A DNA stretch of 64,000 nt, taken from Rhodothermales bacterium (GTDB lineage Bacteria > Bacteroidota > Rhodothermia > Rhodothermales > JANQRZ01). Below, one piece after another: positions 1 through 64,000 of this stretch. The stretch is from positions 246,227 through 310,226 of the forward strand of contig CBDCBW010000015.1 in assembly GCA_965214485.1 (NCBI GenBank). Reading direction: 5' to 3'. Within the stretch, counting starts at the first letter, position 1; every line of letters begins with the position of its first letter. Made by a program: the position numbers and the translations under genes. The notes under the pieces are model-generated. The model had not been told where the DNA came from, ran no database searches, and saw only the letters and a list, made by a program, of their open reading frames with translations.

Positions 1-147
1 CGCAAAATCAGCCATGAAAAATCAGCCGTGAAAAGGGGTCGAGTGCAACCCGGCGGTTGGCCGCGCGGCCGGTCCTGCAAGGCGACGGGTGCAGTCTAGG
101 CGAGCCGAGGGCGGTCGGCGAAGGCTAGAGAGCGAAGAGGCGGGCGC

Positions 148-465
148 TCAGGAGTCGGTGGGCCGCTGCTGCACCTCGCTTATCAGCGAGTTGGCGTCGC
201 GGAGGATGCGCTCGGCCTGCTCGCGGGCATCGGCGATGAGGGCGGCACCGGTCTCGCGCGCGACGCTCTGCACCTCGTCCGACCCGAGTTGGTCCACGAG
301 CGCAGCAACCTGCCGGGACCACCGGTCGAGGAGGTAGGCGAGGCGGCGGCGCGCCGTTCGGCCTTCGTTCGGGGCGACGATCAGGCCGAGGCCGAAGCCG
401 GCAAGCCCGCCGACGAGGCCCCCGAGCATCGAAGCGCGGACGAGGTTGCCGGTGGAAGCACGCAT
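148..465 (-). CDS. YtxH domain-containing protein
   Basis: N-terminal Gly-rich TM segment GLAGFGLGLIVAPNEG..R followed by a helical tail, typical of YtxH. Confidence 0.75.
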   Translation of the reverse strand: MRASTGNLVRASMLGGLVGGLAGFGLGLIVAPNEGRTARRRLAYLLDRWSRQVAALVDQLGSDEVQSVARETGAALIADAREQAERILRDANSLISEVQQRPTDS

Positions 466-763
466 GGGGGAGAGAGGCGAGAGGATCGGATGACCGCGTA
501 TCAGAGTACGCCGAGCGAAGATACGCTAGCACCTGCTTGGCAGAGAAGGGTCTGCTCGGCGGAGAACCCCTGATCGGCGCTCGCTTTTAGGAGAAACACT
601 CCGAAGAGAAACGCTCCGAGGAGAAACACAGAGAAGCCGCGCCCGGTCGACCGGATGCAGCTTCTTCGTGTCGAAGGAGTCCGTACTAAAGGTCCGCCGC
701 GCTGAACGCCCCCGCTCCGAAGCCATGCCGACGCAGGGCATTCGCAAAGGCCATCCGCGAAGG

Positions 764-859
764 CTAGCGGCTCTTCTTCTTGTGACGGTTCTTGCGAAGC
801 CGCTTCTTCCGCTTGTGGGTGGCAATTTTGTGACGCTTGCGCTTACGGCCGCACGGCAT
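764..859 (-). CDS. Small basic AURKAIP1/COX24-domain protein (ribosomal bS22-like), 31 aa
   Basis: MPCGRKRKRHKIATHKRKKRLRKNRHKKKSR; ATG at 859; GTATCTT promoter motif at 895-901. Confidence 0.85.
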   Translation of the reverse strand: MPCGRKRKRHKIATHKRKKRLRKNRHKKKSR

Positions 860-1367
860 AGATTCGGGGGTCAGGGATAGAACAGAAGCTTGGTAAGATA
901 CGCAGCCGCACGAGCCGGAGCAACAGCCACCGCGCCCGCTTCCCACGGGCCAGCCAGCCTCTCGGTTCTTAGCACCCCTGCGATTAACTCCCTCTTCACG
1001 TCCCCCGCGTTGCGACAAGGCACTTTAGTGCCTCAGCAGGAGGTCTGAGTGCCTCAGCAGGAGGTCTGCTGCTTTCTGAACTGGAGACACCTCATGCGGA
1101 GCGAGCGCGAGGGAATGGGAGGAGTGGAGGGAATGGGAGGAAGGGAGGGAAGGGAGACGGCCCCCCCGTCCCTCCCTGCCCTTCACCCTTGCCTTCCACG
1201 CCGTCCCGAATCGCAGAAGACCCCTTGATCCTGCATTAGGGCATCCCAGCGTGCCCGACACCCATCTGTACAACGCCGTGCACGATAGCACACACCGGCA
1301 CGGGAGCATCGTCCGAGGAAGCCGATGCCCGGCCCTCCTGGCTTGGTGCTGCACAGGGGGCCAGGTT

Positions 1368-1382
1368 TGGCACAGCCGTTGT
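1368..1382 (+). promoter_or_regulatory. Candidate sigma-54 (-24/-12) promoter
   Basis: TGGCAC-AGCCG-TTGT vs consensus TGGCAC-N5-TTGC. Confidence 0.5.
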
Positions 1383-1393
1383 GAAGTTCAGCA

Positions 1394-1536
1394 ATAGAAG
1401 CTTCGGAGATGCCTCCACTAACCGAAGCTTGCTCGAGCGAAGGTGCATCCAGTGCACGACGCACTGCGCACCACGGATGCTAGCCTCCGCGCCGGGCGGA
1501 CACGTTTGGGTGAGCGTGTTCGCCCGGCTTTTTTTT
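1394..1536 (+). ncRNA. Candidate structured sRNA
   Basis: Lies between the sigma-54-like promoter and an intrinsic terminator; stems 1398-1406/1422-1430 and 1445-1450/1475-1480; no credible ORF. Confidence 0.4.
1490..1536 (+). terminator. Rho-independent terminator
   Basis: GCCGGGCGGACACG / CGTGTTCGCCCGGC stem followed by a T run. Confidence 0.75.
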
Positions 1537-1747
1537 GCCCTGTCCCGCCGCTGACGACAGCGTATGTTGGAAGCGTCCGCCTGACGGAAGGCTTTCTCAC
1601 GGAAGCCTTTGTTCTCGCCCCCCGGGAAACGGTGCAGGATCGCAGGCCGCGAGTGGCTGCGAAGCCGACAGCCCCGGAACCGCGTTGCGTGGCCGGCTCG
1701 GAGCCGGTGGCAGCCTGTACCCCTTCGTACCACACAGCCTCTGAGTT

Positions 1748-2314
1748 ATGCACCGGCGCACCCTGTTCGGTCTCTGCCTCGTCAGCCTCGCCCTGCCGAG
1801 CTGCGCGCCCTCCGTCTCGCCGCTCTACCGCGACTACGACGTGGTGCCCGAGGCTCTCGCTGCCGAGGCTCTCGCTGCCGAGGCTCTCGCTGCCGAGCGA
1901 GCGGAGCAGGTCACAGACACGCAAGCCTCGGCCGCCCGTGGCTCGGACGCCCGCGACTCCGCCACCCGTGAAGTGTACGTCCGTCTGCGCGCCGCGCTCG
2001 CCGAGGCTGGGTGGACCGAGGCCCTCGCCGCCGCCCCAAACGCCGTCTCGACTGAGGCGCGCCAGTTCGGCACGTGGGGGCTCTGGCGCGTGCTGGTCTC
2101 GCTCGACGCGGTGCCCGTCGGCGACCGGCACGTCCGGGTGCTGTTCCACCCAGTCCGGCGGTACGTCACCGGCGGGCGCTCCAAGATTCCGTACCTCGGC
2201 AGCGGGCTGCGGCGGGCGCTGCTGCCGGAGCTGAACGAGGCCCTGGAGGCACATGGCTTCGTCCCCATCGGCACGCCGCGCGAGCGCGACGAGGAGCAGA
2301 CCGAAGGAACCTGA
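1748..2314 (+). CDS. Hypothetical lipoprotein
   Basis: Signal peptide with lipobox LPSC; internal 15-bp tandem repeat (EALAA x3). Confidence 0.7.
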   Translation: MHRRTLFGLCLVSLALPSCAPSVSPLYRDYDVVPEALAAEALAAEALAAERAEQVTDTQASAARGSDARDSATREVYVRLRAALAEAGWTEALAAAPNAVSTEARQFGTWGLWRVLVSLDAVPVGDRHVRVLFHPVRRYVTGGRSKIPYLGSGLRRALLPELNEALEAHGFVPIGTPRERDEEQTEGT

Positions 2315-2400
2315 GCTCCGGTCTCCAGTTGGATCGATGCTCACCGCCGAACGCAGGCTGCTTGGCCAGGACCGGGGCGGTGACTGTTCTTTGCACAACT

Positions 2401-2784
2401 GGGGATGTTTTGGATTCGACGGAGCGATCGTGCGGCAGGTTGCGTGCCGGGTGGTTCTCAGTACGCCCGTAACCCACGCTGAGAAACCTGATAACTGCGA
2501 ACGATTACTCGTACGCGATGGCGGCTTAAAGCCCCCATCTGTCTCCTGATTGGCCCGCTTATCGGCCTTTCCTGAGGCATCGACTCAGATAAGCTAGCCG
2601 CCTAGGCTCCGGCTGAGCCGAAGCGGCAAAAAGGGGCGAAAGCTCCACATCAGCCTGCGCTCCTGCGGAAGCCCTGTTCGTGGGCTGGGCCGCCGGGGCA
2701 AAGACTCCAATACGCGGACTACGCATGTAGACGCCTGGACTGTAGCTCGCTTCGGACCCGGGTTCGACCCCCGGCATCTCCACC
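2401..2784 (+). ncRNA. ssrA: tmRNA; tag peptide ANDYSYAMAA encoded at 2497-2529
   Basis: 5' GGGGATGTTTTGGATTCGAC; 3' GGTTCGACCCCCGGCATCTCCACC tRNA-like end; internal tag reading frame ending AA-stop. Confidence 0.97.
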
Positions 2785-2791
2785 TGATCGT

Positions 2792-2836
2792 CAGGACGAA
2801 ACCTCAATGCTTTCGCTTTGCATTGGGGTTTTCGTC
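2792..2836 (+). terminator. Hairpin/terminator after ssrA
   Basis: GACGAAACCTCAATGC ... GCATTGGGGTTTTCGTC inverted repeat. Confidence 0.6.
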
Positions 2837-3129
2837 TGTCCCGGCAGCACGCGAGGAGCCGGCCGAGATCCCCAGCCCGTCAAGGTTTAGAGATAGCCTC
2901 GCTCGGAATTGCAGCGTCCGATGGGGCTTTTCAGGTACGCCGGTCCCCTGCAACAAATAGGAAAACGCAGGGTTTGACTCGCACCTTGACCGCACCTCAG
3001 CGCTTTATCCCCTCTCTCTTACTGCGCAAAAGAGGTACGCTCGGCAACCTTGCCGCTTCTATCTTTTCCTTCGTGCCGGGCATCTGCTGATGCCTTGCTT
3101 CTGCCCACTCACCCCTCCCAGGTACAGCC

Positions 3130-3396
3130 ATGATTACCCTCCTCATCATCATTGTCGTTGGTGGCCTGATCGGCTGGGTTGCCAGCAAAGTCATGGGCAC
3201 CGACGCGCAGCAAGGCGTCCTGCTCAACGTCGTCGTCGGCATCGTAGGGGCCTTGCTGGCAGGTTTTCTGCTCTCGCCCCTGCTCGGTGTCGAGAGCATT
3301 TTGGACGATCCGCTGAGCATCCCTGCCATCCTCGTTTCGCTCGTCGGGGCCATCGTGTTACTGTGGATCGTCAAGATGGTCCGCCGGACTACCTGA
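3130..3396 (+). CDS. GlsB/YeaQ/YmgE family (transglycosylase-associated) membrane protein
   Basis: IVVGGLIGWVAS...NVVVGIVGA...SLVGAIVLL pattern. Confidence 0.9.
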   Translation: MITLLIIIVVGGLIGWVASKVMGTDAQQGVLLNVVVGIVGALLAGFLLSPLLGVESILDDPLSIPAILVSLVGAIVLLWIVKMVRRTT

Positions 3397-3421
3397 GTGC
3401 CCATTTCGCCGCTGCGGTTCC

Positions 3422-3664
3422 GTGAACGTCCTGCTTTTCCTCCTCGTCGGTTTGCTCGCAGGGATTGCTGCTGAGAAAGCGACGAAGACTTCGATGGGGC
3501 CTCCCGCAAACCTGATCGTCGGCGTTCTTGGTGCTATCCTTGGTGGGTTTCTGTTTGGGCTGCTCGGCCTCGCCGCGCGTGGCCTGCTCGGAAGCCTCAT
3601 CGCGGCCACGGTGGGAGCGCTCCTGCTCCTCTTCCTCGTCGGCCTCGTTTACCGAAAGACCTGA
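3422..3664 (+). CDS. GlsB/YeaQ/YmgE family membrane protein (second copy)
   Basis: LVGLLAG...NLIVGVLGAILGGFLF...AATVGALLLL. Confidence 0.88.
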   Translation: MNVLLFLLVGLLAGIAAEKATKTSMGPPANLIVGVLGAILGGFLFGLLGLAARGLLGSLIAATVGALLLLFLVGLVYRKT

Positions 3665-3742
3665 TTCACGTTGTTAAACCAACAACACCCGTTGGACCGG
3701 AGACCCCGGCCCTTTATCCCCCAGAACCATCCCCTAGTCCCC

Positions 3743-4426
3743 ATGAAACGCTTTCCCCTGTTCACCCTCTGCTCCCTCGTCCTGCTTCTGGCAGCGTGCG
3801 AAGTGGAGACCACCGAAGAGCCGGTCGGCACGATGGACGCCGACATCGAGACCTACCGCGCCGACGTCAATGTTCGCACCGCCGAACTTGACAACGCCAT
3901 TGCAGAACTCGAAGCGAAGGCGGCCAACGCCGACGAAGAGATGCGCGAGGAGTACAACGAGATGATCGGAGAGCTCCGCGAGGAGCGCATGGAGATCGAC
4001 AACGACCTCAACGCCATGCAGGCCGAGACCGCTGAGGAGTTCGACGAGATGAGGACCGAGATGGACGACAGGATTTACGTCCTCGACCGCGACCTCAACC
4101 GCGCCCAGATCGAGATGGCCGAGGATGCAGATGAGCTTCGCATGGCAGCCAACCGTCAGTTCGAGTCGATCGACCGCGAGATGGACCGCCTCGGCAACGA
4201 GGTCGGCGAGGAGTCCCGCGAGGCGATGGCGGACCTCGAGGCGCAGCGCGAAGCGCTGTCGGCTGACCTCGACCGCCTCGGCGACGCCTCGGCCGAGGAG
4301 TTCGGCGAGATGAAGCGCGGCATCGCCGACGGCTTCGACCGCCTCGGCGAGTCGATGGGCAACATCCGCGTGCCGACGGACGTCGACGTGGACATGGACA
4401 TGGACACCGAGCCGATCGACGGCTAG
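3743..4426 (+). CDS. Acidic coiled-coil lipoprotein
   Basis: MKRFPLF...LLLAAC lipobox; helical D/E-rich repeats. Confidence 0.8.
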   Translation: MKRFPLFTLCSLVLLLAACEVETTEEPVGTMDADIETYRADVNVRTAELDNAIAELEAKAANADEEMREEYNEMIGELREERMEIDNDLNAMQAETAEEFDEMRTEMDDRIYVLDRDLNRAQIEMAEDADELRMAANRQFESIDREMDRLGNEVGEESREAMADLEAQREALSADLDRLGDASAEEFGEMKRGIADGFDRLGESMGNIRVPTDVDVDMDMDTEPIDG

Positions 4427-4451
4427 GCGTCCCCTCCCCGACGGAACTAAC

Positions 4452-4485
4452 GAAGGGCCGGAGAGCATCCTCTCCGGCCCTTTTT
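4452..4485 (+). terminator. Rho-independent terminator
   Basis: AAGGGCCGGAGAG / CTCTCCGGCCCTTTTT. Confidence 0.75.
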
Positions 4486-4493
4486 ACGGTACT

Positions 4494-5075
4494 ATGCTTC
4501 TCCACACCCGCCTGACGCTCGGCCTCTGCTCCCTCCTGCTCGCCTGTGGAACCGCGCCTGCGAGCGCGCAGCCGGTCCGGCTCCCCGACCGAGGAGCCGA
4601 GGTGCCGTTCTTCGACGTGGCGGAGCTCGAGCGCGGTGTGCTGCGCGAGGTCAACCGGGTTCGGCGCGAGCAGCGCCGCGCGCCGCTGCTCGCGGACACG
4701 AGCCTCGCCGCCGTCGCGCGCGCGCACAGCCACGCCATGCTCCACCGCCGCTTCTTCGCCCACCGCGACCCGCACGGGCGGCGCGTCGGAGACCGCGCCC
4801 GGCAGGCGGGCTACGCCTTCGAGCGCCTCGGCGAAAACCTCTTCCGGGGGAGGCTCTACGACACCGTCACCACGACCCGGCGCGGCGACGAAGTCCGCAC
4901 GTCGTATTTCTGGTACACGCCCGGCGAGCTAGCCGCGCTGGCCGTCGAGCGCTGGATGGAGAGCCCCGGGCACCGGGAGAACATGCTCTCCGCCGGGTAC
5001 GCCTTCGGCGGCGTCGGCCTCGCCGTTGGGCCGGAGTTCGAGGTGCTGCTCACGCTCAACCTTAGCGCACGCTGA
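4494..5075 (+). CDS. CAP (SCP) domain protein
   Basis: VNRVR, ARAHS..M, FFAH, GENL and WMESPGHRENML motifs. Confidence 0.92.
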   Translation: MLLHTRLTLGLCSLLLACGTAPASAQPVRLPDRGAEVPFFDVAELERGVLREVNRVRREQRRAPLLADTSLAAVARAHSHAMLHRRFFAHRDPHGRRVGDRARQAGYAFERLGENLFRGRLYDTVTTTRRGDEVRTSYFWYTPGELAALAVERWMESPGHRENMLSAGYAFGGVGLAVGPEFEVLLTLNLSAR

Positions 5076-5270
5076 AAGCGCACGGGCGCTGAACGGGAAG
5101 AGGCTGCTGCGCTGGAGCGAGTCTCCAGACGTCAGCTCCCCCCTCCCATTCCCCCCACGCCAAACCACCACACCGTAACCGGATTCTGTATGAGGCCCGT
5201 TTGTGAGGTTGCCGTTCAACGTTACGGTCGGGCTGAAAGCGGCTACGGGCGCTGTTAAACGGAGGCGGTA

Positions 5271-6686
5271 TTAGCCTTCGTTGACTAGGCGGACGCCTTC
5301 GGCGACGAGGGCGTCGGCGCGGTCCTGCGAGGACGCCTCGGCGTAGACGCGGAGCACCGGCTCGGTGCCCGACGGGCGGAACATGAGCCAGCCGTCGCCG
5401 AGGCGGAACTTGAACCCGTCGAGGGTCTCGACGCGCTCGACGGCCTCGCCCGCGACCGCGTTCGGGCGGCGGTTCTCCAGCATGTCGAGGAACGCCTCCT
5501 TCCGGGCCTGCGAGGTGTGGAGGTCGTTCCGGGCGAAGTAGAGCGGCCCGAATTCGTCCTGGATTTCGTCGACGAGTTCGGAAAGCGTCCGCTTGCGCGC
5601 CATCATCATCTCGACGATCGTCAGCCCGATGAAGACCCCGTCGCGCTCGGGGATGTGGCCCTTGACGGCGATCCCGCCGGACTCCTCGCCGCCGACGAGC
5701 ACGTCCCCTTCGATGATCCTCGGTGCGACGTACTTGAACCCGATCTTCATCACCTCGACCGGGAGGCCGTAGGCCTCGCCGATGCGGTCGAGCATGTCTG
5801 TTGTCGAGAACGTGCGGACGATCGTGCCGGTCATCCCCTTCTCCTGCGAGAGGTACTTGGCGAGGAGCGAGAGGATTTTGTGCGAGTCCACAAAGCGCCC
5901 CTCCTCGTCCATCATCCCGATGCGGTCGGCGTCGCCGTCGAAGGCGAGGCCGACGTCGCAGCCCTCTTCGCGGATCACGCGCGAGAGGTAGTGGAGGTTT
6001 TTCTCCATCGGCTCGGGCGGCTGCCCGTGCATCCCGGGGTTGAACTCGTCGTGGACCTCGACGACGTTCTCGCGCCCGAGCAGGTCGGTGACGGTCCCCT
6101 GCCCCGCGCCGTACATCGGGTCGCAGCCGACCTTGAGGCCGGAGGCGCGGATGCCGTCGATGTCGAGCTTGTCCTTGAGGACGTAGCGGTAGGCCTCGCG
6201 GAGGTTGATCCTCTCGACCTGCGCGCCGAGGTCGCCGAGCGGCCGGAGCTCGAAGCCGTCCTCGAGCCGGCCGAGCTCGGCCTCGACCTCGGCGATCATC
6301 GCCGAGTCGGCGGGGGCCCCGAAGTGGGACTTGATCTTGAAGCCGCTGTAGCGCGGCGGGTTGTGGCTGGCCGTGATCACGACCCCGGCGGTGTGCCCGT
6401 ACTCTCGGGTCGCCCAGCTCACGGCGGGCGTCGTCACGAACGAGTCGGCGAGCTGAACGCGGATGCCGAGCGAGGCGAGGACGCGGGCGGTGAACTCGGC
6501 GAAGGCGTCCCCTTGGAAGCGCGCGTCGTAGCCGACGACCGCCGAGGGGGTGCCGTCGCCGATGCCGCTGGCGATGCGCTTGATCCACTGGCCGGTGGCG
6601 CGGGCCACGCGTTCGAGGTTGTCGAAGGTGTAGTCTTCCGCAATGACGGCGCGCCAGCCGTCGGTGCCGAACTTGATGGGGGTCAT
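5271..6686 (-). CDS. Phosphoglucomutase/phosphomannomutase family protein
   Basis: IKFGTDGWR, TASHNP, DGDADR, GEESG and RPSGTEP motifs. Confidence 0.96.
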   Translation of the reverse strand: MTPIKFGTDGWRAVIAEDYTFDNLERVARATGQWIKRIASGIGDGTPSAVVGYDARFQGDAFAEFTARVLASLGIRVQLADSFVTTPAVSWATREYGHTAGVVITASHNPPRYSGFKIKSHFGAPADSAMIAEVEAELGRLEDGFELRPLGDLGAQVERINLREAYRYVLKDKLDIDGIRASGLKVGCDPMYGAGQGTVTDLLGRENVVEVHDEFNPGMHGQPPEPMEKNLHYLSRVIREEGCDVGLAFDGDADRIGMMDEEGRFVDSHKILSLLAKYLSQEKGMTGTIVRTFSTTDMLDRIGEAYGLPVEVMKIGFKYVAPRIIEGDVLVGGEESGGIAVKGHIPERDGVFIGLTIVEMMMARKRTLSELVDEIQDEFGPLYFARNDLHTSQARKEAFLDMLENRRPNAVAGEAVERVETLDGFKFRLGDGWLMFRPSGTEPVLRVYAEASSQDRADALVAEGVRLVNEG

Positions 6687-6823
6687 GGGGAGGGGGAGTG
6701 CCGTGGGTGATGGAAGAGGCTCAAAAGATACGCTGCCGAGCCGAAGCGTCCCGTACCCGGCCTCCCGATTCTACGCGAACAGCCCCACGCCGCCGTGTGT
6801 CCGGCTGCACCCTCCGGCCCGCG

Positions 6824-8621
6824 CGGTTCATCCCCACGCGTGTGGGGAAAGGTGCGACAACATGCTCGCTAGCTTCGACCGCTACGGTTCATCCCCACGC
6901 GTGTGGGGAAAGGGACGTTCCGGCCCCGCGCTTATCGACGACGACCGGTTCATCCCCACGCGTGTGGGGAAAGGTCCGGGTCGTAGTCGATCCCGGCCCG
7001 GCTCTCCGGTTCATCCCCACGCGTGTGGGGAAAGGATCTGTACCGCCGCGTCGCTCGGCCCATCCTTCGGTTCATCCCCACGCGTGTGGGGAAAGGACCG
7101 TGCGGCCGGCGCGCCTCGGCCAGATGAGCGGTTCATCCCCACGCGTGTGGGGAAAGGTGTCCCCTCGCCATGTCCTCATGCCGCGTCCTCGGTTCATCCC
7201 CACGCGTGTGGGGAAAGGTTGCGCGGCTTCGCTGTCCGTCCGGTCCACCGCGGTTCATCCCCACGCGTGTGGGGAAAGGGCGGGGAACTGGAATTGGCAC
7301 TGCGGCATGGCCGGTTCATCCCCACGCGTGTGGGGAAAGGGCATAACCCGCCGCTGGAGCCGACACAGGGCTCGGTTCATCCCCACGCGTGTGGGGAAAG
7401 GAAGGGCTACGGGAGGTTGGGCTTCTTGCGCGCCGGTTCATCCCCACGCGTGTGGGGAAAGGCAGGCGGCCAAGCAGGGTCGGACGCAGGGATACGGTTC
7501 ATCCCCACGCGTGTGGGGAAAGGTCCACGCTATGAGCGTTCTCAACCATCCTGGCCGGTTCATCCCCACGCGTGTGGGGAAAGGTCGGATGTCAACCTCA
7601 CCGTGATCGCGCAAAGCGGTTCATCCCCACGCGTGTGGGGAAAGGTACGACACCGGGCGAAACCACGACGCCATCGACGGTTCATCCCCACGCGTGTGGG
7701 GAAAGGCTGCACGCCGCTGGACCCCGAACCCTTGACGCCGGTTCATCCCCACGCGTGTGGGGAAAGGAGGGCCTCGGCGATGAAGTGGGCGTCCTCGTGC
7801 GGTTCATCCCCACGCGTGTGGGGAAAGGAGCGTCGTAGGTCTTGTCGTACCTCTTTACCCAGGTTCATCCCCACGCGTGTGGGGAAAGGGCGCGGATCGC
7901 GGGCACCGTCGAGCGTGTGCCCGGTTCATCCCCACGCGTGTGGGGAAAGGTCGTTGAACGCTGACGTGCGGTTCTCGTGCTGCGGTTCATCCCCACGCGT
8001 GTGGGGAAAGGAAACCCGTTCAAGATCGGCGAGAGGGCCTCCTCGGTTCATCCCCACGCGTGTGGGGAAAGGCGCCGCCCGTGGATGTACGCCTCGGCCT
8101 TGCGCGGTTCATCCCCACGCGTGTGGGGAAAGGGTCGCCACGCGTACCGTAAGGGCGAGCACGGTCGGTTCATCCCCACGCGTGTGGGGAAAGGTCCTTG
8201 TGCGTGACGGGGTGCAGCGCGTCCACCGGTTCATCCCCACGCGTGTGGGGAAAGGAAGCGGAAGATCGTAGGGGCCTACACCGATGTCGGTTCATCCCCA
8301 CGCGTGTGGGGAAAGGATCCGAGCCTCGATGCGTGCGATGTGCGGTCCCGGTTCATCCCCACGCGTGTGGGGAAAGGTTTGTCCACTCGCGCCTGCACAA
8401 GTTCTACCCCGGTTCATCCCCACGCGTGTGGGGAAAGGGAGGGTCAGAAAGCCCGGCGAGCCGGTAATGGCGGTTCATCCCCACGCGTGTGGGGAAAGGG
8501 GAGGCATGATCCGACTCCGACACCTGGAGCGCGGTTCATCCCCACGCGTGTGGGGAAAGGCACGCCGACAGCACGCTCTACGGTCTCATCTACGGTTCAT
8601 CCCCACGCGTGTGGGGAAAGG
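6824..8621 (-). CRISPR. Type I-E CRISPR array 1: 30 repeats (CCTTTCCCCACACGCGTGGGGATGAACCG on minus strand), 29 spacers of 32 bp
   Basis: Exact 61-bp periodicity from 6824 to 8593; orientation from the ATGAACCG 5' handle and the leader next to cas6e. Confidence 0.99.
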
Positions 8622-8715
8622 ACTAAAAGCTACGCCAGAAACGCAGCATTTCAAAGAACAGACCGCTTTAAGGGGGACGCTCCCCTTCGCCTATCTGGAC
8701 GCCAAATGTCCCGCT
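8622..8715 (-). promoter_or_regulatory. Leader of array 1, containing an operator-like motif at 8695-8713
   Basis: Shares TGTTCyTTGA (-39) and TTTTAGT (-7) with the array-2 leader at identical spacing. Confidence 0.8.
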
Positions 8716-9384
8716 TTAGGCCGCTCGCGCCAGCGAGAGCAGCCCGAAGCCGAACGCCTTCGCCGGTCCGATCCCGCTGCGGACGGCATGGAGCAGCTTC
8801 TCAGGGTCTGCGACCGTCAGCACCCCGTCGAAGCGGACGCCGAAGAGGGGGAGCTCGCGCTTCTCGTACTCGCCCTTCTTCCGGCGGCGCGGCGCGAGGC
8901 GAAACGGTGCGTCTCGTGCGTCGAGTACGGCGAACCCGCACCGCTCGGCCTGCCGGTCTAGCCACTCGAAATAGGTCGGGTGCCCGGCGGCGTTGGGGGC
9001 GGCGTGGACGAGTGGGACGCGGCGACCGTTCTTCCTCCCCGGCGGCGTCTTGCACACCGTCGGGTTGGCGATGACCCGGAAGCGGAGGCGCTGGCCCTCA
9101 CTGAAGGCGGGGTCGAACGATTTGGGGCCGTCGAGTTGGAGTGCGTAGTCCCCCATCGCCTCGACGAATTCCCAATCCGGCCGCGTTGTCGAGGTCTGCA
9201 CGAGCACGGGGACGCCCTCGCCGCGCGCTTCGTCGGCCGGTTCGATGCGGAAGAGGAGGCGGTTCGCATCCGGCTCGCCGTCGGGGAAGGCGCGTTTCAG
9301 CGTCCGGTGAAGCTCGTAGGGCGTGGCGAGGTCGCGCCGTGCCTCCGGGTTCGCGGGGTTCAGCAACAGTCGGGTGAGGTACAT
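8716..9384 (-). CDS. cas6e: Cas6e (CasE/Cse3)
   Basis: MYLTRL, YELHR, LLFRIE, LRFRVIANP, GIGPAKAFGFGLLSL. Confidence 0.96.
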   Translation of the reverse strand: MYLTRLLLNPANPEARRDLATPYELHRTLKRAFPDGEPDANRLLFRIEPADEARGEGVPVLVQTSTTRPDWEFVEAMGDYALQLDGPKSFDPAFSEGQRLRFRVIANPTVCKTPPGRKNGRRVPLVHAAPNAAGHPTYFEWLDRQAERCGFAVLDARDAPFRLAPRRRKKGEYEKRELPLFGVRFDGVLTVADPEKLLHAVRSGIGPAKAFGFGLLSLARAA

Positions 9385-9387
9385 ACG

Positions 9388-10095
9388 TCAGGCGTCGATC
9401 AGAGGGAGATGTACGGTGACGACGGGCCGGGGCTGGAAACGACGGGCGGCGAAGTCGAGCGGGTCGTCGGCCGCGACGAGCTCATCCCGCCGATCCACGG
9501 TTCCATCCGGGAGCGCCGCGTCGGCGTCGAGCACAAAGCGGTAGCGGCCGTCGCGGGGTCGGTCGTGCCGGTTTCTACCGAGCGGCAGATCGGCGCGGCG
9601 CAGCGCGTCGGCGAGCGAAAACGGGACGACGGCGAGCGCGAGCGGGTGCGCGGGCGGGAATGCCTTCCGCCCGAGGAAGAGCGGCCAACGCGGGCGCAGG
9701 AGGGCACGGCGAATCTGCTCTAGCCGGTCGAGTCCGTCCGCCCTGTCCGTTTCCAGCCCGGCGGTGAAACAGGCGTCGGCGAGGTAGTAGCGGTCGGAGA
9801 CGATGACGTCGCCGCGCTCGACCTTCCCGCTCGCGCGGTAGAACCCCTCGCGGCCCGCCGTCTGGAAATCGCGGCGGACGCGGCCGGCCCGGTCCACGCG
9901 CACGCCGAAGCGGAGCGCAGCGAGGTCCGTGATGTCGGCTTCGCGCGGGCGACCGAGCGCGGCGGCGACGAGGCCGAGCACGCCGCTCTTCGTCGGCGTC
10001 GTGCGAGTCTCGCGGATGCCGAACTTGCTGTCGGTGCCCCACGCTTGCATCGGCCCGTCGAGCCGGAGGAGGAGCGTGTGGACGGGCTCAGGCAT
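9388..10095 (-). CDS. cas5e: Cas5e (CasD)
   Basis: LLLRLDGPMQAWG, PTKSGVLGLVAAALG, DFQT, RYYLADA, LFLGRK. Confidence 0.96.
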   Translation of the reverse strand: MPEPVHTLLLRLDGPMQAWGTDSKFGIRETRTTPTKSGVLGLVAAALGRPREADITDLAALRFGVRVDRAGRVRRDFQTAGREGFYRASGKVERGDVIVSDRYYLADACFTAGLETDRADGLDRLEQIRRALLRPRWPLFLGRKAFPPAHPLALAVVPFSLADALRRADLPLGRNRHDRPRDGRYRFVLDADAALPDGTVDRRDELVAADDPLDFAARRFQPRPVVTVHLPLIDA

Positions 10096-11335
10096 CGGCC
10101 GCCTCCATCGTCTCGACGACGCCGTCGATCACGGCGCGAACGCTCTCGCGCCAGGCATCGCCGAGCGGGTGCGGCTTGTCGGCAGCGGCGAGGGCGTCGC
10201 GGTGCGGGGTGCTGACGAACACGGCGGGAGCTTCTTCGTCCGGGAGGAGCCCGGCGTACATCGCCTCCATGTCGGCCCAGTGCCCGGCCAGCCGCTCGGC
10301 GGCGTGGTAGGCCATGCTCCGGCCGTTCGCGCGGACTGGGTCGGCGAAGGCGTTGACGAGCGAGAGCGGCATCCGGTCGTGGCGGACGACGGCGAGGACA
10401 AGCTCGGGGCGGACCTGGGCGGCGAAGCTGTTCTGCTTCCCGCTCGGGAGCGCAGTCACGGCAGCGGTGAGGAAGGCGCGGACCGTGTCGCGCGCGGCTT
10501 GGCGGTCGCCGTCGAGGTTTTTGGCGAGGGCGTCGGCGTCGATCACGGCGTAGCGGTAGTAGCAGGCCGCGTTGAACCCGGTCGTCCCGATCATGCCCGC
10601 CCCGGCGTCGTCGGCCTCGGCCGTGCTCTTGAGGTCGTCGACGGCCGTGAAATAGTCGAACTGCGGGGCGACGCGGTCCACGGAGAGCGCGTGGGCGACC
10701 TGGCAGGCGGCTTCAAGGTTGAGCTGGGGCTCCTCGGCGAGCATCCGCCCAAAGAGCGCGATGTCGGACGCTGAGGTCTTCCCCTTGTGCTCTTTGACGA
10801 AGTCCTTCACGACGGGCGTGACGGCTTTGCCGAGCGCCTTCTCGGCGTCGCTCACCGCCTTCGTCTGCTCCTTCGACGGCTTCTCCCCTTCCTCGGTCGG
10901 GAGGGCATCCTGCGCGTCGTGCAGCGCGGTCACCTCAGCACCGAGGCCGGCGTCGGCGAGGCGGCGGGCGAGGTCTTTCAGTTCGCCGTGGGCGGCGTAG
11001 TAGAGCACGCTCGTCTGATCCTTCTCGTCGAGCCCGCTGGCGAGGAGCGAGGTGACGGCGGCCCCTGCAAGCGTCCGTGCGGTGCCTGCGTCTACGCTGT
11101 GATCCTCGGAGAGCACGCGGACGAGGTACGGCACGGCGCGGCGCGTGCGGATGCCCACGCGCTGGGATACGATCCGGCGGAACACGTCGGACGTGCGGAT
11201 GGCGCGCTTGAGGCTCTGCGACGAGAGCCGGGCGCGACGGTGCCCACCGAACTCGGCGTCTTTCGGCGCGCCGGTGTCGTCGCGGTTGAGGTTGGCGGGC
11301 GGGACGGACTGGAGGAGGTGGAGTTCGATCTTCAT
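10088..11335 (-). CDS. cas7: Cas7 (CasC/Cse4)
   Basis: IELHLLQ..P.ANLNRDDTGAPK, RARLSSQSLKRAIR, DIALFGRM, DYFTAVDD, PSGKQNSFA. Confidence 0.97.
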   Translation of the reverse strand: MKIELHLLQSVPPANLNRDDTGAPKDAEFGGHRRARLSSQSLKRAIRTSDVFRRIVSQRVGIRTRRAVPYLVRVLSEDHSVDAGTARTLAGAAVTSLLASGLDEKDQTSVLYYAAHGELKDLARRLADAGLGAEVTALHDAQDALPTEEGEKPSKEQTKAVSDAEKALGKAVTPVVKDFVKEHKGKTSASDIALFGRMLAEEPQLNLEAACQVAHALSVDRVAPQFDYFTAVDDLKSTAEADDAGAGMIGTTGFNAACYYRYAVIDADALAKNLDGDRQAARDTVRAFLTAAVTALPSGKQNSFAAQVRPELVLAVVRHDRMPLSLVNAFADPVRANGRSMAYHAAERLAGHWADMEAMYAGLLPDEEAPAVFVSTPHRDALAAADKPHPLGDAWRESVRAVIDGVVETMEAADA

Positions 11336-11339
11336 GGCG

Positions 11340-11981
11340 TCAGTCGGTATCGGGTGAGGAGTGGTTGGAATCCGATGCTTCGGTGTCGAGCGTCGAGGGC
11401 CAGTAGTCGCGCGCCCAGCGCTGCTGCACGAAGCGGTCAGGGTGGTCCCACGCGAGCAGGTCGCGGAGGAGTTGAAAGAAATCGAGTGGGGCCTCGTGTG
11501 AGCGGAGCAGGCGGAGGAAGCGGCGGAGTTCGTCGGGTGCGTCTTCGAGCGGAAGCGCGAGGAGGGCCTGGAAGCGCCGGGTGATGCCCTCGTTCTCGTC
11601 CACGGCGTCGCCCTGCCCGCTCACCCGGCGGCCGTTGACGAGCCGCGCCGACGCGCCGAGCGAGCGCCGTCCCTTCTTCATCCGGGCTGTCTCGGGCATC
11701 GCGGAGCCACCGGCAGCGTAGATACCGAAGAGCTCAGCGGTGAGGAGGTAGGCGTTGAGCGCGTCGCCGCGTGCGTCGTCGGGGACGTGCTGGCCGACGA
11801 TGCGGAGCGCGCCGTAGCGCCCGGCCGGGTTCGCGGCGGAGCGGCGGAGCTCGGCGAGCGCGGCGCGGGCGGTGCCGTCGTCAGGCGCTCGTTTGACGAG
11901 TCCGTGGAGGTGCCCGATGAAGGTCTTCACGGGATCACGCTCGTCAGTCGGTTCTGGAGATGCGGTTGCGGATTCAGGCAT
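11340..11981 (-). CDS. cse2: Cas11 (CasB/Cse2)
   Basis: ALAELRRS, RRFQALL, LDFFQLLRDLLAW...VQQRWARDYW; ATG at 11981 overlaps the cas8e stop. Confidence 0.92.
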   Translation of the reverse strand: MPESATASPEPTDERDPVKTFIGHLHGLVKRAPDDGTARAALAELRRSAANPAGRYGALRIVGQHVPDDARGDALNAYLLTAELFGIYAAGGSAMPETARMKKGRRSLGASARLVNGRRVSGQGDAVDENEGITRRFQALLALPLEDAPDELRRFLRLLRSHEAPLDFFQLLRDLLAWDHPDRFVQQRWARDYWPSTLDTEASDSNHSSPDTD

Positions 11982-13617
11982 CGGCGGGTTCGGATTCGCG
12001 GAGGAGGTCAACGTAGGCTTTGGCAGGTCGGAGGGCGTTGCGGCCTCGGGCGACGGCTTCGAGCCGTCGGGGCGAGGTGACGAAGTCGCGCGTGGCCTCG
12101 TCGTAGGCCTGCATTGCGGCGCGGTGGAGCGTCCGGGTCCAGCGGGCGAGGTGAACGCGGAGCGCGTCTGTTGTGTCGTCCGATAGCTTTTCGGTCTGCA
12201 CTTCTCCGGGATTGGGAATCGCAGCGAGGTCACCTAGCCACTCCTCGAAGCCCGGCTCGTGCTGGCCGCCGAAGAGGAAGCCGGTCTCGAGCCACGTCCA
12301 GAACCGCTCTTCGGCTTGCAGCCCCTCCGCCCTCGTGCGGACGTCCTCGGGTTTGCCCGGCGCGAGCGTCGCGGCGAAGGTGCGGAGCGCCCGCCGCAAC
12401 GACTGCATCTGCCGGTCGGCGCGCTGCACGGCTTCGTCCACGGCCTCCTGCAGCGGTTGCAGCCGGAGCACGGCCGGGAAGAGCGGCGTCCGCTCGTGGC
12501 GGATCAGTTCCATCTTCGCCTTGCTGTTGGCGAGGCCGAACACGTCCACGGTCTCGGCGCGGCCTTCTACCTCGCCGCCGAACGCGCGCCACGCGGCGAG
12601 CGCCGCGAACGTGCGCGGTGGGTAGCCGACGTTTTTGCTTTCGAGCTTCAGCCCGAGCCAGACCGGAGCGCGCCGCCAGAGCGCGACGCCGGGTTGCAGC
12701 TTGAACGGGTAGACCTCTTCCTTTTTGGAGATGCGGTACGCCATGAGCGGATCGCGCGCCGCCGACACCCACTTCGGGCCGCTCCGCAGGTGGACGTCCG
12801 TCACCACGACTTCGCCGTCTTGCTCCTCGGCGACGAGCCGGACGTGACGCGACTGCCAGGTGAGGTAGTCGAGATACCCCAACTCGGGCCGGTCGTCGTC
12901 GCCGGGGAGCGGACGTTCCCACGCGGGCGCGTCGCCCTCGGGCGAGTCGAGGCGCGCGAACGATGCGGCCGGGGTATTGAGCAGAAGTGCCTCGAACAGG
13001 TTCTCGCCCCGAATCCAGAACACGAGGCCGGAGACGAGCGGGCCTTCCTGATAGCTCGGGCGACCGGGGCCAGCGAGTCCGCCGAGGCTGTAGACGTGTG
13101 CCGCGAGGAGGGCGCGGGCCGCTTCGGCCGGCGTGAGCGGACCGTTCGCGGTGTCGCGCGTGTGGTCGAAGAGGGTTTCGTTGTTGCCCTTCGCCCGCGT
13201 TGGGGTCAGCCACGAGAGCGGGCCGGTGTTGGGCGTCGCGGGGTCGGGATGGCCGTAGAACGGGCGCTCGGGGTGGAAGAGATCGAAGCGCGGCGGGTCG
13301 GCGGCCTCGCTCTGCCAGCGGTCGAAGTAGGCGTTGACGTGCCCGGCGTCGAACTGCTCGGCGTCCCACAGTTTTTGCCACGCCGTGCGGGTCCAGCCTT
13401 CGTCGTCGTCGGCGTCCTCGGGGTGGACGTGGAGCCGGACGAAGAGGGCTTGCAGGAGGCGGTAGATCGCCACGGTTTCGAGCGGGCTCGGCGCGGCGAC
13501 CTCGGCGATCCGGTGCGCCCCGGCGAGCGCATCGCGCAGCCCGACGGCGGATTCGCCGCTCTCGCCCTCGGTCCAGCGGACGGGAATCCACGGTTCAGTC
13601 GTGAGGTCGTAGGTCAT
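11974..13617 (-). CDS. cas8e: Cas8e (CasA/Cse1)
   Basis: MTYDLTTEPWIPVR, RFDLFHPERPFY, NNETLFDH, GENLFEALLLN, YLTWQSR, DPLMAY. Confidence 0.95.
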   Translation of the reverse strand: MTYDLTTEPWIPVRWTEGESGESAVGLRDALAGAHRIAEVAAPSPLETVAIYRLLQALFVRLHVHPEDADDDEGWTRTAWQKLWDAEQFDAGHVNAYFDRWQSEAADPPRFDLFHPERPFYGHPDPATPNTGPLSWLTPTRAKGNNETLFDHTRDTANGPLTPAEAARALLAAHVYSLGGLAGPGRPSYQEGPLVSGLVFWIRGENLFEALLLNTPAASFARLDSPEGDAPAWERPLPGDDDRPELGYLDYLTWQSRHVRLVAEEQDGEVVVTDVHLRSGPKWVSAARDPLMAYRISKKEEVYPFKLQPGVALWRRAPVWLGLKLESKNVGYPPRTFAALAAWRAFGGEVEGRAETVDVFGLANSKAKMELIRHERTPLFPAVLRLQPLQEAVDEAVQRADRQMQSLRRALRTFAATLAPGKPEDVRTRAEGLQAEERFWTWLETGFLFGGQHEPGFEEWLGDLAAIPNPGEVQTEKLSDDTTDALRVHLARWTRTLHRAAMQAYDEATRDFVTSPRRLEAVARGRNALRPAKAYVDLLRESEPADA

Positions 13618-16523
13618 CGGTCGAAAAGTCGGTCGGGGTCGTAGACGAGGCCGAGGTCGGGGTCGAGCACGAGGGTGGTGCCGCCGAGCGTGCAGCGGGG
13701 AGGCCCGGCATCGCCGTGCTCGAAAACGACGGCGTGATGATACGCGAGCGCGGAGACTCGCTCGGTTGCTTTCGACCACCACGTAGCCGTCCCTGCATCT
13801 GCCCCGGCAGTCCCGTCGGCACGGAGCGCCCGGACGACGCTCGCGCGGCTGAGCCGGACGCCGCGCCGGAGCAGATTCCGCACGTCCTCGATGGGCAGAG
13901 CGGAGTCGGGAGCCGGAGCGTCGGGCAGCGGCGCGGTGCCGTCGAGCGTCACACGTCCGTCTCGCTTCACGAGACAGACGATTTCGACGGAGTCGCGGCC
14001 GAGCCGGGTGACGGGCCGGAAGTCACGGGCGGGCGCGTCGTCGTGCTCGTCGTAGGCGGAGCGGTCAGCGGTTTCGGCGAAGCTGACGAGTTCGCAGAGG
14101 TCTTCCGGCGCGTCGATACGAGCGTCGCGGGCGTGGGTGGTCTGATTCTTCGTCAGCGTGTCGCGGTCGTTCACGGCTCCGGTCCAGCGAGCGCGGTCGG
14201 ACTCGGAGAGGTCGGGCGGCGGGCTGTCGGTGCCGGGTCCGTAGACGGCTTCGATGAGCGGCCGATAATCGCGCGGGAGGTGCCACGCGCGGCGTTTGCG
14301 GAGGAGCCGGACCGTCTTGAAGAGCGGGAGGCTGAGGTAGACGGCGCGAAGGTCGTCTTTCAGCTTGCCTTCTTCGCGCTGCCCGCCAATCGGGGCGAGG
14401 TCCGGGAGGTCGTCCGCGTCGGGGTTCGGGCAGAGGACGACGAGGCGCGGGCGCTCGAAACCGGCGGGGCGCTCCAGCTCGTGGCGGTGCATCCGCCCGG
14501 CGCGCTGGAGCAGGAGGTCTACGGGGGCGAGGTCGGTCAGCAACACGTCCACATCGAGATCGAGGCTCTGCTCGGCCACCTGTGTGGCGACGAGCACGGC
14601 CGGGCGCTCGCCGAACTCCTCGCGCCGTCGCTTCCCGAACCGCCCCGGCGTCTCGCCCTCGCCCACGACGCGGTGCTCGCGGGCCTGCCGCTCGGCGAAC
14701 GGGAAGCGAGCGTGGAGGAGCACGAGGTCGGCATCGAGTCCGGCCTCGTCCAGGAGGGAAAAGACGCGCTGTGCCCGGTCCACGAGGTTGACGATCACCC
14801 CGACCGTCGCTCCCCGCTTCACGAAGCCGACGATCTGCTCCACGACGCCGTGCTCGTCGCTGTCGGCGAAGTCGATCTCCGTCTCTCCCGTCCGCTCGGT
14901 GCGTTCGGCCTGCACCGTGTCGAACGGGCCGAGGACACGGGCGCTCGCCTCGGCCCCGGCGACGGTCACGGCGGGATAGACTCCGGCCTCGTCCTCCGGC
15001 GGCTTCGCGCCCCACGCTTTCAGAAGCCGGCGGCGCATCACAGCGGGCAGCGTCGCCGAGAGCACGACGACGTCGCAGTCGAGTGCGCGGAGCCACCGGA
15101 GGAGCCGCTCGAAGAGCGCGGTCATGTACGTGTCGTAGGCGTGGACCTCGTCGAAGACGACGACTTTCCCGGCGAGACCGTAGAGCCGGAGGAAGAAGTG
15201 CCGCGAGACGAGCGCGCCGAGGAGCGCCTGATCGACGGTGCCGACGCCGTAAGGCGCGAGCAGGCCGCGCTTGCTCGGCAGAAACCAGCGGGCGGCGTAG
15301 ACCACAGAGCCGTCGGCCTCGTCGCGGTCCTGCGGTTCGAGGAGCCGGTCGAGGTCGGCGTTGAGCCCGCTCGCGCCGTGGACGAGTTGGACGTTCGCCG
15401 CGCTGTCTGTCGCCATGTCGAGAAAGCGGAGAAAGCGGGGGAAGAGACCGTTCGACGTGGCCTGCGTCGGGAGGGCGACGTAGACGCCGCGCCCTCCGTC
15501 GGCGCGCCGGGTTTGGAGGCGGGCGGCAAGGTGGAACGCCGCTTCGCTCTTCCCCTCGCCCGTCGGAGCCTCGACGATCACGAGCGCCGGGCCGTCCGGC
15601 ACCTCGAGGTCGGCCGTCGTCCGTTGCAGCGCACGTGGCGCGGCGGTCGGGTTGTCGTCGAAAACTTCGGGGAAGCAGGTGCGGAAGCCGTCTTCGCCGT
15701 CTTCCGCGTGGAGGGCACCCCGGTCGCCGAGCTTTGTTTTAGCGAGCGCACGCTGGGCGGCCTTCCGGCTCGCGGGGAGGTACGCCGCGAGGTCGTCGTA
15801 GTTCGCTGCGTTCGCGGGCATCAACTCGGCCATCGAGCCGACCCAGTCAGCGAGCGTGGTCCAGCCCGCCACGGCGAGGAGGTCGGGCGGAAAGGCATAC
15901 GGCCCGACGCGGGCCTCCGGCGTGCCGCCGAGCGCGGGCCAGCCGCCGTGCGCCCGCATCCACGCCTCGGCCACGGCCGCGACGAGCGCCTGCTGCTCGC
16001 GCTTCCAGTCCGCATCGCCGAGCGCGGTCTCGGAGGTCCACTCCGTCACCGCGTCGAGCCGCCCGTGGTGGAAGCCGACGAACGCCGCGAGCGAGCGGAG
16101 CAGCGAGCGGGTCGGGCTGTCGGGGAGCACATCCACCCATCCCAGCAGGATCGGGATCGAGGCGTGCCCGTGGTGCCTTAACTCGTCGGCCCGCCCGAAC
16201 GAAAGGCCCGCCGCTTCCAGCATCGACCGGCTCGGGTCGTGCTGGCTCTGGAACGACGGGATCGCCTTGCCCGCGTCGTGGAGGCCGACGACAAGCGCGA
16301 AGAGCGCGCCGGCCTGCTCTTCCGTTTCTTCTGTAAAACCAAACTGCCGCGCGAGGCGCGCCCGGACCGGCGCGGGCAGTCGCTCGAAAAGGAGCTCAGC
16401 TACGCACGCCACGTCGAGAAGATGCGCCCACAGCGGGTGCGTCCACGCATCGCCGCGACCGAGATCGCCGTAGCGGTCAGTTTTCGCCCAGAAGCGTCGC
16501 CACGTAGGTTCGGGAGAGGTCAT
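13614..16523 (-). CDS. cas3: Cas3 HD nuclease-helicase
   Basis: WAKT, HLLDVA, LHDAGK, FHHG, ADWVGS, APTGEGKS, DEVH, LSATL, QRAGRMHRH; ATG 16523 preferred over 16562. Confidence 0.97.
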   Translation of the reverse strand: MTSPEPTWRRFWAKTDRYGDLGRGDAWTHPLWAHLLDVACVAELLFERLPAPVRARLARQFGFTEETEEQAGALFALVVGLHDAGKAIPSFQSQHDPSRSMLEAAGLSFGRADELRHHGHASIPILLGWVDVLPDSPTRSLLRSLAAFVGFHHGRLDAVTEWTSETALGDADWKREQQALVAAVAEAWMRAHGGWPALGGTPEARVGPYAFPPDLLAVAGWTTLADWVGSMAELMPANAANYDDLAAYLPASRKAAQRALAKTKLGDRGALHAEDGEDGFRTCFPEVFDDNPTAAPRALQRTTADLEVPDGPALVIVEAPTGEGKSEAAFHLAARLQTRRADGGRGVYVALPTQATSNGLFPRFLRFLDMATDSAANVQLVHGASGLNADLDRLLEPQDRDEADGSVVYAARWFLPSKRGLLAPYGVGTVDQALLGALVSRHFFLRLYGLAGKVVVFDEVHAYDTYMTALFERLLRWLRALDCDVVVLSATLPAVMRRRLLKAWGAKPPEDEAGVYPAVTVAGAEASARVLGPFDTVQAERTERTGETEIDFADSDEHGVVEQIVGFVKRGATVGVIVNLVDRAQRVFSLLDEAGLDADLVLLHARFPFAERQAREHRVVGEGETPGRFGKRRREEFGERPAVLVATQVAEQSLDLDVDVLLTDLAPVDLLLQRAGRMHRHELERPAGFERPRLVVLCPNPDADDLPDLAPIGGQREEGKLKDDLRAVYLSLPLFKTVRLLRKRRAWHLPRDYRPLIEAVYGPGTDSPPPDLSESDRARWTGAVNDRDTLTKNQTTHARDARIDAPEDLCELVSFAETADRSAYDEHDDAPARDFRPVTRLGRDSVEIVCLVKRDGRVTLDGTAPLPDAPAPDSALPIEDVRNLLRRGVRLSRASVVRALRADGTAGADAGTATWWSKATERVSALAYHHAVVFEHGDAGPPRCTLGGTTLVLDPDLGLVYDPDRLFDR

Positions 16524-16554
16524 GCCGCTAGGATAGAGAGAGGCACCGTCGAAC

Positions 16555-16573
16555 CGGGACATTCGGCGTCCAG
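16555..16573. promoter_or_regulatory. Quasi-palindromic operator-like motif upstream of cas3
   Basis: CGGGACATTCGGCGTCCAG, 18/19 identical to the reverse complement of 8695-8713. Confidence 0.6.
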
Positions 16574-16631
16574 TTCGAAAAGCCAGCGACAGCGAGAGAG
16601 ATCGCCTCCACTCGCTGCCGCTGAGTCCTCA

Positions 16632-17024
16632 TTAGCAATCACGCCATTGAAGCGCGCATCGGATGCACAGCCCTAACTTTCCTCCAAGAGGAACGAGGGC
16701 CTTGTTTCCGCAAGAGCACACCAACCCATTCTCCTGCACTCGAAGCTGTCGCTTCGGTGTTGGTTTGCTCGGAGGGTGTGGCTCAGGTATCTTAAAGCCA
16801 ATCCGTTTCATCTGATGTAGAGTTGGGTGAAACAAGTGAACGAGCGCCTCGGGCGGGCTACCAACCATCCTCGAGGCGCTCGTCCTATATAACATCAGCA
16901 GATCGAATTTGTCAAGCGTGTTTCCACGATCATGCCTTTCATCCCCGCATAAGCGAGGAAACGGCTTGTCTTCGCGACCATGCCGGTTCACCTCCAACGA
17001 GTTGGAGACGAAGCAAGATACCAC
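16632..17024 (-). CDS. Hypothetical protein with possible C-terminal Zn ribbon
   Basis: Lower-GC ORF; GGAGG near the GTG start; CSC...CIRC. Confidence 0.3.
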   Translation of the reverse strand: MVSCFVSNSLEVNRHGREDKPFPRLCGDERHDRGNTLDKFDLLMLYRTSASRMVGSPPEALVHLFHPTLHQMKRIGFKIPEPHPPSKPTPKRQLRVQENGLVCSCGNKALVPLGGKLGLCIRCALQWRDC

Positions 17025-17082
17025 TCCTCCGTCCTACCTCCAATCGTAATAGAGTGTCGGGCGAAGCGAAGGACGGTGCAGC

Positions 17083-17469
17083 TCAGGTAGCTCCCCCCTC
17101 TACTACTTCCCACACCGTCGCGACGAACCGCTCGGCGTCGGCGAGGAGGTTGGCGGCGGCGTTCATGTCTGTTGTGGCGAGGGCGTCGTAGTCGGCGCGC
17201 TCGCGGACCTGGGCGGCGTGAGGGAGGGTCCGGGCGATGTCCTCGGGAACGCGGCCCGTGGCGACGAACAGGAGCGCGAAGCGGTTGTGCACGCCGCTGT
17301 GCGTCTTGGGCTGCTCGCCTTCCCCGGCGAGGGCGGCTCGGGCCAGGTTGAAGCAGGCGTAGTAGGCTCGGTTGGTAGCAAGCTCCGCGTCGCCGCTATC
17401 GAGTACGCGGCGGGCGGACTCCAGCGCGCGCTCCCCCTTCGCGACGAGGGCCGTTTGGAGCTCGGTCAT
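17083..17469 (-). CDS. HEPN domain protein (UPF0332-like)
   Basis: ATNRAYYACF, KTHSGV, RERADY. Confidence 0.9.
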   Translation of the reverse strand: MTELQTALVAKGERALESARRVLDSGDAELATNRAYYACFNLARAALAGEGEQPKTHSGVHNRFALLFVATGRVPEDIARTLPHAAQVRERADYDALATTDMNAAANLLADAERFVATVWEVVEGGAT

Positions 17470-17810
17470 AGCACGACGCCGTCGTCGGCGACGCTGTACA
17501 TGAGGGGGCGGTCGAGGTCGGCGGCCTCGGCGACGCTGTACGGCTGCATCGAGACGTCGACCCCGTGCCGGATGGAGAGACCGAGCCGGAGCGTACTGAT
17601 CCTCTTGCCCTCGGTGTACGGTTCGACCTCGCCGCGGAGGACGACGAGGAGGTCCACGTCGGAGTCGGGCCGGGCGTCGCCGCGGGCGTGGGAGCCGTAG
17701 AGCACGACGCGGTCGAGGCGGTCGCCGTACATCTCCGTGAGCCGCGCCTTCGCTTCGGCGAGGGCGGCGCGGACGTTCTCCGGCATCGTCTCGGGGAGCG
17801 TCAGGGTCAT
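17466..17810 (-). CDS. Minimal nucleotidyltransferase (MNT)
   Basis: LYGSHARGDARPDSDVDLLVV. Confidence 0.92.
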   Translation of the reverse strand: MTLTLPETMPENVRAALAEAKARLTEMYGDRLDRVVLYGSHARGDARPDSDVDLLVVLRGEVEPYTEGKRISTLRLGLSIRHGVDVSMQPYSVAEAADLDRPLMYSVADDGVVL

Positions 17811-18208
17811 AGCGGGAGCGCGGGCGGTCTCTCTTCTTCGACTAGTCTACGGACGGCGATTACGAAGTGCTTTACATCGGCCAGAATCTCGGCCGCCACG
17901 TCGGAGTCTAGCTCGGCGAAGGTGTCGTAGTCAGCCTGCTCTCGGGCGTCGAGGGCGACCTTGAGGGCCGTGGCGACCGTGGTGTCGAGGACACCCAGTT
18001 TTACGAAGTGGAAGTAGAAGCGGTGGAGCGTACCGCTGTGCGTCTTCGGGGATTCACCCCGACCGAGAAGCGCCGCCGAAGCGGCGTAGTAGGCTCCGTA
18101 GTAGACCCGGTTGACGGCCGAGAGGGGGTCGCCGGCATCCAGCAGGAGGCGAGCGGCTCGGAGAACGCGCTCAGCCCGAGCGAAGAGCGCCGCCTGCTCC
18201 GCAGTCAT
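17807..18208 (-). CDS. HEPN domain protein (UPF0332-like)
   Basis: AVNRVYYGAY, KTHSG, REQADY. Confidence 0.9.
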   Translation of the reverse strand: MTAEQAALFARAERVLRAARLLLDAGDPLSAVNRVYYGAYYAASAALLGRGESPKTHSGTLHRFYFHFVKLGVLDTTVATALKVALDAREQADYDTFAELDSDVAAEILADVKHFVIAVRRLVEEERPPALPL

Positions 18209-18561
18209 AGCACGACGCCCTCGGCGCGGACGGTGTTGGTGAACGTGCGCGTGCGGTCGTCGTAGCCTCGCCTTGCGAGCGGGTGGACCGAGACAAGCGC
18301 CCCGTAGCGGCCGAGCAGGTCCAGCGAGAACGGGGCCAGGTGACGAATCTCGGCCAGCGCGTTGACCTCGCCCCGGAGGACGACGAGGAGGTCTACGTCG
18401 GAGTCGTCGCGGGCGTCGCCGCGGGCGTGGGAGCCGTAGAGCACGAGCCGGTCGAGGCGCTCGCCGTAGAGCTCGGTGAGCCGCACTTTCGCCTCGGCGA
18501 GGGCGGCGCGGACGTGAGGCGGCATCGTCGCGGGGAGCGTGTCGGGGAGCGCAGTCGGCAT
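18205..18561 (-). CDS. Minimal nucleotidyltransferase (MNT)
   Basis: LYGSHARGDARDDSDVDLLVV. Confidence 0.92.
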   Translation of the reverse strand: MPTALPDTLPATMPPHVRAALAEAKVRLTELYGERLDRLVLYGSHARGDARDDSDVDLLVVLRGEVNALAEIRHLAPFSLDLLGRYGALVSVHPLARRGYDDRTRTFTNTVRAEGVVL

Positions 18562-18570
18562 AGCGTCAAC

Positions 18571-19602
18571 TTACGGCAGGTTCTGATACGCCTGGACGGC
18601 CTCGGCAGCGTCGGCGGCGAGGCGGTCGGCTAGCTCGGGCGGGCTGAGGGCGAGAACGGCCGGGCCCCAGCTCGCCACGAAGGCACGGACCTCGTCGAGC
18701 GCGTCGCCGCCGGGGGCGCGGTACGTCACATCAAGCCCACCGTCGGCCCGCTCTTCGATGGCCTGGCTCGGGTGGTAGCGGTGGGAGCGGAAGTGGACGG
18801 CGCAGCGGGGATGCACCCGCAGGCGGACCTCGACGGGCGGACCGCCCTCAAAGACGCCGAAGCGCCCGGCGAAGTACGTCCGTGCGTCGAAGCCCTCGGG
18901 CGGCGCGAAGTACCGCTCGACGGGCCGGACGTTCGAGATGCGGGCGAAGCTGAAGTCGCGGACGGCGCGGCGGGTGTGGCAGTAGGCGATGAGGTACCAC
19001 CGGTTGCGGACGGGGGCGACGACGAGAGGGTCCACCTCGCGCCCGAACGAGCGCTTGCCGCGCTTGTTGACGTAGTCCATCCGGATGCGCCGGCGCTCGC
19101 GCTTGGCGCGGTTGAGCGGGGTGAAGACGGCGGGGTCGGGCGGGGCGGTGCGGAGCGCGCCGAAGTGCCAGTGGGCGGCCTCAGCCTGGGGGTCGAAGGT
19201 GAAGAGCTCGTCGGCGGCGTCGAGGTCGGCGGTGGCGGCGAGGAGGGCCCCGAAGCCGCGCCGGAGCGGGGCCTCGAGCGGCGTCCCGGCGAGCGCAGCC
19301 GCGGCGGCCTCGGCGGCGACGGTGAGGGCGAGGAGGGCCTCTTCATCGAGCCCGTCGAGGACGAGCCCACGGCGCTGGTGTTCGGCCGGCAGGAAGAACC
19401 GCTTGGCCCGGGGGTTGGCCGGGTCGGGTTCGTCGGCCACGGGGAGGCCCGCCGCCCGGAGCCTCTGGACGAGCCGGCGCGCGTGGCGCGGGTCGCAGCC
19501 GAGGCGCTCGGCCATGGCGCGGCGGGTAAGGCGCTCGTCGCGGTCGAAGAGGCTGCGGAGGCGGCGGGCCGTGGGGGGCAAGAGGTCGGCGTCGGGGTCC
19601 AT
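18571..19602 (-). CDS. WYL-domain transcriptional regulator (wHTH-WYL-WCX, YafY-like)
   Basis: N-terminal HTH; REVDP...RWYLIAYCHTR..VRDF..ARI; C-terminal SWGPAVLALSPPEL. Confidence 0.93.
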   Translation of the reverse strand: MDPDADLLPPTARRLRSLFDRDERLTRRAMAERLGCDPRHARRLVQRLRAAGLPVADEPDPANPRAKRFFLPAEHQRRGLVLDGLDEEALLALTVAAEAAAAALAGTPLEAPLRRGFGALLAATADLDAADELFTFDPQAEAAHWHFGALRTAPPDPAVFTPLNRAKRERRRIRMDYVNKRGKRSFGREVDPLVVAPVRNRWYLIAYCHTRRAVRDFSFARISNVRPVERYFAPPEGFDARTYFAGRFGVFEGGPPVEVRLRVHPRCAVHFRSHRYHPSQAIEERADGGLDVTYRAPGGDALDEVRAFVASWGPAVLALSPPELADRLAADAAEAVQAYQNLP

Positions 19603-19929
19603 GGCGATGCGTGGGGCGAGGAGAACTGTGAAGGCGCGTGCAGGCGTTCGTGAAGGCGCATGCGGGTGTGCGGCGGCTCGCTCAGCGGGCGCACGACCGG
19701 GCCGCGTCGGGTGAGGAGGACCGCTTCCGCTGCTCGGAGCGGAGCGAGGGCACCGGAAGCGAGGGGTCGCCTACGAGCCTGTGACCGTGGCGAACTAATC
19801 GCTTTCGCTGCTCTGTCATTCCCGGTCTCTGTCATTCCTGGTCAGGGTGGACTCTAACTCAGGGAACGGGTAGCACAGCAACCTTACAGCCCAAACCTTA
19901 CAGCCCAGAGGTGCACAGTGGCAAGGCGG

Positions 19930-20235
19930 TCACGGGTCCGGCTCGGCGTCCGGCAGTGGGGGGCGGCGGGCGAGCCACACGCCGTCGAACTCCTCGACGT
20001 AGCGCCCGCGCGGGTTGGCCGCCCGCACGTCGAACCCCTGCGCGGTGTTCGTCTGCCACAGGAGCAGGGCCGACGCCCCATCGGCGACCGCCTGCTCGGC
20101 GATGCGCTCCCAGAGCTGATCCCGGACGAGCCGGCTGAGCCGCCCGACGAAGACGCCCGCGGCGACCTCCATCATCCACCGGCTGAGGTCGCCGCGCAGG
20201 CCGGGGGCAGTGCGTTCGAGGACGAGAACGGTCAT
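19930..20235 (-). CDS. cas2: Cas2 (type I-E)
   Basis: MTVLVLE..PGLRGDLSRWMMEVAAGVFVG...VRDQLW...QGF...FDGVWL. Confidence 0.95.
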   Translation of the reverse strand: MTVLVLERTAPGLRGDLSRWMMEVAAGVFVGRLSRLVRDQLWERIAEQAVADGASALLLWQTNTAQGFDVRAANPRGRYVEEFDGVWLARRPPLPDAEPDP

Positions 20236-20375
20236 CGGGAGTGGGAGGCGCGCGCGTGGAAAGGGAGAGTGGAACCGGCGGAGCTAACCGAGGCGGATCG
20301 CAACGCGTCGGCGCTCCGTCGCCCACCTTCCTACCCCGTCGCTTCACGTCGGTGCCTCAGTCTGACGTCCGTGTT

Positions 20376-21401
20376 TCAGTCTTGGGCGGGGCCGTCCGGG
20401 GTGAGGTCGGGGAAGGGGTCCGGGGCAGGCGGCGGGCGCTCGCCGTAGGCCCCGTCGCCGAGCGAGAGCGTGGCCTCCGGGGGCGGGTCCCACCACGCGG
20501 TCGGGTGGGCGAAGTCGTCGTCGGGGTCGAAGCGCTCGGGGAGGGGCGCGCTCGGGTCGAGGTCGAGCACGGCCCGGATGTCGGGGATGATGCGCTCGAG
20601 GATGCGGAGGTTGCGGAACGCCCGGCGGCAGCGGATGCGGACCGTCCGCTCGAGCTGGAAGGGCTCGCCGGCGGCTTCGGCGTCCCGGGCCTCGGCGGCC
20701 GTGGCGAAGGCGACGGGCACCGTGAGCTCGGTCTTGTAGAGGTCGGCAATGTCGTAGACGAAGGCGAGCTGCTTGCCCTGGTGGATGAAGCCGAGGCCTG
20801 GCGCGTAGCCCGCCGAGACGACCGCCGCGTGGCAGACGCCGCTGAGGCAGGCGTTGGCCGCGCTGAGGGCGCGGTTGAGCGGGTCGGCGGCGTCCCAGTC
20901 CCCCCGGTCGTAGTCCCGCCCGGCCCAGTCCAGCCCGTAGGACGCCGCCGCCCGGCGGTACGTCGCGCGGACGCGGGCCCCTTCGTGCCCTCGGACCTGC
21001 TCGATGGTGAGGTTCGGCGGCAGGGTTTCGTAGAACCGGAGCCGGTACATCCGCTCGACCACGCGGAGGCGCTGCTCGGGGTCGCTCGCGGCCTCGGCCT
21101 GGCGCTGCAGGGCGTACGCCTTGCGCGTCTCGCCGTGCCCGTGCGCGTAGAACCGGACGCCCTCCTGCCCGACCCAGAGCAGCGAGCACCCGGACTTCGA
21201 GGTGGTCACCACGGCCCGGTGGGTGACGGAGACGCCGGGGCCGAGCAGAAGCGCGCACAGGTTGGCGACCGGGACGGCGATCCGGCCGAGCTTGTTCTCG
21301 AACTCGACGCCGTTCTTTGTCTGGGTGAGCCGCCCCCGTTCGAGGTAGAGCGTCGGCAGGCTGTCGCGGAGTTTGGGGAGGGCGCGTAGATTCTCAGGCA
21401 T
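20376..21401 (-). CDS. cas1: Cas1 (type I-E)
   Basis: LLLGPGVSVTH, WVGQEGVRFYA, VRGHEGARVR, LGFIH, FVYDIADLYK; ATG at 21401. Confidence 0.97.
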   Translation of the reverse strand: MPENLRALPKLRDSLPTLYLERGRLTQTKNGVEFENKLGRIAVPVANLCALLLGPGVSVTHRAVVTTSKSGCSLLWVGQEGVRFYAHGHGETRKAYALQRQAEAASDPEQRLRVVERMYRLRFYETLPPNLTIEQVRGHEGARVRATYRRAAASYGLDWAGRDYDRGDWDAADPLNRALSAANACLSGVCHAAVVSAGYAPGLGFIHQGKQLAFVYDIADLYKTELTVPVAFATAAEARDAEAAGEPFQLERTVRIRCRRAFRNLRILERIIPDIRAVLDLDPSAPLPERFDPDDDFAHPTAWWDPPPEATLSLGDGAYGERPPPAPDPFPDLTPDGPAQD

Positions 21402-21452
21402 GGTCGCGGGGGAAGAATGGCGAGTGGCTGTGAGGGTACGGCGCTCCTGTTG

Positions 21453-21549
21453 CCAAGTGTGACATGCCGCGTCCACTTGGGCGGGTAGGGTCCGTACACT
21501 TCCCGCCCCGTGTTCCTTGACATTGTGCGATTCCGTTCCGATTTTTAGT
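21453..21549 (+). promoter_or_regulatory. Leader of array 2 / divergent cas1 promoter with operator-like palindrome at 21453-21480
   Basis: CCAAGTGTGACATGCCGCGTCCACTTGG; leader motifs shared with array 1. Confidence 0.75.
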
Positions 21550-22250
21550 CCTTTCCCCACGCCCGTGGGGATGAACCGACCTCGCGGGGCGTGAGGCCCC
21601 CCAACTCCGACCTTTCCCCACGCCCGTGGGGATGAACCGGTGACGCGCAAGTGGGGCCGCTGGCAGCACCACCTTTCCCCACGCCCGTGGGGATGAACCG
21701 GAGGTGACGCCCCCCGAGACGTGGGGCCAGCACCTTTCCCCACGCCCGTGGGGATGAACCGTGATAAAAGGGGTAGGACATGCCCTGTTAGCTCCTTTCC
21801 CCACGCCCGTGGGGATGAACCGACATGGGTTTCCGCCGCAGCCATTCCTAGCCCCCTTTCCCCACGCCCGTGGGGATGAACCGTCGGGCGGAGGCGCGCA
21901 TGCCTGACGGCCTTCCCTTTCCCCACGCCCGTGGGGATGAACCGCTCACCGTGTCCCGCGCCGACGGCGCCGACGGCCCTTTCCCCACGCCCGTGGGGAT
22001 GAACCGGCGCGGAACGCCTTCGCGCTCTACCGCGGACGCCTTTCCCCACGCCCGTGGGGATGAACCGGCGAGGAGCGTGGGGTTCACGGCCTCTACGAAC
22101 CTTTCCCCACGCCCGTGGGGATGAACCGAGGAAGGTTCGCGCCTCGCGGTCGAGGTTCTGCCTTTCCCCACGCCCGTGGGGATGAACCGCGCTCGTTCGT
22201 CCGGTCGATGTCCTGCTGGAACCTTTCCCCACGCCCGTGGGGATGAACCG
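21550..22250 (+). CRISPR. Type I-E CRISPR array 2: 12 repeats (CCTTTCCCCACGCCCGTGGGGATGAACCG), 11 spacers of 32-33 bp
   Basis: Repeat starts from 21550 to 22222 at 61-62 bp spacing. Confidence 0.99.
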
Positions 22251-22286
22251 ATGACAGAGAGGAGGTGGAGGCCGAGGAGCGATGCG

Positions 22287-22323
22287 AAAAGCCCCGGACC
22301 GACACAGGGTCAGTCCGGGGCTT
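22287..22323 (-). terminator. Terminator of tRNA-Arg (possibly bidirectional)
   Basis: AAGCCCCGGAC / GTCCGGGGCTT stem, TTTT on the minus strand. Confidence 0.75.
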
Positions 22324-22327
22324 CCAG

Positions 22328-22401
22328 CGCGCCGGGGAGGATTCGAACCCCCGACCTTCGCATCCGTAGTGCGACGCTCTATCCAGCTGAGCTACCGGCG
22401 C
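22328..22401 (-). tRNA. tRNA-Arg (ACG)
   Basis: GCGCCGG acceptor, TAGCTCAGCTGGATAGAGC D arm, TCGCA-CTACGGA-TGCGA anticodon arm, GGTTCGAATCC; CCA not encoded. Confidence 0.97.
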
Positions 22402-22479
22402 GTGCGGCGGAGCAAAGATACGCGGTCCGCGACCGGGCCACCAAGTGAAGAACGCATAGACCCGGCGCGCGCCGCTTGC

Positions 22480-23340
22480 CTACTGCGCCGCGTCCTCCAG
22501 AAAGTAAAAGTGGTTCGTCGGGCCGTGGCCGCCGCCGAGGGCGAGGCCGTGGCGGATGGCCTCGGTGACGTACGCCTTCGCCTGCGCCACGGCCTCCGCA
22601 AGCGGTGCCCCGCGCGCCAGCCACGCGGCGACCGCCGAGGCGTAGGTGCAGCCGGTGCCGTGCGTGTGCGGCGTCTCGATCCACTCGGCGCGGAACCGGC
22701 GCATCGCCCGGCCATCGAAGAGCACGTCCACCGCCTCGGCCCCGCCGCCGAGGTGCCCGCCTTTGACGAGCACGGCCCCAGCGCCGAAACCGTGGATCGT
22801 GCGAGCGGCGGCCTCGGCCTCGGCGACGGTGGTGACGGCTTGCCCGGTCAGCCGCTCGGCCTCGTGGACGTTGGGCGTGACGAGGGCGGCGAGCGGGAGC
22901 AGGTCGCGCGTGAGCGCCTCGACGGCGTCGGGCGCGAGCAGGGCGAAGCCGCTCTTCGAGACCATCACCGGGTCCACGACGAGCGGCTCCAGCCTGTGCT
23001 CTCGCACCTTTCGCGCCACGAGGCCGATGATCGCCGCCGAGGAGAGCATCCCCGTCTTGACGGCCCCGAACCGGAAGTCGTCGGCGACGGCATTGAGCTG
23101 GGCTTCAATGATGCCGAGTGGGAGGTCGAAGGCGGCGGTGACGGCGCGGGTGTTCTGCGCGGTGACGGCGGTGACGACGCTCGCGGCGAAGACGCCGTTG
23201 GCTTCCATCGCCTTGATGTCGGCCTGGAGGCCGGCCCCGCCGCCGGAGTCGCTCCCGGCGATGGTGAGCGCGAGGGGCTTCGAGGCGCGTGCGCGGGCCT
23301 TCGAGGCCGAGGGGCGGGGGCTGGAGGTCATAGGGGTCAT
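22480..23340 (-). CDS. thiD: Hydroxymethylpyrimidine/phosphomethylpyrimidine kinase
   Basis: LTIAGSDSGGGAGLQADIK, KTGML, VVDPVM, KGGH, HGTGCT. Confidence 0.96.
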   Translation of the reverse strand: MTPMTSSPRPSASKARARASKPLALTIAGSDSGGGAGLQADIKAMEANGVFAASVVTAVTAQNTRAVTAAFDLPLGIIEAQLNAVADDFRFGAVKTGMLSSAAIIGLVARKVREHRLEPLVVDPVMVSKSGFALLAPDAVEALTRDLLPLAALVTPNVHEAERLTGQAVTTVAEAEAAARTIHGFGAGAVLVKGGHLGGGAEAVDVLFDGRAMRRFRAEWIETPHTHGTGCTYASAVAAWLARGAPLAEAVAQAKAYVTEAIRHGLALGGGHGPTNHFYFLEDAAQ

Positions 23341-23963
23341 AGGGCACCGAGGTAGCGGGCGGCAGCGTCGGCAGGTCGCTCGGCGCGGAGGAGGCCCGAG
23401 ACGACGGCGACGCCGTAGGCTCCGGCCTCGCGGCAGGCGCGGGCGCGCTCCGGCGTGACGCCGCCGAGGGCGAAGACCGGCGTGCCGGGCACCGCGCGGC
23501 AGCACGCGGCGAGCGCGCCGAGGCCGACGCCGGGGTGGCCGGGCTTGCTGCCGGTCGGGAAGACGGGGCTGAAGAAGACAGCGTCGGCCCCCTGCTCGGC
23601 GGCGGCGGCGGCCTCGCCGGGCGTGTGGGCGGAGTAGCTGAGGAGCGCCTCGGGCCGCTGCCGCCGCGCCTCGGTCACCGCCGGCCCTCGCACGCCGACG
23701 TGCAGCCCGAGGCCGAGCCGCCGGGCGACCTCGGCGCGGGTGTTGACCGAGACCGGCGTGCCGGGCCGCGCCGCGCGCACCCGCTCTGCGAGCGACGCGG
23801 CCTCGCGCGCGAACGCCTCGTCCGGCGCGTCGTGGTCGCGCAGGTGCAGCCACAGCCGGGCCGCCCGCACCGCCTCGACCGCCCGGCGCTGCACCGCTGC
23901 CTCCGTAAACCCGTCGGCAACGAGGACCAGGCGCGGCAGCGGACGGTCGGTGCCCGCCGTCAT
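23337..23963 (-). CDS. thiE: Thiamine phosphate synthase / TenI family
   Basis: TIM-barrel motifs [20 protein letters not shown]; lies in the thi operon (could be TenI-like). Confidence 0.8.
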
Positions 23964-24811
23964 CCGGCGTCGATCCGCCCGTCGGTGGGCGACGAGGCGT
24001 TGGCGTAGAGCCGGCGCGGGATGCGCCCGGCGCGGTGCGCGAGCCGCCCGGCCTCGACCGCGTGGCGGACGGCGGCGGCCATCAGCGCGGGGCGCTCGGC
24101 TCCGGAGATCGCGGTGTTGAGCAGCACCCCGTCGTAGCCCAGCTCCATCGCGCGGGCCGCGTCGCTCGCCGTCCCGATCCCGGCGTCGACGATGAGCGGC
24201 GTCTCGGGGAGCAGGTCGCGGATGATGCGGAGCGTGTACGGGTTGACGAGACCCATCCCGCTGCCGATCGGCGCGGCGAGCGGCATCACGGCGGCGCAGC
24301 CCAGGTCGGCGAGCTTGCGGCAGGTGATGGGGTCGTCGTTCGCGTAGGCGAGGACGTGGAAGCCGTCGTCGACGAGCTGCTTCGCCGCTTTGAGGAGCTG
24401 CTCGACGTCGGGGTAGAGCGTCTCGTCGTCGCCGATGACTTCGAGCTTGACGAGGTCCGTGCCGAGGGCCTCGCGGGCGAGCTGTGCCGTGAGGACGGCC
24501 TCGCGAGCGGTGTAGCACCCCGCCGTGTTCGGGAGGAGGTGCAGGCCGCGCGCCCGGAGCAGCCCGAGCAGGCTCTCGCCCTCGGTGTCGGCGAGGTTGA
24601 CGCGGCGGACCGAGACCGTCGCGAGCTCGGCCCCGGAGGCGTCGAGCGCGTCGAGCATCACCTGAGGGCTGGGGTACCGGCTCGTCCCGACGAGCACCCG
24701 CGAGCCCAACGAGAGCGGCCCGATCCGCAGCCGGTCGTCTTCCGGCACCGTCTCCGGCGGTGCTGCCTTCGGCGGTGCCGCCTTTGGCGATAGAGTCTGA
24801 AGGTCAGCCAT
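23960..24811 (-). CDS. thiG: Thiazole synthase
   Basis: [31 protein letters not shown]. Confidence 0.97.
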
Positions 24812-24851
24812 GTCCGAGTCCGCAGTCCAAAATCAGAAAGCCCGCACCGGC

Positions 24852-25076
24852 TCACCCGCCCTGCGTGGCGGTGATGACCTCGACCGCGTCGCCGGCCTCG
24901 ACCGGCGTCCCTGCCCACTCGGCGCGGCGCACGACGGACGCGCCGAGCGCCACCGCGAGGCCCGGCTGCCCAGGGTCGAGGCCGAGGTGCCGGAGCAGAT
25001 CCGGCACCGCAAGGCCGGCGGGCACGTCGCGGGCCTCACCGTTGACGGTGACGGGGATGAGCGTGGCGGCGGGCAT
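24852..25076 (-). CDS. thiS: Sulfur carrier protein ThiS
   Basis: VTVNGE...VEVITATQGG C-terminus. Confidence 0.93.
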   Translation of the reverse strand: MPAATLIPVTVNGEARDVPAGLAVPDLLRHLGLDPGQPGLAVALGASVVRRAEWAGTPVEAGDAVEVITATQGG

Positions 25077-26212
25077 CAGTAGTCGGGGAAGGCGAGGTCG
25101 AAGCGGCGCGGAGCAAACGGGCCGAGCCAGTCGGAGGTTTCTGGCCGCCCGTCGAGCGCGGCCTCGATCTCGCGGGCGAGCTCGCCTGCGGTGACGGGGG
25201 TCAGGAGGACGCCGTGGCGGTAGTGCCCGGTGGCGAGCACGACGCCCGGCGCGGCGGTGCCCAGGAGCGGCGCGTGGTCCCGGCTCGCGGGCCGCAGCCC
25301 CGCCCACGTCTCGCTCACCTCGAGCTCCTCCGTCCCCGGCACGACCGCGATGGCCCCTTCGAGCAGGCGGTACAGCCCGCCCGCCGTCACGGAGGTGTCG
25401 AAGCCGCGCTCCTCACTCGTCGCCCCGACGACGAGGCGGCCGTCGGACTTCGGCGCGAGGTAGGCGTCGGGGCCGCGCACGACGTGCCGCAGCTCGAACG
25501 GCGGCTCGGCGTGCAGCGACAGCATCTGCCCTTTGACCGGGCGCACCGGCACGGCCGGCTCGATGCCGCCGATGCCCCGCACCCACGCCCCGGCGGCGAG
25601 CACCACGACCGAGGCCTCGACCCGCCCGCCGTCCTCCGTGACGACGGCGGGCCGCCGCCCGTCCGGCTCGACGGCCTCGACCGCGACCCCTTCGCGGAGC
25701 CTCACGCCGGCGCGCTCGGCGGCCACGCGCAGCGCCTCCAGCACGCGGCGGTTGTCCACCTGATGGTCCTCCGGGGAAAACACCGCCGCCGCGAGCCGCG
25801 GCGAAAGCATCGGCTCGGCCTCCCGCGCCTCGGCCCCCGTCAGCCACTCGACCGGCACGCCGTGCGCCTGCTGAAACCGGTAGAGCCGGCGGAGCGCCTC
25901 CGCCGCGTCGCGGTCGTCGGCGACGACCAGTGTGCCCTCGGCGCGGTAGTCCACGCCGGTCCCGCTCGCGGCCTCGAGCGCGCGGGCGAAGGCGGGCCAG
26001 CGGCGCAGGCTCTCGCGCCCGAGCCGGTAGAGGTCACCCTCCTCGAACTGAATCTCGGCGGCGGGAGCGAGCATCCCCGCCGCGGCGTAGGACGCCCCCC
26101 GCCCCACCCGGTCGCGCTCAAACACGGTCACGGACCGGCCGCGCTCGGCCAACCGCCATCCGAGGCTGAGCCCGATCACGCCGCCGCCGACGATGAGTAC
26201 GTCCCTGGTCAT
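25076..26212 (-). CDS. thiO: Glycine oxidase
   Basis: GGGVIG, ASYAAAGML, PVKGQ, WAGLRP, GHYRHGVLL. Confidence 0.95.
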   Translation of the reverse strand: MTRDVLIVGGGVIGLSLGWRLAERGRSVTVFERDRVGRGASYAAAGMLAPAAEIQFEEGDLYRLGRESLRRWPAFARALEAASGTGVDYRAEGTLVVADDRDAAEALRRLYRFQQAHGVPVEWLTGAEAREAEPMLSPRLAAAVFSPEDHQVDNRRVLEALRVAAERAGVRLREGVAVEAVEPDGRRPAVVTEDGGRVEASVVVLAAGAWVRGIGGIEPAVPVRPVKGQMLSLHAEPPFELRHVVRGPDAYLAPKSDGRLVVGATSEERGFDTSVTAGGLYRLLEGAIAVVPGTEELEVSETWAGLRPASRDHAPLLGTAAPGVVLATGHYRHGVLLTPVTAGELAREIEAALDGRPETSDWLGPFAPRRFDLAFPDY

Positions 26213-26305
26213 GGGTTTGGTTATTCTCGCCTCCCGCTACACCGGGCCTTCTACACCGGGCGCGCCGTTTCTCTCCAAGCCCAACGGATTCTCTCTGAGA
26301 ACAGA

Positions 26306-26388
26306 GTCCTTCCCGCGCAGGCGGGAATCCATACGGCGAGGGCGCGTGGCTCAACCCTCGCATGGGTCCCCGCCTTCCCGGGGATGAC
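26306..26388. repeat. REP-like palindromic element (GTCATTCCCGCG..GCGGGAATCCA family)
   Basis: Inverted pair of hairpin units; related copy at 49046-49115. Confidence 0.75.
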
Positions 26389-26424
26389 TTGACGTGGAAG
26401 ACGGCGCACAAACTCAGCGACTGG

Positions 26425-26546
26425 GTATAACAAATGGCCGCGGCGGCGCAGGGAGCCGCGACAGTGGAACGGGTTGAAGAGCATAACGGCGCTCGCGCGA
26501 GGCAAGACCGTGCAGTCCTGCGTCGGCCTTCAGCGGCGGGTTATGT
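26425..26546 (-). mobile_element. Integron attC site A
   Basis: Minus strand: R'' ACATAAC-CCGCC-L'' GCTGAAG ... R' GTTATAC; homologous to sites B and C. Confidence 0.75.
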
Positions 26547-26556
26547 GGCCGAGATG

Positions 26557-27288
26557 CTAGCGGACGACGACGAATCGGGTCGTGGCTACGCCGGAGCTGG
26601 CACCTCTCGCCTGCAACACGTACACGCCCGGCCAGAGGCCGCCGAGGTCGAGGACGAACGCCTGCCCGGCGGCAGGCACCCGCTCGCGTTGTACCTCACG
26701 TCCGAGAACGTCGAACACAAACAGGTTCACGGCGGCGGCGCGCTCCGACTCGACAACGACCGTGAGCGTTTGACGGGCAGGGTTGGGGTACGCGCTCAGG
26801 CGCAGGGGCATGGGTCCCGTCGCTGTGGGCTCTGCCGAGACGAAACCGGCGAGGTCGAGTACGACGTGGGTCGTGTCGGCTCCGGAGGCGGTAGCACTCC
26901 GAAGGTAGAGCGTATCAGCCGGGAGCCCACCCGCTGGGCCTCCGTCGCCGCACACGGGGCAGGGGTCGAACCCGAGGATGCGGAACGTCGCCGGTGCGCT
27001 CGGGGGGAGCGGTATCGTCGGCGGCTCGTCGAAAGGGAGGTAGACGAAGTCGTAAAGGGAGTCCGGCGTCTCGACTTCGAAGGACCACCCGTACCCTAGG
27101 GTTGTGCCGTAGAGCCCGTCATGCGTGATGGGGAACGAGAGGCTGAGCGAGTCGGGGCCGCCGTTGGTCGCAGTGAACGTCGTCTCGGCGGGGTAGCGGA
27201 CCGTATCGGCAGAGACGATGAGGGACGGCTGCGCGCTACCTTCCGCAGCAGCGACGAAGGCAAGCGCGAGGAGGAGTGGACGGGTCAT
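26557..27288 (-). CDS. T9SS type A sorting domain protein (gene cassette)
   Basis: Signal peptide; C-terminal AYPNP...VFDVLGREV...GVYVL...RFVVVR. Confidence 0.88.
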   Translation of the reverse strand: MTRPLLLALAFVAAAEGSAQPSLIVSADTVRYPAETTFTATNGGPDSLSLSFPITHDGLYGTTLGYGWSFEVETPDSLYDFVYLPFDEPPTIPLPPSAPATFRILGFDPCPVCGDGGPAGGLPADTLYLRSATASGADTTHVVLDLAGFVSAEPTATGPMPLRLSAYPNPARQTLTVVVESERAAAVNLFVFDVLGREVQRERVPAAGQAFVLDLGGLWPGVYVLQARGASSGVATTRFVVVR

Positions 27289-27305
27289 AGCGTGGAGGGT
27301 AGGCC

Positions 27306-27429
27306 ACATAACAGAGGGCCGCTCACCCGCGAAGGGCAGCGCGGCGGTGGGACGAAGCAAAGTAGACGCTGAGGCTCGGACGAGGCAAGGCCGTTCAGCC
27401 CTTCGTCGGTGTGCAGCCACGGGTTATAC
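27306..27429 (-). mobile_element. Integron attC site B
   Basis: R'' GTATAAC-CCGTG-GCTGCAC ... GTGAGC-GGCCCTCT-R' GTTATGT; extrahelical G in L''; stop codon of the preceding gene lies in R''. Confidence 0.85.
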
Positions 27430-27618
27430 CGCCGTTTGCTGAGTGTCCTGCCTCTGGCGCGATAAGCGTTCTAACTCCGCTTGCGCCTTACAGCCCTCCT
27501 CGTGGTAAAACGCGAGCCGCTCTTCTAACGTCTTCCCCGCCAGTTGTTCAGCGTGGCGGTTCCGGATACGCCGGACAAGCTCGACGGCCTTGATCGGCGG
27601 TTGCTCAGGATTCTTCAT
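27424..27618 (-). CDS. Small putative antitoxin
   Basis: 64 aa, KAVELVRRIR motif, overlaps the end of the PIN gene. Confidence 0.7.
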   Translation of the reverse strand: MKNPEQPPIKAVELVRRIRNRHAEQLAGKTLEERLAFYHEEGCKAQAELERLSRQRQDTQQTAV

Positions 27619-28090
27619 CGGTCTGGTCCTCTGGGTCGGTTGCCACCTCGCGCGGCGAGTGGATGCTGATCGGTTTGTAGCCCGCTTCGAGGTTCACTGC
27701 GTTGAACAGGCGGATCTTGTCGAAGTGGACGATGTGGCGAAAGTTCCAACTCACCAGCACGTCCACCCCTGCTACGGTCGCCAGCGCGATGTGGAGACCG
27801 TCGGGGGCGTACTTCGGCGTCAGAACACTCCGTGCCTGGTAACGGGCAGCCAGTTCGAGGGCTTCCTGCGAGGTCGTGAGCATCTCGGGCCGGTACGTCA
27901 GGAGCTCGGCGTACTTCTCGCGCACCTGCTCCGGCGCCCCGACGACTTCGAGCGCCACTACATCGGAGCGTACGAGGCGGAGCCGTTCGAGTCGGTAGTC
28001 GCGGACGAGTGCATTCGACCACAAGGCGAACTCAGCGTCGAAGCAGCCGCCGATGACGGAGGTATCGGTATAGACGCGCTGGAGCTTCAT
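27605..28090 (-). CDS. PIN-domain (VapC-like) toxin
   Basis: VYTDTSVIGGCFD, DGLHIALA, LVSWNFRHIV. Confidence 0.9.
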   Translation of the reverse strand: MKLQRVYTDTSVIGGCFDAEFALWSNALVRDYRLERLRLVRSDVVALEVVGAPEQVREKYAELLTYRPEMLTTSQEALELAARYQARSVLTPKYAPDGLHIALATVAGVDVLVSWNFRHIVHFDKIRLFNAVNLEAGYKPISIHSPREVATDPEDQTDEES

Positions 28091-28132
28091 GCCGAGAAGC
28101 TACGGCAGCCCGACGTGGCACAGCGCGAGGCG

Positions 28133-28256
28133 GTATAACAGTTGACCGCTCATCCACCAAGGGCGACGCGGCGGTAGTGCGAGGCAAGGTAGACGCCGAG
28201 GCTCGGACGAGGTAAGACCGTGCAGCCCTTCGTCGGCGTGCAGCGGCGGGTTATGC
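28133..28256 (-). mobile_element. Integron attC site C
   Basis: R'' GCATAAC-CCGCC-GCTGCAC ... GATGAGC-GGTCAACT-R' GTTATAC. Confidence 0.85.
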
Positions 28257-28466
28257 CTCCCGCTCAGAGCGAAACCGCAGCGCCTCCTCGATCAATTCCC
28301 CTGTGCTCACCCCCTCGAACAGCGCCCCGCGCTCCGTTGTATAATCGCCGCGACCAATCCCGAACTGCCCGAGGAACCGGGCCGTCTCCACGACCCCCAA
28401 CTCGCGCGCTAACAAGCGAATCGCGTCGTGCGTCACCTCAGATAGGGGACGGGTCTGTACGGTCAT
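28251..28466 (-). CDS. Small putative antitoxin
   Basis: LARELGVVETARFL...GRGDYTTER family found beside PIN genes; stop codon lies in the attC R''. Confidence 0.75.
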   Translation of the reverse strand: MTVQTRPLSEVTHDAIRLLARELGVVETARFLGQFGIGRGDYTTERGALFEGVSTGELIEEALRFRSEREA

Positions 28467-28476
28467 GGCTGGACAG

Positions 28477-28770
28477 TCATGGTCGGTCCAAAATAGCGGC
28501 AAGCTCGAGCGGTGTAACGACGGAAACGCCGCCGGTGTTCACTCTCTTGCTCCGACGGTGGAACCGATCATCGGTCGTGCAGAGAAAGTCAGCCTCCGCC
28601 TCGATCGCCGCAGCGAGGTGGAGAGCGTCAGGGCCAGTAATGTTCGCGCTGGCGAATGCCCTCGCCCGAGCGGCGGCGGCCTGAGTGAAAGGAAGCACTT
28701 CCGGCCCGAGCGAGAGCACCTCGCGCACAAAGTCGCGCCGGTTTGGGTGCGGGTTGCGACGGGTCTCGAT
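28477..28770 (-). pseudogene. 5'-truncated PIN-domain toxin
   Basis: IETRRNP...DALHLAAA...FLCTTDDRF; the N-terminal PIN strand is missing. Confidence 0.75.
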
Positions 28771-29063
28771 GATCGGACTACTTCATCAACGGAGTTTAAC
28801 CAACGTTCCGCACCCCATATTTGCGAAGCTGATTTTTCGATTGCCGCTCGCTCCCACCGCTCCCAACCCGTGGTGTCGCCAGTATCCTTGTACTCATTTT
28901 CCTTAACCGAAATGACCACTACGTGTGGACCGCAAACAATCAGGCAGTCGCAGAGCTCTTTGCCCTTCTTCCCGATGGGATTGGGGTGGGTCCACAATCT
29001 CAGAAAGGACCGCTCGCATACCTTTGCGACAAACCTTTCAGATGGTGTAAGCCCGGTTGTCAC
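28771..29063 (-). pseudogene. 3'-truncated hypothetical (possibly nuclease-fold) cassette gene
   Basis: Lower-GC TPSER...KELCDCLIVCGPHVVVISVK...; the frame runs into the PIN remnant. Confidence 0.55.
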
Positions 29064-29095
29064 TCCTCGGGTTCCTTGTGCCACATAACCAGTGA

Positions 29096-29841
29096 GGGCC
29101 TTAGGAAGCAGAGCAGTTGGATCGGCTGCGTAGCTTCCTGCCATGGCGCAAGTTAATCGCTACTACCGACACGCGAAGCTCTCCGAGCGCACGTTCCGCC
29201 AACTCCTCCGCTACTTCGCCCTCGACCTCACCGCATCCGATACCGCACGTCTGACCGGCCTCTCGGTCCGCTCCGTCAATGCGATCTACCTCCGCCTGCG
29301 CCACCGCCTGCTCGAAGCCTGTGAACTCGACGCGCCCATCAATGGCACGCTCGAGATCGACGAGTCGCTCTTCGGCCCGCGTGGCGTGCGAGGCAAGCCC
29401 GGACGCGGAGCCTCGGGTAAGACCATCGTCTTCGGCATCCTCAAGCGCGGCGGAAGCATCTACACCGAGGTCGTCCCGAACTGCACTAAGAAGACGCTCC
29501 AGGCCATCATCCGAGGGAAGGTGGAACCCGGCTCCATCGTTCACACCGACGGCTGGCGGGCCTACGATGGGCTTGTTGATGTCGGCTATGGGAAGCACTA
29601 CCGGGTTCGCCACAATGAGCGGGAGTACGCACTCGGGACGAACCACATCAACGGCATCGAGAGCTTCTGGTCGTATGCGAAGCGTCGGCTGGCGCAGTTC
29701 AACGGGGTGCCAGCCCGTACCTTCCTGCTGCACCTGAAGGAGAGCGAGTTCCGGTTCAACCACCGTCACGATGATCTGTACAAGGTGCTGCTGAAGATGC
29801 TTCGGGAGCGTCCCCTCTGAACCTTCTGCTTCCTAAGACCC
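29096..29841 (+). mobile_element. IS1595-family (IS1016-like) insertion sequence
   Basis: 17-bp IRs GGGCCTTAGGAAGCAGA / TCTGCTTCCTAAGACCC (1 mismatch); flanking direct repeat CCAGTGA at 29089-29095 and 29842-29848. Confidence 0.93.
29143..29820 (+). CDS. IS1595-family DDE transposase
   Basis: EIDES, HTDGW, HINGIESFW, HLKESEFRFN. Confidence 0.95.
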   Translation: MAQVNRYYRHAKLSERTFRQLLRYFALDLTASDTARLTGLSVRSVNAIYLRLRHRLLEACELDAPINGTLEIDESLFGPRGVRGKPGRGASGKTIVFGILKRGGSIYTEVVPNCTKKTLQAIIRGKVEPGSIVHTDGWRAYDGLVDVGYGKHYRVRHNEREYALGTNHINGIESFWSYAKRRLAQFNGVPARTFLLHLKESEFRFNHRHDDLYKVLLKMLRERPL

Positions 29842-29863
29842 CCAGTGATTATACAGATTGGGG

Positions 29864-29901
29864 AGTCACTACATGTAGTGACTGTCACTAGATCTAGAGA
29901 C
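29864..29901. promoter_or_regulatory. Tandem palindromic operator-like boxes
   Basis: AGTCACTACATGTAGTGACT (perfect, 20 bp) followed by GTCACTAGATCTAGAGAC. Confidence 0.5.
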
Positions 29902-29919
29902 CTTCGAGCCTGACCTTCC

Positions 29920-30054
29920 TCACACCGTGTTGCGGCTGCCGAGCAGGATGATGGCGAGGAGCAGGAGGGCCGGGACGACGATGCTGGCAATCGGCATCCA
30001 TTCGAGGCCGACGCCGTGGGGGACTTCGGCGACTTGGTAGAGAAGGAGGCTCAT
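29920..30054 (-). CDS. Small membrane protein, 44 aa (not in the ORF track)
   Basis: MSLLLYQVAEVPHGVGLEWMPIASIVVPALLLLAIILLGSRNTV; host-like codons; GTATCTT promoter at 30081-30087. Confidence 0.65.
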   Translation of the reverse strand: MSLLLYQVAEVPHGVGLEWMPIASIVVPALLLLAIILLGSRNTV

Positions 30055-30093
30055 GGGGTCGGGGGCGAGGGTGAGGCGAAAAGATACACTGTG

Positions 30094-30960
30094 CTACGGT
30101 TCGCGGCCCGCGAGTTCGGCAATCACGTCGCGCAGCGCGGGCTGCCACGGCGGCGGCTCGATGCCCCAGGCTTCGGCGATGCGTGTGGTGTCAAGCCGGG
30201 CGTCGGGTGGGCGACGGGCAGCCGTTGGGTAGGCGCTCGTCGGGATCGGCTCGACGGGTACGGTGCGCCCGCCGTGCCGCTGGGCTTCGGCGACGACGGC
30301 CTCGGCGAGGCCGTGCCACGCCGTGGCAGGGGTCCCGGCAAAGTGGAAGGTTCCCCACAGTGCACCGGGATCGGTGACTGCGCGCTCGGCTATCTGCAAG
30401 GCGGCGCGGGCGATATCGGCGGCGGCAGTCGGATTGCCGTATTGGTCGGCGACGACGCGCAGTTCGTCCCGCTCGCGGCTGAGGCGAAGAATGGTCTTGA
30501 CGAAGTTGGGGCCGTGCGCGCTGAAGACCCAGCTCGTGCGGAGGACGATGTGCCGGTCGAGGCGGTTGCGGACGGCCTCCTCCCCTTCCCACTTGCTCTG
30601 CCCGTAGACCCCGAGCGGATGCGCCGGATCATCCTCGGTGTAGGGCGCGCCCTTCCCGTCGAAGACGTAGTCCGTCGAGACGTGGAGGAGCGGAATCCCG
30701 GCCTCGGCGCAGGTATCGGCGAGGTGGGCCGGTCCGTCGCGGTTGACGGCGAAGGCGAGGTCCGGCTCGGCCTCGGCGCGGTCCACCGCCGTGTACGCCG
30801 CCGCGTTGATCACCACACTTGGCGCGTGCGTCTCCAGTGCTCGGCGGACTGCGCCCCGGTCGGTGACGTCGAGGTCGGCTCTCGTCAGCCCGATGACCTC
30901 GCCCGCACGCCGAAGCTCGCGCCCGACCTGTCCGCCCGCCCCGGTGACGAGCACCTTCAC
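30094..30960 (-). CDS. rfbD: dTDP-4-dehydrorhamnose reductase
   Basis: VTGAGGQVG, NAAAYTAVDRAE, STDYVFDG, YGQSK; GTG start. Confidence 0.95.
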   Translation of the reverse strand: MKVLVTGAGGQVGRELRRAGEVIGLTRADLDVTDRGAVRRALETHAPSVVINAAAYTAVDRAEAEPDLAFAVNRDGPAHLADTCAEAGIPLLHVSTDYVFDGKGAPYTEDDPAHPLGVYGQSKWEGEEAVRNRLDRHIVLRTSWVFSAHGPNFVKTILRLSRERDELRVVADQYGNPTAAADIARAALQIAERAVTDPGALWGTFHFAGTPATAWHGLAEAVVAEAQRHGGRTVPVEPIPTSAYPTAARRPPDARLDTTRIAEAWGIEPPPWQPALRDVIAELAGREP

Positions 30961-31523
30961 GGCGCGTCCGTCAGCACACCCTCGACCTGCGGCAGGTCGT
31001 CCGGGCCGAGGTCGGCGAGCGTCGGGTGCCCGAGATCGCGGTCCGAGAGGATCGGCTCGGCGATGGGCCACTCGATGCCGAGGGCGGGGTCGTCCCAGCG
31101 GAGGCCGCCCTCATCGTCGGGGTGGTAGGCGTCGGTGCATTTGTAGAACACGTCGGCGCGCTCGGAGAGGGCGCAGAAGCCGTGCGCGAAGCCGGGTGGG
31201 ACCCAGAGCTGCCGCCCGTTGGCCTCGGAGAGCTCGACGGCGGCGTGCTGCCCGAAGGTCGGCCCCGGGCGGAGATCGACGGCTACGTCGTGGACCGCGC
31301 CGCGCAGCACCCAGATCAGCTTGCCCTGCGGATACTGCTTCTGGAAGTGGAGCCCGCGCAGCACGCCGCGCTTCGAGCGCGAGAGGTTGTCCTGCACAAA
31401 CGACGCGTCGAGGCCGTGCTCGCGGTAGCGCTCGGCGTGGTAGCACTCCATGAACGCCCCGCGCGCGTCCTCGAACACGCGCGGCTCGAAGAGCAGCAGG
31501 CCGGGGATGTCCAGAGGGGTCAT
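30957..31523 (-). CDS. rfbC: dTDP-4-dehydrorhamnose 3,5-epimerase
   Basis: FVQDNLSRS..GVLRGLHFQ, PPGFAHGF, WDDP. Confidence 0.95.
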   Translation of the reverse strand: MTPLDIPGLLLFEPRVFEDARGAFMECYHAERYREHGLDASFVQDNLSRSKRGVLRGLHFQKQYPQGKLIWVLRGAVHDVAVDLRPGPTFGQHAAVELSEANGRQLWVPPGFAHGFCALSERADVFYKCTDAYHPDDEGGLRWDDPALGIEWPIAEPILSDRDLGHPTLADLGPDDLPQVEGVLTDAP

Positions 31524-31614
31524 GGGGCGGTGGGACGGTAGACCGTGAGACGGTGGACCGTGACACGGTAGGCGCGGAGCGCGATGGTCTCGTTAACTTG
31601 GTCGGTTTTCTTGG

Positions 31615-31749
31615 ATTCCCTCCATTCCCTCCATTCCCTCCATTCCCTCCATTCCCTCCATTCCCTCCATTCCCTCCATTCCCTCCATTCCCTCCATTCC
31701 CTCCATTCCCTCCATTCCCTCCATTCCCTCCATTCCCTCCATTCCCTCC
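31615..31749. repeat. Tandem repeat (ATTCCCTCC) x15
   Basis: Perfect 9-bp units between rfbA and rfbC. Confidence 0.98.
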
Positions 31750-31753
31750 ACGC

Positions 31754-32614
31754 TCACAGCAGCCCCAGAAGGTACTGCCCGTAGGCGCTCTTGGCGATCG
31801 GCTGCGCGAGCGCCTCGAGCGCGGGGGCGTCGATGTACCCCATCCGGTACGCCACCTCCTCGGGGCACGCGATCTTCAGCCCCTGCCGGCTCTCGACGAC
31901 CTCGATGAAATGAGCCGCTTCGAGGAGCGCTGCGTGCGTCCCCGTGTCCAGCCACGCCGTGCCGCGCCCGAGCGTCTCGACGCGGAGGTCGCCGCGCTGC
32001 AGGTACGCCCGGTTCACGTCCGTAATCTCGAGCTCGCCCCGGTCCGACGGGGTCAGGCCGCGGGCGATGTCCACGACTGCGTTGTCGTAGAAGTACAGCC
32101 CCGTCACGGCGTAGTTCGAGGTCGGGCGCTCGGGCTTTTCGGTGATGTCGACGGCTCGGCCCGCGTCGTCGAAGGTGACGACGCCGTAGCGCTCGGGGTC
32201 GCGGACGCGGTAGCCGAAAACGGTCGCGCCCTCGGCCTGCTGCGCGGCGCGTTGAAGCCGCTCCGAGAGCCCCTGCCCGTAGAAGATGTTGTCGCCGAGC
32301 ACGAGCGCCACCCCGTCGTCCCCGATGAAGTCCTCCCCGAGCAGAAAGGCCTCGGCGATGCCCTTCGGCGCGGGCTGCTCGGCGTACGAGAACGCCATCC
32401 CCCACGCTCGCCCGTCGCCGAGGAGCCGCTCGAAGAGCGGGAGGTCGCGGGGCGTCGAGATGACGAGGACCTCCCTCGCGCCCGCCAGCATCAGCGTCGA
32501 GAGCGGATAGTAGACGAGCGGCTTGTCGTAGACCGGCATCAGCTGCTTGCTGACGGCGAGCGTCAGCGGGTAGAGCCGGGTGCCGGCCCCGCCGGCGAGG
32601 ATGATGCCTTTCAT
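31754..32614 (-). CDS. rfbA: Glucose-1-phosphate thymidylyltransferase
   Basis: [41 protein letters not shown]. Confidence 0.97.
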
Positions 32615-32696
32615 TACGAGCGGGCGAGCGGGGGAATAGAAGAGCGGAAGATAGAGCCGCCTTCTTTCTCGCGCCCGCTCTTCCCTGCCCCCGCTC

Positions 32697-33647
32697 CTAA
32701 GCCGTGGCCTGCTCGGCGACGGCCTGCCGGAAGTAGTCCAGCGTCCGGCGCAGCCCGTCGGCGCGGTCCACGCGGGGCGACCAGCCGAGGACCTCGCGGG
32801 CCCTCGTGATGTCCGGCTGCCGGACCTGCGGGTCGTCGGCCGGGAGCGGCTCGTAGGTGATCGTGGAGGCCGAGCCGGTGAGCGCCACGACCTCCTCGGC
32901 GAAGGCCTTGATCGAGACCTCGTCCGGGTTGCCGACGTTGACCGGCTCGGTCTCGCCGGAGAGCAGCAGCCGGTGGATGCCCTCGACCAGGTCATCGACG
33001 TACTGGAACGAGCGGGTCTGGCTGCCGTCGCCGAAGACGGTGATCGGCTCGCCGCGCAGGGCCTGCCCCATGAACGCGGGCAGCGCGCGCCCGTCGTCGA
33101 GGCGCATCCTCGGGCCGTAAGTGTTGAAGATGCGGACGATCCGCGTCTCGACGCCGTGGTACCGGTGGTAGGCCATCGTGATGGCCTCGGCGAAGCGCTT
33201 GGCCTCGTCGTAGACCCCCCGGAAGCCGACCGGGTTGACGTTGCCCCAGTAGGTCTCCCGCTGCGGATGGACCTCGGGGTCGCCGTAGACCTCGCTCGTC
33301 GAGGCGAGGAGGAACCGCGCGCCCTTCGCCTTCGTCAGCCCGAGCAGGTTGTGCGTCCCCAGCGCCCCGACCTTCAGCGTCTGGATCGGCAGCTTGAGGT
33401 AGTCGATCGGCGAGGCGGGGCTGGCGAAGTGCAGGATGTAGTCCAGCTCGCCGGCGACGTAGACGTAGTTCGACACGTCGTGCCGGACCAGCTCGAAGCG
33501 CTCGTGGCCGACGAGGTGAGCGACGTTGTCCGGGCTGCCCGTGACGAAGTTGTCCATGCAGACGACCTCGTGGCCCTCCGCGACGAAGCGGTCACACAGG
33601 TGGGACCCGAGGAAACCGGCACCGCCGGTGATGAGCGTCCGAGGCAT
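32697..33647 (-). CDS. UDP-glucuronate decarboxylase-like SDR
   Basis: [26 protein letters not shown]...YWGNVNP..R..YDEAKR. Confidence 0.9.
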
Positions 33648-33725
33648 GGATTCAGAGGACGGTAGACAGAGGACGGAGGGTGGGGAGCAGAACGGTCTTC
33701 TGTCCTCCGCCCTCCGTCCTCCGGT

Positions 33726-35108
33726 TCAGGCTTGGCCGTTCTGCGCGACCGCCGCCTTCGGGGCCACGAACGGGCGGCCGATGGAGTAGTACTCGAAGCC
33801 GGCGTCGGCCATGCGCTCGGTGTCGTAGAGGTTGCGGCCGTCGAAGATCAGCGGCTCGGTGAGGAGGCGCTGCATCCGCTCGAAGTCCGGGCGGCGGAAC
33901 TCCGGCCACTCGGTGCAGATCACGAGGGCGTCGGCGCGGACGAGGGCGCTGTACGAGTCCGCCGCGTAGGCGACCGAGCCCGCGCCGAGCTCGCCCTCGC
34001 CGAGGACCTCGCGCGTCGTCTCGATGGCCTCGGGGTCGAAGGCCACGACCTCGGCCCCCTGCTCGGTGAGCGCGCGGATGATGACGTGGGCCGGGGCCTC
34101 GCGCACGTCGTCGGTGTTGGGCTTGAAGGCGAGGCCCCACACGGCGAAGCGCTTGCCGGCGAGGTCGCCGCCGAAGTGCTCCGCGATGCGCTCGGCGAGG
34201 AGGCCGCGCTGCCGGGCGTTGACCCGGAGCACGGACTCGAGAATCTCGAACGTGTAGTCGTTCTCGTTCGACGTCCGGGCGAGGGCCTGCACGTCCTTCG
34301 GGAAGCAGCTCCCGCCGAAGCCGATCCCGGCGTAGAGGAACTTCGACCCGATCCGGCTGTCGGTCCCGATGCCGTGGCGGACCTTGTCCACGTCCGCCCC
34401 GACGCGCTCGCAGACGTTGGCGATCTCGTTCATGAACGTGATCTTGGTCGCGAGCAGCGAGTTGGCGGCGTACTTCGTCATCTCGGCGCTCTTCTCGTCC
34501 ATCACGATGATGGGGTTGCCGGAGCGGACGAACGGCTCGTAGAGCTGCGTCATCAGCTCGCCCGCCTGCTCCGAGTCGGTCCCGATGACGACGCGCTCGG
34601 GCTTCATGAAGTCCTCGACGGCGACGCCCTCGCGCAGGAATTCGGGGTTCGAGACCACGTCGAAGTCCTCGCCGGCGGTGAGGCCGCGCTGCTCCATGAT
34701 CTCGGTCACGCGGGCGGCGGTCCCGACGGGCACCGTGCTCTTGTCGACGACCACGCGGTAGCCCCAGTCGTTGGCCGTGAGGAGGTCGGCGATGTCGCCG
34801 GCGACGCCGAGGACGTAGGACAGGTCCGCCGAGCCGTCCTCGCCGGGCGGCGTCGGGAGGGCGAGGAAGAGGATCGCTGCGTTCTCGACGGCGTCGGCGA
34901 GGTCGGTGGTGAACGTCAGCCGGTCCTCGCGGAGGTTGCGCTCGAGGAAGCGCTCGATGCCGGGCTCGAAGAGCGTCAGCTCCCCCCGGCTCAGTTTCTC
35001 GACTTTGCGCTCGTCGATGTCGACGCAGATGACGTCGTTGCCCATCTCGGCGAAACAGACTCCCGAGACGAGGCCCACGTAGCCGGTGCCGATGACTCCG
35101 ATTTTCAT
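33726..35108 (-). CDS. ugd: UDP-glucose 6-dehydrogenase
   Basis: [39 protein letters not shown]. Confidence 0.95.
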
Positions 35109-35354
35109 AGTAAGAAGCAGGTGCGGTCGGTAGCGCGGGCGAGGACCGGCGGCCCTTCGCGCCGCGCGCTACCCCAGTGAGAAGAGGTCAGATTGCGCCG
35201 TCAAACTACCCATCGCCCGAGCGGGCACCAAAGGAAGATCAGGCGGAGAATGGGGCGGAGGGCAAAGGCGTAACACGGCCTCTTCCTTTCCGCCGTACGG
35301 TCTCCCTTATCTTGTCGGCCCTCCTGTTTCGCGTCTTAATTCCCCCCGAGAAGC

Positions 35355-36449
35355 ATGGCGATTTATGCAGTCATCATGGCCGGCGGCGTCGGCAGCCGGC
35401 TCTGGCCGCGCAGCCGGCAGGACACGCCCAAGCAGTTCCTCGACGTGTTCAACGACGCCTCGCTGATCCAGAACACGTTCGCCCGGCTCCAGCCGCTCGT
35501 CGAGCCGGAGAACGTCTACGTCGTCACGAACCAGCGCTCGGTCGAGCAGACCCGCGACCACCTCCCGGTGGTGCCGCCGGCCAACGTCCTCGCCGAACCC
35601 ACCGCGCGCAACACGGCCCCGGCCATCGCCTTCGCCGCCGCCGTCCTCCACGCGAAGGACCCCGACGCGGTGATGATCGTCCTCTCGGCGGACCACGCGA
35701 TCCACAACGTCGCCGCCTTCCACGAGGTCCTGCAGGCCAGCATCGACAAGGCCGCCGACCCCGACGCCCTCATCACGGTCGGCATCGAGCCGACCTACCC
35801 CGAGACCGGCTACGGGTACCTCCAGTACGACGCCGCCGAGGGCAAGGCCGACGAGCCCCGCGCCTACGTCGTCCGCACCTGCGCCGAGAAGCCGGACCTC
35901 GCCACCGCCGAGCGCTTCCTTGACTCGGGCGACTTCCTCTGGAACAGCGGCATCTTCGTCTGGCGCGCCGACTCGATCCTGAGCCAGCTCGAGCGCTACC
36001 TGCCCGAGGTCTACCACGCCTTCGCCCCCGTCGAAGCCGCCGCCCGCTCGGGCGACGAGGGCGCGCTCCAGGCCGCCGTGGACGAAGCCTTCCAGACGAC
36101 CCCGAAAATCTCGATCGACTACGGCGTGATGGAGCCCGCCGCCCCGGACATGAACACGTGGGTCGTCCCCGGCTCGTTCGGCTGGAGCGACGTGGGCGAC
36201 TGGCGCGCCGTCTACGAGGTCAGCGAGAAGGACCAGGCGGGCAACGCCGTCGAGGGCGACGTGGTCGTCCACACCACGAGCCGGTGCTACGTGCGCAGCA
36301 AGGACCGGATGATCGTGCTCGTCGGCGTGCAGGACCTCGCGGTGGTGGACGCGGGGGATGCCCTCCTCGTCTGCAAGATGGACGCGACGCAGCAGGTGAA
36401 GAACATCGTGGACTACCTGGGCTCGCACGGGCTCGAAGAGTATCTCTAG
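35355..36449 (+). CDS. manC: Mannose-1-phosphate guanylyltransferase
   Basis: MAGGVGSRLWPRSR..PKQFL, RNTAPA, PETGYGY, WNSGIF, WSDVG. Confidence 0.93.
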   Translation: MAIYAVIMAGGVGSRLWPRSRQDTPKQFLDVFNDASLIQNTFARLQPLVEPENVYVVTNQRSVEQTRDHLPVVPPANVLAEPTARNTAPAIAFAAAVLHAKDPDAVMIVLSADHAIHNVAAFHEVLQASIDKAADPDALITVGIEPTYPETGYGYLQYDAAEGKADEPRAYVVRTCAEKPDLATAERFLDSGDFLWNSGIFVWRADSILSQLERYLPEVYHAFAPVEAAARSGDEGALQAAVDEAFQTTPKISIDYGVMEPAAPDMNTWVVPGSFGWSDVGDWRAVYEVSEKDQAGNAVEGDVVVHTTSRCYVRSKDRMIVLVGVQDLAVVDAGDALLVCKMDATQQVKNIVDYLGSHGLEEYL

Positions 36450-36802
36450 CTCGAAGAGTATCTCTAGAGTATCTCTAGCGTGCCTCTGATACGAGTTCGT
36501 TGAATGACTGCGTCCTCGCTAGCGCCGCTGCTGCGCGAGAATGACTAGTGCCGCAGTCCTTTTGCTCGTGAGCAGACCCCCTGTCCGTCAGCCCCTCGCT
36601 CCGGGACGAGTCCCTGTGCTCAACGGTTCGAAGGCTTCGCCTCCACTTCATGGTGTGGCCGCTTTATGGTGTGGCCGTATCTGAGCGGGTCCTTTCGCGC
36701 TGACGTGCAGGCGAGCGGGGTCCCCGGCACCGTTCTCAGAAGCTTCACCGCTTCCTAACAGAACGGCGAAACCGAAGCTCCGAAGTGACGTAGGAGTCGG
36801 CA

Positions 36803-36818
36803 AGTGACTGCCTAGTCA
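36803..36818. promoter_or_regulatory. Candidate TetR operator
   Basis: Palindrome GTGACT-GCCT-AGTCAC about 35 bp upstream of tetR. Confidence 0.5.
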
Positions 36819-36852
36819 CCTACTGACCCGCCGTTCACCGAGGATTCCAGCA

Positions 36853-37524
36853 ATGGTCGTCCCTGCCCTGTCCCGCCGCGACCGCGAGCGCCTCGCCCGC
36901 CGCACCGCCATCCTCGACGCCGCCCAGGCGGTCTTCGCCGAGAAGGGCTACGAGCAGGCCACGCTCGACGAGGTCGCCGAGCGCGCGGAGTTCGGGAAGG
37001 GGACGCTCTACAACTACTTCCCCGACGGCAAGGAGGAGCTGTTCTTCACCCTCTTCGAAGAGGTGGTGGCCGGGGGCCTGCGGGGCGTGATCGCCGGGGC
37101 GTTCCCCGACCCGGACCGCCTCACGACGCCGGAGGCGACGCGCGAGGCGTTTCGCGGACTCATCGAAGGGCTGCTCGCCCACTTCGAGGCCAACCGCGAC
37201 GCGATGATGCTCTTCATGAAAGAGGGCCACCGGATGGTCCTCTCGGGCGAGCGCAACGAGGTCGCCGCCCGGCACTGGCTCGCGATCATGGACCTGGTGC
37301 AGCGCCCGGTGGAGACGGCCATGCGGCACGGCGCGCTGCGCGACCTCCCGGCCCGCCCCATCGCCCACCTCATCATGGGCAACGTCCGCGGCGTGATCAT
37401 GGCCGAGGTCGATGCCGAGTGCGACCCGTCGGGGACGATCGACGCGCGCCCGCTCGGTTCGCCTGCCGAGACGGCGGCCTTCATCACGTCGATTCTTTTC
37501 GACGGCCTGCTGCCGCGCGACTAA
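36853..37524 (+). CDS. TetR/AcrR family regulator
   Basis: AILDAA..VFAEKGY...GKGTLYNYF. Confidence 0.93.
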   Translation: MVVPALSRRDRERLARRTAILDAAQAVFAEKGYEQATLDEVAERAEFGKGTLYNYFPDGKEELFFTLFEEVVAGGLRGVIAGAFPDPDRLTTPEATREAFRGLIEGLLAHFEANRDAMMLFMKEGHRMVLSGERNEVAARHWLAIMDLVQRPVETAMRHGALRDLPARPIAHLIMGNVRGVIMAEVDAECDPSGTIDARPLGSPAETAAFITSILFDGLLPRD

Positions 37525-37572
37525 GCGCTGTCACCCCAACTTTTTATGCTGACGCACCCAACGTCCGCCTCT

Positions 37573-39201
37573 ATGAAACGCTCGCTCCTCCTCCCCCTGC
37601 TGCTCGCCCTGGCAGCCCTCCCGGCCCGCGCGCAGACGCCCGTCTCCGCCGGAGCCGCGCCCGCCCTCGCCGAGACCGAAGGCCCGCTTTCGCTCTCGCT
37701 CGAGGAGGCGATTCAGATTGCGCTGGAGCGGAACTACGCCGTCCGCACCGCCGCCCTCGACGTCGCAGGCGCGGAGGCGCAGGTCCGCGAGGCGTGGGGG
37801 CAGGTGCTCCCGAGCGCCGACGTGACGAGCTCGTACACGCGCAACGTGGTCGAGGCCAACCCCTTCGCCGGCTCCTCGGCGGGCGGCCTCTTCGGCGCGC
37901 TCGGCGCGGTGGACTGGCTCGCGTTCAACGAGGACGCCCGCACCGACGGCGACCCGGCGACCGAGCCGATCTCGCTCGAGGACTTCCGCATCCGCCAGGC
38001 GCGGGGGTTCGAGGAGGCGGGCATCGTGGTGGACGAGGGCGGCAACCCGTTCGGCGTCCCGAACCAGTTTCAGAACGTGCTCTCGGTCTCGCAGACGCTC
38101 TACAACGGCAGCGCGTTCGCGGCGATCAAGGGCGCGAAGAGCCTGAGGGAGATCAACCAGGCCGCGCTGACGCAGCAGCAGCAGGCCGCGATCGACGAGA
38201 CGCGGCAGCTCTACTATGGCGCGCTGCTGGCGCAGGAGCAGGCCCGCGTCGTCCGGGCGAGCGTGGGGCGGACCGAGGCGACGCTCGGCGAGACCACGCG
38301 GCGCGTCGCGCAGGGGGTCCTCCCGAAGTTCGAGCGCCTGACGGCCGAGGTCGAGGTCTCGAACCAGCAGACCCAGCTCATCGAGGTCGAGAACGGTGCC
38401 GCCCTCGCCCGGACCACCCTGCTGTTCGCCCTCGGCCTGCCGGTGAACCAGCCGGTGGCGCTCGCCGGCGAGCTCGGCCTGCCGCGCGACCCGTTCCTCG
38501 AGACGGTCTCGCTCGACGACGCCGTGGTGACCGCGCTGGAGCGCCGGCCCGACCTGGAGCAGGCGCGCCTCGCGATCAAGCTCCAGCAGGTCAACCGCGA
38601 CATCACGCGCTCGGAGTACCTCCCCAGCCTCAGCGCCTTCGCCAACCTCGCCTACATCGGCAGCGTCCCCGACGACCGGACGACCGTGATCCAGGGGGCC
38701 GACCCGGCGGGCGACCCCTTCGCCGTGACCTCGAACACGCGCGGGTTCTTCGACGGTGCCTACTGGAATCCGACCGTGGCGGTCGGCGTGCGGCTGAGCT
38801 GGAACCTGTTTAGCGGGTTCCAGACGCGCTACCGCGTGCAGCAGAACACGATCGAGGTGCAGCGCGCCGAGGTGCTGCTCGAGCAGGGCGTCCAGGCGGC
38901 GGTGCTCGAGGTCGAGCAGGCGCTGCGCAACCTCGCCTCGTCGCGCCAGCGGATCGCCGGGCAGGAGAGGACCGTCGAGACGGCGCAGGTGGCCTACCAG
39001 TTCGCGTCCGAGCGCCTCGCCACCGGCCTGGCGACGCAGATCGACGTCCGCCTCGCCTCGACCCAGCTCGACCAGGCGCAGCTGGGCTACCTCCAGGCCG
39101 TCTACGACTACCTCGTCGCGCGGAGCGCGCTCCAGCGCGCCGTCGGCGTCGTCCTGCCCGAGCCCATCGGCACGAGCGACTTCACCCTGACCGCCCGGTA
39201 G
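37573..39201 (+). CDS. TolC family outer membrane protein
   Basis: Signal peptide; LSLEEAIQIALERN, RRPDL, YLPSL, AVYDYLVA. Confidence 0.92.
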   Translation: MKRSLLLPLLLALAALPARAQTPVSAGAAPALAETEGPLSLSLEEAIQIALERNYAVRTAALDVAGAEAQVREAWGQVLPSADVTSSYTRNVVEANPFAGSSAGGLFGALGAVDWLAFNEDARTDGDPATEPISLEDFRIRQARGFEEAGIVVDEGGNPFGVPNQFQNVLSVSQTLYNGSAFAAIKGAKSLREINQAALTQQQQAAIDETRQLYYGALLAQEQARVVRASVGRTEATLGETTRRVAQGVLPKFERLTAEVEVSNQQTQLIEVENGAALARTTLLFALGLPVNQPVALAGELGLPRDPFLETVSLDDAVVTALERRPDLEQARLAIKLQQVNRDITRSEYLPSLSAFANLAYIGSVPDDRTTVIQGADPAGDPFAVTSNTRGFFDGAYWNPTVAVGVRLSWNLFSGFQTRYRVQQNTIEVQRAEVLLEQGVQAAVLEVEQALRNLASSRQRIAGQERTVETAQVAYQFASERLATGLATQIDVRLASTQLDQAQLGYLQAVYDYLVARSALQRAVGVVLPEPIGTSDFTLTAR

Positions 39202-39226
39202 GGACGGGTCTCAGACCCGCCCCTAC
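39198..39226. repeat. GTAG-type REP palindrome
   Basis: GTAGGGACGGGTCT..GACCCGCCCCTAC; weaker relative at 40456-40483. Confidence 0.55.
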
Positions 39227-39250
39227 GCCCTCCACCCAACCTTCGGGACC

Positions 39251-40429
39251 ATGACCCCCTCCCTCTCCGACCTGATCGACCGCCTCTCGTGCGGCTACCG
39301 CCTCGCCGCGCTCGCCCTGCTCCTGCCGATGCTGGTGTTGCTCTCGGCGTGTGCCGGCGAGGAGGCGGCTCCCGAGGCTTCCGCCCCTGGGGAAGCAGAC
39401 CGCTCGGTCCCCGTCGAAGTGATCGTCGCCGCGACGGGCTCGTTCGAGGACGTGATCGAGATGACGGGGACCGTCGAGGCCCCGGACGACGCGACGCTCT
39501 CGGCGGAGGCGGCGGGCACGCTGACGGCGCTCGCCCCGCTCGGCACCACGGTTCGGCGCGGCGGGACCGTGGCGCAGATCAACGCGACGATGGGCCGGGC
39601 CGGCGTGGCGCAGGCCGAGGCCGCGCTCGAAGCGGCCCAGGCCCAGGCCGAGCTTGCCGAGGACCAGTTCCAGCGCCAGGAGCCGCTGCTCCGCGACTCG
39701 ATCATTTCGGCGGCCGAGTTCCAGGGCGTCCGCACCCAGCGGGCGGCGGCGCTCGCCCAGGTGGCGCAGGCCCGCGCCGCGCTCGCCCAGGCCCGCGAGC
39801 AGCTCGCCAACACGCGCGTCGTCGCGCCGTTCACCGGCACCGTCGAGGAGCGCTACGTCGAGCGCGGCGAGCAGGTCGCGCCGGGGACGCCCGTCGTCCG
39901 CATCGTCTCAGCCGACCGGGTCAAGGTGAAAGCCGGCGTGCCGGAGCGCTACGCGGGCGACATCGAGCTGGGGACGCCGGTCCGCATCGTCCCGCAGTCG
40001 TACAGCATCCAGCCGCTGTCGGGGACGGTGTCGTTCGTCGGGCGCGCCATCAACACCCAGAACCGCACGTTCCCCATCGAAGTCGCCCTCGATGAGCGCA
40101 ACCTAGCGCTCAAGCCCGAGATGGTGGTGAAGCTCGAAGTCCAGCGCCAGGAGATCGAGGACGCCATCGCGCTCCCGCTCTCGGCCATCGTCCGCGACGA
40201 GCGCGGTACGAGCGTCCTCGTCGCCAGCGAAAGCGAGGGGGGTCTCGTTGCCGAGCATCGCCCGGTCGCGCTCGGCGCGCAGTCCGGCGGCCTCGTCGTG
40301 GTCGCCTCCGGGCTGAGCGCGGGCGACCGCGTGATCGCCACCGGCCAGACGACCGTCGCCGAGGGCGACCGCGTCCGCATCGCCGAGGAGCGCTCGTCGG
40401 CTCAGGCCCTCGCCACGGTCCTCGACTAA
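39251..40429 (+). CDS. RND efflux periplasmic adaptor
   Basis: Lipobox LSAC; APFTG, RTFPIEV, SGLSAGDRVI. Confidence 0.93.
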   Translation: MTPSLSDLIDRLSCGYRLAALALLLPMLVLLSACAGEEAAPEASAPGEADRSVPVEVIVAATGSFEDVIEMTGTVEAPDDATLSAEAAGTLTALAPLGTTVRRGGTVAQINATMGRAGVAQAEAALEAAQAQAELAEDQFQRQEPLLRDSIISAAEFQGVRTQRAAALAQVAQARAALAQAREQLANTRVVAPFTGTVEERYVERGEQVAPGTPVVRIVSADRVKVKAGVPERYAGDIELGTPVRIVPQSYSIQPLSGTVSFVGRAINTQNRTFPIEVALDERNLALKPEMVVKLEVQRQEIEDAIALPLSAIVRDERGTSVLVASESEGGLVAEHRPVALGAQSGGLVVVASGLSAGDRVIATGQTTVAEGDRVRIAEERSSAQALATVLD

Positions 40430-40522
40430 CCGTCCGTAGCCTCGACTAACCGTCCGCAGGGGCTTGATTCGTAACGCCCCTACGACCGCCGCCCTCTCAC
40501 CTCACGTCCAGCCCACGGCGCC

Positions 40523-43500
40523 ATGAAGATCACGAACCTCGCCCTCAACAGCCGGATCGCCGTCGTCGTCCTGACGCTCGTCCTGGTCGTCGGCGGCCTG
40601 CTCGCCTACTCCGCGATCCCGAAAGAGGCCGAGCCCGAGATCGAGTTCGCCACGATCGTCGTGACGACCGTCTATCCCGGCGCGAGCCCCGACGACATCG
40701 AGTCGATCGTCACCCAGGAGATCGAGCGCGAAGTCTCGACCGTCGACGGCATCGACGACTTGCGCAGCACCTCGTCCGAGGGCGTCTCGACCGTCGTGAT
40801 CGAGTTCACGCCGGACGTCGACGTGGACGACGCCGAGCTCGACGTCCGCGAGGCCGTGGACCGCGCCAAAGTCGAGTGGCCGACCGAGGTTGAGGAGCCC
40901 ATCGTCTCCGAGATCGACACGAGCGAGTTCCCCGTCATCACGATCAACCTCGGCGCACGCTACTCGCTCGCCCAACTCCGCGACGTCGCCGAGGACCTGC
41001 AGGACGAGGTCGAGGGCGTTAAGGGCGTGCTCGGCGTGGACCTGATCGGCGGGCTGACGCGCGAGGTGCAGGTGGACGTGGACCTGGCCGCGCTCCAGGG
41101 CTACAACCTCAGCTTCAACGACGTCATCGAGACGATCCAGGGCGAGAACACCAACATCCCCGGTGGCTCGATCGACGTGGACCGCCTGAACTACCTCGTC
41201 CGCGTGGACGGCGAGTTCGACACGCCGCAAGAGATCGAGAGCCTGGTGATCGACGCGCCGGGCGGGTCGCCGATCTACGTCCGCGACGTGGCCGCCGTCC
41301 AGATGGGCTTCAAGGACCGCGACAGCTACGCCCGGCTGAAAGTCCTCAAGACCGAAGTCGACGACGAGTACGTCGTCAACCCGAACCCGGTCAACCTGAA
41401 CGTGATCTCGCTCAGCGTCAAGAAGCGCCCGGGCGAGAACATCATCGAGACCGTCGACCGCGTGCGCGAGACCGTCGCCGAATTCCCCCTCCCCGGCGGC
41501 ACCGAGGTGACCTACACCGGCGACAGCTCGGAGAACGTCGAGACGCTCGTCAAGGACCTGGAGAACAACATCATCGCCGGGCTGATCTTCGTGATCGCGG
41601 TCCTGCTGTTCTTCCTCGGGGTGCGCAACGCGACGCTCGTCGGGATTGCGATCCCGCTGACGATGTTCTTGACGTTCCTCATCTTCACGGCGATGGGGCA
41701 GACGCTGAACTTCATCATCCTGTTCAGCCTCATCATCGCGCTCGGGATGATGGTCGACAACGCGGTCGTGATCATCGAGAACATCTACCGCTACCGCGAG
41801 GAGGGGTACGGCCGCTGGGAAGCGGCGCGCCTCGGGACCGGCGAGGTCGGCCTAGCCGTCGCGGCGTCGACGGCGACGACCGTCGCGGCGTTCGCCCCGA
41901 TGATGCTCTGGCCGGGGATCATCGGCGAGTTCATGGGCTACATGCCGCTCACGCTGATCGTGACGCTGTCGGCCTCGCTCTTCGTCGCGCTCGTCATCAA
42001 CCCCGTCATCACGGGCTACTTCATGCGGCTCGACGGCGAGGAGGGGCCGAAGCGGAGTCGCCGGTTCCGGCTCGGCACCACCGCCGCGATCGTGTTCATC
42101 GCGCTCGTCGTGCTGCTCGCCAACTGGAAGACCTTCGTCTTCCTGGCCGTGGCGATCCCCGTGCTCTACCTCCTCTATACGCGCCTGCTCGATCCGGTCG
42201 GCAAGCGGTTCCAGCACCAGACGGTCCCGCGCCTGACGGGGCAGTACCGCGCCTTCCTCGCGTGGATGCTCGAACGGGACTACACCCCTCGGCGGGCCAT
42301 GCTCCGCAACACGCTTGCGCTCGGCAGCTTCACCGTCGGGGCGCTGCTGCTCATCGGCGGGGCGATGCTCGGCGGCGCAGGTCGGGCCGCCTCGATGCTG
42401 CTCCTGGCACCGGGCGGGCTGCTCTTGGCCGTCGGCGCGCTCGGCATCCTGGTGCACGCCGCCGAGACGATCATGCTCGGCCGCCGCGCCTCGGTCAAAA
42501 CCGGGCTGTGGTTCGGCGCGGTCGTCGGCGGGCTGTGCCTGGCGCTGTGGCTCGGGGGCCGGATCGAGAACCCGGTCGTGATCTTCGAGCTCATGACGCT
42601 GCCCGTCGTGATCGTGCTCTTCGGCGTCCTCGGGACGGTGGTGCTCGGCCAGCGTACGCAGCTCCTCCTGACCGACAACCGCGCGCGGCTGCTCACGGCG
42701 ACGCTCGCCGCGCTCGTCGCCATCGTCGGCCTGTTCGCGCTCGCCCCGACCGGCAGCGAGTTCTTCCCGGACTCGGACCCGAACTTCGTCCAGGTCGGCC
42801 TGGAGGCCCCGCTCGGGACCAACATCGAGGCGTCGAACGCGATGTCGCAGGAGGCCTACCGCCGGATTCAGGGCGTGCTCGCCGAGAACGCCGACAGCCA
42901 AGAGAACGTCAAGACGATCCTGTCGAAAGTCGGCGTCGGCGGCGACGCGCAGTTCGGCGGCGGCGGCGCGCGCCCGGAGAACAGCACCATCACGATGACG
43001 ATGAAGGACTTCGCCGACCGCGCCGAGCCGAGCACGCTGACGCTCCGCAAGATCAGGGAGCAGCTCCAGGGCATTCCCGGCGCGACGATCGAGATCACCA
43101 AAGACCAGAACGGCCCGCCGACCGGCAAGCCGGTGACCATCGAGGTCGCGGGCGAGGACTTCGACCAGATCATGGCGATCTCGCGCGAGCTCAAGCAGCG
43201 GCTCCTCAGGGGCGCGTCCGAGATCGACCCCGAGACGGGCGAGCCGGTCCTCGCCGGGCTCGTCGACATCAGCGACAACCTCAACACCGGGCGGCCCGAG
43301 TTCCAGGTGGACATCGACCGCGAGCGCGCGGCGCAGTTCGGCCTGTCGACGCGGCAGATCGCCACGACGGTCCGCGCCGCCGTCAACGGCATTGAGGCGA
43401 GCACCTTCCGCACGGGCGAGGACGAGTACGACATCACCGTCCGCCTCCGCCCCGAGGACCGCGAGAGCCTGGAGACCATCCAGAGCCTGACGATCCTGTA

Positions 43501-44455
43501 CGAAGGCCAGCAGATCCCGCTCGTCTCGGTCGCCGACATCCGCGTCGGCACCGGGCTCGGGTCGATCACCCGGCTCGACCAGGAGCGCGTCGTCACGGTC
43601 TCCGGCGGAGCCGCCGAGGGCGTCAACGGCAACGCGCTCCTGGCGACCGTCCAGGGCTACCTCGCCGACTACGTGGCCGAGGTCCCGCCCGGCGTGACGG
43701 TCCGCTACACCGGCGAGAGCGAGGACCAGCAGGAGAGCTTCGCCTTCCTGACGACGGCCCTCCTCATTGCCCTCGCGCTCATCACGATCATCCTGCTCTT
43801 GCAGTTCAACTCGGTCCGCAACCCGCTCATCATCATGATCGCCACCGGGCTGTCGCTGATCGGGGTGATGCTGGGGCTGATCCTGACGCGCACGCCGTTC
43901 GGGCTGATGACCTTCATCGGCCTGATCTCGCTCGCCGGCATCGTCGTCAACAACGCGATCGTGCTGATCGACTACATCGAGCAACTCCGCGCCCGGGGGC
44001 TGGAGAAACAGGAGGCGGTGATCGAAGGCGGGGCGACGCGCTTGCGCCCGGTCCTGCTGACGGCGTTCACGACGATCATCGGGCTGATCCCGCTCACCTT
44101 CGGGATCAACATCGACTTCGTCGGGCTGATCGTCGACCTCGACCCGAGCTTCGGGATCGGCTCGGAGAACACGCAGTTCTGGGGGCCGATGGGGACCGCG
44201 ATCATCTCGGGCCTGACGTTCGCGACGTTCCTCACCCTCGTCATCGTGCCGGTGATGTACTCGACCTTCGACTCGATCGCGATGCGGCTGTCCTCGGCTA
44301 CGTCGAGCGACGAAGCCCCCGCCGGTGCGGGCGTGCCTGCCGGAACGCTGACCCCGGCCGCGGTCCCGGTCTCCGGCAACGGACACGGCGGCACCGTCGG
44401 CAGCGGCACCGTCGGCAGCGGCACCGTCGGCGGCGTGCCCAAGCCGCTCGGCTGA
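40523..44455 (+). CDS. RND efflux permease (AcrB family), extended
   Basis: YPGASP, GMMVDNAVV..ENIYR, GIVVNNAIV, TRLRPVLLT. Confidence 0.95.
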   Translation: MKITNLALNSRIAVVVLTLVLVVGGLLAYSAIPKEAEPEIEFATIVVTTVYPGASPDDIESIVTQEIEREVSTVDGIDDLRSTSSEGVSTVVIEFTPDVDVDDAELDVREAVDRAKVEWPTEVEEPIVSEIDTSEFPVITINLGARYSLAQLRDVAEDLQDEVEGVKGVLGVDLIGGLTREVQVDVDLAALQGYNLSFNDVIETIQGENTNIPGGSIDVDRLNYLVRVDGEFDTPQEIESLVIDAPGGSPIYVRDVAAVQMGFKDRDSYARLKVLKTEVDDEYVVNPNPVNLNVISLSVKKRPGENIIETVDRVRETVAEFPLPGGTEVTYTGDSSENVETLVKDLENNIIAGLIFVIAVLLFFLGVRNATLVGIAIPLTMFLTFLIFTAMGQTLNFIILFSLIIALGMMVDNAVVIIENIYRYREEGYGRWEAARLGTGEVGLAVAASTATTVAAFAPMMLWPGIIGEFMGYMPLTLIVTLSASLFVALVINPVITGYFMRLDGEEGPKRSRRFRLGTTAAIVFIALVVLLANWKTFVFLAVAIPVLYLLYTRLLDPVGKRFQHQTVPRLTGQYRAFLAWMLERDYTPRRAMLRNTLALGSFTVGALLLIGGAMLGGAGRAASMLLLAPGGLLLAVGALGILVHAAETIMLGRRASVKTGLWFGAVVGGLCLALWLGGRIENPVVIFELMTLPVVIVLFGVLGTVVLGQRTQLLLTDNRARLLTATLAALVAIVGLFALAPTGSEFFPDSDPNFVQVGLEAPLGTNIEASNAMSQEAYRRIQGVLAENADSQENVKTILSKVGVGGDAQFGGGGARPENSTITMTMKDFADRAEPSTLTLRKIREQLQGIPGATIEITKDQNGPPTGKPVTIEVAGEDFDQIMAISRELKQRLLRGASEIDPETGEPVLAGLVDISDNLNTGRPEFQVDIDRERAAQFGLSTRQIATTVRAAVNGIEASTFRTGEDEYDITVRLRPEDRESLETIQSLTILYEGQQIPLVSVADIRVGTGLGSITRLDQERVVTVSGGAAEGVNGNALLATVQGYLADYVAEVPPGVTVRYTGESEDQQESFAFLTTALLIALALITIILLLQFNSVRNPLIIMIATGLSLIGVMLGLILTRTPFGLMTFIGLISLAGIVVNNAIVLIDYIEQLRARGLEKQEAVIEGGATRLRPVLLTAFTTIIGLIPLTFGINIDFVGLIVDLDPSFGIGSENTQFWGPMGTAIISGLTFATFLTLVIVPVMYSTFDSIAMRLSSATSSDEAPAGAGVPAGTLTPAAVPVSGNGHGGTVGSGTVGSGTVGGVPKPLG

Positions 44456-44609
44456 CGGACCCCGTTCGCCTGCCCCGTCCGTCGAGCGAGACCGCTCTTC
44501 GCCGCGGGGAGCGCAGGTCTTCGCTGCGGGGAGCGCAGAGGGTCCGCTCGGCCGCTCCACTCGGCGTGTTCCATTACAAGTAGTTTCTCTGCCCCATCCC
44601 CTCCTCTCC

Positions 44610-45434
44610 ATGAGCGCGTTCGTCCGCCTTCAGCACCTTCTCCCACAGCACGGGCTGTCCCGCGCCGCCGGCCGCCTCGCCGCCTCCGAGGTGCCGTGGC
44701 TCCGCGCTCTGCTCATCCGCGCATTCGCGCGGGCCTACGGCGTGGACATGGCCGAGGCCGAGCGGCCCGACCTGGCGAGCTACCGCTCGTTCAACGACTT
44801 CTTCACCCGCTCCCTCGCCCCGAACGCCCGGCCGGTGGACGCCGCGCCGAACGCAGTCGTGAGTCCCGCCGACGGGGTCGTGAGCCAGACCGGCGTCATC
44901 GAGCGCGGCGAGCTGCTCCAGGCCAAGGGCATCCGCTATTCGTTCCAGGCCCTCGCCGACGTCTGCGCCGGGCCGGCGTTCGAGGGCGGGGCCTTTGCAA
45001 CCATCTACCTCTCGCCGAAGGACTACCACCGGGTCCACCTCCCGCTCGCCGGCAGGCTCGTGCGGACGGTGACGATTCCCGGCAAGCTGTTCTCGGTCAA
45101 CGCCGCGACCGAGGCCGGGGTTGATGGCCTATTCGCCGTGAACGAGCGGCTCGTGATGGAGTTCGAGACCGCCTTCGGCCGGATGCTCGTCGTGATGGTC
45201 GGGGCCATGATCGTGGCGAGCATCGAGACGGTGTGGCCCGGCTCGCGCTCGCCGTACCAGCAGCGGCAGGTGACGGAGCACGACCTCGCCTTCGAGAAGG
45301 GGACCGAGATCGGGCGGTTTCTGCTCGGCAGCAGCGTGGTGCTCGCCTTCGAGCGCGACCGGGTGCGGCTCGACGCCGACGTGCGGGCGGGCTCCGTCGT
45401 GCGGATGGGCCGGGCCCTCGGCATCGGCACCTGA
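44610..45434 (+). CDS. psd: Phosphatidylserine decarboxylase
   Basis: FNDFFTR, SPADG, YLSPKDYHRVH, NER, RFLLGSSVV cleavage motif. Confidence 0.93.
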   Translation: MSAFVRLQHLLPQHGLSRAAGRLAASEVPWLRALLIRAFARAYGVDMAEAERPDLASYRSFNDFFTRSLAPNARPVDAAPNAVVSPADGVVSQTGVIERGELLQAKGIRYSFQALADVCAGPAFEGGAFATIYLSPKDYHRVHLPLAGRLVRTVTIPGKLFSVNAATEAGVDGLFAVNERLVMEFETAFGRMLVVMVGAMIVASIETVWPGSRSPYQQRQVTEHDLAFEKGTEIGRFLLGSSVVLAFERDRVRLDADVRAGSVVRMGRALGIGT

Positions 45435-45446
45435 GTGGAGGAGACG

Positions 45447-45629
45447 ATGCCTCGCCCCATCCCGCCCGGCTGGCTCCGCTCGTTCCTCTGCTACGCCGTG
45501 TGGCTCGTCCCGGCGTGGACGCTCGCTACGTTCGTGTACGGCCGCCCCGTCTTCCCCAAGAACCGGGGGCTCACGCTGGCGACGGGGTGGGCGCGGGCGG
45601 CGGTGCTCGGCGTGTGGGCGGGGTTTTAG
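45447..45629 (+). CDS. Small hypothetical membrane protein
   Basis: Hydrophobic 60-aa ORF directly after psd, preceded by GGAGGA. Confidence 0.4.
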   Translation: MPRPIPPGWLRSFLCYAVWLVPAWTLATFVYGRPVFPKNRGLTLATGWARAAVLGVWAGF

Positions 45630-45906
45630 GCGCGTTTGTCGAGACCGCCGTGCTGCCGCGGTTCGCGCGCCGCTCGACCTCACCCTCGTGCTGCGCGCGG
45701 TGCGCCCGTCCGACTGTTCGGTGTCGAGCGCCGCGCGGTCCAGACGGCATAAGGCCCTATAACATTTCCGTCAATTCGCGGCCCCGACTGTGCCGTCCAG
45801 CGGCGTAGCACGGGATGTGACGTTCCCCCCGGTCCGAGCGGCTGTGTGGGGCGAACCCCGTCTCCACCGCAGCGTTGGAGCCGCTTTGCTCGCCATCCCT
45901 CTGTTT

Positions 45907-47229
45907 ATGCGCTTTGCCCCTCTGTGCCTGCTTGCGGTCCTCCTCGCGGCGGCCCCCGTCCGCGCGCAGTACCCCGTTCCGCCGGAGACGGTCGCTGCCA
46001 TCCAAGAGCCGGCCCCGGATGAGGAGGCCAACCACGCGCCCGACCCGAACCGGATTCCCTACGAGACCGAGATCACGCTCGGTGAGCGCGCCCTCGCGCT
46101 GCCGGCGACGCTGTGGCGCGGCGTGGCCTACGTCTTCCGCTCCGCCGTCCTCTACGCCGAGTACAGCGGCACGATCGCCCGGGCCGAGCGGCTGCTCCAG
46201 CAGCGGCCGGTGCTCTACGCCCTCCCGACCGTCAGCATCGGCGGACGCCAGGGGCTCGCCGGCGGCCTGACCGTCTTCGCCACCGAGGGCTTGCTCGGCC
46301 CGGGCCGCAGCGCCCGCCTTGGCGGGCGCTACGCGGCGGACGGCTCCTACGCGGCGCTCGGCCAGGCCAGAGACCGCAGCGCCCTCGGCAGCCCGCTCGG
46401 CGTGACCGTCGGCGGCGGCTACGAGCGCGACGCCGAGGAGAACTTCTTCCCCATCGGCAACGACAGCCCGGACGAGCGCACCGAGTATGCGTCCGAGCGG
46501 GGCCTCGCCGGCCTCGCGCTCACGCTGCCCATCACCGAGCGCGTCGCCCTCACCGCGGACGGCGAGTTCAAGCACTTCGAGGTGCTCAGCATCGACGACG
46601 GCGAGCCGTTCCCGGTGGGCGTCCCCGGCTTCGGCGGGGCCGACTTCCTCTCGGCGGGCGGCCTCCTCACGCTCGACTTCAGCCGGGCCGGCGGGCTCTA
46701 CGCCCCGCGCACCTACGCCGGCACCGTCCTCCTCCTCGGAGCCCGCTACGGTGCCGACGTCTCGACCCGTCCCACCGACGGCCCGCTGGGCTACCTCCGC
46801 ACCTCCGCCGAGCTCCGGCAGTTCGTCCCGGTCCCGCTTCTGCCATTCGACCGGCGGCTCGCGCTCCGCGCCCGCCTCGAGCGGACGAATGCCCCGGGGG
46901 ACGACACGGTGCCGTTCTACGAGCTCTCGACCCTCGGCGGGCCGGACGACCTGCGCGGCTACCGCTTCGACCGCTTCCGCGACCGGGGCAGCCTCCTCGT
47001 CACCGCCGAGTACCGCTGGCCCATCTTCAACACCTTCGACGCCGTCCTCTTCGCCGACGCCGGGCAGGTCTTCGACGACCTCGACGAGATCGGCTTCGAC
47101 CGCTTCCACACCGACTTCGGCGGCGGCTTCCGCGTCTACGGCGGCGAGGCCGTCGCGGCCCGGCTCGAGATCGCCTTTAGCCCCGAGGGCCCGCCGCGCC
47201 TGATCGCCCAAGTAGGCACGACGTTCTAA
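45907..47229 (+). CDS. Omp85/BamA-TamA family outer-membrane beta-barrel
   Basis: Signal peptide; LGG..DLRGY..RFRD, AEYRWPI, FADAGQV; C-terminal F. Confidence 0.9.
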   Translation: MRFAPLCLLAVLLAAAPVRAQYPVPPETVAAIQEPAPDEEANHAPDPNRIPYETEITLGERALALPATLWRGVAYVFRSAVLYAEYSGTIARAERLLQQRPVLYALPTVSIGGRQGLAGGLTVFATEGLLGPGRSARLGGRYAADGSYAALGQARDRSALGSPLGVTVGGGYERDAEENFFPIGNDSPDERTEYASERGLAGLALTLPITERVALTADGEFKHFEVLSIDDGEPFPVGVPGFGGADFLSAGGLLTLDFSRAGGLYAPRTYAGTVLLLGARYGADVSTRPTDGPLGYLRTSAELRQFVPVPLLPFDRRLALRARLERTNAPGDDTVPFYELSTLGGPDDLRGYRFDRFRDRGSLLVTAEYRWPIFNTFDAVLFADAGQVFDDLDEIGFDRFHTDFGGGFRVYGGEAVAARLEIAFSPEGPPRLIAQVGTTF

Positions 47230-47306
47230 ACGTGACAGGCGTGACACGCGAGGCCGGGCGCAGCCGCCGAGCCTCGCGTGTCACGCCTCACGAACCACTT
47301 GCTTCC

Positions 47307-49028
47307 ATGCCCCGCACGCTCCCCCTCCTCCTCGCCTTCCTCGCCCTCGCCGGGTGCGCCGGCACCCAGCCCTACACGACGGGCCCGGTCAAGACGTTCG
47401 ACCCGGACAACCGCGACATCCCGCGCCCCGAGAACGCCCGCGAGAACCAGTACTGGGACCCCATCGACCGGACGCTCTTCTACCAGATCGAGAAGCCGCT
47501 CGACCTCAACTGGCTCGGGCGCAAGCTCGGGCAGGGGCTGGGACTCGTCGGGCCGAAGGAGGCGCAGAACGTCAACACCCTCGACGAGGTGCCCAACTCG
47601 TCGTGGTTCACCCAGCGGCACTTCTACTTCCCGATGACCGAGGAGGCCCTCCGGCGCGGCCCCAACGTCACCGACGGGCCGGACCTCTCGGCGTGGACCG
47701 TGATCGCGGGCAAGAGCGAGGGCCGGACGAAGGGCTTCACGATCAAGGACGCGCGCGGCGACCGCTACATCATCAAGTTCGACGGCCCCAACTTCCCCGA
47801 GCTCACCTCCTCCGCCGAGGTGATCTCGACCAAGATTTACCACGCCGCCGGCTACTTTGTCCCCCAGAATACGGTCACCTATTTCGACCCGACGATCCTG
47901 ACGCTCGACCCCGAGGCCGAGGTCGAGATCGAGGGCAAGGAGCGCCGGATGACCGACGCCGACCTCGCCGCCATCCTCGACCCGCAGCCGCGCCGCGCCG
48001 ACGGCACCGTCCGCGCGATGGCGAGCAAGTACGTCGACGGCCGCCCCGTCGGCATCTGGACCTTCCGAGGCAGAAAAAAGGACGACCCCAACGACCGCGT
48101 CCTCCACCAGCACCGCCGCGAGCTGCGCGGCCTCTCCGTCCTCGGAAGCTGGATCAACGACGCCGACCGCCGCAACGCCAACACGCTCTCGGTCTACACC
48201 ACCGACGTCCGCGCTCCCGGCGACACGGCGCGCTACATCCGCCACTTCGTCCTCGACATGGGCTCGACGCTCGGTGCCAACGGCTCGGGCACCCACGTCG
48301 TGCAGCACGGGCAGGAGTACCTCTTCGACCCGCGCACGATGGCCTACCAGACCCTCTCGCTGGGCCTCCACGTGAAGCCGTGGGAGTTCCAGCCGCTCGT
48401 CGCGTTCTACCCGTCGGTGGGCTACTTCACGGCGGAGTACTTCGAGCCCGAGGACTGGGTGATGGTCCACCCGAACCCGGCCTACGAGTACCGCACCGAC
48501 CGCGACGGCTTCTGGGGCGCGAAGCGCGTCATGGCCTTCACCGAAGCCGACGTCCGCGCGATTGTCGACGAAGGTCAGCTTACCAACCCCGAGGCCGAAG
48601 AGTACCTCGTCCAAACGCTCCTCGCCCGCCGCGAAGCCATCGGGCGCTACTGGTTCGGCCGGGTCAACCCGCTCGACCGGTTCGCCGTTACGCCCGTCAG
48701 CTTCACCGAGCGCGGCCGCGCCTTCGACCTCACCTTCGACGACCTCGCCGTGACCTACGGACTCGAAGCTGACGCGGCGAGCCGGTACCGCTACCGCATC
48801 TACCACGACGGCACGCCGCTCGGCGACGACGGTTTCGCCGACGCACCGAGCGTCCCCGTGCCCGCACTGCCTGCCCCCGCCCGCGACTCCGCCGACGAGG
48901 ACGACCGCGTGCTCCGCGTCGAGCTCGTCACCCTCCGCGACGGGCAAGAGCCGAGCGAAGCCGTGCAGGTCTACCTTCACTTCCCCACCGACGGTCGCGC
49001 CCGCGTCGTCGGGATCGAGCGAGAGTAG
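47307..49028 (+). CDS. Lipoprotein with atypical kinase-like (HipA/PI3K-like) fold
   Basis: Lipobox LAGC; GKSEG, IIKFD, AEVIS, NDADRRNAN, LDMGSTLG. Confidence 0.75.
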   Translation: MPRTLPLLLAFLALAGCAGTQPYTTGPVKTFDPDNRDIPRPENARENQYWDPIDRTLFYQIEKPLDLNWLGRKLGQGLGLVGPKEAQNVNTLDEVPNSSWFTQRHFYFPMTEEALRRGPNVTDGPDLSAWTVIAGKSEGRTKGFTIKDARGDRYIIKFDGPNFPELTSSAEVISTKIYHAAGYFVPQNTVTYFDPTILTLDPEAEVEIEGKERRMTDADLAAILDPQPRRADGTVRAMASKYVDGRPVGIWTFRGRKKDDPNDRVLHQHRRELRGLSVLGSWINDADRRNANTLSVYTTDVRAPGDTARYIRHFVLDMGSTLGANGSGTHVVQHGQEYLFDPRTMAYQTLSLGLHVKPWEFQPLVAFYPSVGYFTAEYFEPEDWVMVHPNPAYEYRTDRDGFWGAKRVMAFTEADVRAIVDEGQLTNPEAEEYLVQTLLARREAIGRYWFGRVNPLDRFAVTPVSFTERGRAFDLTFDDLAVTYGLEADAASRYRYRIYHDGTPLGDDGFADAPSVPVPALPAPARDSADEDDRVLRVELVTLRDGQEPSEAVQVYLHFPTDGRARVVGIERE

Positions 49029-49045
49029 CATCACCCTCCACGCTA

Positions 49046-49115
49046 GTCGTCCTCGCGAAGGCGGGGATCCACAGGATTAGCTAGCTGTCTGGATTCCCGC
49101 CTGCGCGGGAATGAC
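49046..49115. repeat. REP-like palindromic element
   Basis: GTCGTCCTCGCGAAGGCGGGGATCCA...TGGATTCCCGCCTGCGCGGGAATGAC. Confidence 0.75.
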
Positions 49116-49145
49116 TTTTTAAACGAGTCTTTCCTTTTCCCCCTT

Positions 49146-50513
49146 ATGCTCCGACGGTTCCGCAGCGAGTTCCTCGACATCCGGCGCGACGAGTGGCCGC
49201 TGGCGCTCTCGATGTTCGGGTATTTCTTCCTCGTCATCACCTCGTTCTGGATCCTCAAGCCGATCAAGAAGAGCCTGTTCATCCAGTTCTACGACGAGGC
49301 TGGGTTCTCGCTCGCCGTCGGTGGGCTGTTCCAAATGGAGTTCCTCGCCTCGCAGGCGGAGCTCTTGGCAAAGGTCCTCAACATGGTCGTCGCAGCCGTC
49401 GCGGTGATTGTGTTTACCATCCTCGCGCGGCGGCTCCGGCGGGAGCAGCTCACCTACGTCTTCGCCGGGTTCTTCCTCGCGGCGTTCGCCGCCTACTCGC
49501 TCGTCATCAACGACCCGGGCGACGTGACCGTCTGGAGCTTCTACCTCTTCGGCGACCTGTGGACGACGCTGATGGTGGCGACGTTCTTCGCCTTCCTCAA
49601 CGACAGCGTGACGCCGAGCGCAGCGAAGCGGCTCTACGGCCTCGTCGTCCTCGGCGGCGTTGCGGGCGGGGCGTTCGGGACGACGTTCCTGGCCTTTTAC
49701 ATCGACGACGTCCCGGCCTCGGCGTGGCTGTGGATCTGCTTCGGGATGGCCGTCGCGATCATCGGGCTGGCCTACATCGCCGGGCGGATCGTCCGCCGGA
49801 ATCCGCCGCCCGAAGTGTCGCCCACCGGCGTCGATCCGGGGCGCGGCGAGGAGGCAGCGAAGAAGTCGAACGCGGCGCTCGAAGGCGCGCGGCTCGTTTT
49901 CCGCTCGAAGTACCTCTTGTCGATTGTCGCGATCGTCGGCATCTACGAGATCGTCTCGACGATCCTCGACTTCCAGTTCTCGTCGACGATTGCCCACTAC
50001 CTCGACGGCCCGGCCATCGGCCAGCAGTTCGCGACGGTCTTTGCGATCTCGAACGTGGTCGCGCTCGTCGTCCAGCTTTTGCTAACGACCGTCGTGATGC
50101 GGCGCTTCGGGCTGACGGTGGCGCTGCTCGTCACGCCGTTCGTGATGATCCTCGGCTCCACCGCCTTCCTTGCGCTCCCGATCCTGTGGGTCGGCTCGCT
50201 CCTCAACACCGCCGACAGCGCGTTCGCCTACTCGATCAACCAGTCGGCGCGCGAGGCACTCTACACGCCGACGACGCGCGACGAGAAGTACAAGGCCAAG
50301 GCGTTCATCGACATGTTCGTCCAGCGCTTCGCCAAGTCGATAGCCGTCGGCGTGAGCCTGCTTGTGACCCTCGTCTTCACCGACTTCTCGACGATCCGGT
50401 GGCTGAGTCTAGGGACCCTCGCCCTCGTCGCCGTGTGGGCCTTCGCCGCGCGCTACGCCGGACGGCAGTTCGCCGCGATGGAGGGGCAAGAGGAAGCAAA
50501 GGCCACCGGGTGA
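49146..50513 (+). CDS. Npt1/Npt2 (TLC ATP/ADP translocase-like) transporter
   Basis: ILKPIKKSLF, AKRLYG, DFQF, REALYTP...KYKAKAFIDMFVQR. Confidence 0.9.
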   Translation: MLRRFRSEFLDIRRDEWPLALSMFGYFFLVITSFWILKPIKKSLFIQFYDEAGFSLAVGGLFQMEFLASQAELLAKVLNMVVAAVAVIVFTILARRLRREQLTYVFAGFFLAAFAAYSLVINDPGDVTVWSFYLFGDLWTTLMVATFFAFLNDSVTPSAAKRLYGLVVLGGVAGGAFGTTFLAFYIDDVPASAWLWICFGMAVAIIGLAYIAGRIVRRNPPPEVSPTGVDPGRGEEAAKKSNAALEGARLVFRSKYLLSIVAIVGIYEIVSTILDFQFSSTIAHYLDGPAIGQQFATVFAISNVVALVVQLLLTTVVMRRFGLTVALLVTPFVMILGSTAFLALPILWVGSLLNTADSAFAYSINQSAREALYTPTTRDEKYKAKAFIDMFVQRFAKSIAVGVSLLVTLVFTDFSTIRWLSLGTLALVAVWAFAARYAGRQFAAMEGQEEAKATG

Positions 50514-50599
50514 GTCGGCAACCTTCGCCATTCCCCTTCGTTATTAGTCCCCTTCGTTATTAGGACGATTACGACTCCACGCACCCGAACCGCGCTGTC

Positions 50600-50890
50600 A
50601 TGACTGTCACCGTTGACGAAGCTGGTCGCATCCTTCTCCCGGAGCCTGTGCGCGACCGGCTCGGCCTTACGCCCGGCACGCCCCTCGTGCTCGATGTCCA
50701 CGACACCGGCGACGGTGCATCGACCGTCGCACTTCGCCGCGAAGACGCGACGGCGCTCGCGCAGGACGGTGCCCTCCTCGTCCATAAGGGTCGCCTCACG
50801 GATGCAGACTTTGATGCAAGGGCGTTTCTTCGCATACAGCGTGACGAGCGTGCCCGCAAGCATGGGGGGCTGGGCGGAGACGAGCGGTGA
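50600..50890 (+). CDS. AbrB/MazE-type antitoxin
   Basis: VTVDEAGRILLPEPVRDRLGL.PG. Confidence 0.9.
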   Translation: MTVTVDEAGRILLPEPVRDRLGLTPGTPLVLDVHDTGDGASTVALRREDATALAQDGALLVHKGRLTDADFDARAFLRIQRDERARKHGGLGGDER

Positions 50891-51330
50891 GCGGCCCGCG
50901 CACGCTGCTCGACACGTCCGTCCTCGTCGCTGCGCTCGAAGCCGGTCATCCGCACCACGCGGTCGCCCGTCCGTATCTCGAAGAAGGCCACCGGGAAGAG
51001 CGCACCCTGTTTGTTTCGGCGCACGCGCTCGCCGAAACGTTTGCCGTGCTCACGGTCCTTCCCGTCGCCCCACGCATCACGACGACCGAGGCTCAGCGAC
51101 TCCTGCGGGAAAGTGTGCTCCGAGTGGCCGAGGTCGTCACGCTGGACGCTGCCGACTACGACGCTGCGCTCGAACGCATGGTCGCTTTCGACCTCTTCAG
51201 CGGAGCCGTCTACGATGCCCTTCACGTCCGAGCCGCCGAGAAAGCAGGGGCCGCCGAACTCGTGACCTTCAACGGGCGCGACTTCCGACGGATGCCCCCG
51301 GAGCCACCCTGCCGCCTCGTCGTTCTGTAG
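50887..51330 (+). CDS. PIN-domain (VapC) toxin
   Basis: LLDTSVLVAA, LAETFAVLT, YDALH, LVTFN.RDF. Confidence 0.92.
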   Translation: MSGPRTLLDTSVLVAALEAGHPHHAVARPYLEEGHREERTLFVSAHALAETFAVLTVLPVAPRITTTEAQRLLRESVLRVAEVVTLDAADYDAALERMVAFDLFSGAVYDALHVRAAEKAGAAELVTFNGRDFRRMPPEPPCRLVVL

Positions 51331-51332
51331 CG

Positions 51333-51435
51333 TCCGCTGGCTGAGTCTAGGGACCCTCGCCCTCGTCGCCGTGTGGGCCTTCGCCGCACGCTACGCCGGG
51401 CGGCAATTCGCCCAGATGGAAGCCCGAGAGGGAGC
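51333..51435 (+). repeat. Displaced copy 1 of the Npt gene 3' end
   Basis: 51333-51420 matches 50395-50482 at 82/88. Confidence 0.95.
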
Positions 51436-51458
51436 AGCGGGATAAGCACGCCCAACCA

Positions 51459-51782
51459 TCAGCCTGTCACGCGGAGAACAACGCCCGCGGTAATCGATTC
51501 GATCAACGTCTTCACCTTCGGCACGAGCGGCGCGAGATCCTCGGTACGGTTGCTCCGTGCTTCCAGTAACACGACCCCGATGTCGTACCGGCTGAGGTTT
51601 TGCTGGTGCGGGATGCCCTGATCTGTCGTGATGAGTACGTCGAATGACGCAGACGCCACGGTGAGTAGTTTTCCATTTTTCCTACCGCTCCAGCCCTTCT
51701 CTTGCACGGTTCGTGCCTCGATCTCTGGCGCGAGGAGTCGGACCAGCGCCTTGGGCATGTTCTCGTCTAGCAGCGCTTTCAC
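51459..51782 (-). CDS. DUF5615 PIN-like toxin
   Basis: LLDENMP, GWSGRKNG.LL, LITTDQ...QQN. Confidence 0.9.
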   Translation of the reverse strand: MKALLDENMPKALVRLLAPEIEARTVQEKGWSGRKNGKLLTVASASFDVLITTDQGIPHQQNLSRYDIGVVLLEARSNRTEDLAPLVPKVKTLIESITAGVVLRVTG

Positions 51783-51988
51783 GCCGCCTCTGCTTTCTCC
51801 AGCGTCATCTCCAGATAGCCGACGGCCTGCTTCCGGCTGACCGTGGGGAAGTCACCGAGGAACTTGTCGATAGAGTCCCCTGAGGCAAGATGCTGAACGA
51901 GAATCTCGACGGGAACTCGGGTCCCGGCGAAGACGAGTGCCCCGTTCATAACGTCGGGGTCGCGCGAGATGATCTGCGAGTAGTCCAT
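51779..51988 (-). CDS. DUF433 antitoxin
   Basis: DPDVMNGALVFAGTRVPV...DFPTV. Confidence 0.92.
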   Translation of the reverse strand: MDYSQIISRDPDVMNGALVFAGTRVPVEILVQHLASGDSIDKFLGDFPTVSRKQAVGYLEMTLEKAEAA

Positions 51989-52055
51989 AGCAGCGTGCGT
52001 GTTGATCTAGGCCTGAAACGCGGCTCCGCGCAGCCCGATCCCGGTGGTGGGGCCG

Positions 52056-52129
52056 TCGCCGCGCGCTACGCCGGACGGCAGTTCGCCGCGATGGAGGCGC
52101 GTGAGGAGGCTACGGCTGCGACCAGATAA
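52056..52129 (+). repeat. Displaced copy 2 of the Npt gene 3' end
   Basis: 52056-52097 is identical to 50443-50484 (42 bp). Confidence 0.95.
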
Positions 52130-52152
52130 CAAGGTCGGCTCATGCGCTGGAG

Positions 52153-52551
52153 CTACAACGATGCCTTCCAGAGCGTCGCCACCCCGTAAGATGCGAAGGC
52201 AGCGTCTCGCGTGACAACCGGCATACCCTCCGCTTGGGCCTGCGCGATGATGAGGCGGTCGAAAGGGTCTTTGTGGTGGAACGGGAGGCGCTTTACCCTG
52301 TCGAGGTGGCGCGGCTGCACGGGCAGTACGTTCATCGCGTTGCCTCGGACCTGCCGTTCGACCAACTCCGGGAAAGACAGTGCGAGGTTGAGACGACCGA
52401 GGCTGGCCTTGATCGCCATTTCCCAAAGACTCGCCACGCTAAGGAAGCGCTCGTTGTCCGGATCGAGGATGAGAGCGCGGGCGTGCTCGCTGAGCCGGGC
52501 GTCGCCCCCAACGAACCAGAGAAAGGCGTGCGTGTCGAGGAGAAGCCTCAC
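52153..52551 (-). CDS. PIN-domain (VapC) toxin
   Basis: LLLDTHAFLW, SLWEMAIK, HHKDPFDRLIIAQA. Confidence 0.95.
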   Translation of the reverse strand: MRLLLDTHAFLWFVGGDARLSEHARALILDPDNERFLSVASLWEMAIKASLGRLNLALSFPELVERQVRGNAMNVLPVQPRHLDRVKRLPFHHKDPFDRLIIAQAQAEGMPVVTRDAAFASYGVATLWKASL

Positions 52552-52775
52552 GGCGCGTAAGGTTCGAAGCCATCAATCGGCGCGTCGAAGTCGTCGGACA
52601 TCTCGATCAACCCCCGTGCGCTTCCGAAGACCGGACGCGGCTCGGCGGCCAGTACCAGGGTGAGCCGGAAGGACGCTCCGTCCCCTCGGGCGATCACGAT
52701 GTCCTCTCCCGAGGCGGCTTCCTCGATCAGTTCAGGGAGCCGCTGCTGGGCCTCCTCTAGCTTGACAGTCCGCAT
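52548..52775 (-). CDS. Phd/YefM-type antitoxin
   Basis: EAQQRLPELIE...GEDIVI...FGSARG..MSDDFDAP. Confidence 0.9.
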   Translation of the reverse strand: MRTVKLEEAQQRLPELIEEAASGEDIVIARGDGASFRLTLVLAAEPRPVFGSARGLIEMSDDFDAPIDGFEPYAP

Positions 52776-53033
52776 AGCGTCTTCGGTTGGTCTAGGCCCC
52801 GTCCCGTTAATCCGGTTCCTGGCTCGGCGAGGCCCCTGAAGCGCCCTGCGGCGTTGTCCTCCTCGCCCGATGCTACGGCATCTGGCTCGTCGGACGCCTG
52901 GCCGGGTCCCTCCAGGGTCTCTCGCTCGCCGACGGACCGACCTACGTGACAGAGCCTAGGCGGTGTACGAAGAGAACCTCGCGTGGTTCGTGTGGCAGTC
53001 CGGCATCAGGCATCGACCCAACCCAAGAGAGAC

Positions 53034-53116
53034 TCGCCGTGCGCTACGCCAAACGGCAGTTCGCCGCGATGGAGAAGCGCGAAGAGTCCGCTGCCGGCGT
53101 AGCGAGAAGGGCTTAG
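53034..53116 (+). repeat. Displaced copy 3 of the Npt gene 3' end
   Basis: 53034-53074 matches 50443-50483 at 38/41. Confidence 0.9.
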
Positions 53117-53820
53117 GTAGCGAGAGAAGGGTTCGAGGCCATCGTGGGCGAAAGGCGACGGAGCAGCCCGAGGTCGAGGATGCTGAAGCCGACTTTGGAA
53201 AAGACCGGGAGCACGACGAACAGGAGGGTGTCCGTCCCCTGATCGAGCAGGCCGAGCCCAGACGGGCCGAGCATCCATACCGTCGGGTACCCGATCCAGA
53301 GCACGGTAAGGTAGCCCAGCACGGTCGTATAGACGCCGCCGAGGTCGTCGCCCTGGCTGAAGGCGAGGCGGCGGAGCGGCCCCCACGTGAGCCATAAGAC
53401 CGTGGCAAGCGCGGCGACGCCGATCCAGAAAAAGATGAACCGTGTCGGCCCGGACGCCAGGTCGCCGATAAGCCCGCAGAGGATCATGATCACGTCGGCT
53501 CCGACGAGCGCCCCGATGAGCACGTAGTTCCGCTCCTTGAGCCGGTGCATCGCGGTGAACGAAAGGGCGAGGAGGATGAGCGGCGTCGTTACGATCCAGT
53601 CGGCGTAGCGCGCCCAATAGGTCGTCTGTCCATCGACCTCGACCGTGCCGAGCCCGAGTGACATGGCGAGATATGCGATTCCCGACCAGACCGGGATGAG
53701 GATGGCGACGAGGTATTCCTCGCGGTGGACGCCGCGCGGGTCGCGCGCCCAGACAGCGAAGAGCAGCGCACCGGCCGCCATGCAGGCGACGTAGATCAGG
53801 TGGAGTGTGGGTTCTGACAT
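53113..53820 (-). CDS. Microbial rhodopsin, xenorhodopsin type
   Basis: 7 TM; RYADWIVTTPLILLA (DTA motif); LPVFSKVGFSILD with retinal Lys and Pro at the BR D212 position. Confidence 0.93.
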   Translation of the reverse strand: MSEPTLHLIYVACMAAGALLFAVWARDPRGVHREEYLVAILIPVWSGIAYLAMSLGLGTVEVDGQTTYWARYADWIVTTPLILLALSFTAMHRLKERNYVLIGALVGADVIMILCGLIGDLASGPTRFIFFWIGVAALATVLWLTWGPLRRLAFSQGDDLGGVYTTVLGYLTVLWIGYPTVWMLGPSGLGLLDQGTDTLLFVVLPVFSKVGFSILDLGLLRRLSPTMASNPSLAT

Positions 53821-53917
53821 GAGACGTGAGGAGAAGGGCGGAGCAGAAGGGAACCCCTCCGACCGGTCTTTTCCCCACGGGGTTCCACAGGAACGGGGTT
53901 CCGTAGGACGCTACACG

Positions 53918-53965
53918 CTAGAACAGCCGCCGGGTGCGGATGGTGCCGGGGACGGCGTGAAGTGC
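53918..53965 (-). repeat. Displaced copy of the serA 3' end
   Basis: 41/48 identical to 54676-54723; encodes ALHAVPGTIRTRRLF*. Confidence 0.93.
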
Positions 53966-53968
53966 GAA

Positions 53969-54175
53969 TCAGGCAGACCCGGACGTAGTCACCCGCCGCG
54001 GCTTCCTCTCCGTCACCTCCCAACCGCATGCCTCGGCGCGCTCACGGGCATGTTGGGAAATCGCCCGCACGTCGTTGCCGAAGCGAGCCGCGTACGCCTC
54101 CCGGTTGGCGCGCACTTCGCGCATCACCTCGTCCTCCCAGTCTTCCGGTGTCTCGTCTACCCCGTCAGATCTCAT
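53969..54175 (-). CDS. Small putative antitoxin
   Basis: DEVMREVRANREAYAARFGNDV; overlaps the PIN stop. Confidence 0.75.
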   Translation of the reverse strand: MRSDGVDETPEDWEDEVMREVRANREAYAARFGNDVRAISQHARERAEACGWEVTERKPRRVTTSGSA

Positions 54176-54654
54176 GGTGTCGTCGCGGCTAGTAGCTCCT
54201 CGGGCGAACAGAGCGTCGGTGAGCGATAGCCTCTGGTACGGCCTACCTCGGCTATTTGCTCCCGAAGCACCGGGTTGGCAATGTGCTTGAAGTTCCACGT
54301 CAGCAGATAGTCCGCCCCAGAGACGGTCGCTACGGCGATGTGGTTTGCGTCTGCGGTAGCCTTCTCCGGGAGCGGTACCTCGCGCAAGAGCGCCTCGGCG
54401 AGGGCATCGGACTCGGCAGAAGCGGCTACGACTTCAATGCTGCGCAGTGCTTCGAGTCGAGCCGCGGCAGCGGCCGGGTCGCCCAGCTCGGCTTCGGCCA
54501 GGACCAGCGGGGAGATGAACAGGTCGTAGCGGGAGCGCCGCGTGCTCCACCACCTGAGGGTATGCTGCTGCCGGGCGGCGGCGATCACACGGCCACTCGG
54601 GCGAGCGGTGAGGTAGCTGACGACGGACGTTTCGATGTAGAGCGACGGCTTCAT
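54172..54654 (-). CDS. PIN-domain toxin
   Basis: LYIETSVVSYLTARPS, DANHIAVA, YLLTWNFKHIAN, CSPEEL. Confidence 0.92.
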   Translation of the reverse strand: MKPSLYIETSVVSYLTARPSGRVIAAARQQHTLRWWSTRRSRYDLFISPLVLAEAELGDPAAAAARLEALRSIEVVAASAESDALAEALLREVPLPEKATADANHIAVATVSGADYLLTWNFKHIANPVLREQIAEVGRTRGYRSPTLCSPEELLAATTP

Positions 54655-54675
54655 CGGCTTGAGCTCCCATTCGGG

Positions 54676-55905
54676 TTAAAACAGCCGCCGCGTGCGGATC
54701 GTGCCGGGGACGTCGTGGAGCGCGGCGAGCGCCGCCTCGGAGGAGGCGGTGTCCACGTCGATCACGACGTAGCCGACCTCGCCCTTCGTCTGGAGGTACT
54801 GCCCCGAGATGTTCACCCCCTGCTCCGAGAACACGCGGTTGATTGCGCTCAGCACGCCGGGCCGGTTTTGGTGGACGTGGAGGAGCCGGTGCTGGCCGGG
54901 GTGCGGCGGGAGCGCGACCTCGGGGAAGTTCACCGCCGACAGGGTGCTGCCGTTGTCGCTGTAGCGGACGAGCTTGCCTGCCACCTCGGCCCCGATGTTC
55001 TCCTGCGCCTCGACCGTCGAGCCGCCGATGTGCGGCGTCAGGATCACGTTGTCGAAGCGCCGGAGGGGCGACTCGAACGGGTCATCGTTCGAGCGCGGCT
55101 CGGTGGGGTAGACGTCGAGCGCCGCCCCGCCGAGGTGCCCGCTCTCGAGCGCGTCGGCGAGGGCACCGAGGTCCACGACGGTGCCGCGCGAGGCGTTGAT
55201 GAGGACGGCCCCGGGTTGCATCTGCGCCAGCTCGCCGGGGCCGACCATCCACTTCGTCTCGGGCGTCTCGGGGACGTGCAGCGTCACGATGTCGGCCTCG
55301 GCCAGGAGGTCGTCCAGGCTCGCGCGCGGCGCGGCGTTGCCGAGCGGCAGCTTCGAGCCCGTGTCGTGGAACACGACCTGCATCCCGAGGGCCTCGGCGA
55401 GGACCGAGAGCTGCGAGCCGATGTTGCCGTAGCCCACCACCCCGAGCGTCTTGCCCCGGATTTCGCGGGCGTCCGCCGCGCTCTTGGCCCAGACGCCCCG
55501 GTGCGCGAGCGCGTTCTTGGCCGGCACCCCGCGCAGGAGCAGGATGGCCTCGGCGAGGACGAGCTCGGCGACGGAGCGCGTGTTCGAGAACGGCGCGTTG
55601 AAGACGGGAACCCCCCGCTCCGCCGCCGCGCCGAGGTCGATCTGGTTGGTCCCGATGCAGAAGGCCCCCACCGCGACGAGCTTCTCGGCGGCCTCGAAGA
55701 CGGCCTCCGGTAGCTGGGTCCGCGAGCGGATGCCGAGGAAGTGCACGTCGGCGAGGAGGCCGGGCAGCTCGCCCTCCGGCACGGTCCCCTCGACGCGCTC
55801 GACGGCGGTGTACCCGGCCTCTTCGAAGACCGCGACGGCGTTCGGGTGGATGCCTTCGAGGAGCAGGACGCGGAGACGGTCGCGGGAGAATGAGAGGGCA
55901 GGCAT
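54676..55905 (-). CDS. serA: D-3-phosphoglycerate dehydrogenase
   Basis: GIRSRTQ, FCIGTNQ, NAPFSNTRSVAEL, TPHIGGST; C-terminal ACT domain. Confidence 0.96.
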   Translation of the reverse strand: MPALSFSRDRLRVLLLEGIHPNAVAVFEEAGYTAVERVEGTVPEGELPGLLADVHFLGIRSRTQLPEAVFEAAEKLVAVGAFCIGTNQIDLGAAAERGVPVFNAPFSNTRSVAELVLAEAILLLRGVPAKNALAHRGVWAKSAADAREIRGKTLGVVGYGNIGSQLSVLAEALGMQVVFHDTGSKLPLGNAAPRASLDDLLAEADIVTLHVPETPETKWMVGPGELAQMQPGAVLINASRGTVVDLGALADALESGHLGGAALDVYPTEPRSNDDPFESPLRRFDNVILTPHIGGSTVEAQENIGAEVAGKLVRYSDNGSTLSAVNFPEVALPPHPGQHRLLHVHQNRPGVLSAINRVFSEQGVNISGQYLQTKGEVGYVVIDVDTASSEAALAALHDVPGTIRTRRLF

Positions 55906-56069
55906 CGAACCGATGGGGCGCAGGCGGAGGAGGGCGCAAGATAGCGGTGCGCCCGACAGCGGAAAGCCAACGCCGGACGCCCGACGGCGGAAGGCCGACG
56001 GCGGGAAGCCGACGCTGGGAGGCCGAGGCCGGGCGGCGTTATCTTGCGCGCAGGCTACTTCTCCCGCGT

Positions 56070-58898
56070 ATGCTACGCTCGACCGGTACGATCCTCGACC
56101 TGCGCGTCGGCGAGCGCGCGCTCGTGGGGATGATGTTCGCGTACAACGTCGCGCTGCTCGTCACGCTCTACCTGCTCAAGCCGGCGCGCGACAGCCTGTT
56201 CCTGATCGAGGTCGGGGCGGCGCAGCTCCCGCTGGTCTTCCTCGCGGCGGCGGCGGCGGTGGTGCCGGTGACGGTGCTCTACGGGCGGATCGGGCGGCGG
56301 GTCCGGCTCTCGCGGCTCGTCAACGCGACGACGCTCGTGCTGATCGCCTCGCTGGTCGTGATGCGGTGGGCGGTGGCGCTCGAGGCGGACTGGACGTACT
56401 TCCTGCTCTACGTCTGGGTCTCGATCTACAGCGTGCTGGCGACCTCGCAGTACTGGCTCCTGGCCGGGGCGGTCTTCGACCCGGCGCAGGCCAAGCGCAT
56501 CTTCGCGCTGCTCTCGTTCGGCGCGATCCTCGGGGCGATCGTCGGGGGCGAGCTGACGGGCTACCTCGTCGAGGAGGCCGAGATGCGGACGCGGGACCTG
56601 CTGTGGGTCGCCGTCGGCGTGCTCGGCCTCACGGTGGTGCTCATCAACCTGATCCGGTGGCGGGCGACCGACGGGCGGTACGGGCGGCCCGAGGGGCTGC
56701 GCCGCAACGACACGCCCGCCGAGCGCAGCCCGGTCCTCGGCGTGCTCAAGGCGTCGAAGCACCTCCAGCTCATCACCGCCGTCATCGCGGTGGCGGTGCT
56801 GACGACGGCGCTCGTGGACTTCCAGTTCAAGACGGTCTCCTCGGAGGCCTTCCCGGTGCGGGCCGACCTGACCTCGTTCCTGGGGAGGTTCTACGGGCGC
56901 GTCAGCATCATCGCGCTGGGGCTGCAGTTCTTCCTCGCGCCCCGGATCATCCGGATGCAGGGCGTCGGCGGCGCGCTCCTGCTCCTGCCGACGGCCCTCG
57001 CCGCCGGGTCGATCGCGATGTTCCTCGCGCCGGGCCTGATCGCCGGGACGCTCCTGCGCGGGGCCGACCAGAGCCTCAAGCACTCCATCGACCGGACCGG
57101 GCGCGAGCTGCTCTTCCTGCCGGTCCCGCTGGCGGTGAAGAAGCAGACGAAGGTCTTCATCGACGTCTTCGTGGACCAGGGGATGCAGGGGCTGGCGGGC
57201 CTGCTCCTGCTGGCGGCCCTCGCCCTCGGCGTGACGGTGCAGGGCGTGAGCCTCCTCGTGCTGGCGCTCCTGGTGGTGTGGATCGGCCTGGTGGCGTGGG
57301 CGCGGCAGTCCTACATCCAGGCCTTCCGCGAGGCGCTCCCGCGCCAGAGCGACGAGCCGCTGCCGCCGCCGCCGCCGCCCAGGGCGGAGGACGTCCCGAC
57401 GCTCGTCGGCGCGCTGTCGTCGCCCGACACGGAGGACGTCCTCGACACGCTCGAGACCTTCGACGCGATCGACGCCGAGATTCCGGTGGACGAGGCCTAC
57501 GCGCTGCTCGACCACCGCTCGGCGCGCGTCCGGCGGCGCGTGATCGCGCTCCTGGCGAAGCAGCGCGAGGAGGGCTTCGCCGAGGTGATCGCGGGCTACC
57601 TCCGCGACCGCGACGCCGAGGTCCGGCTCGAGGCCGCGCGCTTCCTCTACCAGGCGCTCGACGGCGAGCACCAAGTGCTCCTGAGGCGCGGCCTCGAGCA
57701 CCCCGACGTCCGCATCCGCGCCGCCGCCGTCGGCGTCATCGCCGAGTCCGGGACGGAGGCCGAGCGCGCGCTCATCACCGACGACATGCTCCGGAGCCTC
57801 CTGGACCACACCGGCCCGGCCCGCGTCGAGACGAACATCGAGGCCATCAAGGCGCTCGGCGCGCTCGACCGGCCCGCGTTCCACCCCGTGCTGCGGGACC
57901 TGCTCGACCGCGACCAGCCGCAGATCGTCCGGGCCGCGGTCCAGGCCGCCGGCAAGGCGGGGCAGCGGCTCTACGTCGGCAAGCTCATCCGGCTCCTCGG
58001 CGAGAAGCCCTACGAGAAGGCCGCGCGCGAGGCGCTCGTCGCCTACGGCGAGCGCATCTTCGGCACGCTCTACGACCACCTCACCGACGAGGAGGTCCCG
58101 GAGCCGGTCCGCCGCAACATCCCCCGCGTGCTCTCCGAGCTCCCGACGCAGTCGGCCGTAGACCTGATGCTGCTGAGCCTGGAGCGCCTGCGCGCGCCGC
58201 TGCTCTACGACGTGGTCAAGGCGCTCAACAAGATCCGCGCGAGCAACCCCGGCCTCCGCTTCAACGAGGCCGCGATCGACGCCGCCGCCCTGGGCGAAAT
58301 CCGCGCCCTGGCCACCGTGCAGGCGGTCCTCTACCACCACCTCAAGGCGAGGGACCCGTTCGCCCGCTCGGCCGGCGCGGGCCGCGTCCGCGAGGCGCTC
58401 TACCACGAGCGCGAGCAGAGCCTCGAGCGCGTCGCCCGGATGCTCGGCCTGCGCTACCCCTCGACGGACATGCACAGCGCCTACCTCGGCCTGACCGAGG
58501 ACGAGACGCTCCGCGCTGCCGCCGCCGAGTTCCTCGACAGCGTCCTCGACTGGGAGCTCAAGCGCTTCCTCGTCCCGCTCCTCGACGCGGCCCCGGACCA
58601 GGGCGACGTGCGCGTGGCCGAGGAGATGGCCGAGCAGTCCTTCCCGACGTGGCAAAGCGCCCTGCGCAACCTCCTCCTCGTCCGCCACCCGCGCCCGCTC
58701 GCCTGCGCCCTCGCCGCCGCCGTCGAGGACCTCCCCGACGCGCTCCCCGACGACCTCGCCGAGATCGCCCTCGCCGCCTGCACCCCGGACCCCTCCGACG
58801 ACCCGCCCGAGATGCACGGCGAGGCCCCGGCCCCGTTCCGCCCCTCGGCCTCGGGCGACGGCGCGACGGTGGCGTCGGAAACAGGGGACGCCGGGTAG
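56070..58898 (+). CDS. Npt1/Npt2-family transporter fused to HEAT repeats
   Basis: LLKPARDSLF, AKRIF, DFQFK, RELLFLP; C-terminal half has DAEVRLEAA and DVRIRAAA repeats. Confidence 0.88.
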   Translation: MLRSTGTILDLRVGERALVGMMFAYNVALLVTLYLLKPARDSLFLIEVGAAQLPLVFLAAAAAVVPVTVLYGRIGRRVRLSRLVNATTLVLIASLVVMRWAVALEADWTYFLLYVWVSIYSVLATSQYWLLAGAVFDPAQAKRIFALLSFGAILGAIVGGELTGYLVEEAEMRTRDLLWVAVGVLGLTVVLINLIRWRATDGRYGRPEGLRRNDTPAERSPVLGVLKASKHLQLITAVIAVAVLTTALVDFQFKTVSSEAFPVRADLTSFLGRFYGRVSIIALGLQFFLAPRIIRMQGVGGALLLLPTALAAGSIAMFLAPGLIAGTLLRGADQSLKHSIDRTGRELLFLPVPLAVKKQTKVFIDVFVDQGMQGLAGLLLLAALALGVTVQGVSLLVLALLVVWIGLVAWARQSYIQAFREALPRQSDEPLPPPPPPRAEDVPTLVGALSSPDTEDVLDTLETFDAIDAEIPVDEAYALLDHRSARVRRRVIALLAKQREEGFAEVIAGYLRDRDAEVRLEAARFLYQALDGEHQVLLRRGLEHPDVRIRAAAVGVIAESGTEAERALITDDMLRSLLDHTGPARVETNIEAIKALGALDRPAFHPVLRDLLDRDQPQIVRAAVQAAGKAGQRLYVGKLIRLLGEKPYEKAAREALVAYGERIFGTLYDHLTDEEVPEPVRRNIPRVLSELPTQSAVDLMLLSLERLRAPLLYDVVKALNKIRASNPGLRFNEAAIDAAALGEIRALATVQAVLYHHLKARDPFARSAGAGRVREALYHEREQSLERVARMLGLRYPSTDMHSAYLGLTEDETLRAAAAEFLDSVLDWELKRFLVPLLDAAPDQGDVRVAEEMAEQSFPTWQSALRNLLLVRHPRPLACALAAAVEDLPDALPDDLAEIALAACTPDPSDDPPEMHGEAPAPFRPSASGDGATVASETGDAG

Positions 58899-58999
58899 GG
58901 TTTAGGAGCGGAAGAACGGAGGAAGCAAGCGCGAATGATGCAGGAGTGCCGCCCAGCCGATCTTCCGTTCTCTTCCCCTCCGCCCTCCCCCTCTCCCCC

Positions 59000-60214
59000 A
59001 TGCCCCTCTACCTCGCGCTCGACGTGCCGCTCGGCGAAGGGTCCGGCTCGCTCACGCTCCTCGTCGTCTACATCGCCCTTGCCATCGGCGTCTCGTTCCT
59101 GTGCTCGATCATGGAGGCGGTGCTGCTGAGCGTCACGCCGGCCTACGTCGGCGCGCTCGAGAACGACAAGCCGGCGGTGGCGGCCCGGCTGAAGGCGCTC
59201 AAGGACGACGTGGACCGGCCGCTCGCGGCGATCCTCACGCTCAACACCGTCGCCCACACGATCGGCGCGGCGGGGGCCGGGGCCGAGGCCGCCGCCTACT
59301 TCGGGAACGCCTACGTCGGCGTCTTCTCGGCGGTGCTCACGCTGGGCATCCTGGTGCTCTCGGAGATCATCCCGAAGACCCTCGGGGCGGTCTACTGGCG
59401 CGGCCTCGCCGGGCCGGTGGCGCGCCTGCTGAAGCTCCTCATCGTCGCGCTCTACCCCCTCGTCTGGCTCTCGCAGGTCCTGACGAAGCTCATCGCGCGC
59501 GGCAAGAAAGAGGCCCCCGTCAGCCGCGCCGAGCTCGCCGCCCTCGCCGCCATCGGGGCCGAGACCGGGGTCTTCGAGGAGCAGGAGTCGCACATCCTCC
59601 AGAACCTCCTCCGCTTCAACGGCCTCGCGGCGAAGGACGTGATGACGCCGCGCACCGTCGTGGTCGCCTTCCCCGAGTCCACGCCCGTCGAGACCGTCGC
59701 CGACCGGCAGCCCCGGTTCTCGCGGATTCCGGTCCACGAGGGCAGCCTCGACCACGTCACCGGCTACGTCCTCCGCGACGACCTCCTCCACGCCCTCGCC
59801 GACGGTGAGAGGGACACGCCCGTCGGCACGCTCAAGCGCGACCTCCTCACGGTCCGCGACGACCTCCCGCTGCCGCGCCTCTTCGAGCAGCTCCTCGAGC
59901 GGCGCGAGCACATCGCCCTCGTCGTCGGCGAATACGGCGGGACCCAGGGGCTGGCGACGATGGAGGACGTCATCGAGACGCTCCTCGGGCTCGAGATCGT
60001 GGACGAGGCCGACACGGCGCACGACATGCAGCACCTCGCCCGCGAGCGCTGGTCCGAGCGCGCCCGCGCCCTCGGCCTGCTCGACGGGGAGGTCGACGAG
60101 GCGGAGATCGGCAAGACCCTGAAGGAGCGCGACGCCGGGATCCGACTCGGCCTCACCGGCGGCCCGCCGCCCGTTGCGACTGCCACCTCCAGGGAACCGA
60201 GCGATCCGAAGTGA
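59000..60214 (+). CDS. CNNM (DUF21)-CBS domain protein
   Basis: SFLCSIMEAVLLS, AILTLNT, SEIIPKTLG, VMTPR, FSRIPV, EYGG..G..TMED. Confidence 0.92.
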   Translation: MPLYLALDVPLGEGSGSLTLLVVYIALAIGVSFLCSIMEAVLLSVTPAYVGALENDKPAVAARLKALKDDVDRPLAAILTLNTVAHTIGAAGAGAEAAAYFGNAYVGVFSAVLTLGILVLSEIIPKTLGAVYWRGLAGPVARLLKLLIVALYPLVWLSQVLTKLIARGKKEAPVSRAELAALAAIGAETGVFEEQESHILQNLLRFNGLAAKDVMTPRTVVVAFPESTPVETVADRQPRFSRIPVHEGSLDHVTGYVLRDDLLHALADGERDTPVGTLKRDLLTVRDDLPLPRLFEQLLERREHIALVVGEYGGTQGLATMEDVIETLLGLEIVDEADTAHDMQHLARERWSERARALGLLDGEVDEAEIGKTLKERDAGIRLGLTGGPPPVATATSREPSDPK

Positions 60215-60229
60215 GCCTCAGCACCTGTG

Positions 60230-60607
60230 TCAGCACCTGAGCACGGGCACGTCGTAGGCAGCGAAGAGCGCGTCCGGCGTTACCACCGCCAAGTCCTCGC
60301 TGCGCGCCTGCGCGACGAGCATCCGGTCGAACGGGTCGCGGTGGTGCGGCGGAAGCTGACCCGCAGCGGCGGCGTGCTCGGCAGTGATCCGAAGGTCGAT
60401 CAACCCCAAGCTGCGAGCAGCCTGCACCACGTCCGGGGCGGGTCGAGCGAGCTTCCCGAGCGTTGCTTTGATTTCGATCTCCCAGATGTTCGCGGGGGAG
60501 AAGAGTACGCGGTGCGCCGGGTCCGCCACCCGTTCCCGCGCCGCCCGCTTCATGCGCTCCGGCGCACTGAGCAGACAGATGAGGGCGAAGGTGTCGAGGA
60601 GATACAT
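60230..60607 (-). CDS. PIN-domain (VapC) toxin
   Basis: YLLDT, IWEIEIK, HHRDPFDRMLVAQA. Confidence 0.93.
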   Translation of the reverse strand: MYLLDTFALICLLSAPERMKRAARERVADPAHRVLFSPANIWEIEIKATLGKLARPAPDVVQAARSLGLIDLRITAEHAAAAGQLPPHHRDPFDRMLVAQARSEDLAVVTPDALFAAYDVPVLRC

Positions 60608-60613
60608 GGCCGC

Positions 60614-60877
<264 letters not shown>

Positions 60878-61417
60878 TCAGTCCCGTTGATCCGTTGTTG
60901 ACCAGATGAGTTGACTAACTCCGTCAACCAGGTCTGTGGTGGCGCGTTCCCACCTATCGAGTCAGTCGGAGATTCTGTAGCTCCTGAGCAACCCCGTAGA
61001 GCTCCTGAGCAACCCCGCAGAGAAAGTCATCCCGCCCACCCGGGTCCTCTGGTACTTCGTCTTCCCTGCCCTGTGCCCTCAGTGCCCTGTGCTCTCAGGT
61101 AAAAAAGGACAACCTCTGAGCCTTCATGTCTCTGAACCGAGCCACCAAACCGGCTCTCGCCTTCGGAAGAACTGTCTCAGGAGAAACCGTGGCGGGAGGA
61201 TTAAGGGCCTATTCGGAAAGTCGGCTTGACCAGCGAAGCCTGAGCGAACGGAGACTGAGCGAGGCGTGCGAAGCAGGCGATGCATCAGCATCGGCGATGC
61301 AGCACAACGACGCGCAGTCTCCGTGCAGCCAGGCGAAGTCGAGAGGGCTTTTCGGATAGGCCCTAAGGCCCACTGCACTCCGTCCGTACCTTTCCGGCTC
61401 ACCCGCCACCCGTCTGC

Positions 61418-62923
61418 ATGCGCGCCCTCGAAGACTTCCCCGACGCCGACCTCCGCATCTTCGACCGGCCCGAGGTCCCGCCGCCGGACGAGGTCGAATC
61501 GGTCTACCTCGTCGGGATTTGCGGCAAGGGCATGGGCGCGCTGGCCGAGCTTTTGAAGCAGGCGGGGTACGAGGTCCGGGGCTCCGACGAGGCGGCGTAC
61601 CCGCCGATGAGCACGCGGCTCAACGCCCTCGGCATCGCCATCGACGAGGGTTACGACCCGGCGCACCTCGAGCCCCACGCGGGGCGTCCGCAGCCCGACC
61701 TCGTCGTCGTCGGCAACGCCTCGGTGCCGACGCACCCGGAGGCGGCCTACGCCCGCGAGCACGGCCTCACGCAGCTCTCGCTCCCCGAAGCCCTCGCCCA
61801 CTTCTTCCTCCGCGACCGCCGCAGCCTCGTCGTCGCCGGCACCCACGGCAAGACGACGACCGCCGGGATGATGGCCCACGTCTTCCGCCACGCCGGCCTC
61901 GACCCCGGCTTCTTCATCGGCGGCGTGATGACGAACTACGGCGCGACGTGCGCCGTCGGCACCGGCCCGCACTTCGTCGTCGAGGGCGACGAGTACGACT
62001 CGGCCTACTTCGACAAGCGGCCCAAGTTCATGCACTACCGGCCCCAGTGCGCGGTCGTCACCTCGATGGAGTTCGACCACGCCGACATCTACGCCGACTG
62101 GGACGACTACCGCGCGGCCTTCCGCGCCTTCGTCGGCCTCCTCCCCGCCGGCGGCCTGCTCGTGCTCAACGGCGACGACCCCGAGGTCCGCGACCTCGCC
62201 GACCACACCTCGGCCCGCGTCCGGTTCTTCGGCCTGGAAGGCGGCGATGATCACGTCACCGCGACGGACATCCGCCCGGTCGAGGGCGGGCAGCGGTTCC
62301 GGCTCGTCGCCAACGGGCACGAGCTTACCGACATCTTCCTCCCGATGAGCGGGTGGGTCAACCGCTTCGACGCCCTCGGCGTCTGCGCGGTGGCGCTCAA
62401 CGAGAGGATCTCGCCGGAAGCGATTGCTGCCGCCTTCGCCTCGTTCGAGGGGATGAAGCGGCGGCAGGAAATCCTCGGCGAGGTCGGCGGGGTGATCGTG
62501 ATGGACGACTTCGCCCACCACCCGACGGCGGTCGACGCCACGGTCCACGCGGTGCAGGACCGCTGGCCGAGCCGCCGCACGGTTGCCGTCTTCGAGCCGC
62601 GCAGCAACTCGAGCCGCCGCAAGATCTTCGAGACGCCCTACGCCGACGCCCTCGCCGAGGCCGACGCCGTCTTCCTCAGCGCCCCCCCGCTCCGCCACAA
62701 CGACGACCGCGACACGTTCATCGACGTCGACGCCGTGGTCGAGCGGATCACCGAGCAGGGCATCCCCGCCGCGGCCTACCCCGACGCCGACGCGCTCCTC
62801 CCGCACCTCCTCGACACGCTTCAGCCCAACGACGTGGCGCTCGTGATGAGCAACGGCTCCTTCGGCGGGCTGCATCAGAGGCTGATGGCGGCGCTCCGCG
62901 AGCGCGAGGCGGTGGAAAGGTGA
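61418..62923 (+). CDS. mpl: Murein peptide ligase (Mpl/MurC family)
   Basis: GICGKGMGALA, YPPMST, AGTHGKTTT, EGDEYDSAYFDKRPKF, DDFAHHPTA, MSNGSFGG. Confidence 0.92.
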   Translation: MRALEDFPDADLRIFDRPEVPPPDEVESVYLVGICGKGMGALAELLKQAGYEVRGSDEAAYPPMSTRLNALGIAIDEGYDPAHLEPHAGRPQPDLVVVGNASVPTHPEAAYAREHGLTQLSLPEALAHFFLRDRRSLVVAGTHGKTTTAGMMAHVFRHAGLDPGFFIGGVMTNYGATCAVGTGPHFVVEGDEYDSAYFDKRPKFMHYRPQCAVVTSMEFDHADIYADWDDYRAAFRAFVGLLPAGGLLVLNGDDPEVRDLADHTSARVRFFGLEGGDDHVTATDIRPVEGGQRFRLVANGHELTDIFLPMSGWVNRFDALGVCAVALNERISPEAIAAAFASFEGMKRRQEILGEVGGVIVMDDFAHHPTAVDATVHAVQDRWPSRRTVAVFEPRSNSSRRKIFETPYADALAEADAVFLSAPPLRHNDDRDTFIDVDAVVERITEQGIPAAAYPDADALLPHLLDTLQPNDVALVMSNGSFGGLHQRLMAALREREAVER

Positions 62924-62936
62924 CAGGGACGCGGTC

Positions 62937-63593
62937 TCAGTGCAGCACCGTCAGCCGTTGCGTCATTGCCATGTCGCCTCCTGTTGCCCGCACGAGGTAA
63001 ACGCCTACCGGGAGGTGCTGCCCGTCGAACCAGAAGCGGTGCCGACCTGCCTCCGTCGGCCCGTCGTGGAGCACGGCGACGCGCCGTCCCAGCACATCGA
63101 AGACCTCCACCCGGAGCGCGGACCGCGCCGGTACGGAGATGGCGACGGTGGCCTGCCGCGCCGTCGGGTTCGGCCAGACCTCAAGCGACGGCTCGCTCGG
63201 CATCTCCGCTGCGTCCTCCGCACCCACCGGCGGCACGACCTCGAACGCGAGCGGGACCTCGATGGCTGTGCCCGTCTCGGCCTCGAATATCTGGAGCGCT
63301 GCCGTGTACGAGTTGCCGATCTCGCGTGTGCCCGACGAGAACGTGAGCACGACTTCCACCGATTCGCCTGGCCCGAGCGTGCCCTCCCACCGGCTCACCG
63401 CGAGCCACGACGGCGGCAGCGGGTGCGGCCGGACGCCGACGACGCCCTCGGTGTCGAAGCTCGCGAACGGAAAGTAAAGCACGCCGCTCGGGTCCACTCG
63501 GCTCCGCAGAGGTTCCCCCGTATAGCGCGTGAACTGGCCCAGCACCGGCAACGGCGTCTCGACCCCGACGTCGAGCACCGCGCACCCAGGCAA
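62937..63593 (-). pseudogene. T9SS sorting-domain protein, probably 5'-truncated
   Basis: C-terminal VWPNP...VFDVLGRRV...GVYLVR; no signal peptide or good start codon. Confidence 0.6.
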
Positions 63594-63626
63594 CGCTGAG
63601 ATTGATCTCTACCTCAATCGCGGTTA

Positions 63627-63654
63627 GCGTTGCGTAACGTCCTTTATGTTACAT
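63627..63654 (+). other. dif-like XerC/XerD site
   Basis: GCGTTGCGTAA-CGTCCT-TTATGTTACAT (11-6-11); XerD arm 10/11 to TTATGTTAAAT. Confidence 0.65.
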
Positions 63655-63666
63655 CAACCGGAGCGC

Positions 63667-63707
63667 AAAAAGAACCCCCTCCGAGAACCTTCTCTCGGAG
63701 GGGGTTC
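63667..63707 (-). terminator. Rho-independent terminator
   Basis: GAACCCCCTCCGAGA / TCTCGGAGGGGGTTC stem with T5 on the minus strand. Confidence 0.85.
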
Positions 63708-63726
63708 GAGCTTCTCGCCGCAAAGA

Positions 63727-64000
63727 CTACTGCACCACCGTGAACCGCTTGGTCGCTGTCCGTCCCTCGGCTGCCAGATGCACGACGTAGACCCCGCTCG
63801 GCAGTGCCGACGTGTCGAGCCGAAGCGTGTGCTCCCCTGCCCCGAGCACCCTGTCGTGCAGCACCCCGATCTCGCGGCCGAGCACGTCGAACACCGCGAG
63901 CGCTACCTCGACCGTGTGCTCCAGCGTGAGCGGCACCGTCACGCCGCCCGTCGCCGGGTTCGGATACACCTCGCCGAGCGCGACCGACGCGGGCGCGGAC
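63727..64000 (-). CDS. T9SS sorting-domain protein, C-terminal part (continues beyond the window)
   Basis: VYPNP...VFDVLGREI...LPSGVYVV...KRFTVVQ. Confidence 0.85.
   Translation of the reverse strand, partial: SAPASVALGEVYPNPATGGVTVPLTLEHTVEVALAVFDVLGREIGVLHDRVLGAGEHTLRLDTSALPSGVYVVHLAAEGRTATKRFTVVQ

What the first reader, a model, noticed from the sequence alone, without database searches (positions are those of the whole stretch)
7341..7372. CRISPR spacer derived from an integron attC site
Seen: spacer GCATAACCCGCCGCTGGAGCCGACACAGGGCT (9th from the left, 21st from the leader) has the R''-spacer-L'' layout of an attC. It aligns to attC-C (28224-28256) at 29/32 with one gap, including a 16-nt exact run, and to attC-A at about 28/32. 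The local site has mismatches at crRNA positions 7-8 and a TGC flank instead of an AAG-type PAM, so direct self-cleavage here is unlikely (based on known I-E seed and PAM rules). Inference: the system acquired a spacer from a sibling cassette (excised circle, incoming array or self). CRISPR may therefore filter cassette traffic or prime against a whole attC family.
Basis: partly seen in the sequence, partly recalled or inferred. Interest (0 to 1): 0.8.

Follow-up and report, generated by a model that had tools for sequence, protein, structure and literature searches.

The report
CRISPR spacer copied from integron site
One memory unit in this bacterium's CRISPR immune array was copied from the folded recombination site that ends integron gene cassettes, which is a rare record of CRISPR meeting the gene-capture system, but nothing shows that it does more than sit there.

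Summary
Window 7341-7372 is a 32-nt spacer, 21st from the leader, in a complete type I-E CRISPR-Cas locus. It is homologous to one arm of the host's own integron attC family. That family has 54 copies in the genome and a true IntI on another contig. Its fold is supported by covariation.

The best resident match is 31/32 with a 1-nt gap, on contig C3. The three sites in the window reach at most 29/32. The other 39 spacers reach at most 22 identities. Only this spacer hits an attC profile (14.7 bits against at most 3.4 in 4000 shuffles).

I found no perfect protospacer in the genome, GTDB representatives, JGI metagenomes, IMG/VR, phages or plasmids. The spacer has a rare "short-arm" form, seen in 1 of 54 resident sites and in a few foreign ones. 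The donor was therefore an unsampled sibling attC, either foreign or since lost.

The crRNA has bottom-strand sense, so it can pair only with duplex attC. No resident site combines an intact seed with a PAM known to support interference, so self-cleavage is unlikely. "Cassette filtering" and family-wide priming remain untested. I found no recurrence in relatives. This is an unusual but ordinary-acting spacer of moderate interest.

The parts
7341..7372 (-). The spacer (21st from the leader). The crRNA sense is the reverse complement of the + strand. It is homologous to the L''-R'' arm of the attC bottom strand.
7312..7340 (-). I-E-type repeat on the trailer side of the spacer
7373..7401 (-). 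I-E-type repeat on the leader side. In crRNA sense it ends in ...GATGAACCG, so the base at -1 is G.
6824..8621 (-). CRISPR array 1: 30 repeats and 29 spacers of 32 nt, transcribed on the - strand
8622..8715 (-). A+T-richer leader between cas6e and array 1
   Evidence: sequence read directly
8716..16562 (-). Interference genes: cas6e 8716-9384, cas5 9388-10095, cas7 10088-11335, cse2 11340-12233, presumed cse1 12230-13591 (no family hit), cas3 13614-16562
19930..21401 (-). Adaptation genes: cas2e 19930-20235 and cas1e 20376-21401
   Evidence: Cas1e 359 bits against a cut-off of 215.6; Cas2e 65 bits against 33
21550..22250 (+). CRISPR array 2: 12 repeats and 11 spacers, with a variant repeat loop
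26425..26547 (+). attC-A (bottom strand on +), the last site of a three-site cassette cluster without an integrase. Its spacer-like arm is 26514-26546.
27305..27429 (+). attC-B, with the spacer-like arm at 27397-27429
28133..28256 (+). attC-C, with the spacer-like arm at 28224-28256 (29/32 with one gap; TGC flank)

Best explanation
This is a genuine type I-E spacer that Cas1e-Cas2e cut out of an integron attC recombination site. The piece runs from the base of the variable loop through the L'' stem and the 2-nt central spacer to the R'' core. The donor site belonged to the same attC family that fills the host's own integron arrays. It was a variant with one bulged base fewer, and no such matching copy is present in the genome today. 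The most likely donor is therefore incoming duplex DNA that carried cassettes, such as a plasmid, an ICE, a phage or transforming DNA from a related bacterium. A resident cassette that has since been lost is the other possibility.

The crRNA has the sense of the attC bottom strand. It would pair with the top strand of a duplex attC and displace the bottom strand, and it cannot pair with a single-stranded bottom-strand intermediate. Every resident attC differs from the spacer by an indel, by seed mismatches or by a non-AAG flank. The spacer is therefore tolerated, and it is most likely a passive memory, not a dedicated control of cassette traffic.

Shown: homology to the attC arm, the attC identity and fold of the family, a complete I-E system, and the absence of a perfect target. 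Inferred: the source of the spacer, the strand logic of targeting, and the escape of the resident sites.
For: - Homology to attC: the best resident match is 31/32 with a 1-nt gap at C3:80056-80088. Only this spacer hits the attC profile.
- The family is a real attC family. There are 54 nhmmer hits in nine clusters, six of them directly upstream of intI and divergent from it (IntI 413.7 bits against a cut-off of 265).
- The fold is supported on 50 copies. 93.2% of cells are paired against 82.2% in shuffles and 33-45% when the partner is slid. 14 of 23 pairs show changes on both sides, and 0 of 500 shuffles reach the observed values. All three bulges lie on the 3' arm of the + strand, and a G-U pair occurs in 47 of 50 copies. 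Together these mark the + strand as the folding (bottom) strand.
- The I-E system is complete, with Cas1e and Cas2e.
- The spacer is exactly 32 nt and its last base still matches attC. The missing base was therefore in the donor and is not a later deletion in the array.
- The same short form GTCGGCTCCAGCGG occurs in natural attC sites elsewhere (L027, L059). Among resident sites it occurs once in 54, in a site that matches the spacer at only 24/32.
- In E. coli fewer than 50% of naive acquisitions come from AAG (PMC6568314, passages). A non-AAG donor flank is therefore not unusual.
Against: - I found no perfect protospacer anywhere, so the donor, its PAM and its context are unknown.
- The closest sequence of all is resident (C3, 31/32 with a gap), which fits a self origin as well as a foreign one.
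- Within the attC family there is a conserved AAG 8-9 nt upstream, and canonical adaptation would have used it. The observed register was not predicted.
- This is a single case. There is no recurrence in 285 genomes of the order for the same orientation, or in 10 genomes of the family for the opposite orientation.
Confidence: 0.65

Rival explanations
1. Self-derived spacer. Cas1-Cas2 took the piece from one of the host's own cassettes, for example after breakage at a folded attC. The matching cassette was then lost or selected against, and only mismatched siblings remain.
For: The best match anywhere is resident (C3:80056-80088, 31/32 with a gap, perfect positions 1-13, G at -1 as in the array). 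The genome holds 54 sites of the family and an intact IntI able to delete cassettes.
Against: 52 of 54 resident sites have the long arm. The one short-arm site matches the spacer at only 24/32. None of the other 39 spacers is self-derived. The attC sites make up only about 0.2% of the genome (my estimate from 54 sites of about 130 nt in 3.74 Mb).
Confidence: 0.2
2. Functional guard. Through partial matches, the crRNA primes adaptation against, or interferes with, any incoming element that carries this widely shared attC arm, and so limits cassette traffic.
For: The arm motif is shared by 68 sites in 55 loci from several phyla. In E. coli I-E, poorly interfering targets can prime efficiently (PMC6568314, passages).
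Against: None of 207 family sites has a full match. Only 6 of 207 have an intact seed, and none of those has an AAG, AGG, ATG, GAG or TAG flank. There are no primed-looking sister spacers from cassettes. There is no recurrence in relatives. The spacer is old, 21st of 29.
Confidence: 0.1
3. Chance resemblance. The spacer comes from an unrelated phage or plasmid sequence.
For: No perfect protospacer is known. One IMG/VR contig has the 14-nt core inside an ORF.
Against: That viral site matches at only 16/32 ungapped. The profile score is 14.7 bits against at most 3.4 in 4000 shuffles. The 31/32 match is collinear with the attC arm from end to end.
Confidence: 0.03

Closest known systems
Spacers of type I-E arrays taken from mobile elements or from the host's own chromosome (E. 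coli K-12 model)
   Same: A 32-nt spacer between 29-nt repeats, with a PAM-derived G as the last repeat base in 39 of 40 cases. Cas1e-Cas2e, Cascade and Cas3 are present. A spacer with imperfect chromosomal matches is tolerated.
   Different: The source is the structured recombination site of integron cassettes, which none of my three literature searches found described. The homologous flanks are not AAG.
Integron attC sites of sedentary chromosomal integrons and integrase-less attC clusters (CALINs), such as the VCRs of Vibrio cholerae (the comparison is recalled, not taken from a call)
   Same: About 125-nt imperfect palindromes with AAC/GTT cores, a covarying stem, bulges on one arm only and an asymmetric central spacer. 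Arrays lie next to IntI, and further arrays lie elsewhere in the genome.
   Different: Here one arm of such a site sits inside a CRISPR array as a spacer. The window's own three sites have no integrase beside them.
Engineered CRISPR or CRISPRi directed at class 1 integrons (PMC7038292; bioRxiv 10.1101/2025.03.28.645910; search listing only)
   Same: A CRISPR guide is aimed at an integron component.
   Different: Those guides are designed and clinical. This spacer is natural, sits in an environmental Rhodothermales-type bacterium, and is aimed at attC.

Membership tests
Integron attC site (the repeat family that the spacer matches) | Inverted core boxes ending in AAC and beginning with GTT (R boxes) | tested here: met
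   In 50 copies the pairs A-T, A-T and C-G of ATAAC/GTTAT hold in 50, 47 and 48 of 50.
Integron attC site (the repeat family that the spacer matches) | Imperfect palindrome whose stem is kept by compensatory changes | tested here: met
   14 of 23 pairs have changes on both sides. 93.2% of cells are paired against 82.2% in shuffles (0 of 500 reach the observed value) and 33-45% when slid.
Integron attC site (the repeat family that the spacer matches) | Extrahelical bases on one arm and an asymmetric unpaired central spacer, which mark the recombining strand | tested here: met
   The three unpaired positions all lie on the 3' arm of the + strand. There are 5-6 nt against 2 nt between the R and L boxes. 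A G-U pair occurs in 47 of 50 copies. That the bulges mark the double-prime arm of the bottom strand is recalled knowledge.
Integron attC site (the repeat family that the spacer matches) | An array next to an integron integrase (IntI) and divergent from it | tested here: met
   IntI at C17:309098-310054 scores 413.7 bits against a cut-off of 265. Six sites lie at C17:302434-308486 in the divergent orientation. The window's three sites have no IntI within 64 kb, so they form a CALIN.
Integron attC site (the repeat family that the spacer matches) | Sites bound short gene cassettes in one orientation | tested here: met
   The window sites are spaced 883 and 827 nt apart, with the ORFs between them on the - strand.
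Integron attC site (the repeat family that the spacer matches) | Recombination by IntI; a score with the IntegronFinder attC model | not testable with these tools
   Rfam holds no attC family.
Type I-E CRISPR spacer | A 32-nt unit between 29-nt I-E repeats in an array with a leader | tested here: met
Type I-E CRISPR spacer | Cas1e-Cas2e, Cascade and Cas3 encoded beside the array | tested here: met
   The presumed cse1 (12230-13591) matched no Pfam or NCBIfam model.
Type I-E CRISPR spacer | A matching protospacer with an AAG-type PAM | tested here: inconclusive
   No perfect protospacer was found. None of the homologous flanks in 54 resident sites is AAG, AGG, ATG or GAG.

The most novel reading that the evidence does not exclude
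CRISPR-Cas and the integron interact functionally. A crRNA against the conserved, cross-phylum L''-R'' arm of attC lets Cascade recognise duplex attC sites on incoming cassette-bearing DNA, by priming or interference. Alternatively, Cascade binds resident attC sites without cutting and modulates their recombination. Folded attC sites would then be a preferred source of prespacers.
Probability: 0.08. Interest if true: 0.8.

Novelty: new member of a known kind. Interest (0 to 1): 0.42.

Why it matters
Integrons and CRISPR-Cas are two major systems that decide which foreign DNA a bacterium keeps, and no natural cross-talk between them turned up in my literature searches. This spacer shows that attC DNA can enter a CRISPR array. 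It also gives a concrete pair of sequences (the spacer and the attC variants) for testing two things: whether type I-E immunity can restrict or prime on cassette-bearing elements, and whether resident attC sites escape by bulges and by their flanking bases. A single spacer proves no function. The value lies in motivating a screen of spacer collections with attC models.

Tried and rejected
- A fuzzy regex scan of the whole genome timed out. I replaced it with nhmmer and pairwise alignment.
- Exact 23-mer scans gave 0 hits in genome contigs and 0 in IMG/VR. JGI metagenomes gave 1 hit, L059, which is an attC in a low-GC contig at only 25/32.
- The degenerate pattern in IMG/VR gave one hit inside a 454-aa ORF of L079. 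It matches at 16/32 ungapped and is not an attC.
- BLAST of the spacer against plasmids (best E 0.2) and phages (best E 0.9) gave nothing significant.
- Searches with up to 3 mismatches found only the spacer itself, in 10 genomes of the family and in 32 genomes of the order (G000 plus the 31 at least 99% complete). I set the completeness filter to shorten the output, so most of the order's 285 genomes were not searched this way.
- I tried to learn the system's PAM from other spacers. One 26-nt spacer prefix gave 0 hits in IMG/VR. The whole array against phages gave no match.
- Sequencing runs: no RNA holder is listed. The four small-share runs lie on the repeats only (7250-7278 and 7433-7522), and none covers 7341-7372.
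- Possible second attC-like spacer: the newest spacer (8561-8592) is 24/32 to an attC arm shifted 17 nt, and 1 of 200 shuffles reaches that score. It gets no hit with the attC profile, so I rejected it as not significant.
- I considered that the spacer is the complement of the 5' arm, captured from a folded hairpin. I rejected this because it carries the 2-nt central spacer of the 3' arm.
- Relatives' I-E arrays share repeats but no spacers, so the acquisition could not be dated.

Full report
**Observation.** Window 7341-7372 holds the quoted 32-nt sequence between two perfect 29-nt repeats. It is part of an array of 30 repeats and 29 spacers with a 61-nt period at 6824-8621. Read on the - strand, the repeat is CCTTTCCCCACACGCGTGGGGATGAACCG, which has the layout of type I-E repeats. 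The array is therefore transcribed on the - strand from an A+T-richer leader (8622-8715) next to cas6e. The spacer is the 9th from the left and the 21st from the leader. Its reverse complement (crRNA sense) aligns to window 28224-28256 at 29/32 with one gap and a 16-nt exact run. It aligns to the site ending at 26546 at 28/32 with one gap.

**Is it more than chance?** Yes, by three controls.
- The 16-mer with up to 3 mismatches occurs 5 times in the window against 0.86 expected.
- Among the genome's 40 type I-E spacers, only this one has a strong match elsewhere in the genome (31 identities). The best of the other 39 is 22.
- Against a profile built from 207 copies of the repeat family, only this spacer scores (14.7 bits). 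The best of 4000 shuffled spacers scores 3.4 bits.

**The CRISPR-Cas system.** All parts of a type I-E system lie on the - strand:
- cas1e at 20376-21401, 359 bits against a cut-off of 215.6.
- cas2e at 19930-20235.
- cas3 at 13614-16562.
- a 453-aa gene in the cse1 position (12230-13591) that matched no Pfam or NCBIfam model.
- cse2, cas7, cas5 and cas6e.

A WYL regulator and HEPN-containing modules sit between cas2 and cas3. A second, smaller array (21550-22250, + strand) diverges from cas1. In 39 of the 40 spacers the preceding repeat ends in G, and in one it ends in T. This suggests that the last repeat base is copied from the protospacer flank, as in E. coli (the E. coli comparison is recalled).

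**What the spacer matches.** nhmmer with the three window copies finds 54 copies of an approximately 130-nt repeat in the 3.74-Mb genome, in nine clusters:

| Location | Copies |
|---|---|
| C3 | 18 |
| C15, 70 kb beyond the window | 12 |
| C17, around 405-413 kb | 7 |
| C17:302434-308486 | 6 |
| C17, around 11-19 kb | 3 |
| the window | 3 |
| C15, around 87 kb | 2 |
| C9 | 2 |
| C13 | 1 |

The genome encodes one true integron integrase, at C17:309098-310054 (413.7 bits against a cut-off of 265). The six-site cluster lies immediately upstream of it and divergent from it.

An alignment of 50 copies shows the following:
- ATAAC and GTTAT cores.
- A 5-6 nt against 2 nt asymmetric central spacer.
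- An 18-bp stem and a variable loop.
- 93.2% of cells paired, against 82.2% in column shuffles (0 of 500 reach the observed value) and 33-45% when the partner is slid.
- 14 of 23 pairs with changes on both sides.
- All three unpaired stem positions on the 3' arm of the + strand.
- One pair that is G-U in 47 of 50 copies.

These are the defining features of attC sites. The three window sites (26425-26547, 27305-27429, 28133-28256) bound small - strand cassettes and have no integrase nearby.

**Strand logic.** On C17 the cassettes read away from intI on the strand opposite to my model orientation. The bulges and the G-U pair also mark the model (window +) strand as the folding strand. The window + strand is therefore the attC bottom strand. 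The crRNA has bottom-strand sense and covers the arm from the loop base through L'' and the 2-nt spacer to R''. It could pair only with the top strand of a duplex attC. It could not pair with the single-stranded bottom-strand form that integrons recombine (that integrons use this form is recalled knowledge).

**Where is the protospacer?** I did not find it.
- Own genome: the best match is C3:80056-80088, 31/32 with a 1-nt gap.
- GTDB representatives: no hit to an exact 23-mer.
- JGI metagenomes: one hit, L059, an attC in a low-GC contig at 25/32.
- IMG/VR: none.
- Plasmids and phages: nothing significant.
- Searches with up to 3 mismatches found only the spacer itself, in 10 genomes of the family and in 32 genomes of the order. 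The order search covered G000 and the 31 other genomes at least 99% complete.
- A degenerate pattern found 68 related attC arms in 55 loci. Most are from Rhodothermales, Rubrivirga and Rubricoccaceae. Others are from records labelled Longimicrobiaceae, Acidobacteriota, Chloroflexales, Phycisphaerae and more.
- The best ungapped match is 28/32, in a Rubricoccaceae MAG (L014).

**The difference is informative.** The spacer reads GTCGGC-TCCAGCGG where 52 of 54 resident sites read GTCGG-NN-TNCAGCGG. It is one base shorter at a bulge and has C for G next to it. The spacer is exactly 32 nt and its last base still matches attC, so the donor already had the short form. That form exists in nature: L027 and L059 carry the identical 24-nt stretch. 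It occurs once among the resident sites, in the integrase-proximal one, which matches the spacer at only 24/32. The donor was therefore an unsampled sibling attC. A foreign origin and a lost resident cassette cannot be told apart with these data. I put them at about 0.65 and 0.2.

**Can it attack the host?** At the homologous position, the 54 resident sites show the following:
- None has an AAG, AGG, ATG or GAG flank.
- Two have TAG, but each has 2 seed mismatches.
- Two have an intact seed, but with a TGG flank and the 1-nt bulge.

In E. coli, 17 of 64 PAMs interfere (AAG, ATG, AGG, GAG, TAG and CAG among them), 36 are inert, fewer than 50% of naive acquisitions use AAG, and 14% use non-functional PAMs (PMC6568314, passages). 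The classes of TGG, TGC, TTC and TCG are in figures that I could not see. The seed rule (positions 1-5, 7 and 8) is recalled. By these rules self-cleavage is unlikely. This is an inference from another organism's system.

**Function.** Nothing found here shows a role beyond memory. No other spacer matches the genome or 407 kb of cassette-rich loci from relatives. Of the 207 family sites, none is fully matched. Only 6 have an intact seed, and none of those has one of the five interfering PAMs checked (AAG, AGG, ATG, GAG, TAG). A pattern search for the attC core inside a spacer next to an I-E repeat end found only this spacer in 285 genomes of the order (same orientation), and none in 10 genomes of the family (opposite orientation). 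These searches were narrow: an exact 13-mer and I-E repeat ends only. The guard or priming idea stays open at low probability.

**Novelty.** Three full-text searches, with passages read in three papers, found engineered CRISPR directed at class 1 integrons but no natural attC-derived spacer. This is a new kind of source for an otherwise ordinary spacer.

Noticed in passing
window 29081-29852: An IS1595-family element (transposase 29143-29820, + strand; 28-nt inverted repeats at 29085-29112 and 29825-29852) sits exactly at a fourth attC-like core (ccacATAAC at 29081-29089). It cuts off the cassette cluster on that side.
   Followed up: partly
window 17083-19602: Between cas2 and cas3 lie a WYL/WCX regulator (18571-19602) and HEPN-containing small-gene modules. 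One stretch is duplicated at 86% identity (17610-17801 and 18349-18540).
   Followed up: partly
window 2401-2785 and 22328-22401: A tmRNA gene and a tRNA gene bracket the whole CRISPR-Cas region. The tRNA lies 78 nt after array 2, so the locus may sit on an island.
   Followed up: no
window 31615-31759: A perfect 9-nt tandem repeat (ATTCCCTCC) of about 16 copies.
   Followed up: no
G000 C18:104923-107009 (L060): A second Cas1 (340 bits, in a 556-aa open frame) lies next to a third CRISPR array: 9 repeats of 37 nt ending in GATTGAAAC, with spacers of about 36-41 nt. By eye, none of its spacers carries the attC core.
   Followed up: partly
window 8561-8592 (newest spacer of array 1): It is 24/32 identical to an attC arm shifted 17 nt upstream, with exact collinear runs of 12 nt and 9 nt. 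One of 200 shuffles reaches this score, and it gets no hit with the attC profile. It is probably chance.
   Followed up: yes
L004-L058: The attC arm motif CAGCGGCGGGTTAT, preceded by GTCGG, is shared by integron-like sites in records labelled as several phyla. This points to a very widely exchanged or constrained attC type.
   Followed up: partly
window 26557-27288: The cassette between attC-A and attC-B encodes a protein with a type IX secretion C-terminal sorting domain. The two-gene cassettes on either side of attC-C matched no Pfam or NCBIfam family.
   Followed up: partly

Follow-up and report, generated by a model that had tools for sequence, protein, structure and literature searches.

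It is a long-standing open question how chromosomal toxin-antitoxin (TA), restriction and defence genes move when no mobility gene is visible. Insertion with long target duplication of restriction-modification systems was reportedly described by Nobusato et al. in 2000 (Gene 259:99). This phenomenon, studied by Kobayashi's group, is the closest to the one analysed here (Furuta, Abe and Kobayashi 2010, PMC2853133; Mruk and Kobayashi 2013, PMC3874152). By the criteria of the 2010 article, it is defined by an insert of <20 kb, direct repeats of >30 bp that are single copy in the insert-free genome and not multicopy elsewhere, no mobility gene in or beside the insert, and restriction plus modification cargo (PMC2853133). 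Its mechanism is unsolved, and a 'virus-like' cycle via the repeats has been hypothesised (PMC2853133, PMC3874152). Long target duplication around restriction-modification genes is the one pattern described for such movement, and it has stood without a mechanism since 2000.

Integrative elements such as e14 and phage 21 at icd and the CIME/ICE accretions (ICESt/CIME) at fda carry a replacement tail; their classical signature is such a tail with synonymous differences and its own stop, and several such elements can lie in tandem at one att site. Chromosomal integrons typically carry TA cassettes, and the pdif (Xer) modules of Acinetobacter plasmids are bounded by oppositely oriented XerC/XerD sites. 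The minimal mobile elements of Neisseria are varied cassettes between the same conserved genes, free of mobility genes and presumed to move by homologous recombination in the flanks; to our knowledge they replace one another, leave no duplicated gene ends and build no arrays. The term occurs, for example, in PMC3787668 and PMC3082526.

We analysed a stretch of 64,000 nt of a Rhodothermales genome (the window), in which a conserved transporter gene is followed by three cassettes, each closed by a further copy of the gene's 3' end (Table 1). A preliminary description had reported the three downstream copies, and their identities were reproduced exactly (82/88 for 50395-50482 versus 51333-51420, 42/42 for 50443-50484 versus 52056-52097 and 38/41 for 50443-50483 versus 53034-53074), with repeat search and alignment giving the same four direct copies. 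It had also correctly read one TA pair in each interval (our Pfam search gave MazE/AbrB+PIN, DUF5615+DUF433 and PIN+Phd), an own in-frame stop with an alternative C-terminus in every copy, a copy 1 that begins 2 nt past the VapC stop (ORF end 51330, copy start 51333) and, in this copy, five changed codons, four of them synonymous; the fifth is an A>Q change. The repeats measure ~40-118 nt and the units 0.68-0.98 kb; cassette 1 lies on the + strand and cassettes 2 and 3 on the - strand, and all tail copies are direct. With up to 5 mismatches allowed, the 41-nt core was found in the 64-kb window only at 50443, 52056 and 53034 (copy 1 has more mismatches), and in the 3.74-Mb genome the only matches at E<1e-10 are the four copies described here (next best E=1.3e-3). 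Because the core is confined to these places, chance is ruled out as the origin of the copies; nor is the core a dispersed repeat, which had been named as a possible pitfall.

Table 1. The transporter locus and its flanks (positions counted from the first letter of the window)
Feature	Position	Strand	Basis
TLC/Npt-like MFS transporter, 455 aa (host gene)	49146-50513	+	Pfam TLC 83.7 bits, MFS_1
Functional gene tail, repeat copy 0, end ..RQFAAMEGQEEAKATG*	50395-50513	+	Repeat search, alignment
Cassette 1: MazE/AbrB-type antitoxin 50600-50890, PIN/VapC toxin 50887-51330	50600-51330	+	Pfam
Displaced tail 1, TAA in frame, end ..RQFAQMEAREGAAG*	51333-51445	+	89% versus gene tail across 104 nt
Cassette 2: DUF5615 (PIN-like) 51459-51782, DUF433 51779-51988	51459-51988	-	Pfam
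Displaced tail 2, TAA in frame, end ..AMEAREEATAATR*	52050-52129	+	Core 52056-52097 = 42/42
Cassette 3: PIN/VapC 52153-52551, Phd-type antitoxin 52548-52775	52153-52775	-	Pfam
Dispersed MITE-like repeat, ~170 bp, secondary insertion within interval 3	52789-52966		Genome copies
Displaced tail 3, end ..AMEKREESAAGVARRA*	53034-53116	+	Repeat search, alignment
Bacteriorhodopsin-like gene within the variable region	53113-53820	-	Pfam Bac_rhodopsin 198.9 bits
Possible further TA-like pair: 160 aa (weakly PIN_3-like) and 109 aa	53969-54654	-	PIN_3 E=0.096 only
Phosphoglycerate dehydrogenase (serA), conserved right flank	54676-55905	-	NCBIfam NF008759, 647.5 bits, cut-off 404

The host transporter matches the NCBIfam NTP/NDP exchange transporter superfamily with scores below the family cut-off and has orthologues of 85-90% identity in seven related genomes (G001-G004, G006, G008 and G009). 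Cassettes 1-3 are predicted type II TA pairs, in each of which a small gene of a toxin family adjoins one of an antitoxin family (MazE+PIN, DUF433+DUF5615 and Phd+PIN), with MazE (24.2 bits versus 24.7) and Phd (22.7 versus 29.8) scoring under the Pfam cut-off. The dispersed repeat in interval 3 has >50 genome copies of 84-98% identity and is separate from the gene-tail repeat. The TAG of tail 3 (53114-53116) overlaps, stop to stop, that of the convergent rhodopsin gene, for which no counterpart was found at the loci of the seven relatives (tblastn against the loci gave a match in the present genome, G000, only). The possible further TA-like pair has paralogous pairs at C3 and C17 (~72% nucleotide identity) and no tail copy follows it; serA adjoins the variable region in G001, G002, G008 and G009 too.

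That the repeated 42-nt core led the assembler to chain unrelated pieces is highly improbable. The gene core and copy 2 do share 42 identical nt, more than a 31-mer spans, and the contigs of one public run break at the tails and hence do not confirm the order of the cassettes. Those contigs nevertheless agree with every cassette-tail junction, matching the window exactly over 50455-51387 (gene tail, cassette 1, tail 1) and 51358-52085 (tail 1, cassette 2, tail 2) at an even depth of 8-10, where the run may be the window's own source sample, and the same architecture is present in the independent assemblies G001, G003, G004, G006 and G161.

Self-comparison of the whole genome, which had been suggested as a check, revealed 25 loci at which a 3' gene end is repeated 0.6-5.7 kb downstream. 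The comparison gave 105 local pairs of direct repeats (35-300 nt, 0.3-6 kb apart). In 29 of these pairs, at 24 genes, one copy ends no more than 35 nt from the stop of a gene of at least 150 aa and the other copy lies downstream, compared with 6 pairs at gene starts and 1+1 in wrong-side controls; in 23 of the 29 the repeat ends within 7 nt of the stop. The 25 loci are this set minus three paralogue artefacts plus four loci overlooked by the gene caller, whose calls are crude (from codon log-odds). The host genes are mostly housekeeping genes (rpoC, polA, clpB, thiC, carB, priA, gcvP, nadB, msrA, a pyrophosphatase and others). The cargo consists mostly of TA pairs, alongside restriction or defence genes, with TA-type genes at 14 loci and AAA_21, GmrSD, DNA methylase or DUF559 at four (N6_N4 DNA methylase at the clpB-end locus only), and the tail-flanked intervals, 1.3% of the genome, hold 5 of the 25 genome matches to PF01850 (P=1.6e-5). 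TA cargo is not obligatory, as a CitMHS transporter lies between tails in the relative G001.

The preliminary description saw no integrase, and the tyrosine recombinase family (Phage_integrase, PF00589) has no match in the window and five in the genome, all outside C15:246227-310226 and none near any tail locus; the cargo at the 25 loci contains no integrase either. The transporter end is no special insertion site: the same structure stands at ~25 gene ends, and no common sequence was seen when the junctions were compared by eye. So many different gene ends without a shared motif speak for a mechanism that relies on homology or is illegitimate, and against a site-specific recombinase. They also weigh against the idea that integrative elements left the cassettes behind as remnants or carried them as non-autonomous riders, with an att site in the 3' gene end, a replacement tail carried along, a recombinase supplied in trans or since deleted, and the TA genes left as addictive. 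The tails do show the classical signature of such elements (synonymous differences, own stop), several species reuse the same gene ends, and tandem arrays at one att site have precedent. Against this, tail copies searched for at 6-150 kb gave only two further loci, the left edges of the copies vary between cargoes at one gene, no integrase was found in any cassette or at the relatives' Npt, PIN_3 and rpoC loci examined, and no recombinase-bearing parent element was seen at 8 Npt, 6 PIN_3 and 6 rpoC loci of this small species sample. We consider such an origin improbable.

Alignment of the transporter locus across eight related genomes, likewise suggested beforehand, showed that the cargo at the breakpoint varies. 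Tail copies are present in three of the eight, with differing cargo, and G002, G003, G006, G008 and G009 have a single tail, the site in G009 being nearly empty. Cassette 1 with a tail copy is also found in G004 (71-78% nucleotide identity; Pfam), and the Phd gene of cassette 3 has an orphan Phd-like counterpart of 85.5% nucleotide identity at this locus in G002. At the PIN_3 locus the cassette is shared by G003, the cargo of G004 is a different one and three genomes have a single tail; past the displaced tail of G003 comes the flank that follows the single tail of G001. At the rpoC end there are two additional tails in G003 and one in G006, with different cargo, and in a low-GC genome of the phylum that is unrelated to this one the polA tail is repeated (195 nt, 81%, spacing 727 nt). 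One and the same ParE/RHH cassette follows an msrA-like gene in G000 and Npt in G002 (79% nucleotide identity). As the relatives are all different species, the events cannot be dated.

The displaced tails behave like alternative functional alleles. In 22 of 24 the first in-frame stop is at the homologous position, the stop type differs from that of the gene in 13 of 24 pairs, and homology ceases 0-7 nt past the stop codon. Differences at codon positions 1/2/3 number 56/44/139 (21 loci), a third-position excess only moderately above that expected for one selected and one neutral copy, which counts against the reading that we prefer below. At the transporter locus the displaced tails resemble normal functional ends of this gene in other species, and the outermost one still overlaps the convergent rhodopsin gene, both in support of the earlier proposal that successive events pushed previous gene ends downstream. 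The tails are also homogenised within a genome: they mostly resemble their own genome's gene and have its lineage-specific substitutions, which shows that the copies actively recombine.

This resemblance would also fit duplication of the recipient's own target, and so bears against our preferred reading. On that account each event would be an independent insertion with long target duplication, in which an illegitimate process (staggered-break repair or template switching) duplicates 40-270 nt of the recipient around the incoming DNA, the arms having no role in spread and drift and gene conversion acting later. One rpoC copy of G003 that is identical to the gene even beyond the stop, the ParE/RHH cassette found behind two different genes, and the documented cases of restriction-modification systems without a mobility gene (PMC2853133) speak for it. 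Duplication of the own target should copy the stop, yet the stop type differs in more than half of the pairs amid near-identical sequence; the clustering of repeat ends on the stop is unlike random staggered cuts, the differences of Npt copy 1 concentrate at its 3' end, and two species have the same cassette with the same left boundary. We regard this account as rather unlikely.

Under our preferred reading, to which we give a probability of roughly 0.5, three addiction cassettes, each flanked by tails, are arrayed where a conserved gene ends, and the locus is one case of a genome-wide process of the insertion-with-long-target-duplication type. How the units recombine, in which order the events took place and why addictive cargo is retained, we infer as follows. 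Each event would place a replacement 3' end with its own stop, plus a compact accessory operon, ahead of the then-current gene end, the old end persisting downstream as an in-frame, promoter-less pseudo-tail; repetition would give gene, cassette, tail, cassette, tail. A dedicated recombinase would not be involved. The first tail-plus-cassette junction at a gene would arise by a rare illegitimate join. Thereafter the unit, lying between two stretches homologous to one conserved gene and therefore copyable into any related genome, could enter such a genome or a position ahead of an existing cassette by ordinary RecA-type recombination, through double crossover of linear DNA or single crossover of a tail-to-tail looped-out circle. 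Single crossover of circles or a homology-facilitated route, both named in the preliminary description, is possible for these units. Because the same flanking repeats would make inserts easy to delete, the cargo that remains would be that which is harmful or lethal to lose (TA, restriction-modification, defence).

Further observations count against this preferred reading: no recombination event was caught, the contigs of the public run, which are no proof of absence, containing neither deletion nor circle joints, and the right-hand homology arm would be only 41-270 nt, short for RecA-dependent exchange. Homology arms cannot explain how the ParE/RHH cassette moved between different genes, so that an illegitimate step is still needed. 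The genome pattern suggests that selfish gene cassettes can be added without a recombinase. A wider proposal, which we put forward tentatively and with some doubt, is that the small addiction and defence cassettes of this lineage, perhaps also those of many other Bacteroidota, are mobile units of a 'homology-armed' kind. They would carry a copy of a conserved housekeeping gene's final 40-270 nt and home by it, use host recombination only, stack into integron-like arrays and swap the host C-terminus each time. If true, such units would form a recombinase-free class of mobile elements and would explain the long-unsolved insertions with long target duplication. The ~25 clean cases constrain the mechanism, through repeats that end at the stop, allelic copies, arrays of two or three units, within-genome tail homogenisation and reuse of the same gene ends across species. 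They imply that RpoC, PolA, ClpB and similar core proteins would repeatedly get their last residues replaced, and the proposed route offers a simple reason for the build-up of addictive cargo between long direct repeats. The scan (each gene's last 100 nt against the next few kb) can be used on any genome collection.

Compared with the known systems, the array resembles integrons, or attC clusters without an integrase, in its ordered, promoter-poor, single-operon cassettes between repeated elements. The term 'integron-like', used beforehand, holds for this layout only: IntI is missing, cassettes face either way, the repeat is host coding sequence that differs from locus to locus, and the tails as ssDNA do not fold like attC beyond their shuffles (z = +0.19, -0.89, -0.35, -0.02 and -1.77). 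From pdif modules the locus differs in that all four copies are direct repeats, judged on orientation alone. It shares with the minimal mobile elements of Neisseria the differing accessory cassettes between conserved flanks and the lack of mobility genes, but has duplicated gene ends and arrays. With the elements that restore a 3' gene end it has in common a mostly synonymous replacement tail with its own stop, the old tail at the far junction and tandem accretion; those elements, however, encode or adjoin a site-specific recombinase and span many kb, whereas the units here are 0.6-2 kb with no recombinase at the 25 loci. The closest likeness is to insertion with long target duplication: small inserts without mobility genes, flanking direct repeats tens to hundreds of bp long and single copy where the insert is absent, addictive cargo and, at the clpB-end locus, a DNA methylase. 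The transporter locus itself has repeats of 41-118 nt that are not multicopy, units of 0.68-0.98 kb, a single tail in relatives and no mobility gene, and its cargo is three TA pairs in place of a restriction-modification system. Differences are that the cargo here is mostly TA pairs, that the copies act as different alleles in arrays of two or three units, and that the repeat is coding sequence ending at the host stop, unlike the Haemophilus cases described in PMC2853133, where repeats overlap gene ends by 2-15 bp only. This single genome has ~25 such loci, compared with 9 and a few dozen more cases in the entire set of genomes which that article surveyed (PMC2853133).

The last codons of the TLC/Npt-like transporter gene (Npt) recur three times downstream of the gene in the same orientation, and on recount the identities given in the preliminary description (82/88, 42/42 and 38/41) were exact. 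Its further particulars held as well: copy 1 starts 2 nt past the VapC stop, and of the five codons in which it departs from the gene four are synonymous, each copy has its own in-frame stop with the C-terminus reported for it, and each interval holds a single pair according to Pfam (MazE/AbrB+PIN, DUF5615+DUF433 and PIN+Phd in cassettes 1 to 3), where the MazE and Phd matches fall slightly below the cut-offs. A dispersed repeat was rejected, the four copies of the gene's 3' end (tail) being the only matches in the 3.74-Mb genome (next match at E=1.3e-3). The stop codon of the outermost downstream copy, or displaced tail (53114-53116), overlaps that of a convergent rhodopsin gene, as expected if this tail was formerly the working end of the gene; in the loci of the 7 relatives no rhodopsin gene was found in the interval between Npt and serA. 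The MITE-like repeat of the third interval also forms pairs of local direct repeats elsewhere in the genome, and the second Npt-like protein beyond serA weakly resembles an NTP/NDP-exchange transporter in its N-terminal part and carries a long C-terminal extension (see the table).

Contigs of the public metagenome run X1, which may represent the source sample, are identical to the window from the gene tail over cassette 1 to tail 1 and from tail 1 over cassette 2 to tail 2, the depth being even at 8-10. They cover these junctions and break at the tails, so that the order of the cassettes is not independently confirmed. None of the contig joints listed was tail-to-tail, a deletion or a circle, of which contigs cannot show the absence; those listed are unrelated to the tails (e.g. 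from 52959 to 55677, out of the MITE-like repeat). On positions 49961-50327 the same run also has a relative of Npt that is about ten times as abundant (depth 86) and shows 28 differences over 367 nt, and therefore a related population coexists that could act as a recombination partner.

Features at the Npt locus, in related genomes and elsewhere in the genome of the window (G000)
Genome or contig	Position	Strand	Feature	Remark
Window	49146-50513	+	TLC/Npt-like transporter gene, 455 aa	Pfam TLC, 83.7 bits
Window	52789-52966		MITE-like repeat, ~170 bp	Third interval; >50 genomic copies, 84-98% identity
Window	53113-53820	-	Bacteriorhodopsin-family gene	Within variable region; stop overlaps that of displaced tail 3
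Window	55890-58898	+	Second Npt-like protein, 1002 aa	Just past serA; conserved in relatives
G001	After Npt stop		604-aa CitMHS transporter	Tail copy, 128 nt
G002	After Npt stop		ParE+RHH, orphan Phd (85.5% nt to window Phd)	No tail copy
G003	After Npt stop		HicA+HicB, then large secreted proteins	No tail copy
G004	After Npt stop		MazE+PIN cassette of the window (71-78% nt)	Tail copy, same left edge
G006	After Npt stop		ParE-like, DUF433, IS110 transposase	No tail copy
G008	After Npt stop		MOSC protein, secreted protein	No tail copy
G009	After Npt stop		Only ~0.5 kb, weak Fic/Doc fragment	No tail copy
C18	117147-122330		clpB-end locus (L037)	Three tails bracket AAA_21 ATPase+IS200 transposase, then 236-aa protein+N6_N4 DNA methylase
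C9	428607-429284		IS1595-family transposase gene	priA end; identical to C17 copy
C17	449495-450172		IS1595-family transposase gene	polA end; identical to C9 copy
C17	528447-529899		Tandem PIN-type TA cassettes	
C12	454817-456676		Tandem PIN-type TA cassettes	
C17	438792-440767		Tandem PIN-type TA cassettes	
C9	495922-498026		Mirror-image locus	
C17	555799-561593		Mirror-image locus	
C17	272412-275658		Mirror-image locus	
C15	399938/403145		MITE-like repeat pair	Local direct repeat
C17	109631/111184		MITE-like repeat pair	Local direct repeat

The preliminary description had suggested looking among relatives for other cargo and for empty sites at the Npt end. Npt orthologues were found in 7 other genomes (four of the same genus, three of a sister genus), of which the DNA was compared up to the next conserved genes; the stretch from the Npt stop to serA (assigned by NCBIfam) is different in each genome, tail copies are present in 3 of the 8 genomes, the cargo differs and a near-empty site is present. 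The residues of Npt beyond ..QFAxME are different in all species compared, and the displaced tails of the window resemble ordinary ends of the same gene in other species. In G004 no stop codon stands at the usual end of Npt, which runs on for ~37 extra codons into the spacer ahead of the MazE gene (locus L014), and thus tail replacement can lengthen the host protein. Between G000 and G004, dS is 0.37 for Npt and 0.79-1.16 for VapC and AbrB, values that are suggestive of a separate acquisition of cassette 1 in the two genomes, although the codon bias of Npt is far stronger (GC3 0.93) and confounds the comparison. A degenerate 23-nt Npt-core pattern, too loose for the purpose, matched 97 metagenomic loci, none with an Npt relative by tblastn.

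A self-comparison of gene ends over the whole genome, also proposed at the outset, placed the Npt locus among many. With genes called by a crude codon log-odds model we found 105 local direct-repeat pairs (35-300 nt, at least 80% identical, spacing 0.3-6 kb), and in 29 pairs at 24 genes one copy ends at most 35 nt from the stop codon of a gene with 150 aa or more and the other lies downstream; the repeat ends within 7 nt of the stop in 23 of these 29. The comparison classes held 6 pairs at gene starts and 1+1 wrong-side controls. Three loci (C10:141277, C13:121969 and C17:26800) were dropped as neighbouring paralogues with a common C-terminal domain and four, whose host genes had escaped the gene caller, were added by hand, giving a final set of 25 tail-repeat loci with a total length of 48.8 kb; partners 6-150 kb apart yield only two more. 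The host genes are mostly housekeeping genes (rpoC, polA, clpB, thiC, carB, priA, gcvP, nadB, msrA, genes for a NifS-like desulfurase, a pyrophosphatase and a CcmF/NrfE-family heme lyase, rlmD and others). At a few loci the mirror image is seen, with the 5' end of a gene repeated upstream and other genes in between (6 'head' versus 29 'tail' pairs).

Of the 25 loci, 14 carry toxin-antitoxin (TA) type genes and none carries an integrase. The TA cargo includes ParE+RHH, ParE-like, DUF2442+DUF4160, PIN_3, Phd+YoeB, a ParE fragment plus Phd, PIN, MNT+HepT, DUF3368+UPF0175 (twice) and a Panacea-domain protein, and in a second array, which has three copies of its tail, PIN_3+DUF6364 is followed by MazE+PIN. 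PIN domains (PF01850) are concentrated in the tail intervals, with 5 of 25 genomic matches in 1.3% of the genome (P=1.6e-5). Defence-type cargo (two AAA_21 ATPases, GmrSD, a DNA methylase and DUF559) and three secreted proteins with a T9SS sorting domain were also found, and the IS1595 and IS200 transposases in some intervals look like secondary insertions. The clpB-end locus may be a restriction-modification unit, arranged just as has been described for H. pylori. Tandem PIN-type TA cassettes, with copies 81-99% identical and 0.7-1.4 kb apart, also occur with no host-gene tail at their borders.

In nearly all pairs the homology ends 0-7 nt past the stop codon, with unrelated sequence after it. 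The first in-frame stop is at exactly the homologous position in 22 of 24 displaced tails, the exceptions being an indel artefact of the count and copy 1 of the window, and the type of stop codon differs in 13 of 24 pairs beside ~95% identical sequence. Differences between copies fall on codon positions 1/2/3 as 56/44/139 (21 loci; the pair C15:362457, which needs gaps, was excluded). Duplication of a gene's own end would copy its stop codon and random staggered cuts would not end there, which argues for tails that act as alternative working ends of the gene, each linked to the sequence behind it. The displaced tails moreover share lineage-specific bases with the genome in which they lie (the G004 copy is like the G004 gene, the G003 copies like the G003 genes), in G003 even where the enclosed cassette is shared with G000 at only 79%, and this points either to frequent recombination (gene conversion) between copies or to donors of the same lineage.

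Similar arrangements recur at other genes. At the PIN_3 locus the same cassette is present in G003, G004 has a displaced tail with other cargo and three relatives (G001, G002 and G006) have single tails; the bases after the displaced tail of G003 are those after the single tail of G001, so that the original arrangement is that of the displaced tail and the flank downstream of it. At the rpoC end, G003 has two displaced tails and G006 has one, with no cargo in common with G000. When the last 60 residues of PolA were compared with 301 genomes of the phylum, a second nearby copy was found only in G000 and in G161, which belongs to another family and has a low GC content. In G161 a 195-nt stretch of the polA end has a second copy 727 nt downstream (81% identity); the copies enclose a 98-aa CBM48-like gene, and behind the displaced tail lies a gene for a PemK toxin. 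A second PolA match in genome G308 is a distant paralogue. A ParE/RHH cassette is located behind msrA in G000, where a tail copy accompanies it, and behind Npt in G002 (79% nt), and therefore cassettes also move between different genes.

The preliminary description had read the Npt locus as units of a gene tail plus a TA pair that insert successively into an integron-like array, and had counted a recombinase acting in trans among the possible agents; the observation is real and its interpretation right in part. Insertion by a site-specific recombinase is unlikely, since 25 different targets have no common motif visible (neither a shared junction motif nor microhomology was seen by eye in 25 junction pairs), the genome has only five tyrosine-recombinase matches, all away from the loci, the tails fold into no hairpins, by which attC-like sites were rejected, and no intact element was found at any site examined. 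As the best reading we infer that a first unit of replacement tail and cassette would have been formed by a rare illegitimate join and would then have sequence homologous to a single conserved gene on either side, after which host recombination could copy it into related genomes or ahead of a resident cassette. Inserts between long flanking repeats would be unstable, so that addictive cargo would persist; such retention would account for both restriction-modification systems and TA pairs, though only the former cut DNA. However, the homology arms are short, moves between different genes are left unaccounted for and many displaced tails resemble the recipient's own sequence.

Integrons, e14-like tail replacement, CIME accretion, pdif modules and the minimal mobile elements of Neisseria each have some features in common with the tail loci, but for each one defining feature fails. 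The closest match is the 'insertion with long target duplication' of restriction-modification systems, of which, in the parts of the reports consulted, the mechanism is left open and only restriction-modification genes are described (PMC2853133, PMC3874152); likewise, in the part consulted, a review of TA systems invokes Nobusato et al. 2000 solely for restriction-modification systems (PMC2654758). A search of openly accessible main texts turned up no report of TA cassettes that lie between duplicated ends of genes. The Npt locus is thus one of many and a variant of a known but unexplained type of insertion; it stands out by the unusual density of the pattern, the tie to gene 3' ends and stop codons, the TA cargo and the building of arrays.

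Follow-up and report, generated by a model that had tools for sequence, protein, structure and literature searches.

The serA locus and its cassette

Within the window, a stretch of 64,000 nt of a Rhodothermales contig, we find that the 3′ end of serA is present twice, once on either side of a two-gene cassette. The serA reading frame (54676..55905, minus strand) encodes a D-3-phosphoglycerate dehydrogenase of 409 aa, which matches Pfam 2-Hacid_dh_C (7e-51) plus ACT and NCBIfam PRK11790 (7e-195), and its orthologues in five relatives are 84–86% identical at the nucleotide level. The working tail, here called T1 (54676..54723, minus strand), comprises the last 15 codons and a TAA stop and reads ALHDVPGTIRTRRLF*. 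Alignment of the copies places the displaced orphan tail, T2 (53918..53965, minus strand), 758 nt downstream of T1, with 15 codons and a TAG stop that read ALHAVPGTIRTRRLF*. Both are 48 nt long and 41 of the 48 positions are identical, as the first-pass annotation of this DNA had noted when it described the last 16 codons of serA, stop included, as repeated with mostly third-position differences. The seven differences fall at tail positions 3, 6, 11, 24, 33, 45 and 48, six of them at third codon positions and one at a second, where GAC in one copy is GCC in the other and Asp thus becomes Ala. On equal thirds, the serA pair alone gives P of about 0.007 by our own calculation from only seven differences. 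The homology is confined to the 48 nt, with perhaps one extra base upstream and none past the stop, and the longest exact run common to T1 and T2 is 12 nt.

The source genome assembly consists of 18 contigs, and the single sequencing run found for the locus is from a mixed community, both of which leave some room for the view that the repeat is a mis-assembly of mixed strains, if not chance similarity or tandem paralogy. We regard that view as hardly credible. By our own estimate, the chance of a 41/48 match is ~1e-15 per offset at ~0.3 match per site, T2 ends no long ORF, and an independent Logan contig of 1243 nt crosses the locus (53776-55018) with 0 differences, joining T2, cassette and T1. 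Among the contigs of that one run, which drop rare variants, there was neither an excision joint nor an empty site. Joints that are present in these contigs have short sides and 90% likeness and were taken as coming from other organisms.

The direct repeat of 48 nt (>30 bp) encloses an insert of 710 nt (<20 kb), which is filled by two ORFs, neither of them a recombinase or a transposase, in agreement with the earlier description of a PIN toxin and a small antitoxin alone between the tail copies. From the serA stop to the PIN start there is a leader of 21 nt (54655..54675, minus strand), in which we read GGGAG 8 nt before the ATG. It is followed by the gene for a VapC-like PIN-domain protein of 160 aa, a putative toxin assigned from homologues and fold (54172..54654, minus strand), and, 3′ of it and overlapping the toxin stop as ATGA, by an ORF for a 68-aa partner, a putative antitoxin (53969..54175, minus strand). 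The partner stop ends at 53969 and T2 starts at 53965, so that, just as had been read from the letters, the displaced tail begins 3 nt after that stop (spacer 53966..53968, minus strand). As the 21-nt leader is too short for a terminator or a promoter, we infer that the cassette is co-transcribed with serA by read-through. A consensus scan of 52900-56100 found no promoter, and its 2 terminator-like sites compare with an expectation of 1.2.

Pfam gives nothing at E<=0.01 for the 160-aa protein, only a weak PIN_3 match (E=0.096), but homologues and predicted fold bear out the PIN label that the ORF had been given. Among 8000 proteins scored there were 7305 homologues at E<=1e-5, some of them with PF01850 or the name 'VapC family toxin', and residues E8, E54, D102 and N121 are invariant across 31 sequences. 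The AlphaFold2 model (pLDDT 93.4) has VapC20 (5wz4_A) as its top Foldseek match (E=3e-5, TM 0.60/0.72), and VapC20, VapC and VapBC structures are matched at TM 0.5–0.72. For the 68-aa partner we found no Pfam or NCBIfam family, no domain match and no recognised DNA-binding domain. A small ORF similar to it follows the PIN gene in 98 of the 160 loci fetched from other taxa. The partner is predicted to bind the PIN protein, with an ipSAE of 0.91 for the complex model (best of 3 controls, 0.30), agreement between runs in at least 97% of contacts and a partner pLDDT of at least 79. The ipSAE mark was reached by 58/80 solved complexes and by 2/110 mismatched pairs, counts that are rough as our own alignments were used, and some of the score may stem from similarity to VapBC complexes, of which solved structures exist. 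In genome and metagenome scans with the PIN protein the best match had <=58% identity and no near-identical cassette with context was found; at the protein level, closer homologues of 87–89% identity exist.

The cassette thus resembles VapBC in its PIN fold and its conserved acidic residues E8, E54 and D102, in being a two-gene operon with a stop/start overlap and a small partner predicted to wrap the toxin, and in its wide and patchy spread. It differs in that the toxin gene comes first, whereas VapBC modules are recognised by an upstream antitoxin with a DNA-binding domain, and in that the PIN protein has a 30-residue C-terminal extension and lies below the thresholds of the Pfam PIN models.

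The next gene after T2 encodes a rhodopsin (53113..53820, minus strand; PF01036, 1e-58). Convergent with serA, an Npt-type transporter gene is found as an ORF at 49146..50513 on the plus strand (working tail 50451-50513), and this gene is host to an array of three cassettes, recognised by tail comparison and Pfam matches. Its first cargo is a MazE/AbrB-type antitoxin and a PIN toxin (50600..51330, plus strand; PF04014, PF01850), and tail copy 2 (51333..51445, plus strand) begins 2 nt past the PIN stop. A DUF433 and DUF5615 pair in opposite orientation (51459..51988, minus strand), tail copy 3 (52046..52129, plus strand), a Phd-like antitoxin with a PIN toxin, again in opposite orientation (52153..52775, minus strand), and tail copy 4 (53034..53116, plus strand) follow. 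Copy 4, which lies farthest from the gene, is the oldest of the four tails and has diverged most, and its stop overlaps the rhodopsin stop. The rhodopsin gene is the distal boundary common to the serA insertion and the Npt array. That the serA and Npt tails are unrelated, another point of the first-pass annotation, agrees with a best local alignment score of 10 of 48. Direct adjacency of serA and the rhodopsin gene, which the first-pass annotation proposed to look for in other strains, occurs in 0 of the 40 relatives searched, and no direct repeats were found around the rhodopsin gene of one relative (G003).

Orphan tails across the genome and its relatives

We scanned the genome for tail peptides that recur, with a stop, downstream of their gene, using gene calls from our own GC3-based ORF filter. 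Such tails were found 89 times on the same strand and 5 times on the opposite strand, a ratio that argues against chance and mis-assembly. T9SS sorting-domain tails make up 40 of the 89 same-strand matches; these recur by true paralogy, and to that extent speak for a paralogous origin. At 32 host genes, orphan copies of the tail lie downstream in the orientation of the gene; one of 37 'orphan' tails (L215) turned out to end a tandem PIN paralogue that the gene calls had missed, and was dropped, and others of this kind may hide among the rest. One orphan tail had been called as an 89-aa 'gene' by the filter. The duplications measure 30–399 nt (median 78 nt) and are 75–98% identical, and the tails of different host genes are unrelated to each other.

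The cargo consists mostly of toxin-antitoxin and defence genes, and includes ParE/RHH, six PIN pairs, MNT/HepT, BrnT, SocA, UPF0175, Fic, AAA_21, GmrSD and IS elements, so that the link of displaced tails with toxin-antitoxin and accessory genes that was proposed from two loci extends over the genome. Among nameable cassettes ~15 lie on the strand of the host gene and 7 on the opposite strand, which by our own tally is a trend only. In the cassettes examined, the cargo ends 2–33 nt from the displaced tail, and no conserved motif was seen by eye at the junctions of 41 pairs. One cassette has an ATGA overlap between the host stop and the BrnT start that exists with T1 alone, which suggests a long-standing unit of T1 and cargo.

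Phage 21 and e14 insert in icd and carry their own copy of the gene end, and att pairs of this kind typically differ at synonymous sites. By analogy, the 48-nt repeats could be attL and attR at the serA 3′ end, left by an integrase island that carried its own gene end and was either reduced to a toxin-antitoxin module or is moved in trans by an integrase elsewhere, like a CIME. In its favor, integrative elements such as tycheposons rebuild the 3′ end of their target and stack in tandem with the older ones pushed outward (10.1101/2020.12.28.424599). We nevertheless judge this origin very unlikely. The genome holds 32 unrelated tails and only 5 PF00589 tyrosine-recombinase matches, none of them in or beside any cargo, and no serine-recombinase (PF00239) match; since the tails are unrelated and the recombinases few and outside the cargo, one att site cannot explain the tails. 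The serA pair has no identical core and differs along the full 48 nt, repeat length varies between loci, and the flanking non-coding DNA of 21 nt and 3 nt leaves no room for arm sites.

Other classes of element were considered and rejected. A diversity-generating retroelement does not fit, as a reverse transcriptase is absent and adenines are not where the tails differ; the serA-type repeats are too long, variable and diverged for the target-site duplication of a transposon; and an integron gene cassette would have no room for attC in the 3 nt between the last stop and T2, nor is there a PF00589 integrase in the scanned window.

Across the tail pairs of the 32 host genes there are 222 differences, distributed over codon positions 1, 2 and 3 as 45/25/152 (68% third), and every one of the 28 pairs with at least 3 differences exceeds one third at position 3. 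The genome-wide divergence is thus synonymous rather than random, as the first-pass annotation had expected of such tails. Codons changed between tail copies number 58 of 918, and 7 of 37 tail pairs have no amino-acid change despite at least 4 nt differences. Orthologous tails compared with relatives gave a baseline of 73/55/195 (60% third), and the third-position share exceeds the ~50% that we estimate for drift after in-situ duplication (binomial 2e-8). Base changes in the displaced copies are balanced, with 79 GC>AT and 80 AT>GC and no AT-ward decay. Homology extends at most 3 nt past the stop in 32 of 37 tail pairs, and at most 4 nt in 23 of 33 orthologue pairs from different species; cross-species HSPs also break at intergenic regions. 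The stop codon differs in 18/32 tail pairs compared with 17/33 orthologue pairs.

Relatives add to this picture. Each of six relatives has one copy of the serA tail, but as other genes lie between serA and Npt in each of them, none offers a clean empty site. T1 is identical to the relatives at 38–42 of 48 positions and T2 at 33–42; T2 has three states, including TAG, in common with two genomes of the same genus (G001 and G002), where T1 matches another genus. These shared states hint, and only hint, at an answer as to which tail is ancestral: the displaced T2 may be the native genus type. A sliding-window comparison of serA and the H+-pyrophosphatase gene with relatives (84–91% identical) gave no clear signal of an imported tract adjoining T1. 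The H+-pyrophosphatase array has four tail copies, three of which encode an identical 32-aa peptide at 85–93% nucleotide identity; neighbouring tails are 85–88% alike and distal relics carry indels. One displaced copy (Ta) agrees at 93% with its own working tail but at 99% with that of a different species (G004), and because of this identity we read the tails as alleles that once functioned. The same had been suggested for both serA tails, and the genome-wide third-position excess and the pyrophosphatase tails both agree with it.

Comparison at single loci shows sharing as well as turnover. Several species have duplications at these same gene ends, and the architecture of tail and cassette is also present in G003 on a 3.5 Mb contig and in other phyla, both of which count against mis-assembly. 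The site is empty in 4/4 relatives at L207, and L204 gave single tail hits only. A different cassette with its own orphan tail occupies L209 in G004 and G002 and L206 in G004, and G003 carries the same cassette at L206, 79% identical over the whole unit. In other phyla, homologous cassettes have direct repeats of 30–263 nt in 20/92 loci versus 8/125 shifted controls (Fisher p=0.0017), and what is duplicated there is frequently intergenic DNA instead of the end of a gene. The proposal that the mechanism is tied to gene 3′ ends in general, and not to one att sequence, fits the 32 unrelated tails of this genome and is qualified by these intergenic flanks.

Some loci behave differently. At L206, the identity of T1 with T2 is 94% in G000 and 97% in G003, compared with 87–91% between the two genomes, and at both L206 and L199 the copies within a genome (94–98% alike) are closer to each other than to their orthologues. 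The L206 pattern is easier to reconcile with duplication in situ or gene conversion than with a newly imported allele, and because of it we take one or other of these two processes to contribute as well.

This bears on the possibility that the serA cassette was inserted in situ with long target duplication, where repair of a break would have copied the 48 nt, T1 and T2 would have been the same at first, and later overwriting or gene conversion would have made them differ, partly through recombination of the working gene, with its T1, with other alleles. There is precedent in restriction-modification (RM) gene units, which in passages of one paper insert with long target duplication and direct repeats, by an unknown mechanism, in many phyla (PMC2853133; Furuta, Abe & Kobayashi 2010). 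Parts of the same literature describe such units as free of mobility genes, with direct repeats of 30–420 bp, some of them over a gene 3′ end, and mostly in naturally competent species (PMC2853133, PMC3874152). The L206 and L199 copies and the duplication of the same gene tails in several species speak for such an origin as well. A drifting pseudo-tail should, however, change at all codon positions and decay AT-ward, whereas we observe 68–70% third-position changes, no AT bias and seven pairs without an amino-acid change. Recombination that ends inside T1 cannot easily swap the last base, and yet over half of the stop codons differ; and the neighbouring pyrophosphatase tails are only 85–88% alike with one of them nearly identical to the allele of another species. 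Weighing both sides, we think a duplication in situ unlikely for serA, while taking it seriously.

Possible routes to a displaced gene end

Starting from what was observed, that is the anatomy of the locus, the 32 genes at which it recurs, a divergence like that of alleles, the recombinase-free cargo and the sharing of tails and cassettes across species, we suggest, at about even confidence, that the serA locus arose by additive 3′-end displacement, in which the gene end of a diverged relative was added together with cargo by recombination and the resident tail was pushed downstream. The donor DNA would have come from a diverged relative in which the end of serA was directly followed by the two-gene PIN toxin-antitoxin cassette. 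Homologous recombination anchored in the conserved body of serA could have made the left join, and the right join would lie at or inside the resident serA tail. The latter may have been illegitimate, by homology-facilitated illegitimate recombination (HFIR), or, if the donor already had an orphan tail behind its cassette, a short homologous crossover there. The newly arrived T1 would then complete serA, and the resident T2 would be shifted behind the cassette as a non-coding fossil joined to the native downstream DNA. No dedicated recombinase would be needed for this addition. The cassette would probably be read through from serA and probably be kept by addiction, repeated rounds at one gene would pile up cassettes with their tails, which is what the arrays at Npt and at the H+-pyrophosphatase gene look like, and occasional gene conversion between tail copies would blur their divergence. 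We infer that T1 is the incomer and that it arrived with the cassette, and the recombination route, the chemistry of joining and the addiction are likewise proposed from the pattern of the sequences.

The right join deserves comment. HFIR is rare in experiments, according to part of a paper on type VI secretion, which also contains a comparable model for T6SS effector-immunity arrays and Rhs (PMC5361080). We observe further that cargo ends within 2–33 nt of the displaced tail, which counts against a random illegitimate join. This tight spacing must reflect either an inherited, pre-formed unit of cassette and tail or selection for compact inserts.

A pre-formed unit is also what excision and integration by host recombination would supply. 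Here T1 and T2 would recombine to release a circle of tail and cassette, which would enter an orthologous tail by a Campbell-type single crossover and leave two chimeric tails. Such a cycle would explain the tight, inherited junctions of cassette and tail, a duplication length that varies by cassette (30–399 nt), the growth of arrays on the gene-proximal side and the lack of a recombinase. With a median tail of 78 nt at 75–98% identity, and a longest exact run of 12 nt in serA, it is nonetheless short of substrate: a RecA-type crossover needs far longer identity than 12 nt. Neither an excised junction nor an empty-site contig appeared in the one run, whose contigs drop rare variants, and the first formation of a unit of tail plus cassette is left unexplained. 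We therefore consider this cycle quite unlikely, and keep to the addition of a relative's gene end with displacement of the resident one.

Known systems and meaning

Our findings touch on several described systems. Nobusato et al. are said to have reported, in 2000, the insertion of restriction-modification units with long target duplication. The units found here are similar in being small and probably addictive without a mobility gene, in having repeats of tens to hundreds of bp from the insertion site, and in that some repeats overlap the 3′ end of a neighbouring gene. The serA insert also lies within the limits that Furuta et al. set for such units, with a repeat above 30 bp and a length below 20 kb free of other mobile elements and mobility genes. 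They differ in that the cargo is classical toxin-antitoxin or defence rather than R plus M, that the repeat ends at the host stop codon, that the copies differ like alleles of different species and not like a fresh duplication, and that arrays reach up to four tails and about 30 genes are affected in one genome. Part of a 2013 review by the same school ascribes the long-target-duplication mode solely to RM systems (PMC3874152).

Jackson et al. reportedly also described, in 2009, C-terminal displacement with orphan arrays. In Rhs, CDI and T6SS systems, as passages on them have it, incoming modules recombine via a conserved upstream region, displace the resident 3′ part and leave ordered fossil arrays, and HFIR is proposed with no integrase involved. 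The serA-type loci share this logic: the fragment that was displaced matches the end of the conserved gene before it and is found distal to the newer module, the Npt and pyrophosphatase arrays are ordered by age, and working and displaced ends are alleles selected in different lineages. The difference is that the displaced part in those systems, going by the same passages, is a variable toxic tip with an immunity gene and the gene itself is a polymorphic weapon, whereas here the hosts are housekeeping genes, the displaced part is a conserved tail of 10–130 codons that does nothing by itself, and the cargo has no relation to the host gene. The displacement of effector-immunity C-termini into orphan arrays is treated in part of Kirchberger et al. 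(2017, PMC5361080). With tycheposons, CIMEs, phage 21 and e14, our loci have in common that a duplicated gene end flanks the insert, that older elements are pushed outward and that cargo-only units occur; those elements depend on an integrase and a fixed att, mostly in tRNA genes, in contrast to the dozens of unrelated protein-gene tails and the missing recombinase here. Repeats flanking toxin-antitoxin loci are said to have been mentioned by Pandey and Gerdes in 2005, and our search of the literature for toxin-antitoxin modules with duplicated gene ends found nothing relevant.

Horizontal transfer of chromosomal toxin-antitoxin modules is known, whereas, according to part of a review, their acquisition and fixation are not understood. 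The genome studied here offers ~30 natural experiments, each with a readable scar in the form of a displaced gene end. The signature of this scar separates a copy made on the spot from an end brought by a relative, gives a relative order of age in arrays, and can point to donor lineages, as with the displaced tail whose sequence agrees at 99% with a working tail in a different species. It joins three separate literatures, on RM long target duplication, on Rhs/T6SS displacement arrays and on toxin-antitoxin mobility, and it matters for annotation, where orphan tails are easily taken for small ORFs or gene fragments. Tentatively, and as a possibility on the doubtful side of even, we propose that toxin-antitoxin and defence cassettes in many bacterial phyla may have a recombinase-free life cycle in which each of them carries along a piece of the conserved gene that it last followed, as a portable homology arm. 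If this is true, the host's own recombination machinery would place the cassette after the corresponding orthologue when it reaches a new host, orphan tails would be dated, allele-resolved fossils of donor and recipient, and the movement of chromosomal toxin-antitoxin modules without mobile elements would be readable from sequence alone.

The serA tail pair and the cassette behind serA

Our re-reading of the window sequence agrees in all particulars with the first-pass annotation, which had described a duplication of the serA tail enclosing a two-gene insert. On the reverse strand, serA (54676–55905; phosphoglycerate dehydrogenase, 409 aa, NCBIfam PRK11790 at 7e-195) is followed by a 21-nt leader, a 160-aa ORF (54172–54654), a 68-aa ORF (53969–54175) whose ATG overlaps the stop of the preceding ORF as ATGA, a 3-nt spacer and a 48-nt copy of the serA end (53918–53965), beyond which lies a rhodopsin gene (53113–53820; PF01036 at 1e-58). 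Of their 48 nt, the working tail (T1) and the displaced tail (T2) have 41 in common. The remaining seven differ, six of them at third codon positions; the single amino-acid change is Asp to Ala, and the stops are TAA and TAG. The repeat is bounded by the stop codon at one side and by the 48th nucleotide, give or take a base, at the other. The finding is real, and we regard artefact or chance as a scarcely credible account of such pairs.

By Pfam thresholds the 160-aa protein has no recognised domain, PIN_3 appearing at E = 0.096. Its assignment to the PIN/VapC group follows from further evidence: of 8000 candidates scored, 7305 or more are homologues at E ≤ 1e-5, some bearing PF01850 or the NCBI name VapC-family toxin; invariance of E8, E54, D102 and N121 in an alignment of 31 sequences; and an AlphaFold2 model (mean pLDDT 93.4) that in structure comparison comes closest to VapC toxins (5wz4_A, E = 3e-5, TM 0.60/0.72). 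For the 68-aa protein, profile searches found no family and a word search only nine homologues; a small ORF of the same pattern stands behind the PIN gene in 98 of 160 loci fetched from other taxa. A model of the complex gave an ipSAE of 0.91 versus 0.30 for the best control, with at least 97% of contacts shared by three runs and a partner pLDDT of at least 79; the ipSAE mark was reached by 58/80 solved complexes and 2/110 mismatched pairs, counts that are only rough because our own alignments were used. The model supports binding of the 68-aa to the 160-aa protein, and its score may partly reflect likeness to VapBC, of which complexes have been solved. The serA cassette is therefore a VapC-like module of presumed toxicity, in which the toxin gene comes first and the partner is undescribed.

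The convergent pair of serA and the transporter gene Npt is kept in four relatives (G001, G002, G008 and G009), each with a single serA tail, and G001 has an Npt tail duplicate of its own. The Npt–serA interval holds other genes in all four, including, by our ORF reading, a ParE/RHH pair and a Doc-like fragment, and no clean serA empty site was found among the relatives sampled. Strains with serA directly beside the rhodopsin gene, for which the first-pass annotation had suggested looking, did not appear: of the 40 relatives searched, not one had a rhodopsin match adjoining serA. The rhodopsin gene has the oldest Npt tail on one side and the displaced serA tail on the other, and is absent from the interval in every relative keeping the gene pair; G003 has an 84%-identical rhodopsin in surroundings that are unrelated and lack flanking repeats. 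The gene may itself be an older insertion into the Npt–serA hotspot.

As to which serA tail is ancestral, T2 shares three of its seven variable-site states, TAG included, with the same-genus G001 and G002; two further changes, from G/C to A/T, are private to it. Where T2 agrees with these two genomes, T1 matches another genus. This is a hint, and no more, that T2 is the native tail. The serA gene as a whole is about equally distant from same-genus relatives (84.7–85.1%) and from another genus (83.6–85.7%), and same-genus G003 has no close serA match among the matches listed.

Duplicated gene ends across the genome

A k-mer scan of the genome for local direct repeats, combined with a GC3-based ORF filter (2733 ORFs), gave 62 repeat pairs in which the upstream copy takes in the stop codon of a gene of 80 aa or more; the downstream copy retains an in-register stop in 54. 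In a more sensitive scan, the 12 C-terminal residues of each gene were compared with all peptides preceding stop codons within 8 kb (match, at least 7/12), which gave 89 same-strand versus 5 opposite-strand matches downstream, and 51 versus 3 upstream. Forty of the 89 are the ends of other called genes, mainly secretion-sorting-domain paralogues, and 49 are orphans. Removal of weak, very short and sorting-domain-like tails left 37 pairs (median identity 91%, 75–98%; median tail 78 nt, 30–399; median cargo 1678 nt, 499–7917). Without an uncalled tandem PIN paralogue and a relic called as a gene, and with one pair per gene, these represent 32 host genes, a floor because the Npt array of the window, whose extreme C-termini differ, is left out.

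Differences at codon positions 1/2/3 number 50/28/186 in the 37 pairs, 45/25/152 in the 32 host genes and 73/55/195 in an orthologue baseline (the 20 terminal codons of each window gene, compared with orthologues in relatives), a third-position share of 70%, 68% and 60%, respectively. The stop codon is the same in 17/37, 14/32 and 16/33, and homology hardly extends beyond it (≤3 nt in 32/37 pairs, ≤4 nt in 23/33 baseline comparisons). In the 32-gene set 58 codons out of 918 change; where a pair has three or more differences (28 pairs), position 3 always holds more than one third of them, and seven of the 37 pairs combine at least four nucleotide differences with zero amino-acid changes. By our estimate a drifting pseudo-copy would have about half of its differences at third positions, from which the 32 host genes depart at a binomial 2e-8, and the displaced copies have no AT-ward drift (79 GC-to-AT versus 80 AT-to-GC). 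The tail copies thus differ just as working alleles of different species do, and unlike a gene and its drifting pseudo-copy. The first-pass annotation had proposed from serA that both tails were once functional alleles, and its own tests, applied genome-wide, support this, the differences being mostly at third positions, not random, and the cargo accessory. Codon statistics and stop codons alike are a poor fit to in-situ duplication of a long target followed by allelic replacement and conversion, as is the following array.

This array, at the H+-pyrophosphatase gene outside the window (C15:356688–370011), has four tails. Three of the copies encode an identical 32-residue peptide from DNA only 85–93% identical. 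Ta, one of the displaced copies, matches the G004 working tail at 99% over 82 nt, and that of its own genome at only 93%. Older relics with indels occur twice in relatives and once in G000, the genome of the window. In the gene body, identity to all four relatives dips to 75–85% at 300–525 of the last 1500 nt, which suggests mosaic ancestry. At about C15:356701–356734 (L211:14–47) lies a palindromic element of ~30 nt with more than 25 other sites; many positions on either strand of G000 and G002 carry it (91–100% identity), and it often adjoins gene ends and looks REP-like or terminator-like.

The Npt array (window 49146–53116) has one working and three displaced tails and three different TA cassettes, namely a DUF433/DUF5615 pair and two PIN pairs. 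Cassette 1 shares the orientation of Npt, whose direction cassettes 2 and 3 oppose. At their extreme C-termini the four tails vary in sequence and length. Just distal to the third cassette, ~60 nt (window 52900–52967) are a dispersed short repeat, found again with 97–100% identity at C13:155720–155786, C4:53827–53887, C15:505527–505589 and C1:5937–5996.

Genome-wide, the cargo that could be named includes ParE with an RHH partner, DUF4160/DUF2442, MNT/HepT, BrnT, UPF0175, Fic, six PIN pairs (FitA-PIN and DUF2281-PIN among them), a SocA/Panacea protein, two AAA_21 ATPases, a GmrSD nuclease, a secreted subtilase, and IS200 and IS1595 transposases. The cassettes are compact: those read have 2–33 nt between a tail boundary and the cargo operon's 3′ end. 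Genome-wide profile searches found five tyrosine recombinase matches, none inside or beside cargo, and no serine recombinase, and an element driven by an integrase is accordingly very unlikely. A cycle of circles relying on RecA only is somewhat less remote, and still improbable. At L214 (C17:280559–280562) the working tail reads GTATGA, so that BrnT start and host stop share an ATGA, which the displaced tail (GTGTAG) lacks; this implies that this cargo would be translationally coupled to the housekeeping gene.

Two further cargos are peculiar in content. One (L213, C16:49792–51667) has four tandem small ORFs of 63–71 aa with the common N-terminal pattern MKPY..P.LT.YGDV...TATLGDPFTGD, which look like a set of precursor peptides; the single one tested has no Pfam family. 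The other (L219, C15:156605–164793) has 7.9 kb of cargo between two tail copies, part of it bracketed by two identical 260-aa transposase-like ORFs in inverted orientation, and duplicated tails from two convergent genes span the same stretch.

Cassettes in relatives and in other phyla

Some host genes have single tails only in relatives (L207 in 4/4, and L204). Elsewhere the same gene carries another cassette with its own orphan tail (G004 and G002 at L209, G004 at L206, G003 at L199 and L201). G003 has the same cassette and both tails at L206, at 79% across the whole unit, and a FitA-PIN cassette, likewise with both tails, is common to G000, G002 and G004 at 76%. The L206 tail copies are more alike within a genome (94% in G000, 97% in G003) than across genomes (87–91%), which points to gene conversion between copies or on-the-spot duplication there. 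This locus does fit in-situ long target duplication, which we consider a minority possibility overall. In the Npt–serA interval of G002 (L022:3343–3842), the ParE/RHH proteins closely resemble a pair in G000 (L196, C1:50413–50912) that follows another, likewise tail-duplicated gene. Here one and the same cassette is found after different host genes in the two species.

The PIN cassette has homologues in cyanobacteria, Chloroflexota, Planctomycetota, Verrucomicrobiota, Acidobacteriota and Betaproteobacteria. Direct repeats (at least 30 nt, at least 80% identity, within 1.5 kb) flank it in 16/59 genome loci with enough flank versus 7/102 shifted controls, and in 4/33 metagenome loci versus 1/23 controls (pooled Fisher p = 0.0017). 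Some repeats are gene tails with the stop kept (L077, L092, L087 and L032); others are intergenic or unresolved.

A proposed displacement of 3′ ends and its precedents

An additive displacement of gene 3′ ends is the best fit to the anatomy, to divergence like that between alleles, to the absence of recombinases and to the sharing across species, and we give it about even credence; a small remainder goes to mechanisms not yet thought of. A fragment from a diverged relative, consisting of a gene end plus cassette, would be anchored by homology in the conserved gene and joined on its far side at the resident tail, which would thereby be pushed downstream. The orphan tail behind the cassette could itself later act as right-hand homology, which would explain both the tight, inherited cassette–tail junction and the recurrence at the same genes.

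Events of this kind are already known. "Insertion with long target duplication" is described for restriction-modification units, small addictive gene sets without a mobility gene, with flanking direct repeats of 30–420 bp (overlapping 15 bp of a gene 3′ end in one case), mainly in competent species and by an unknown mechanism (PMC2853133); a later review from the same group assigns this mode to restriction-modification systems (PMC3874152). Displacement arrays of T6SS effector-immunity genes and Rhs tips are explained via homology-facilitated illegitimate recombination (PMC5361080), and tycheposons are integrase-driven and stack at tRNA genes, leaving partial tRNAs behind (bioRxiv 10.1101/2020.12.28.424599). 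Our literature search found no classical TA modules with duplicated gene ends, which is not proof of their absence from print. What is new is the form: classical TA and defence cargo, tails whose homology stops with the stop codon, allele-grade divergence, array formation, and some 30 loci in a single genome. The tail–cassette pattern thus provides a sequence-level handle on the movement of TA and defence cassettes.
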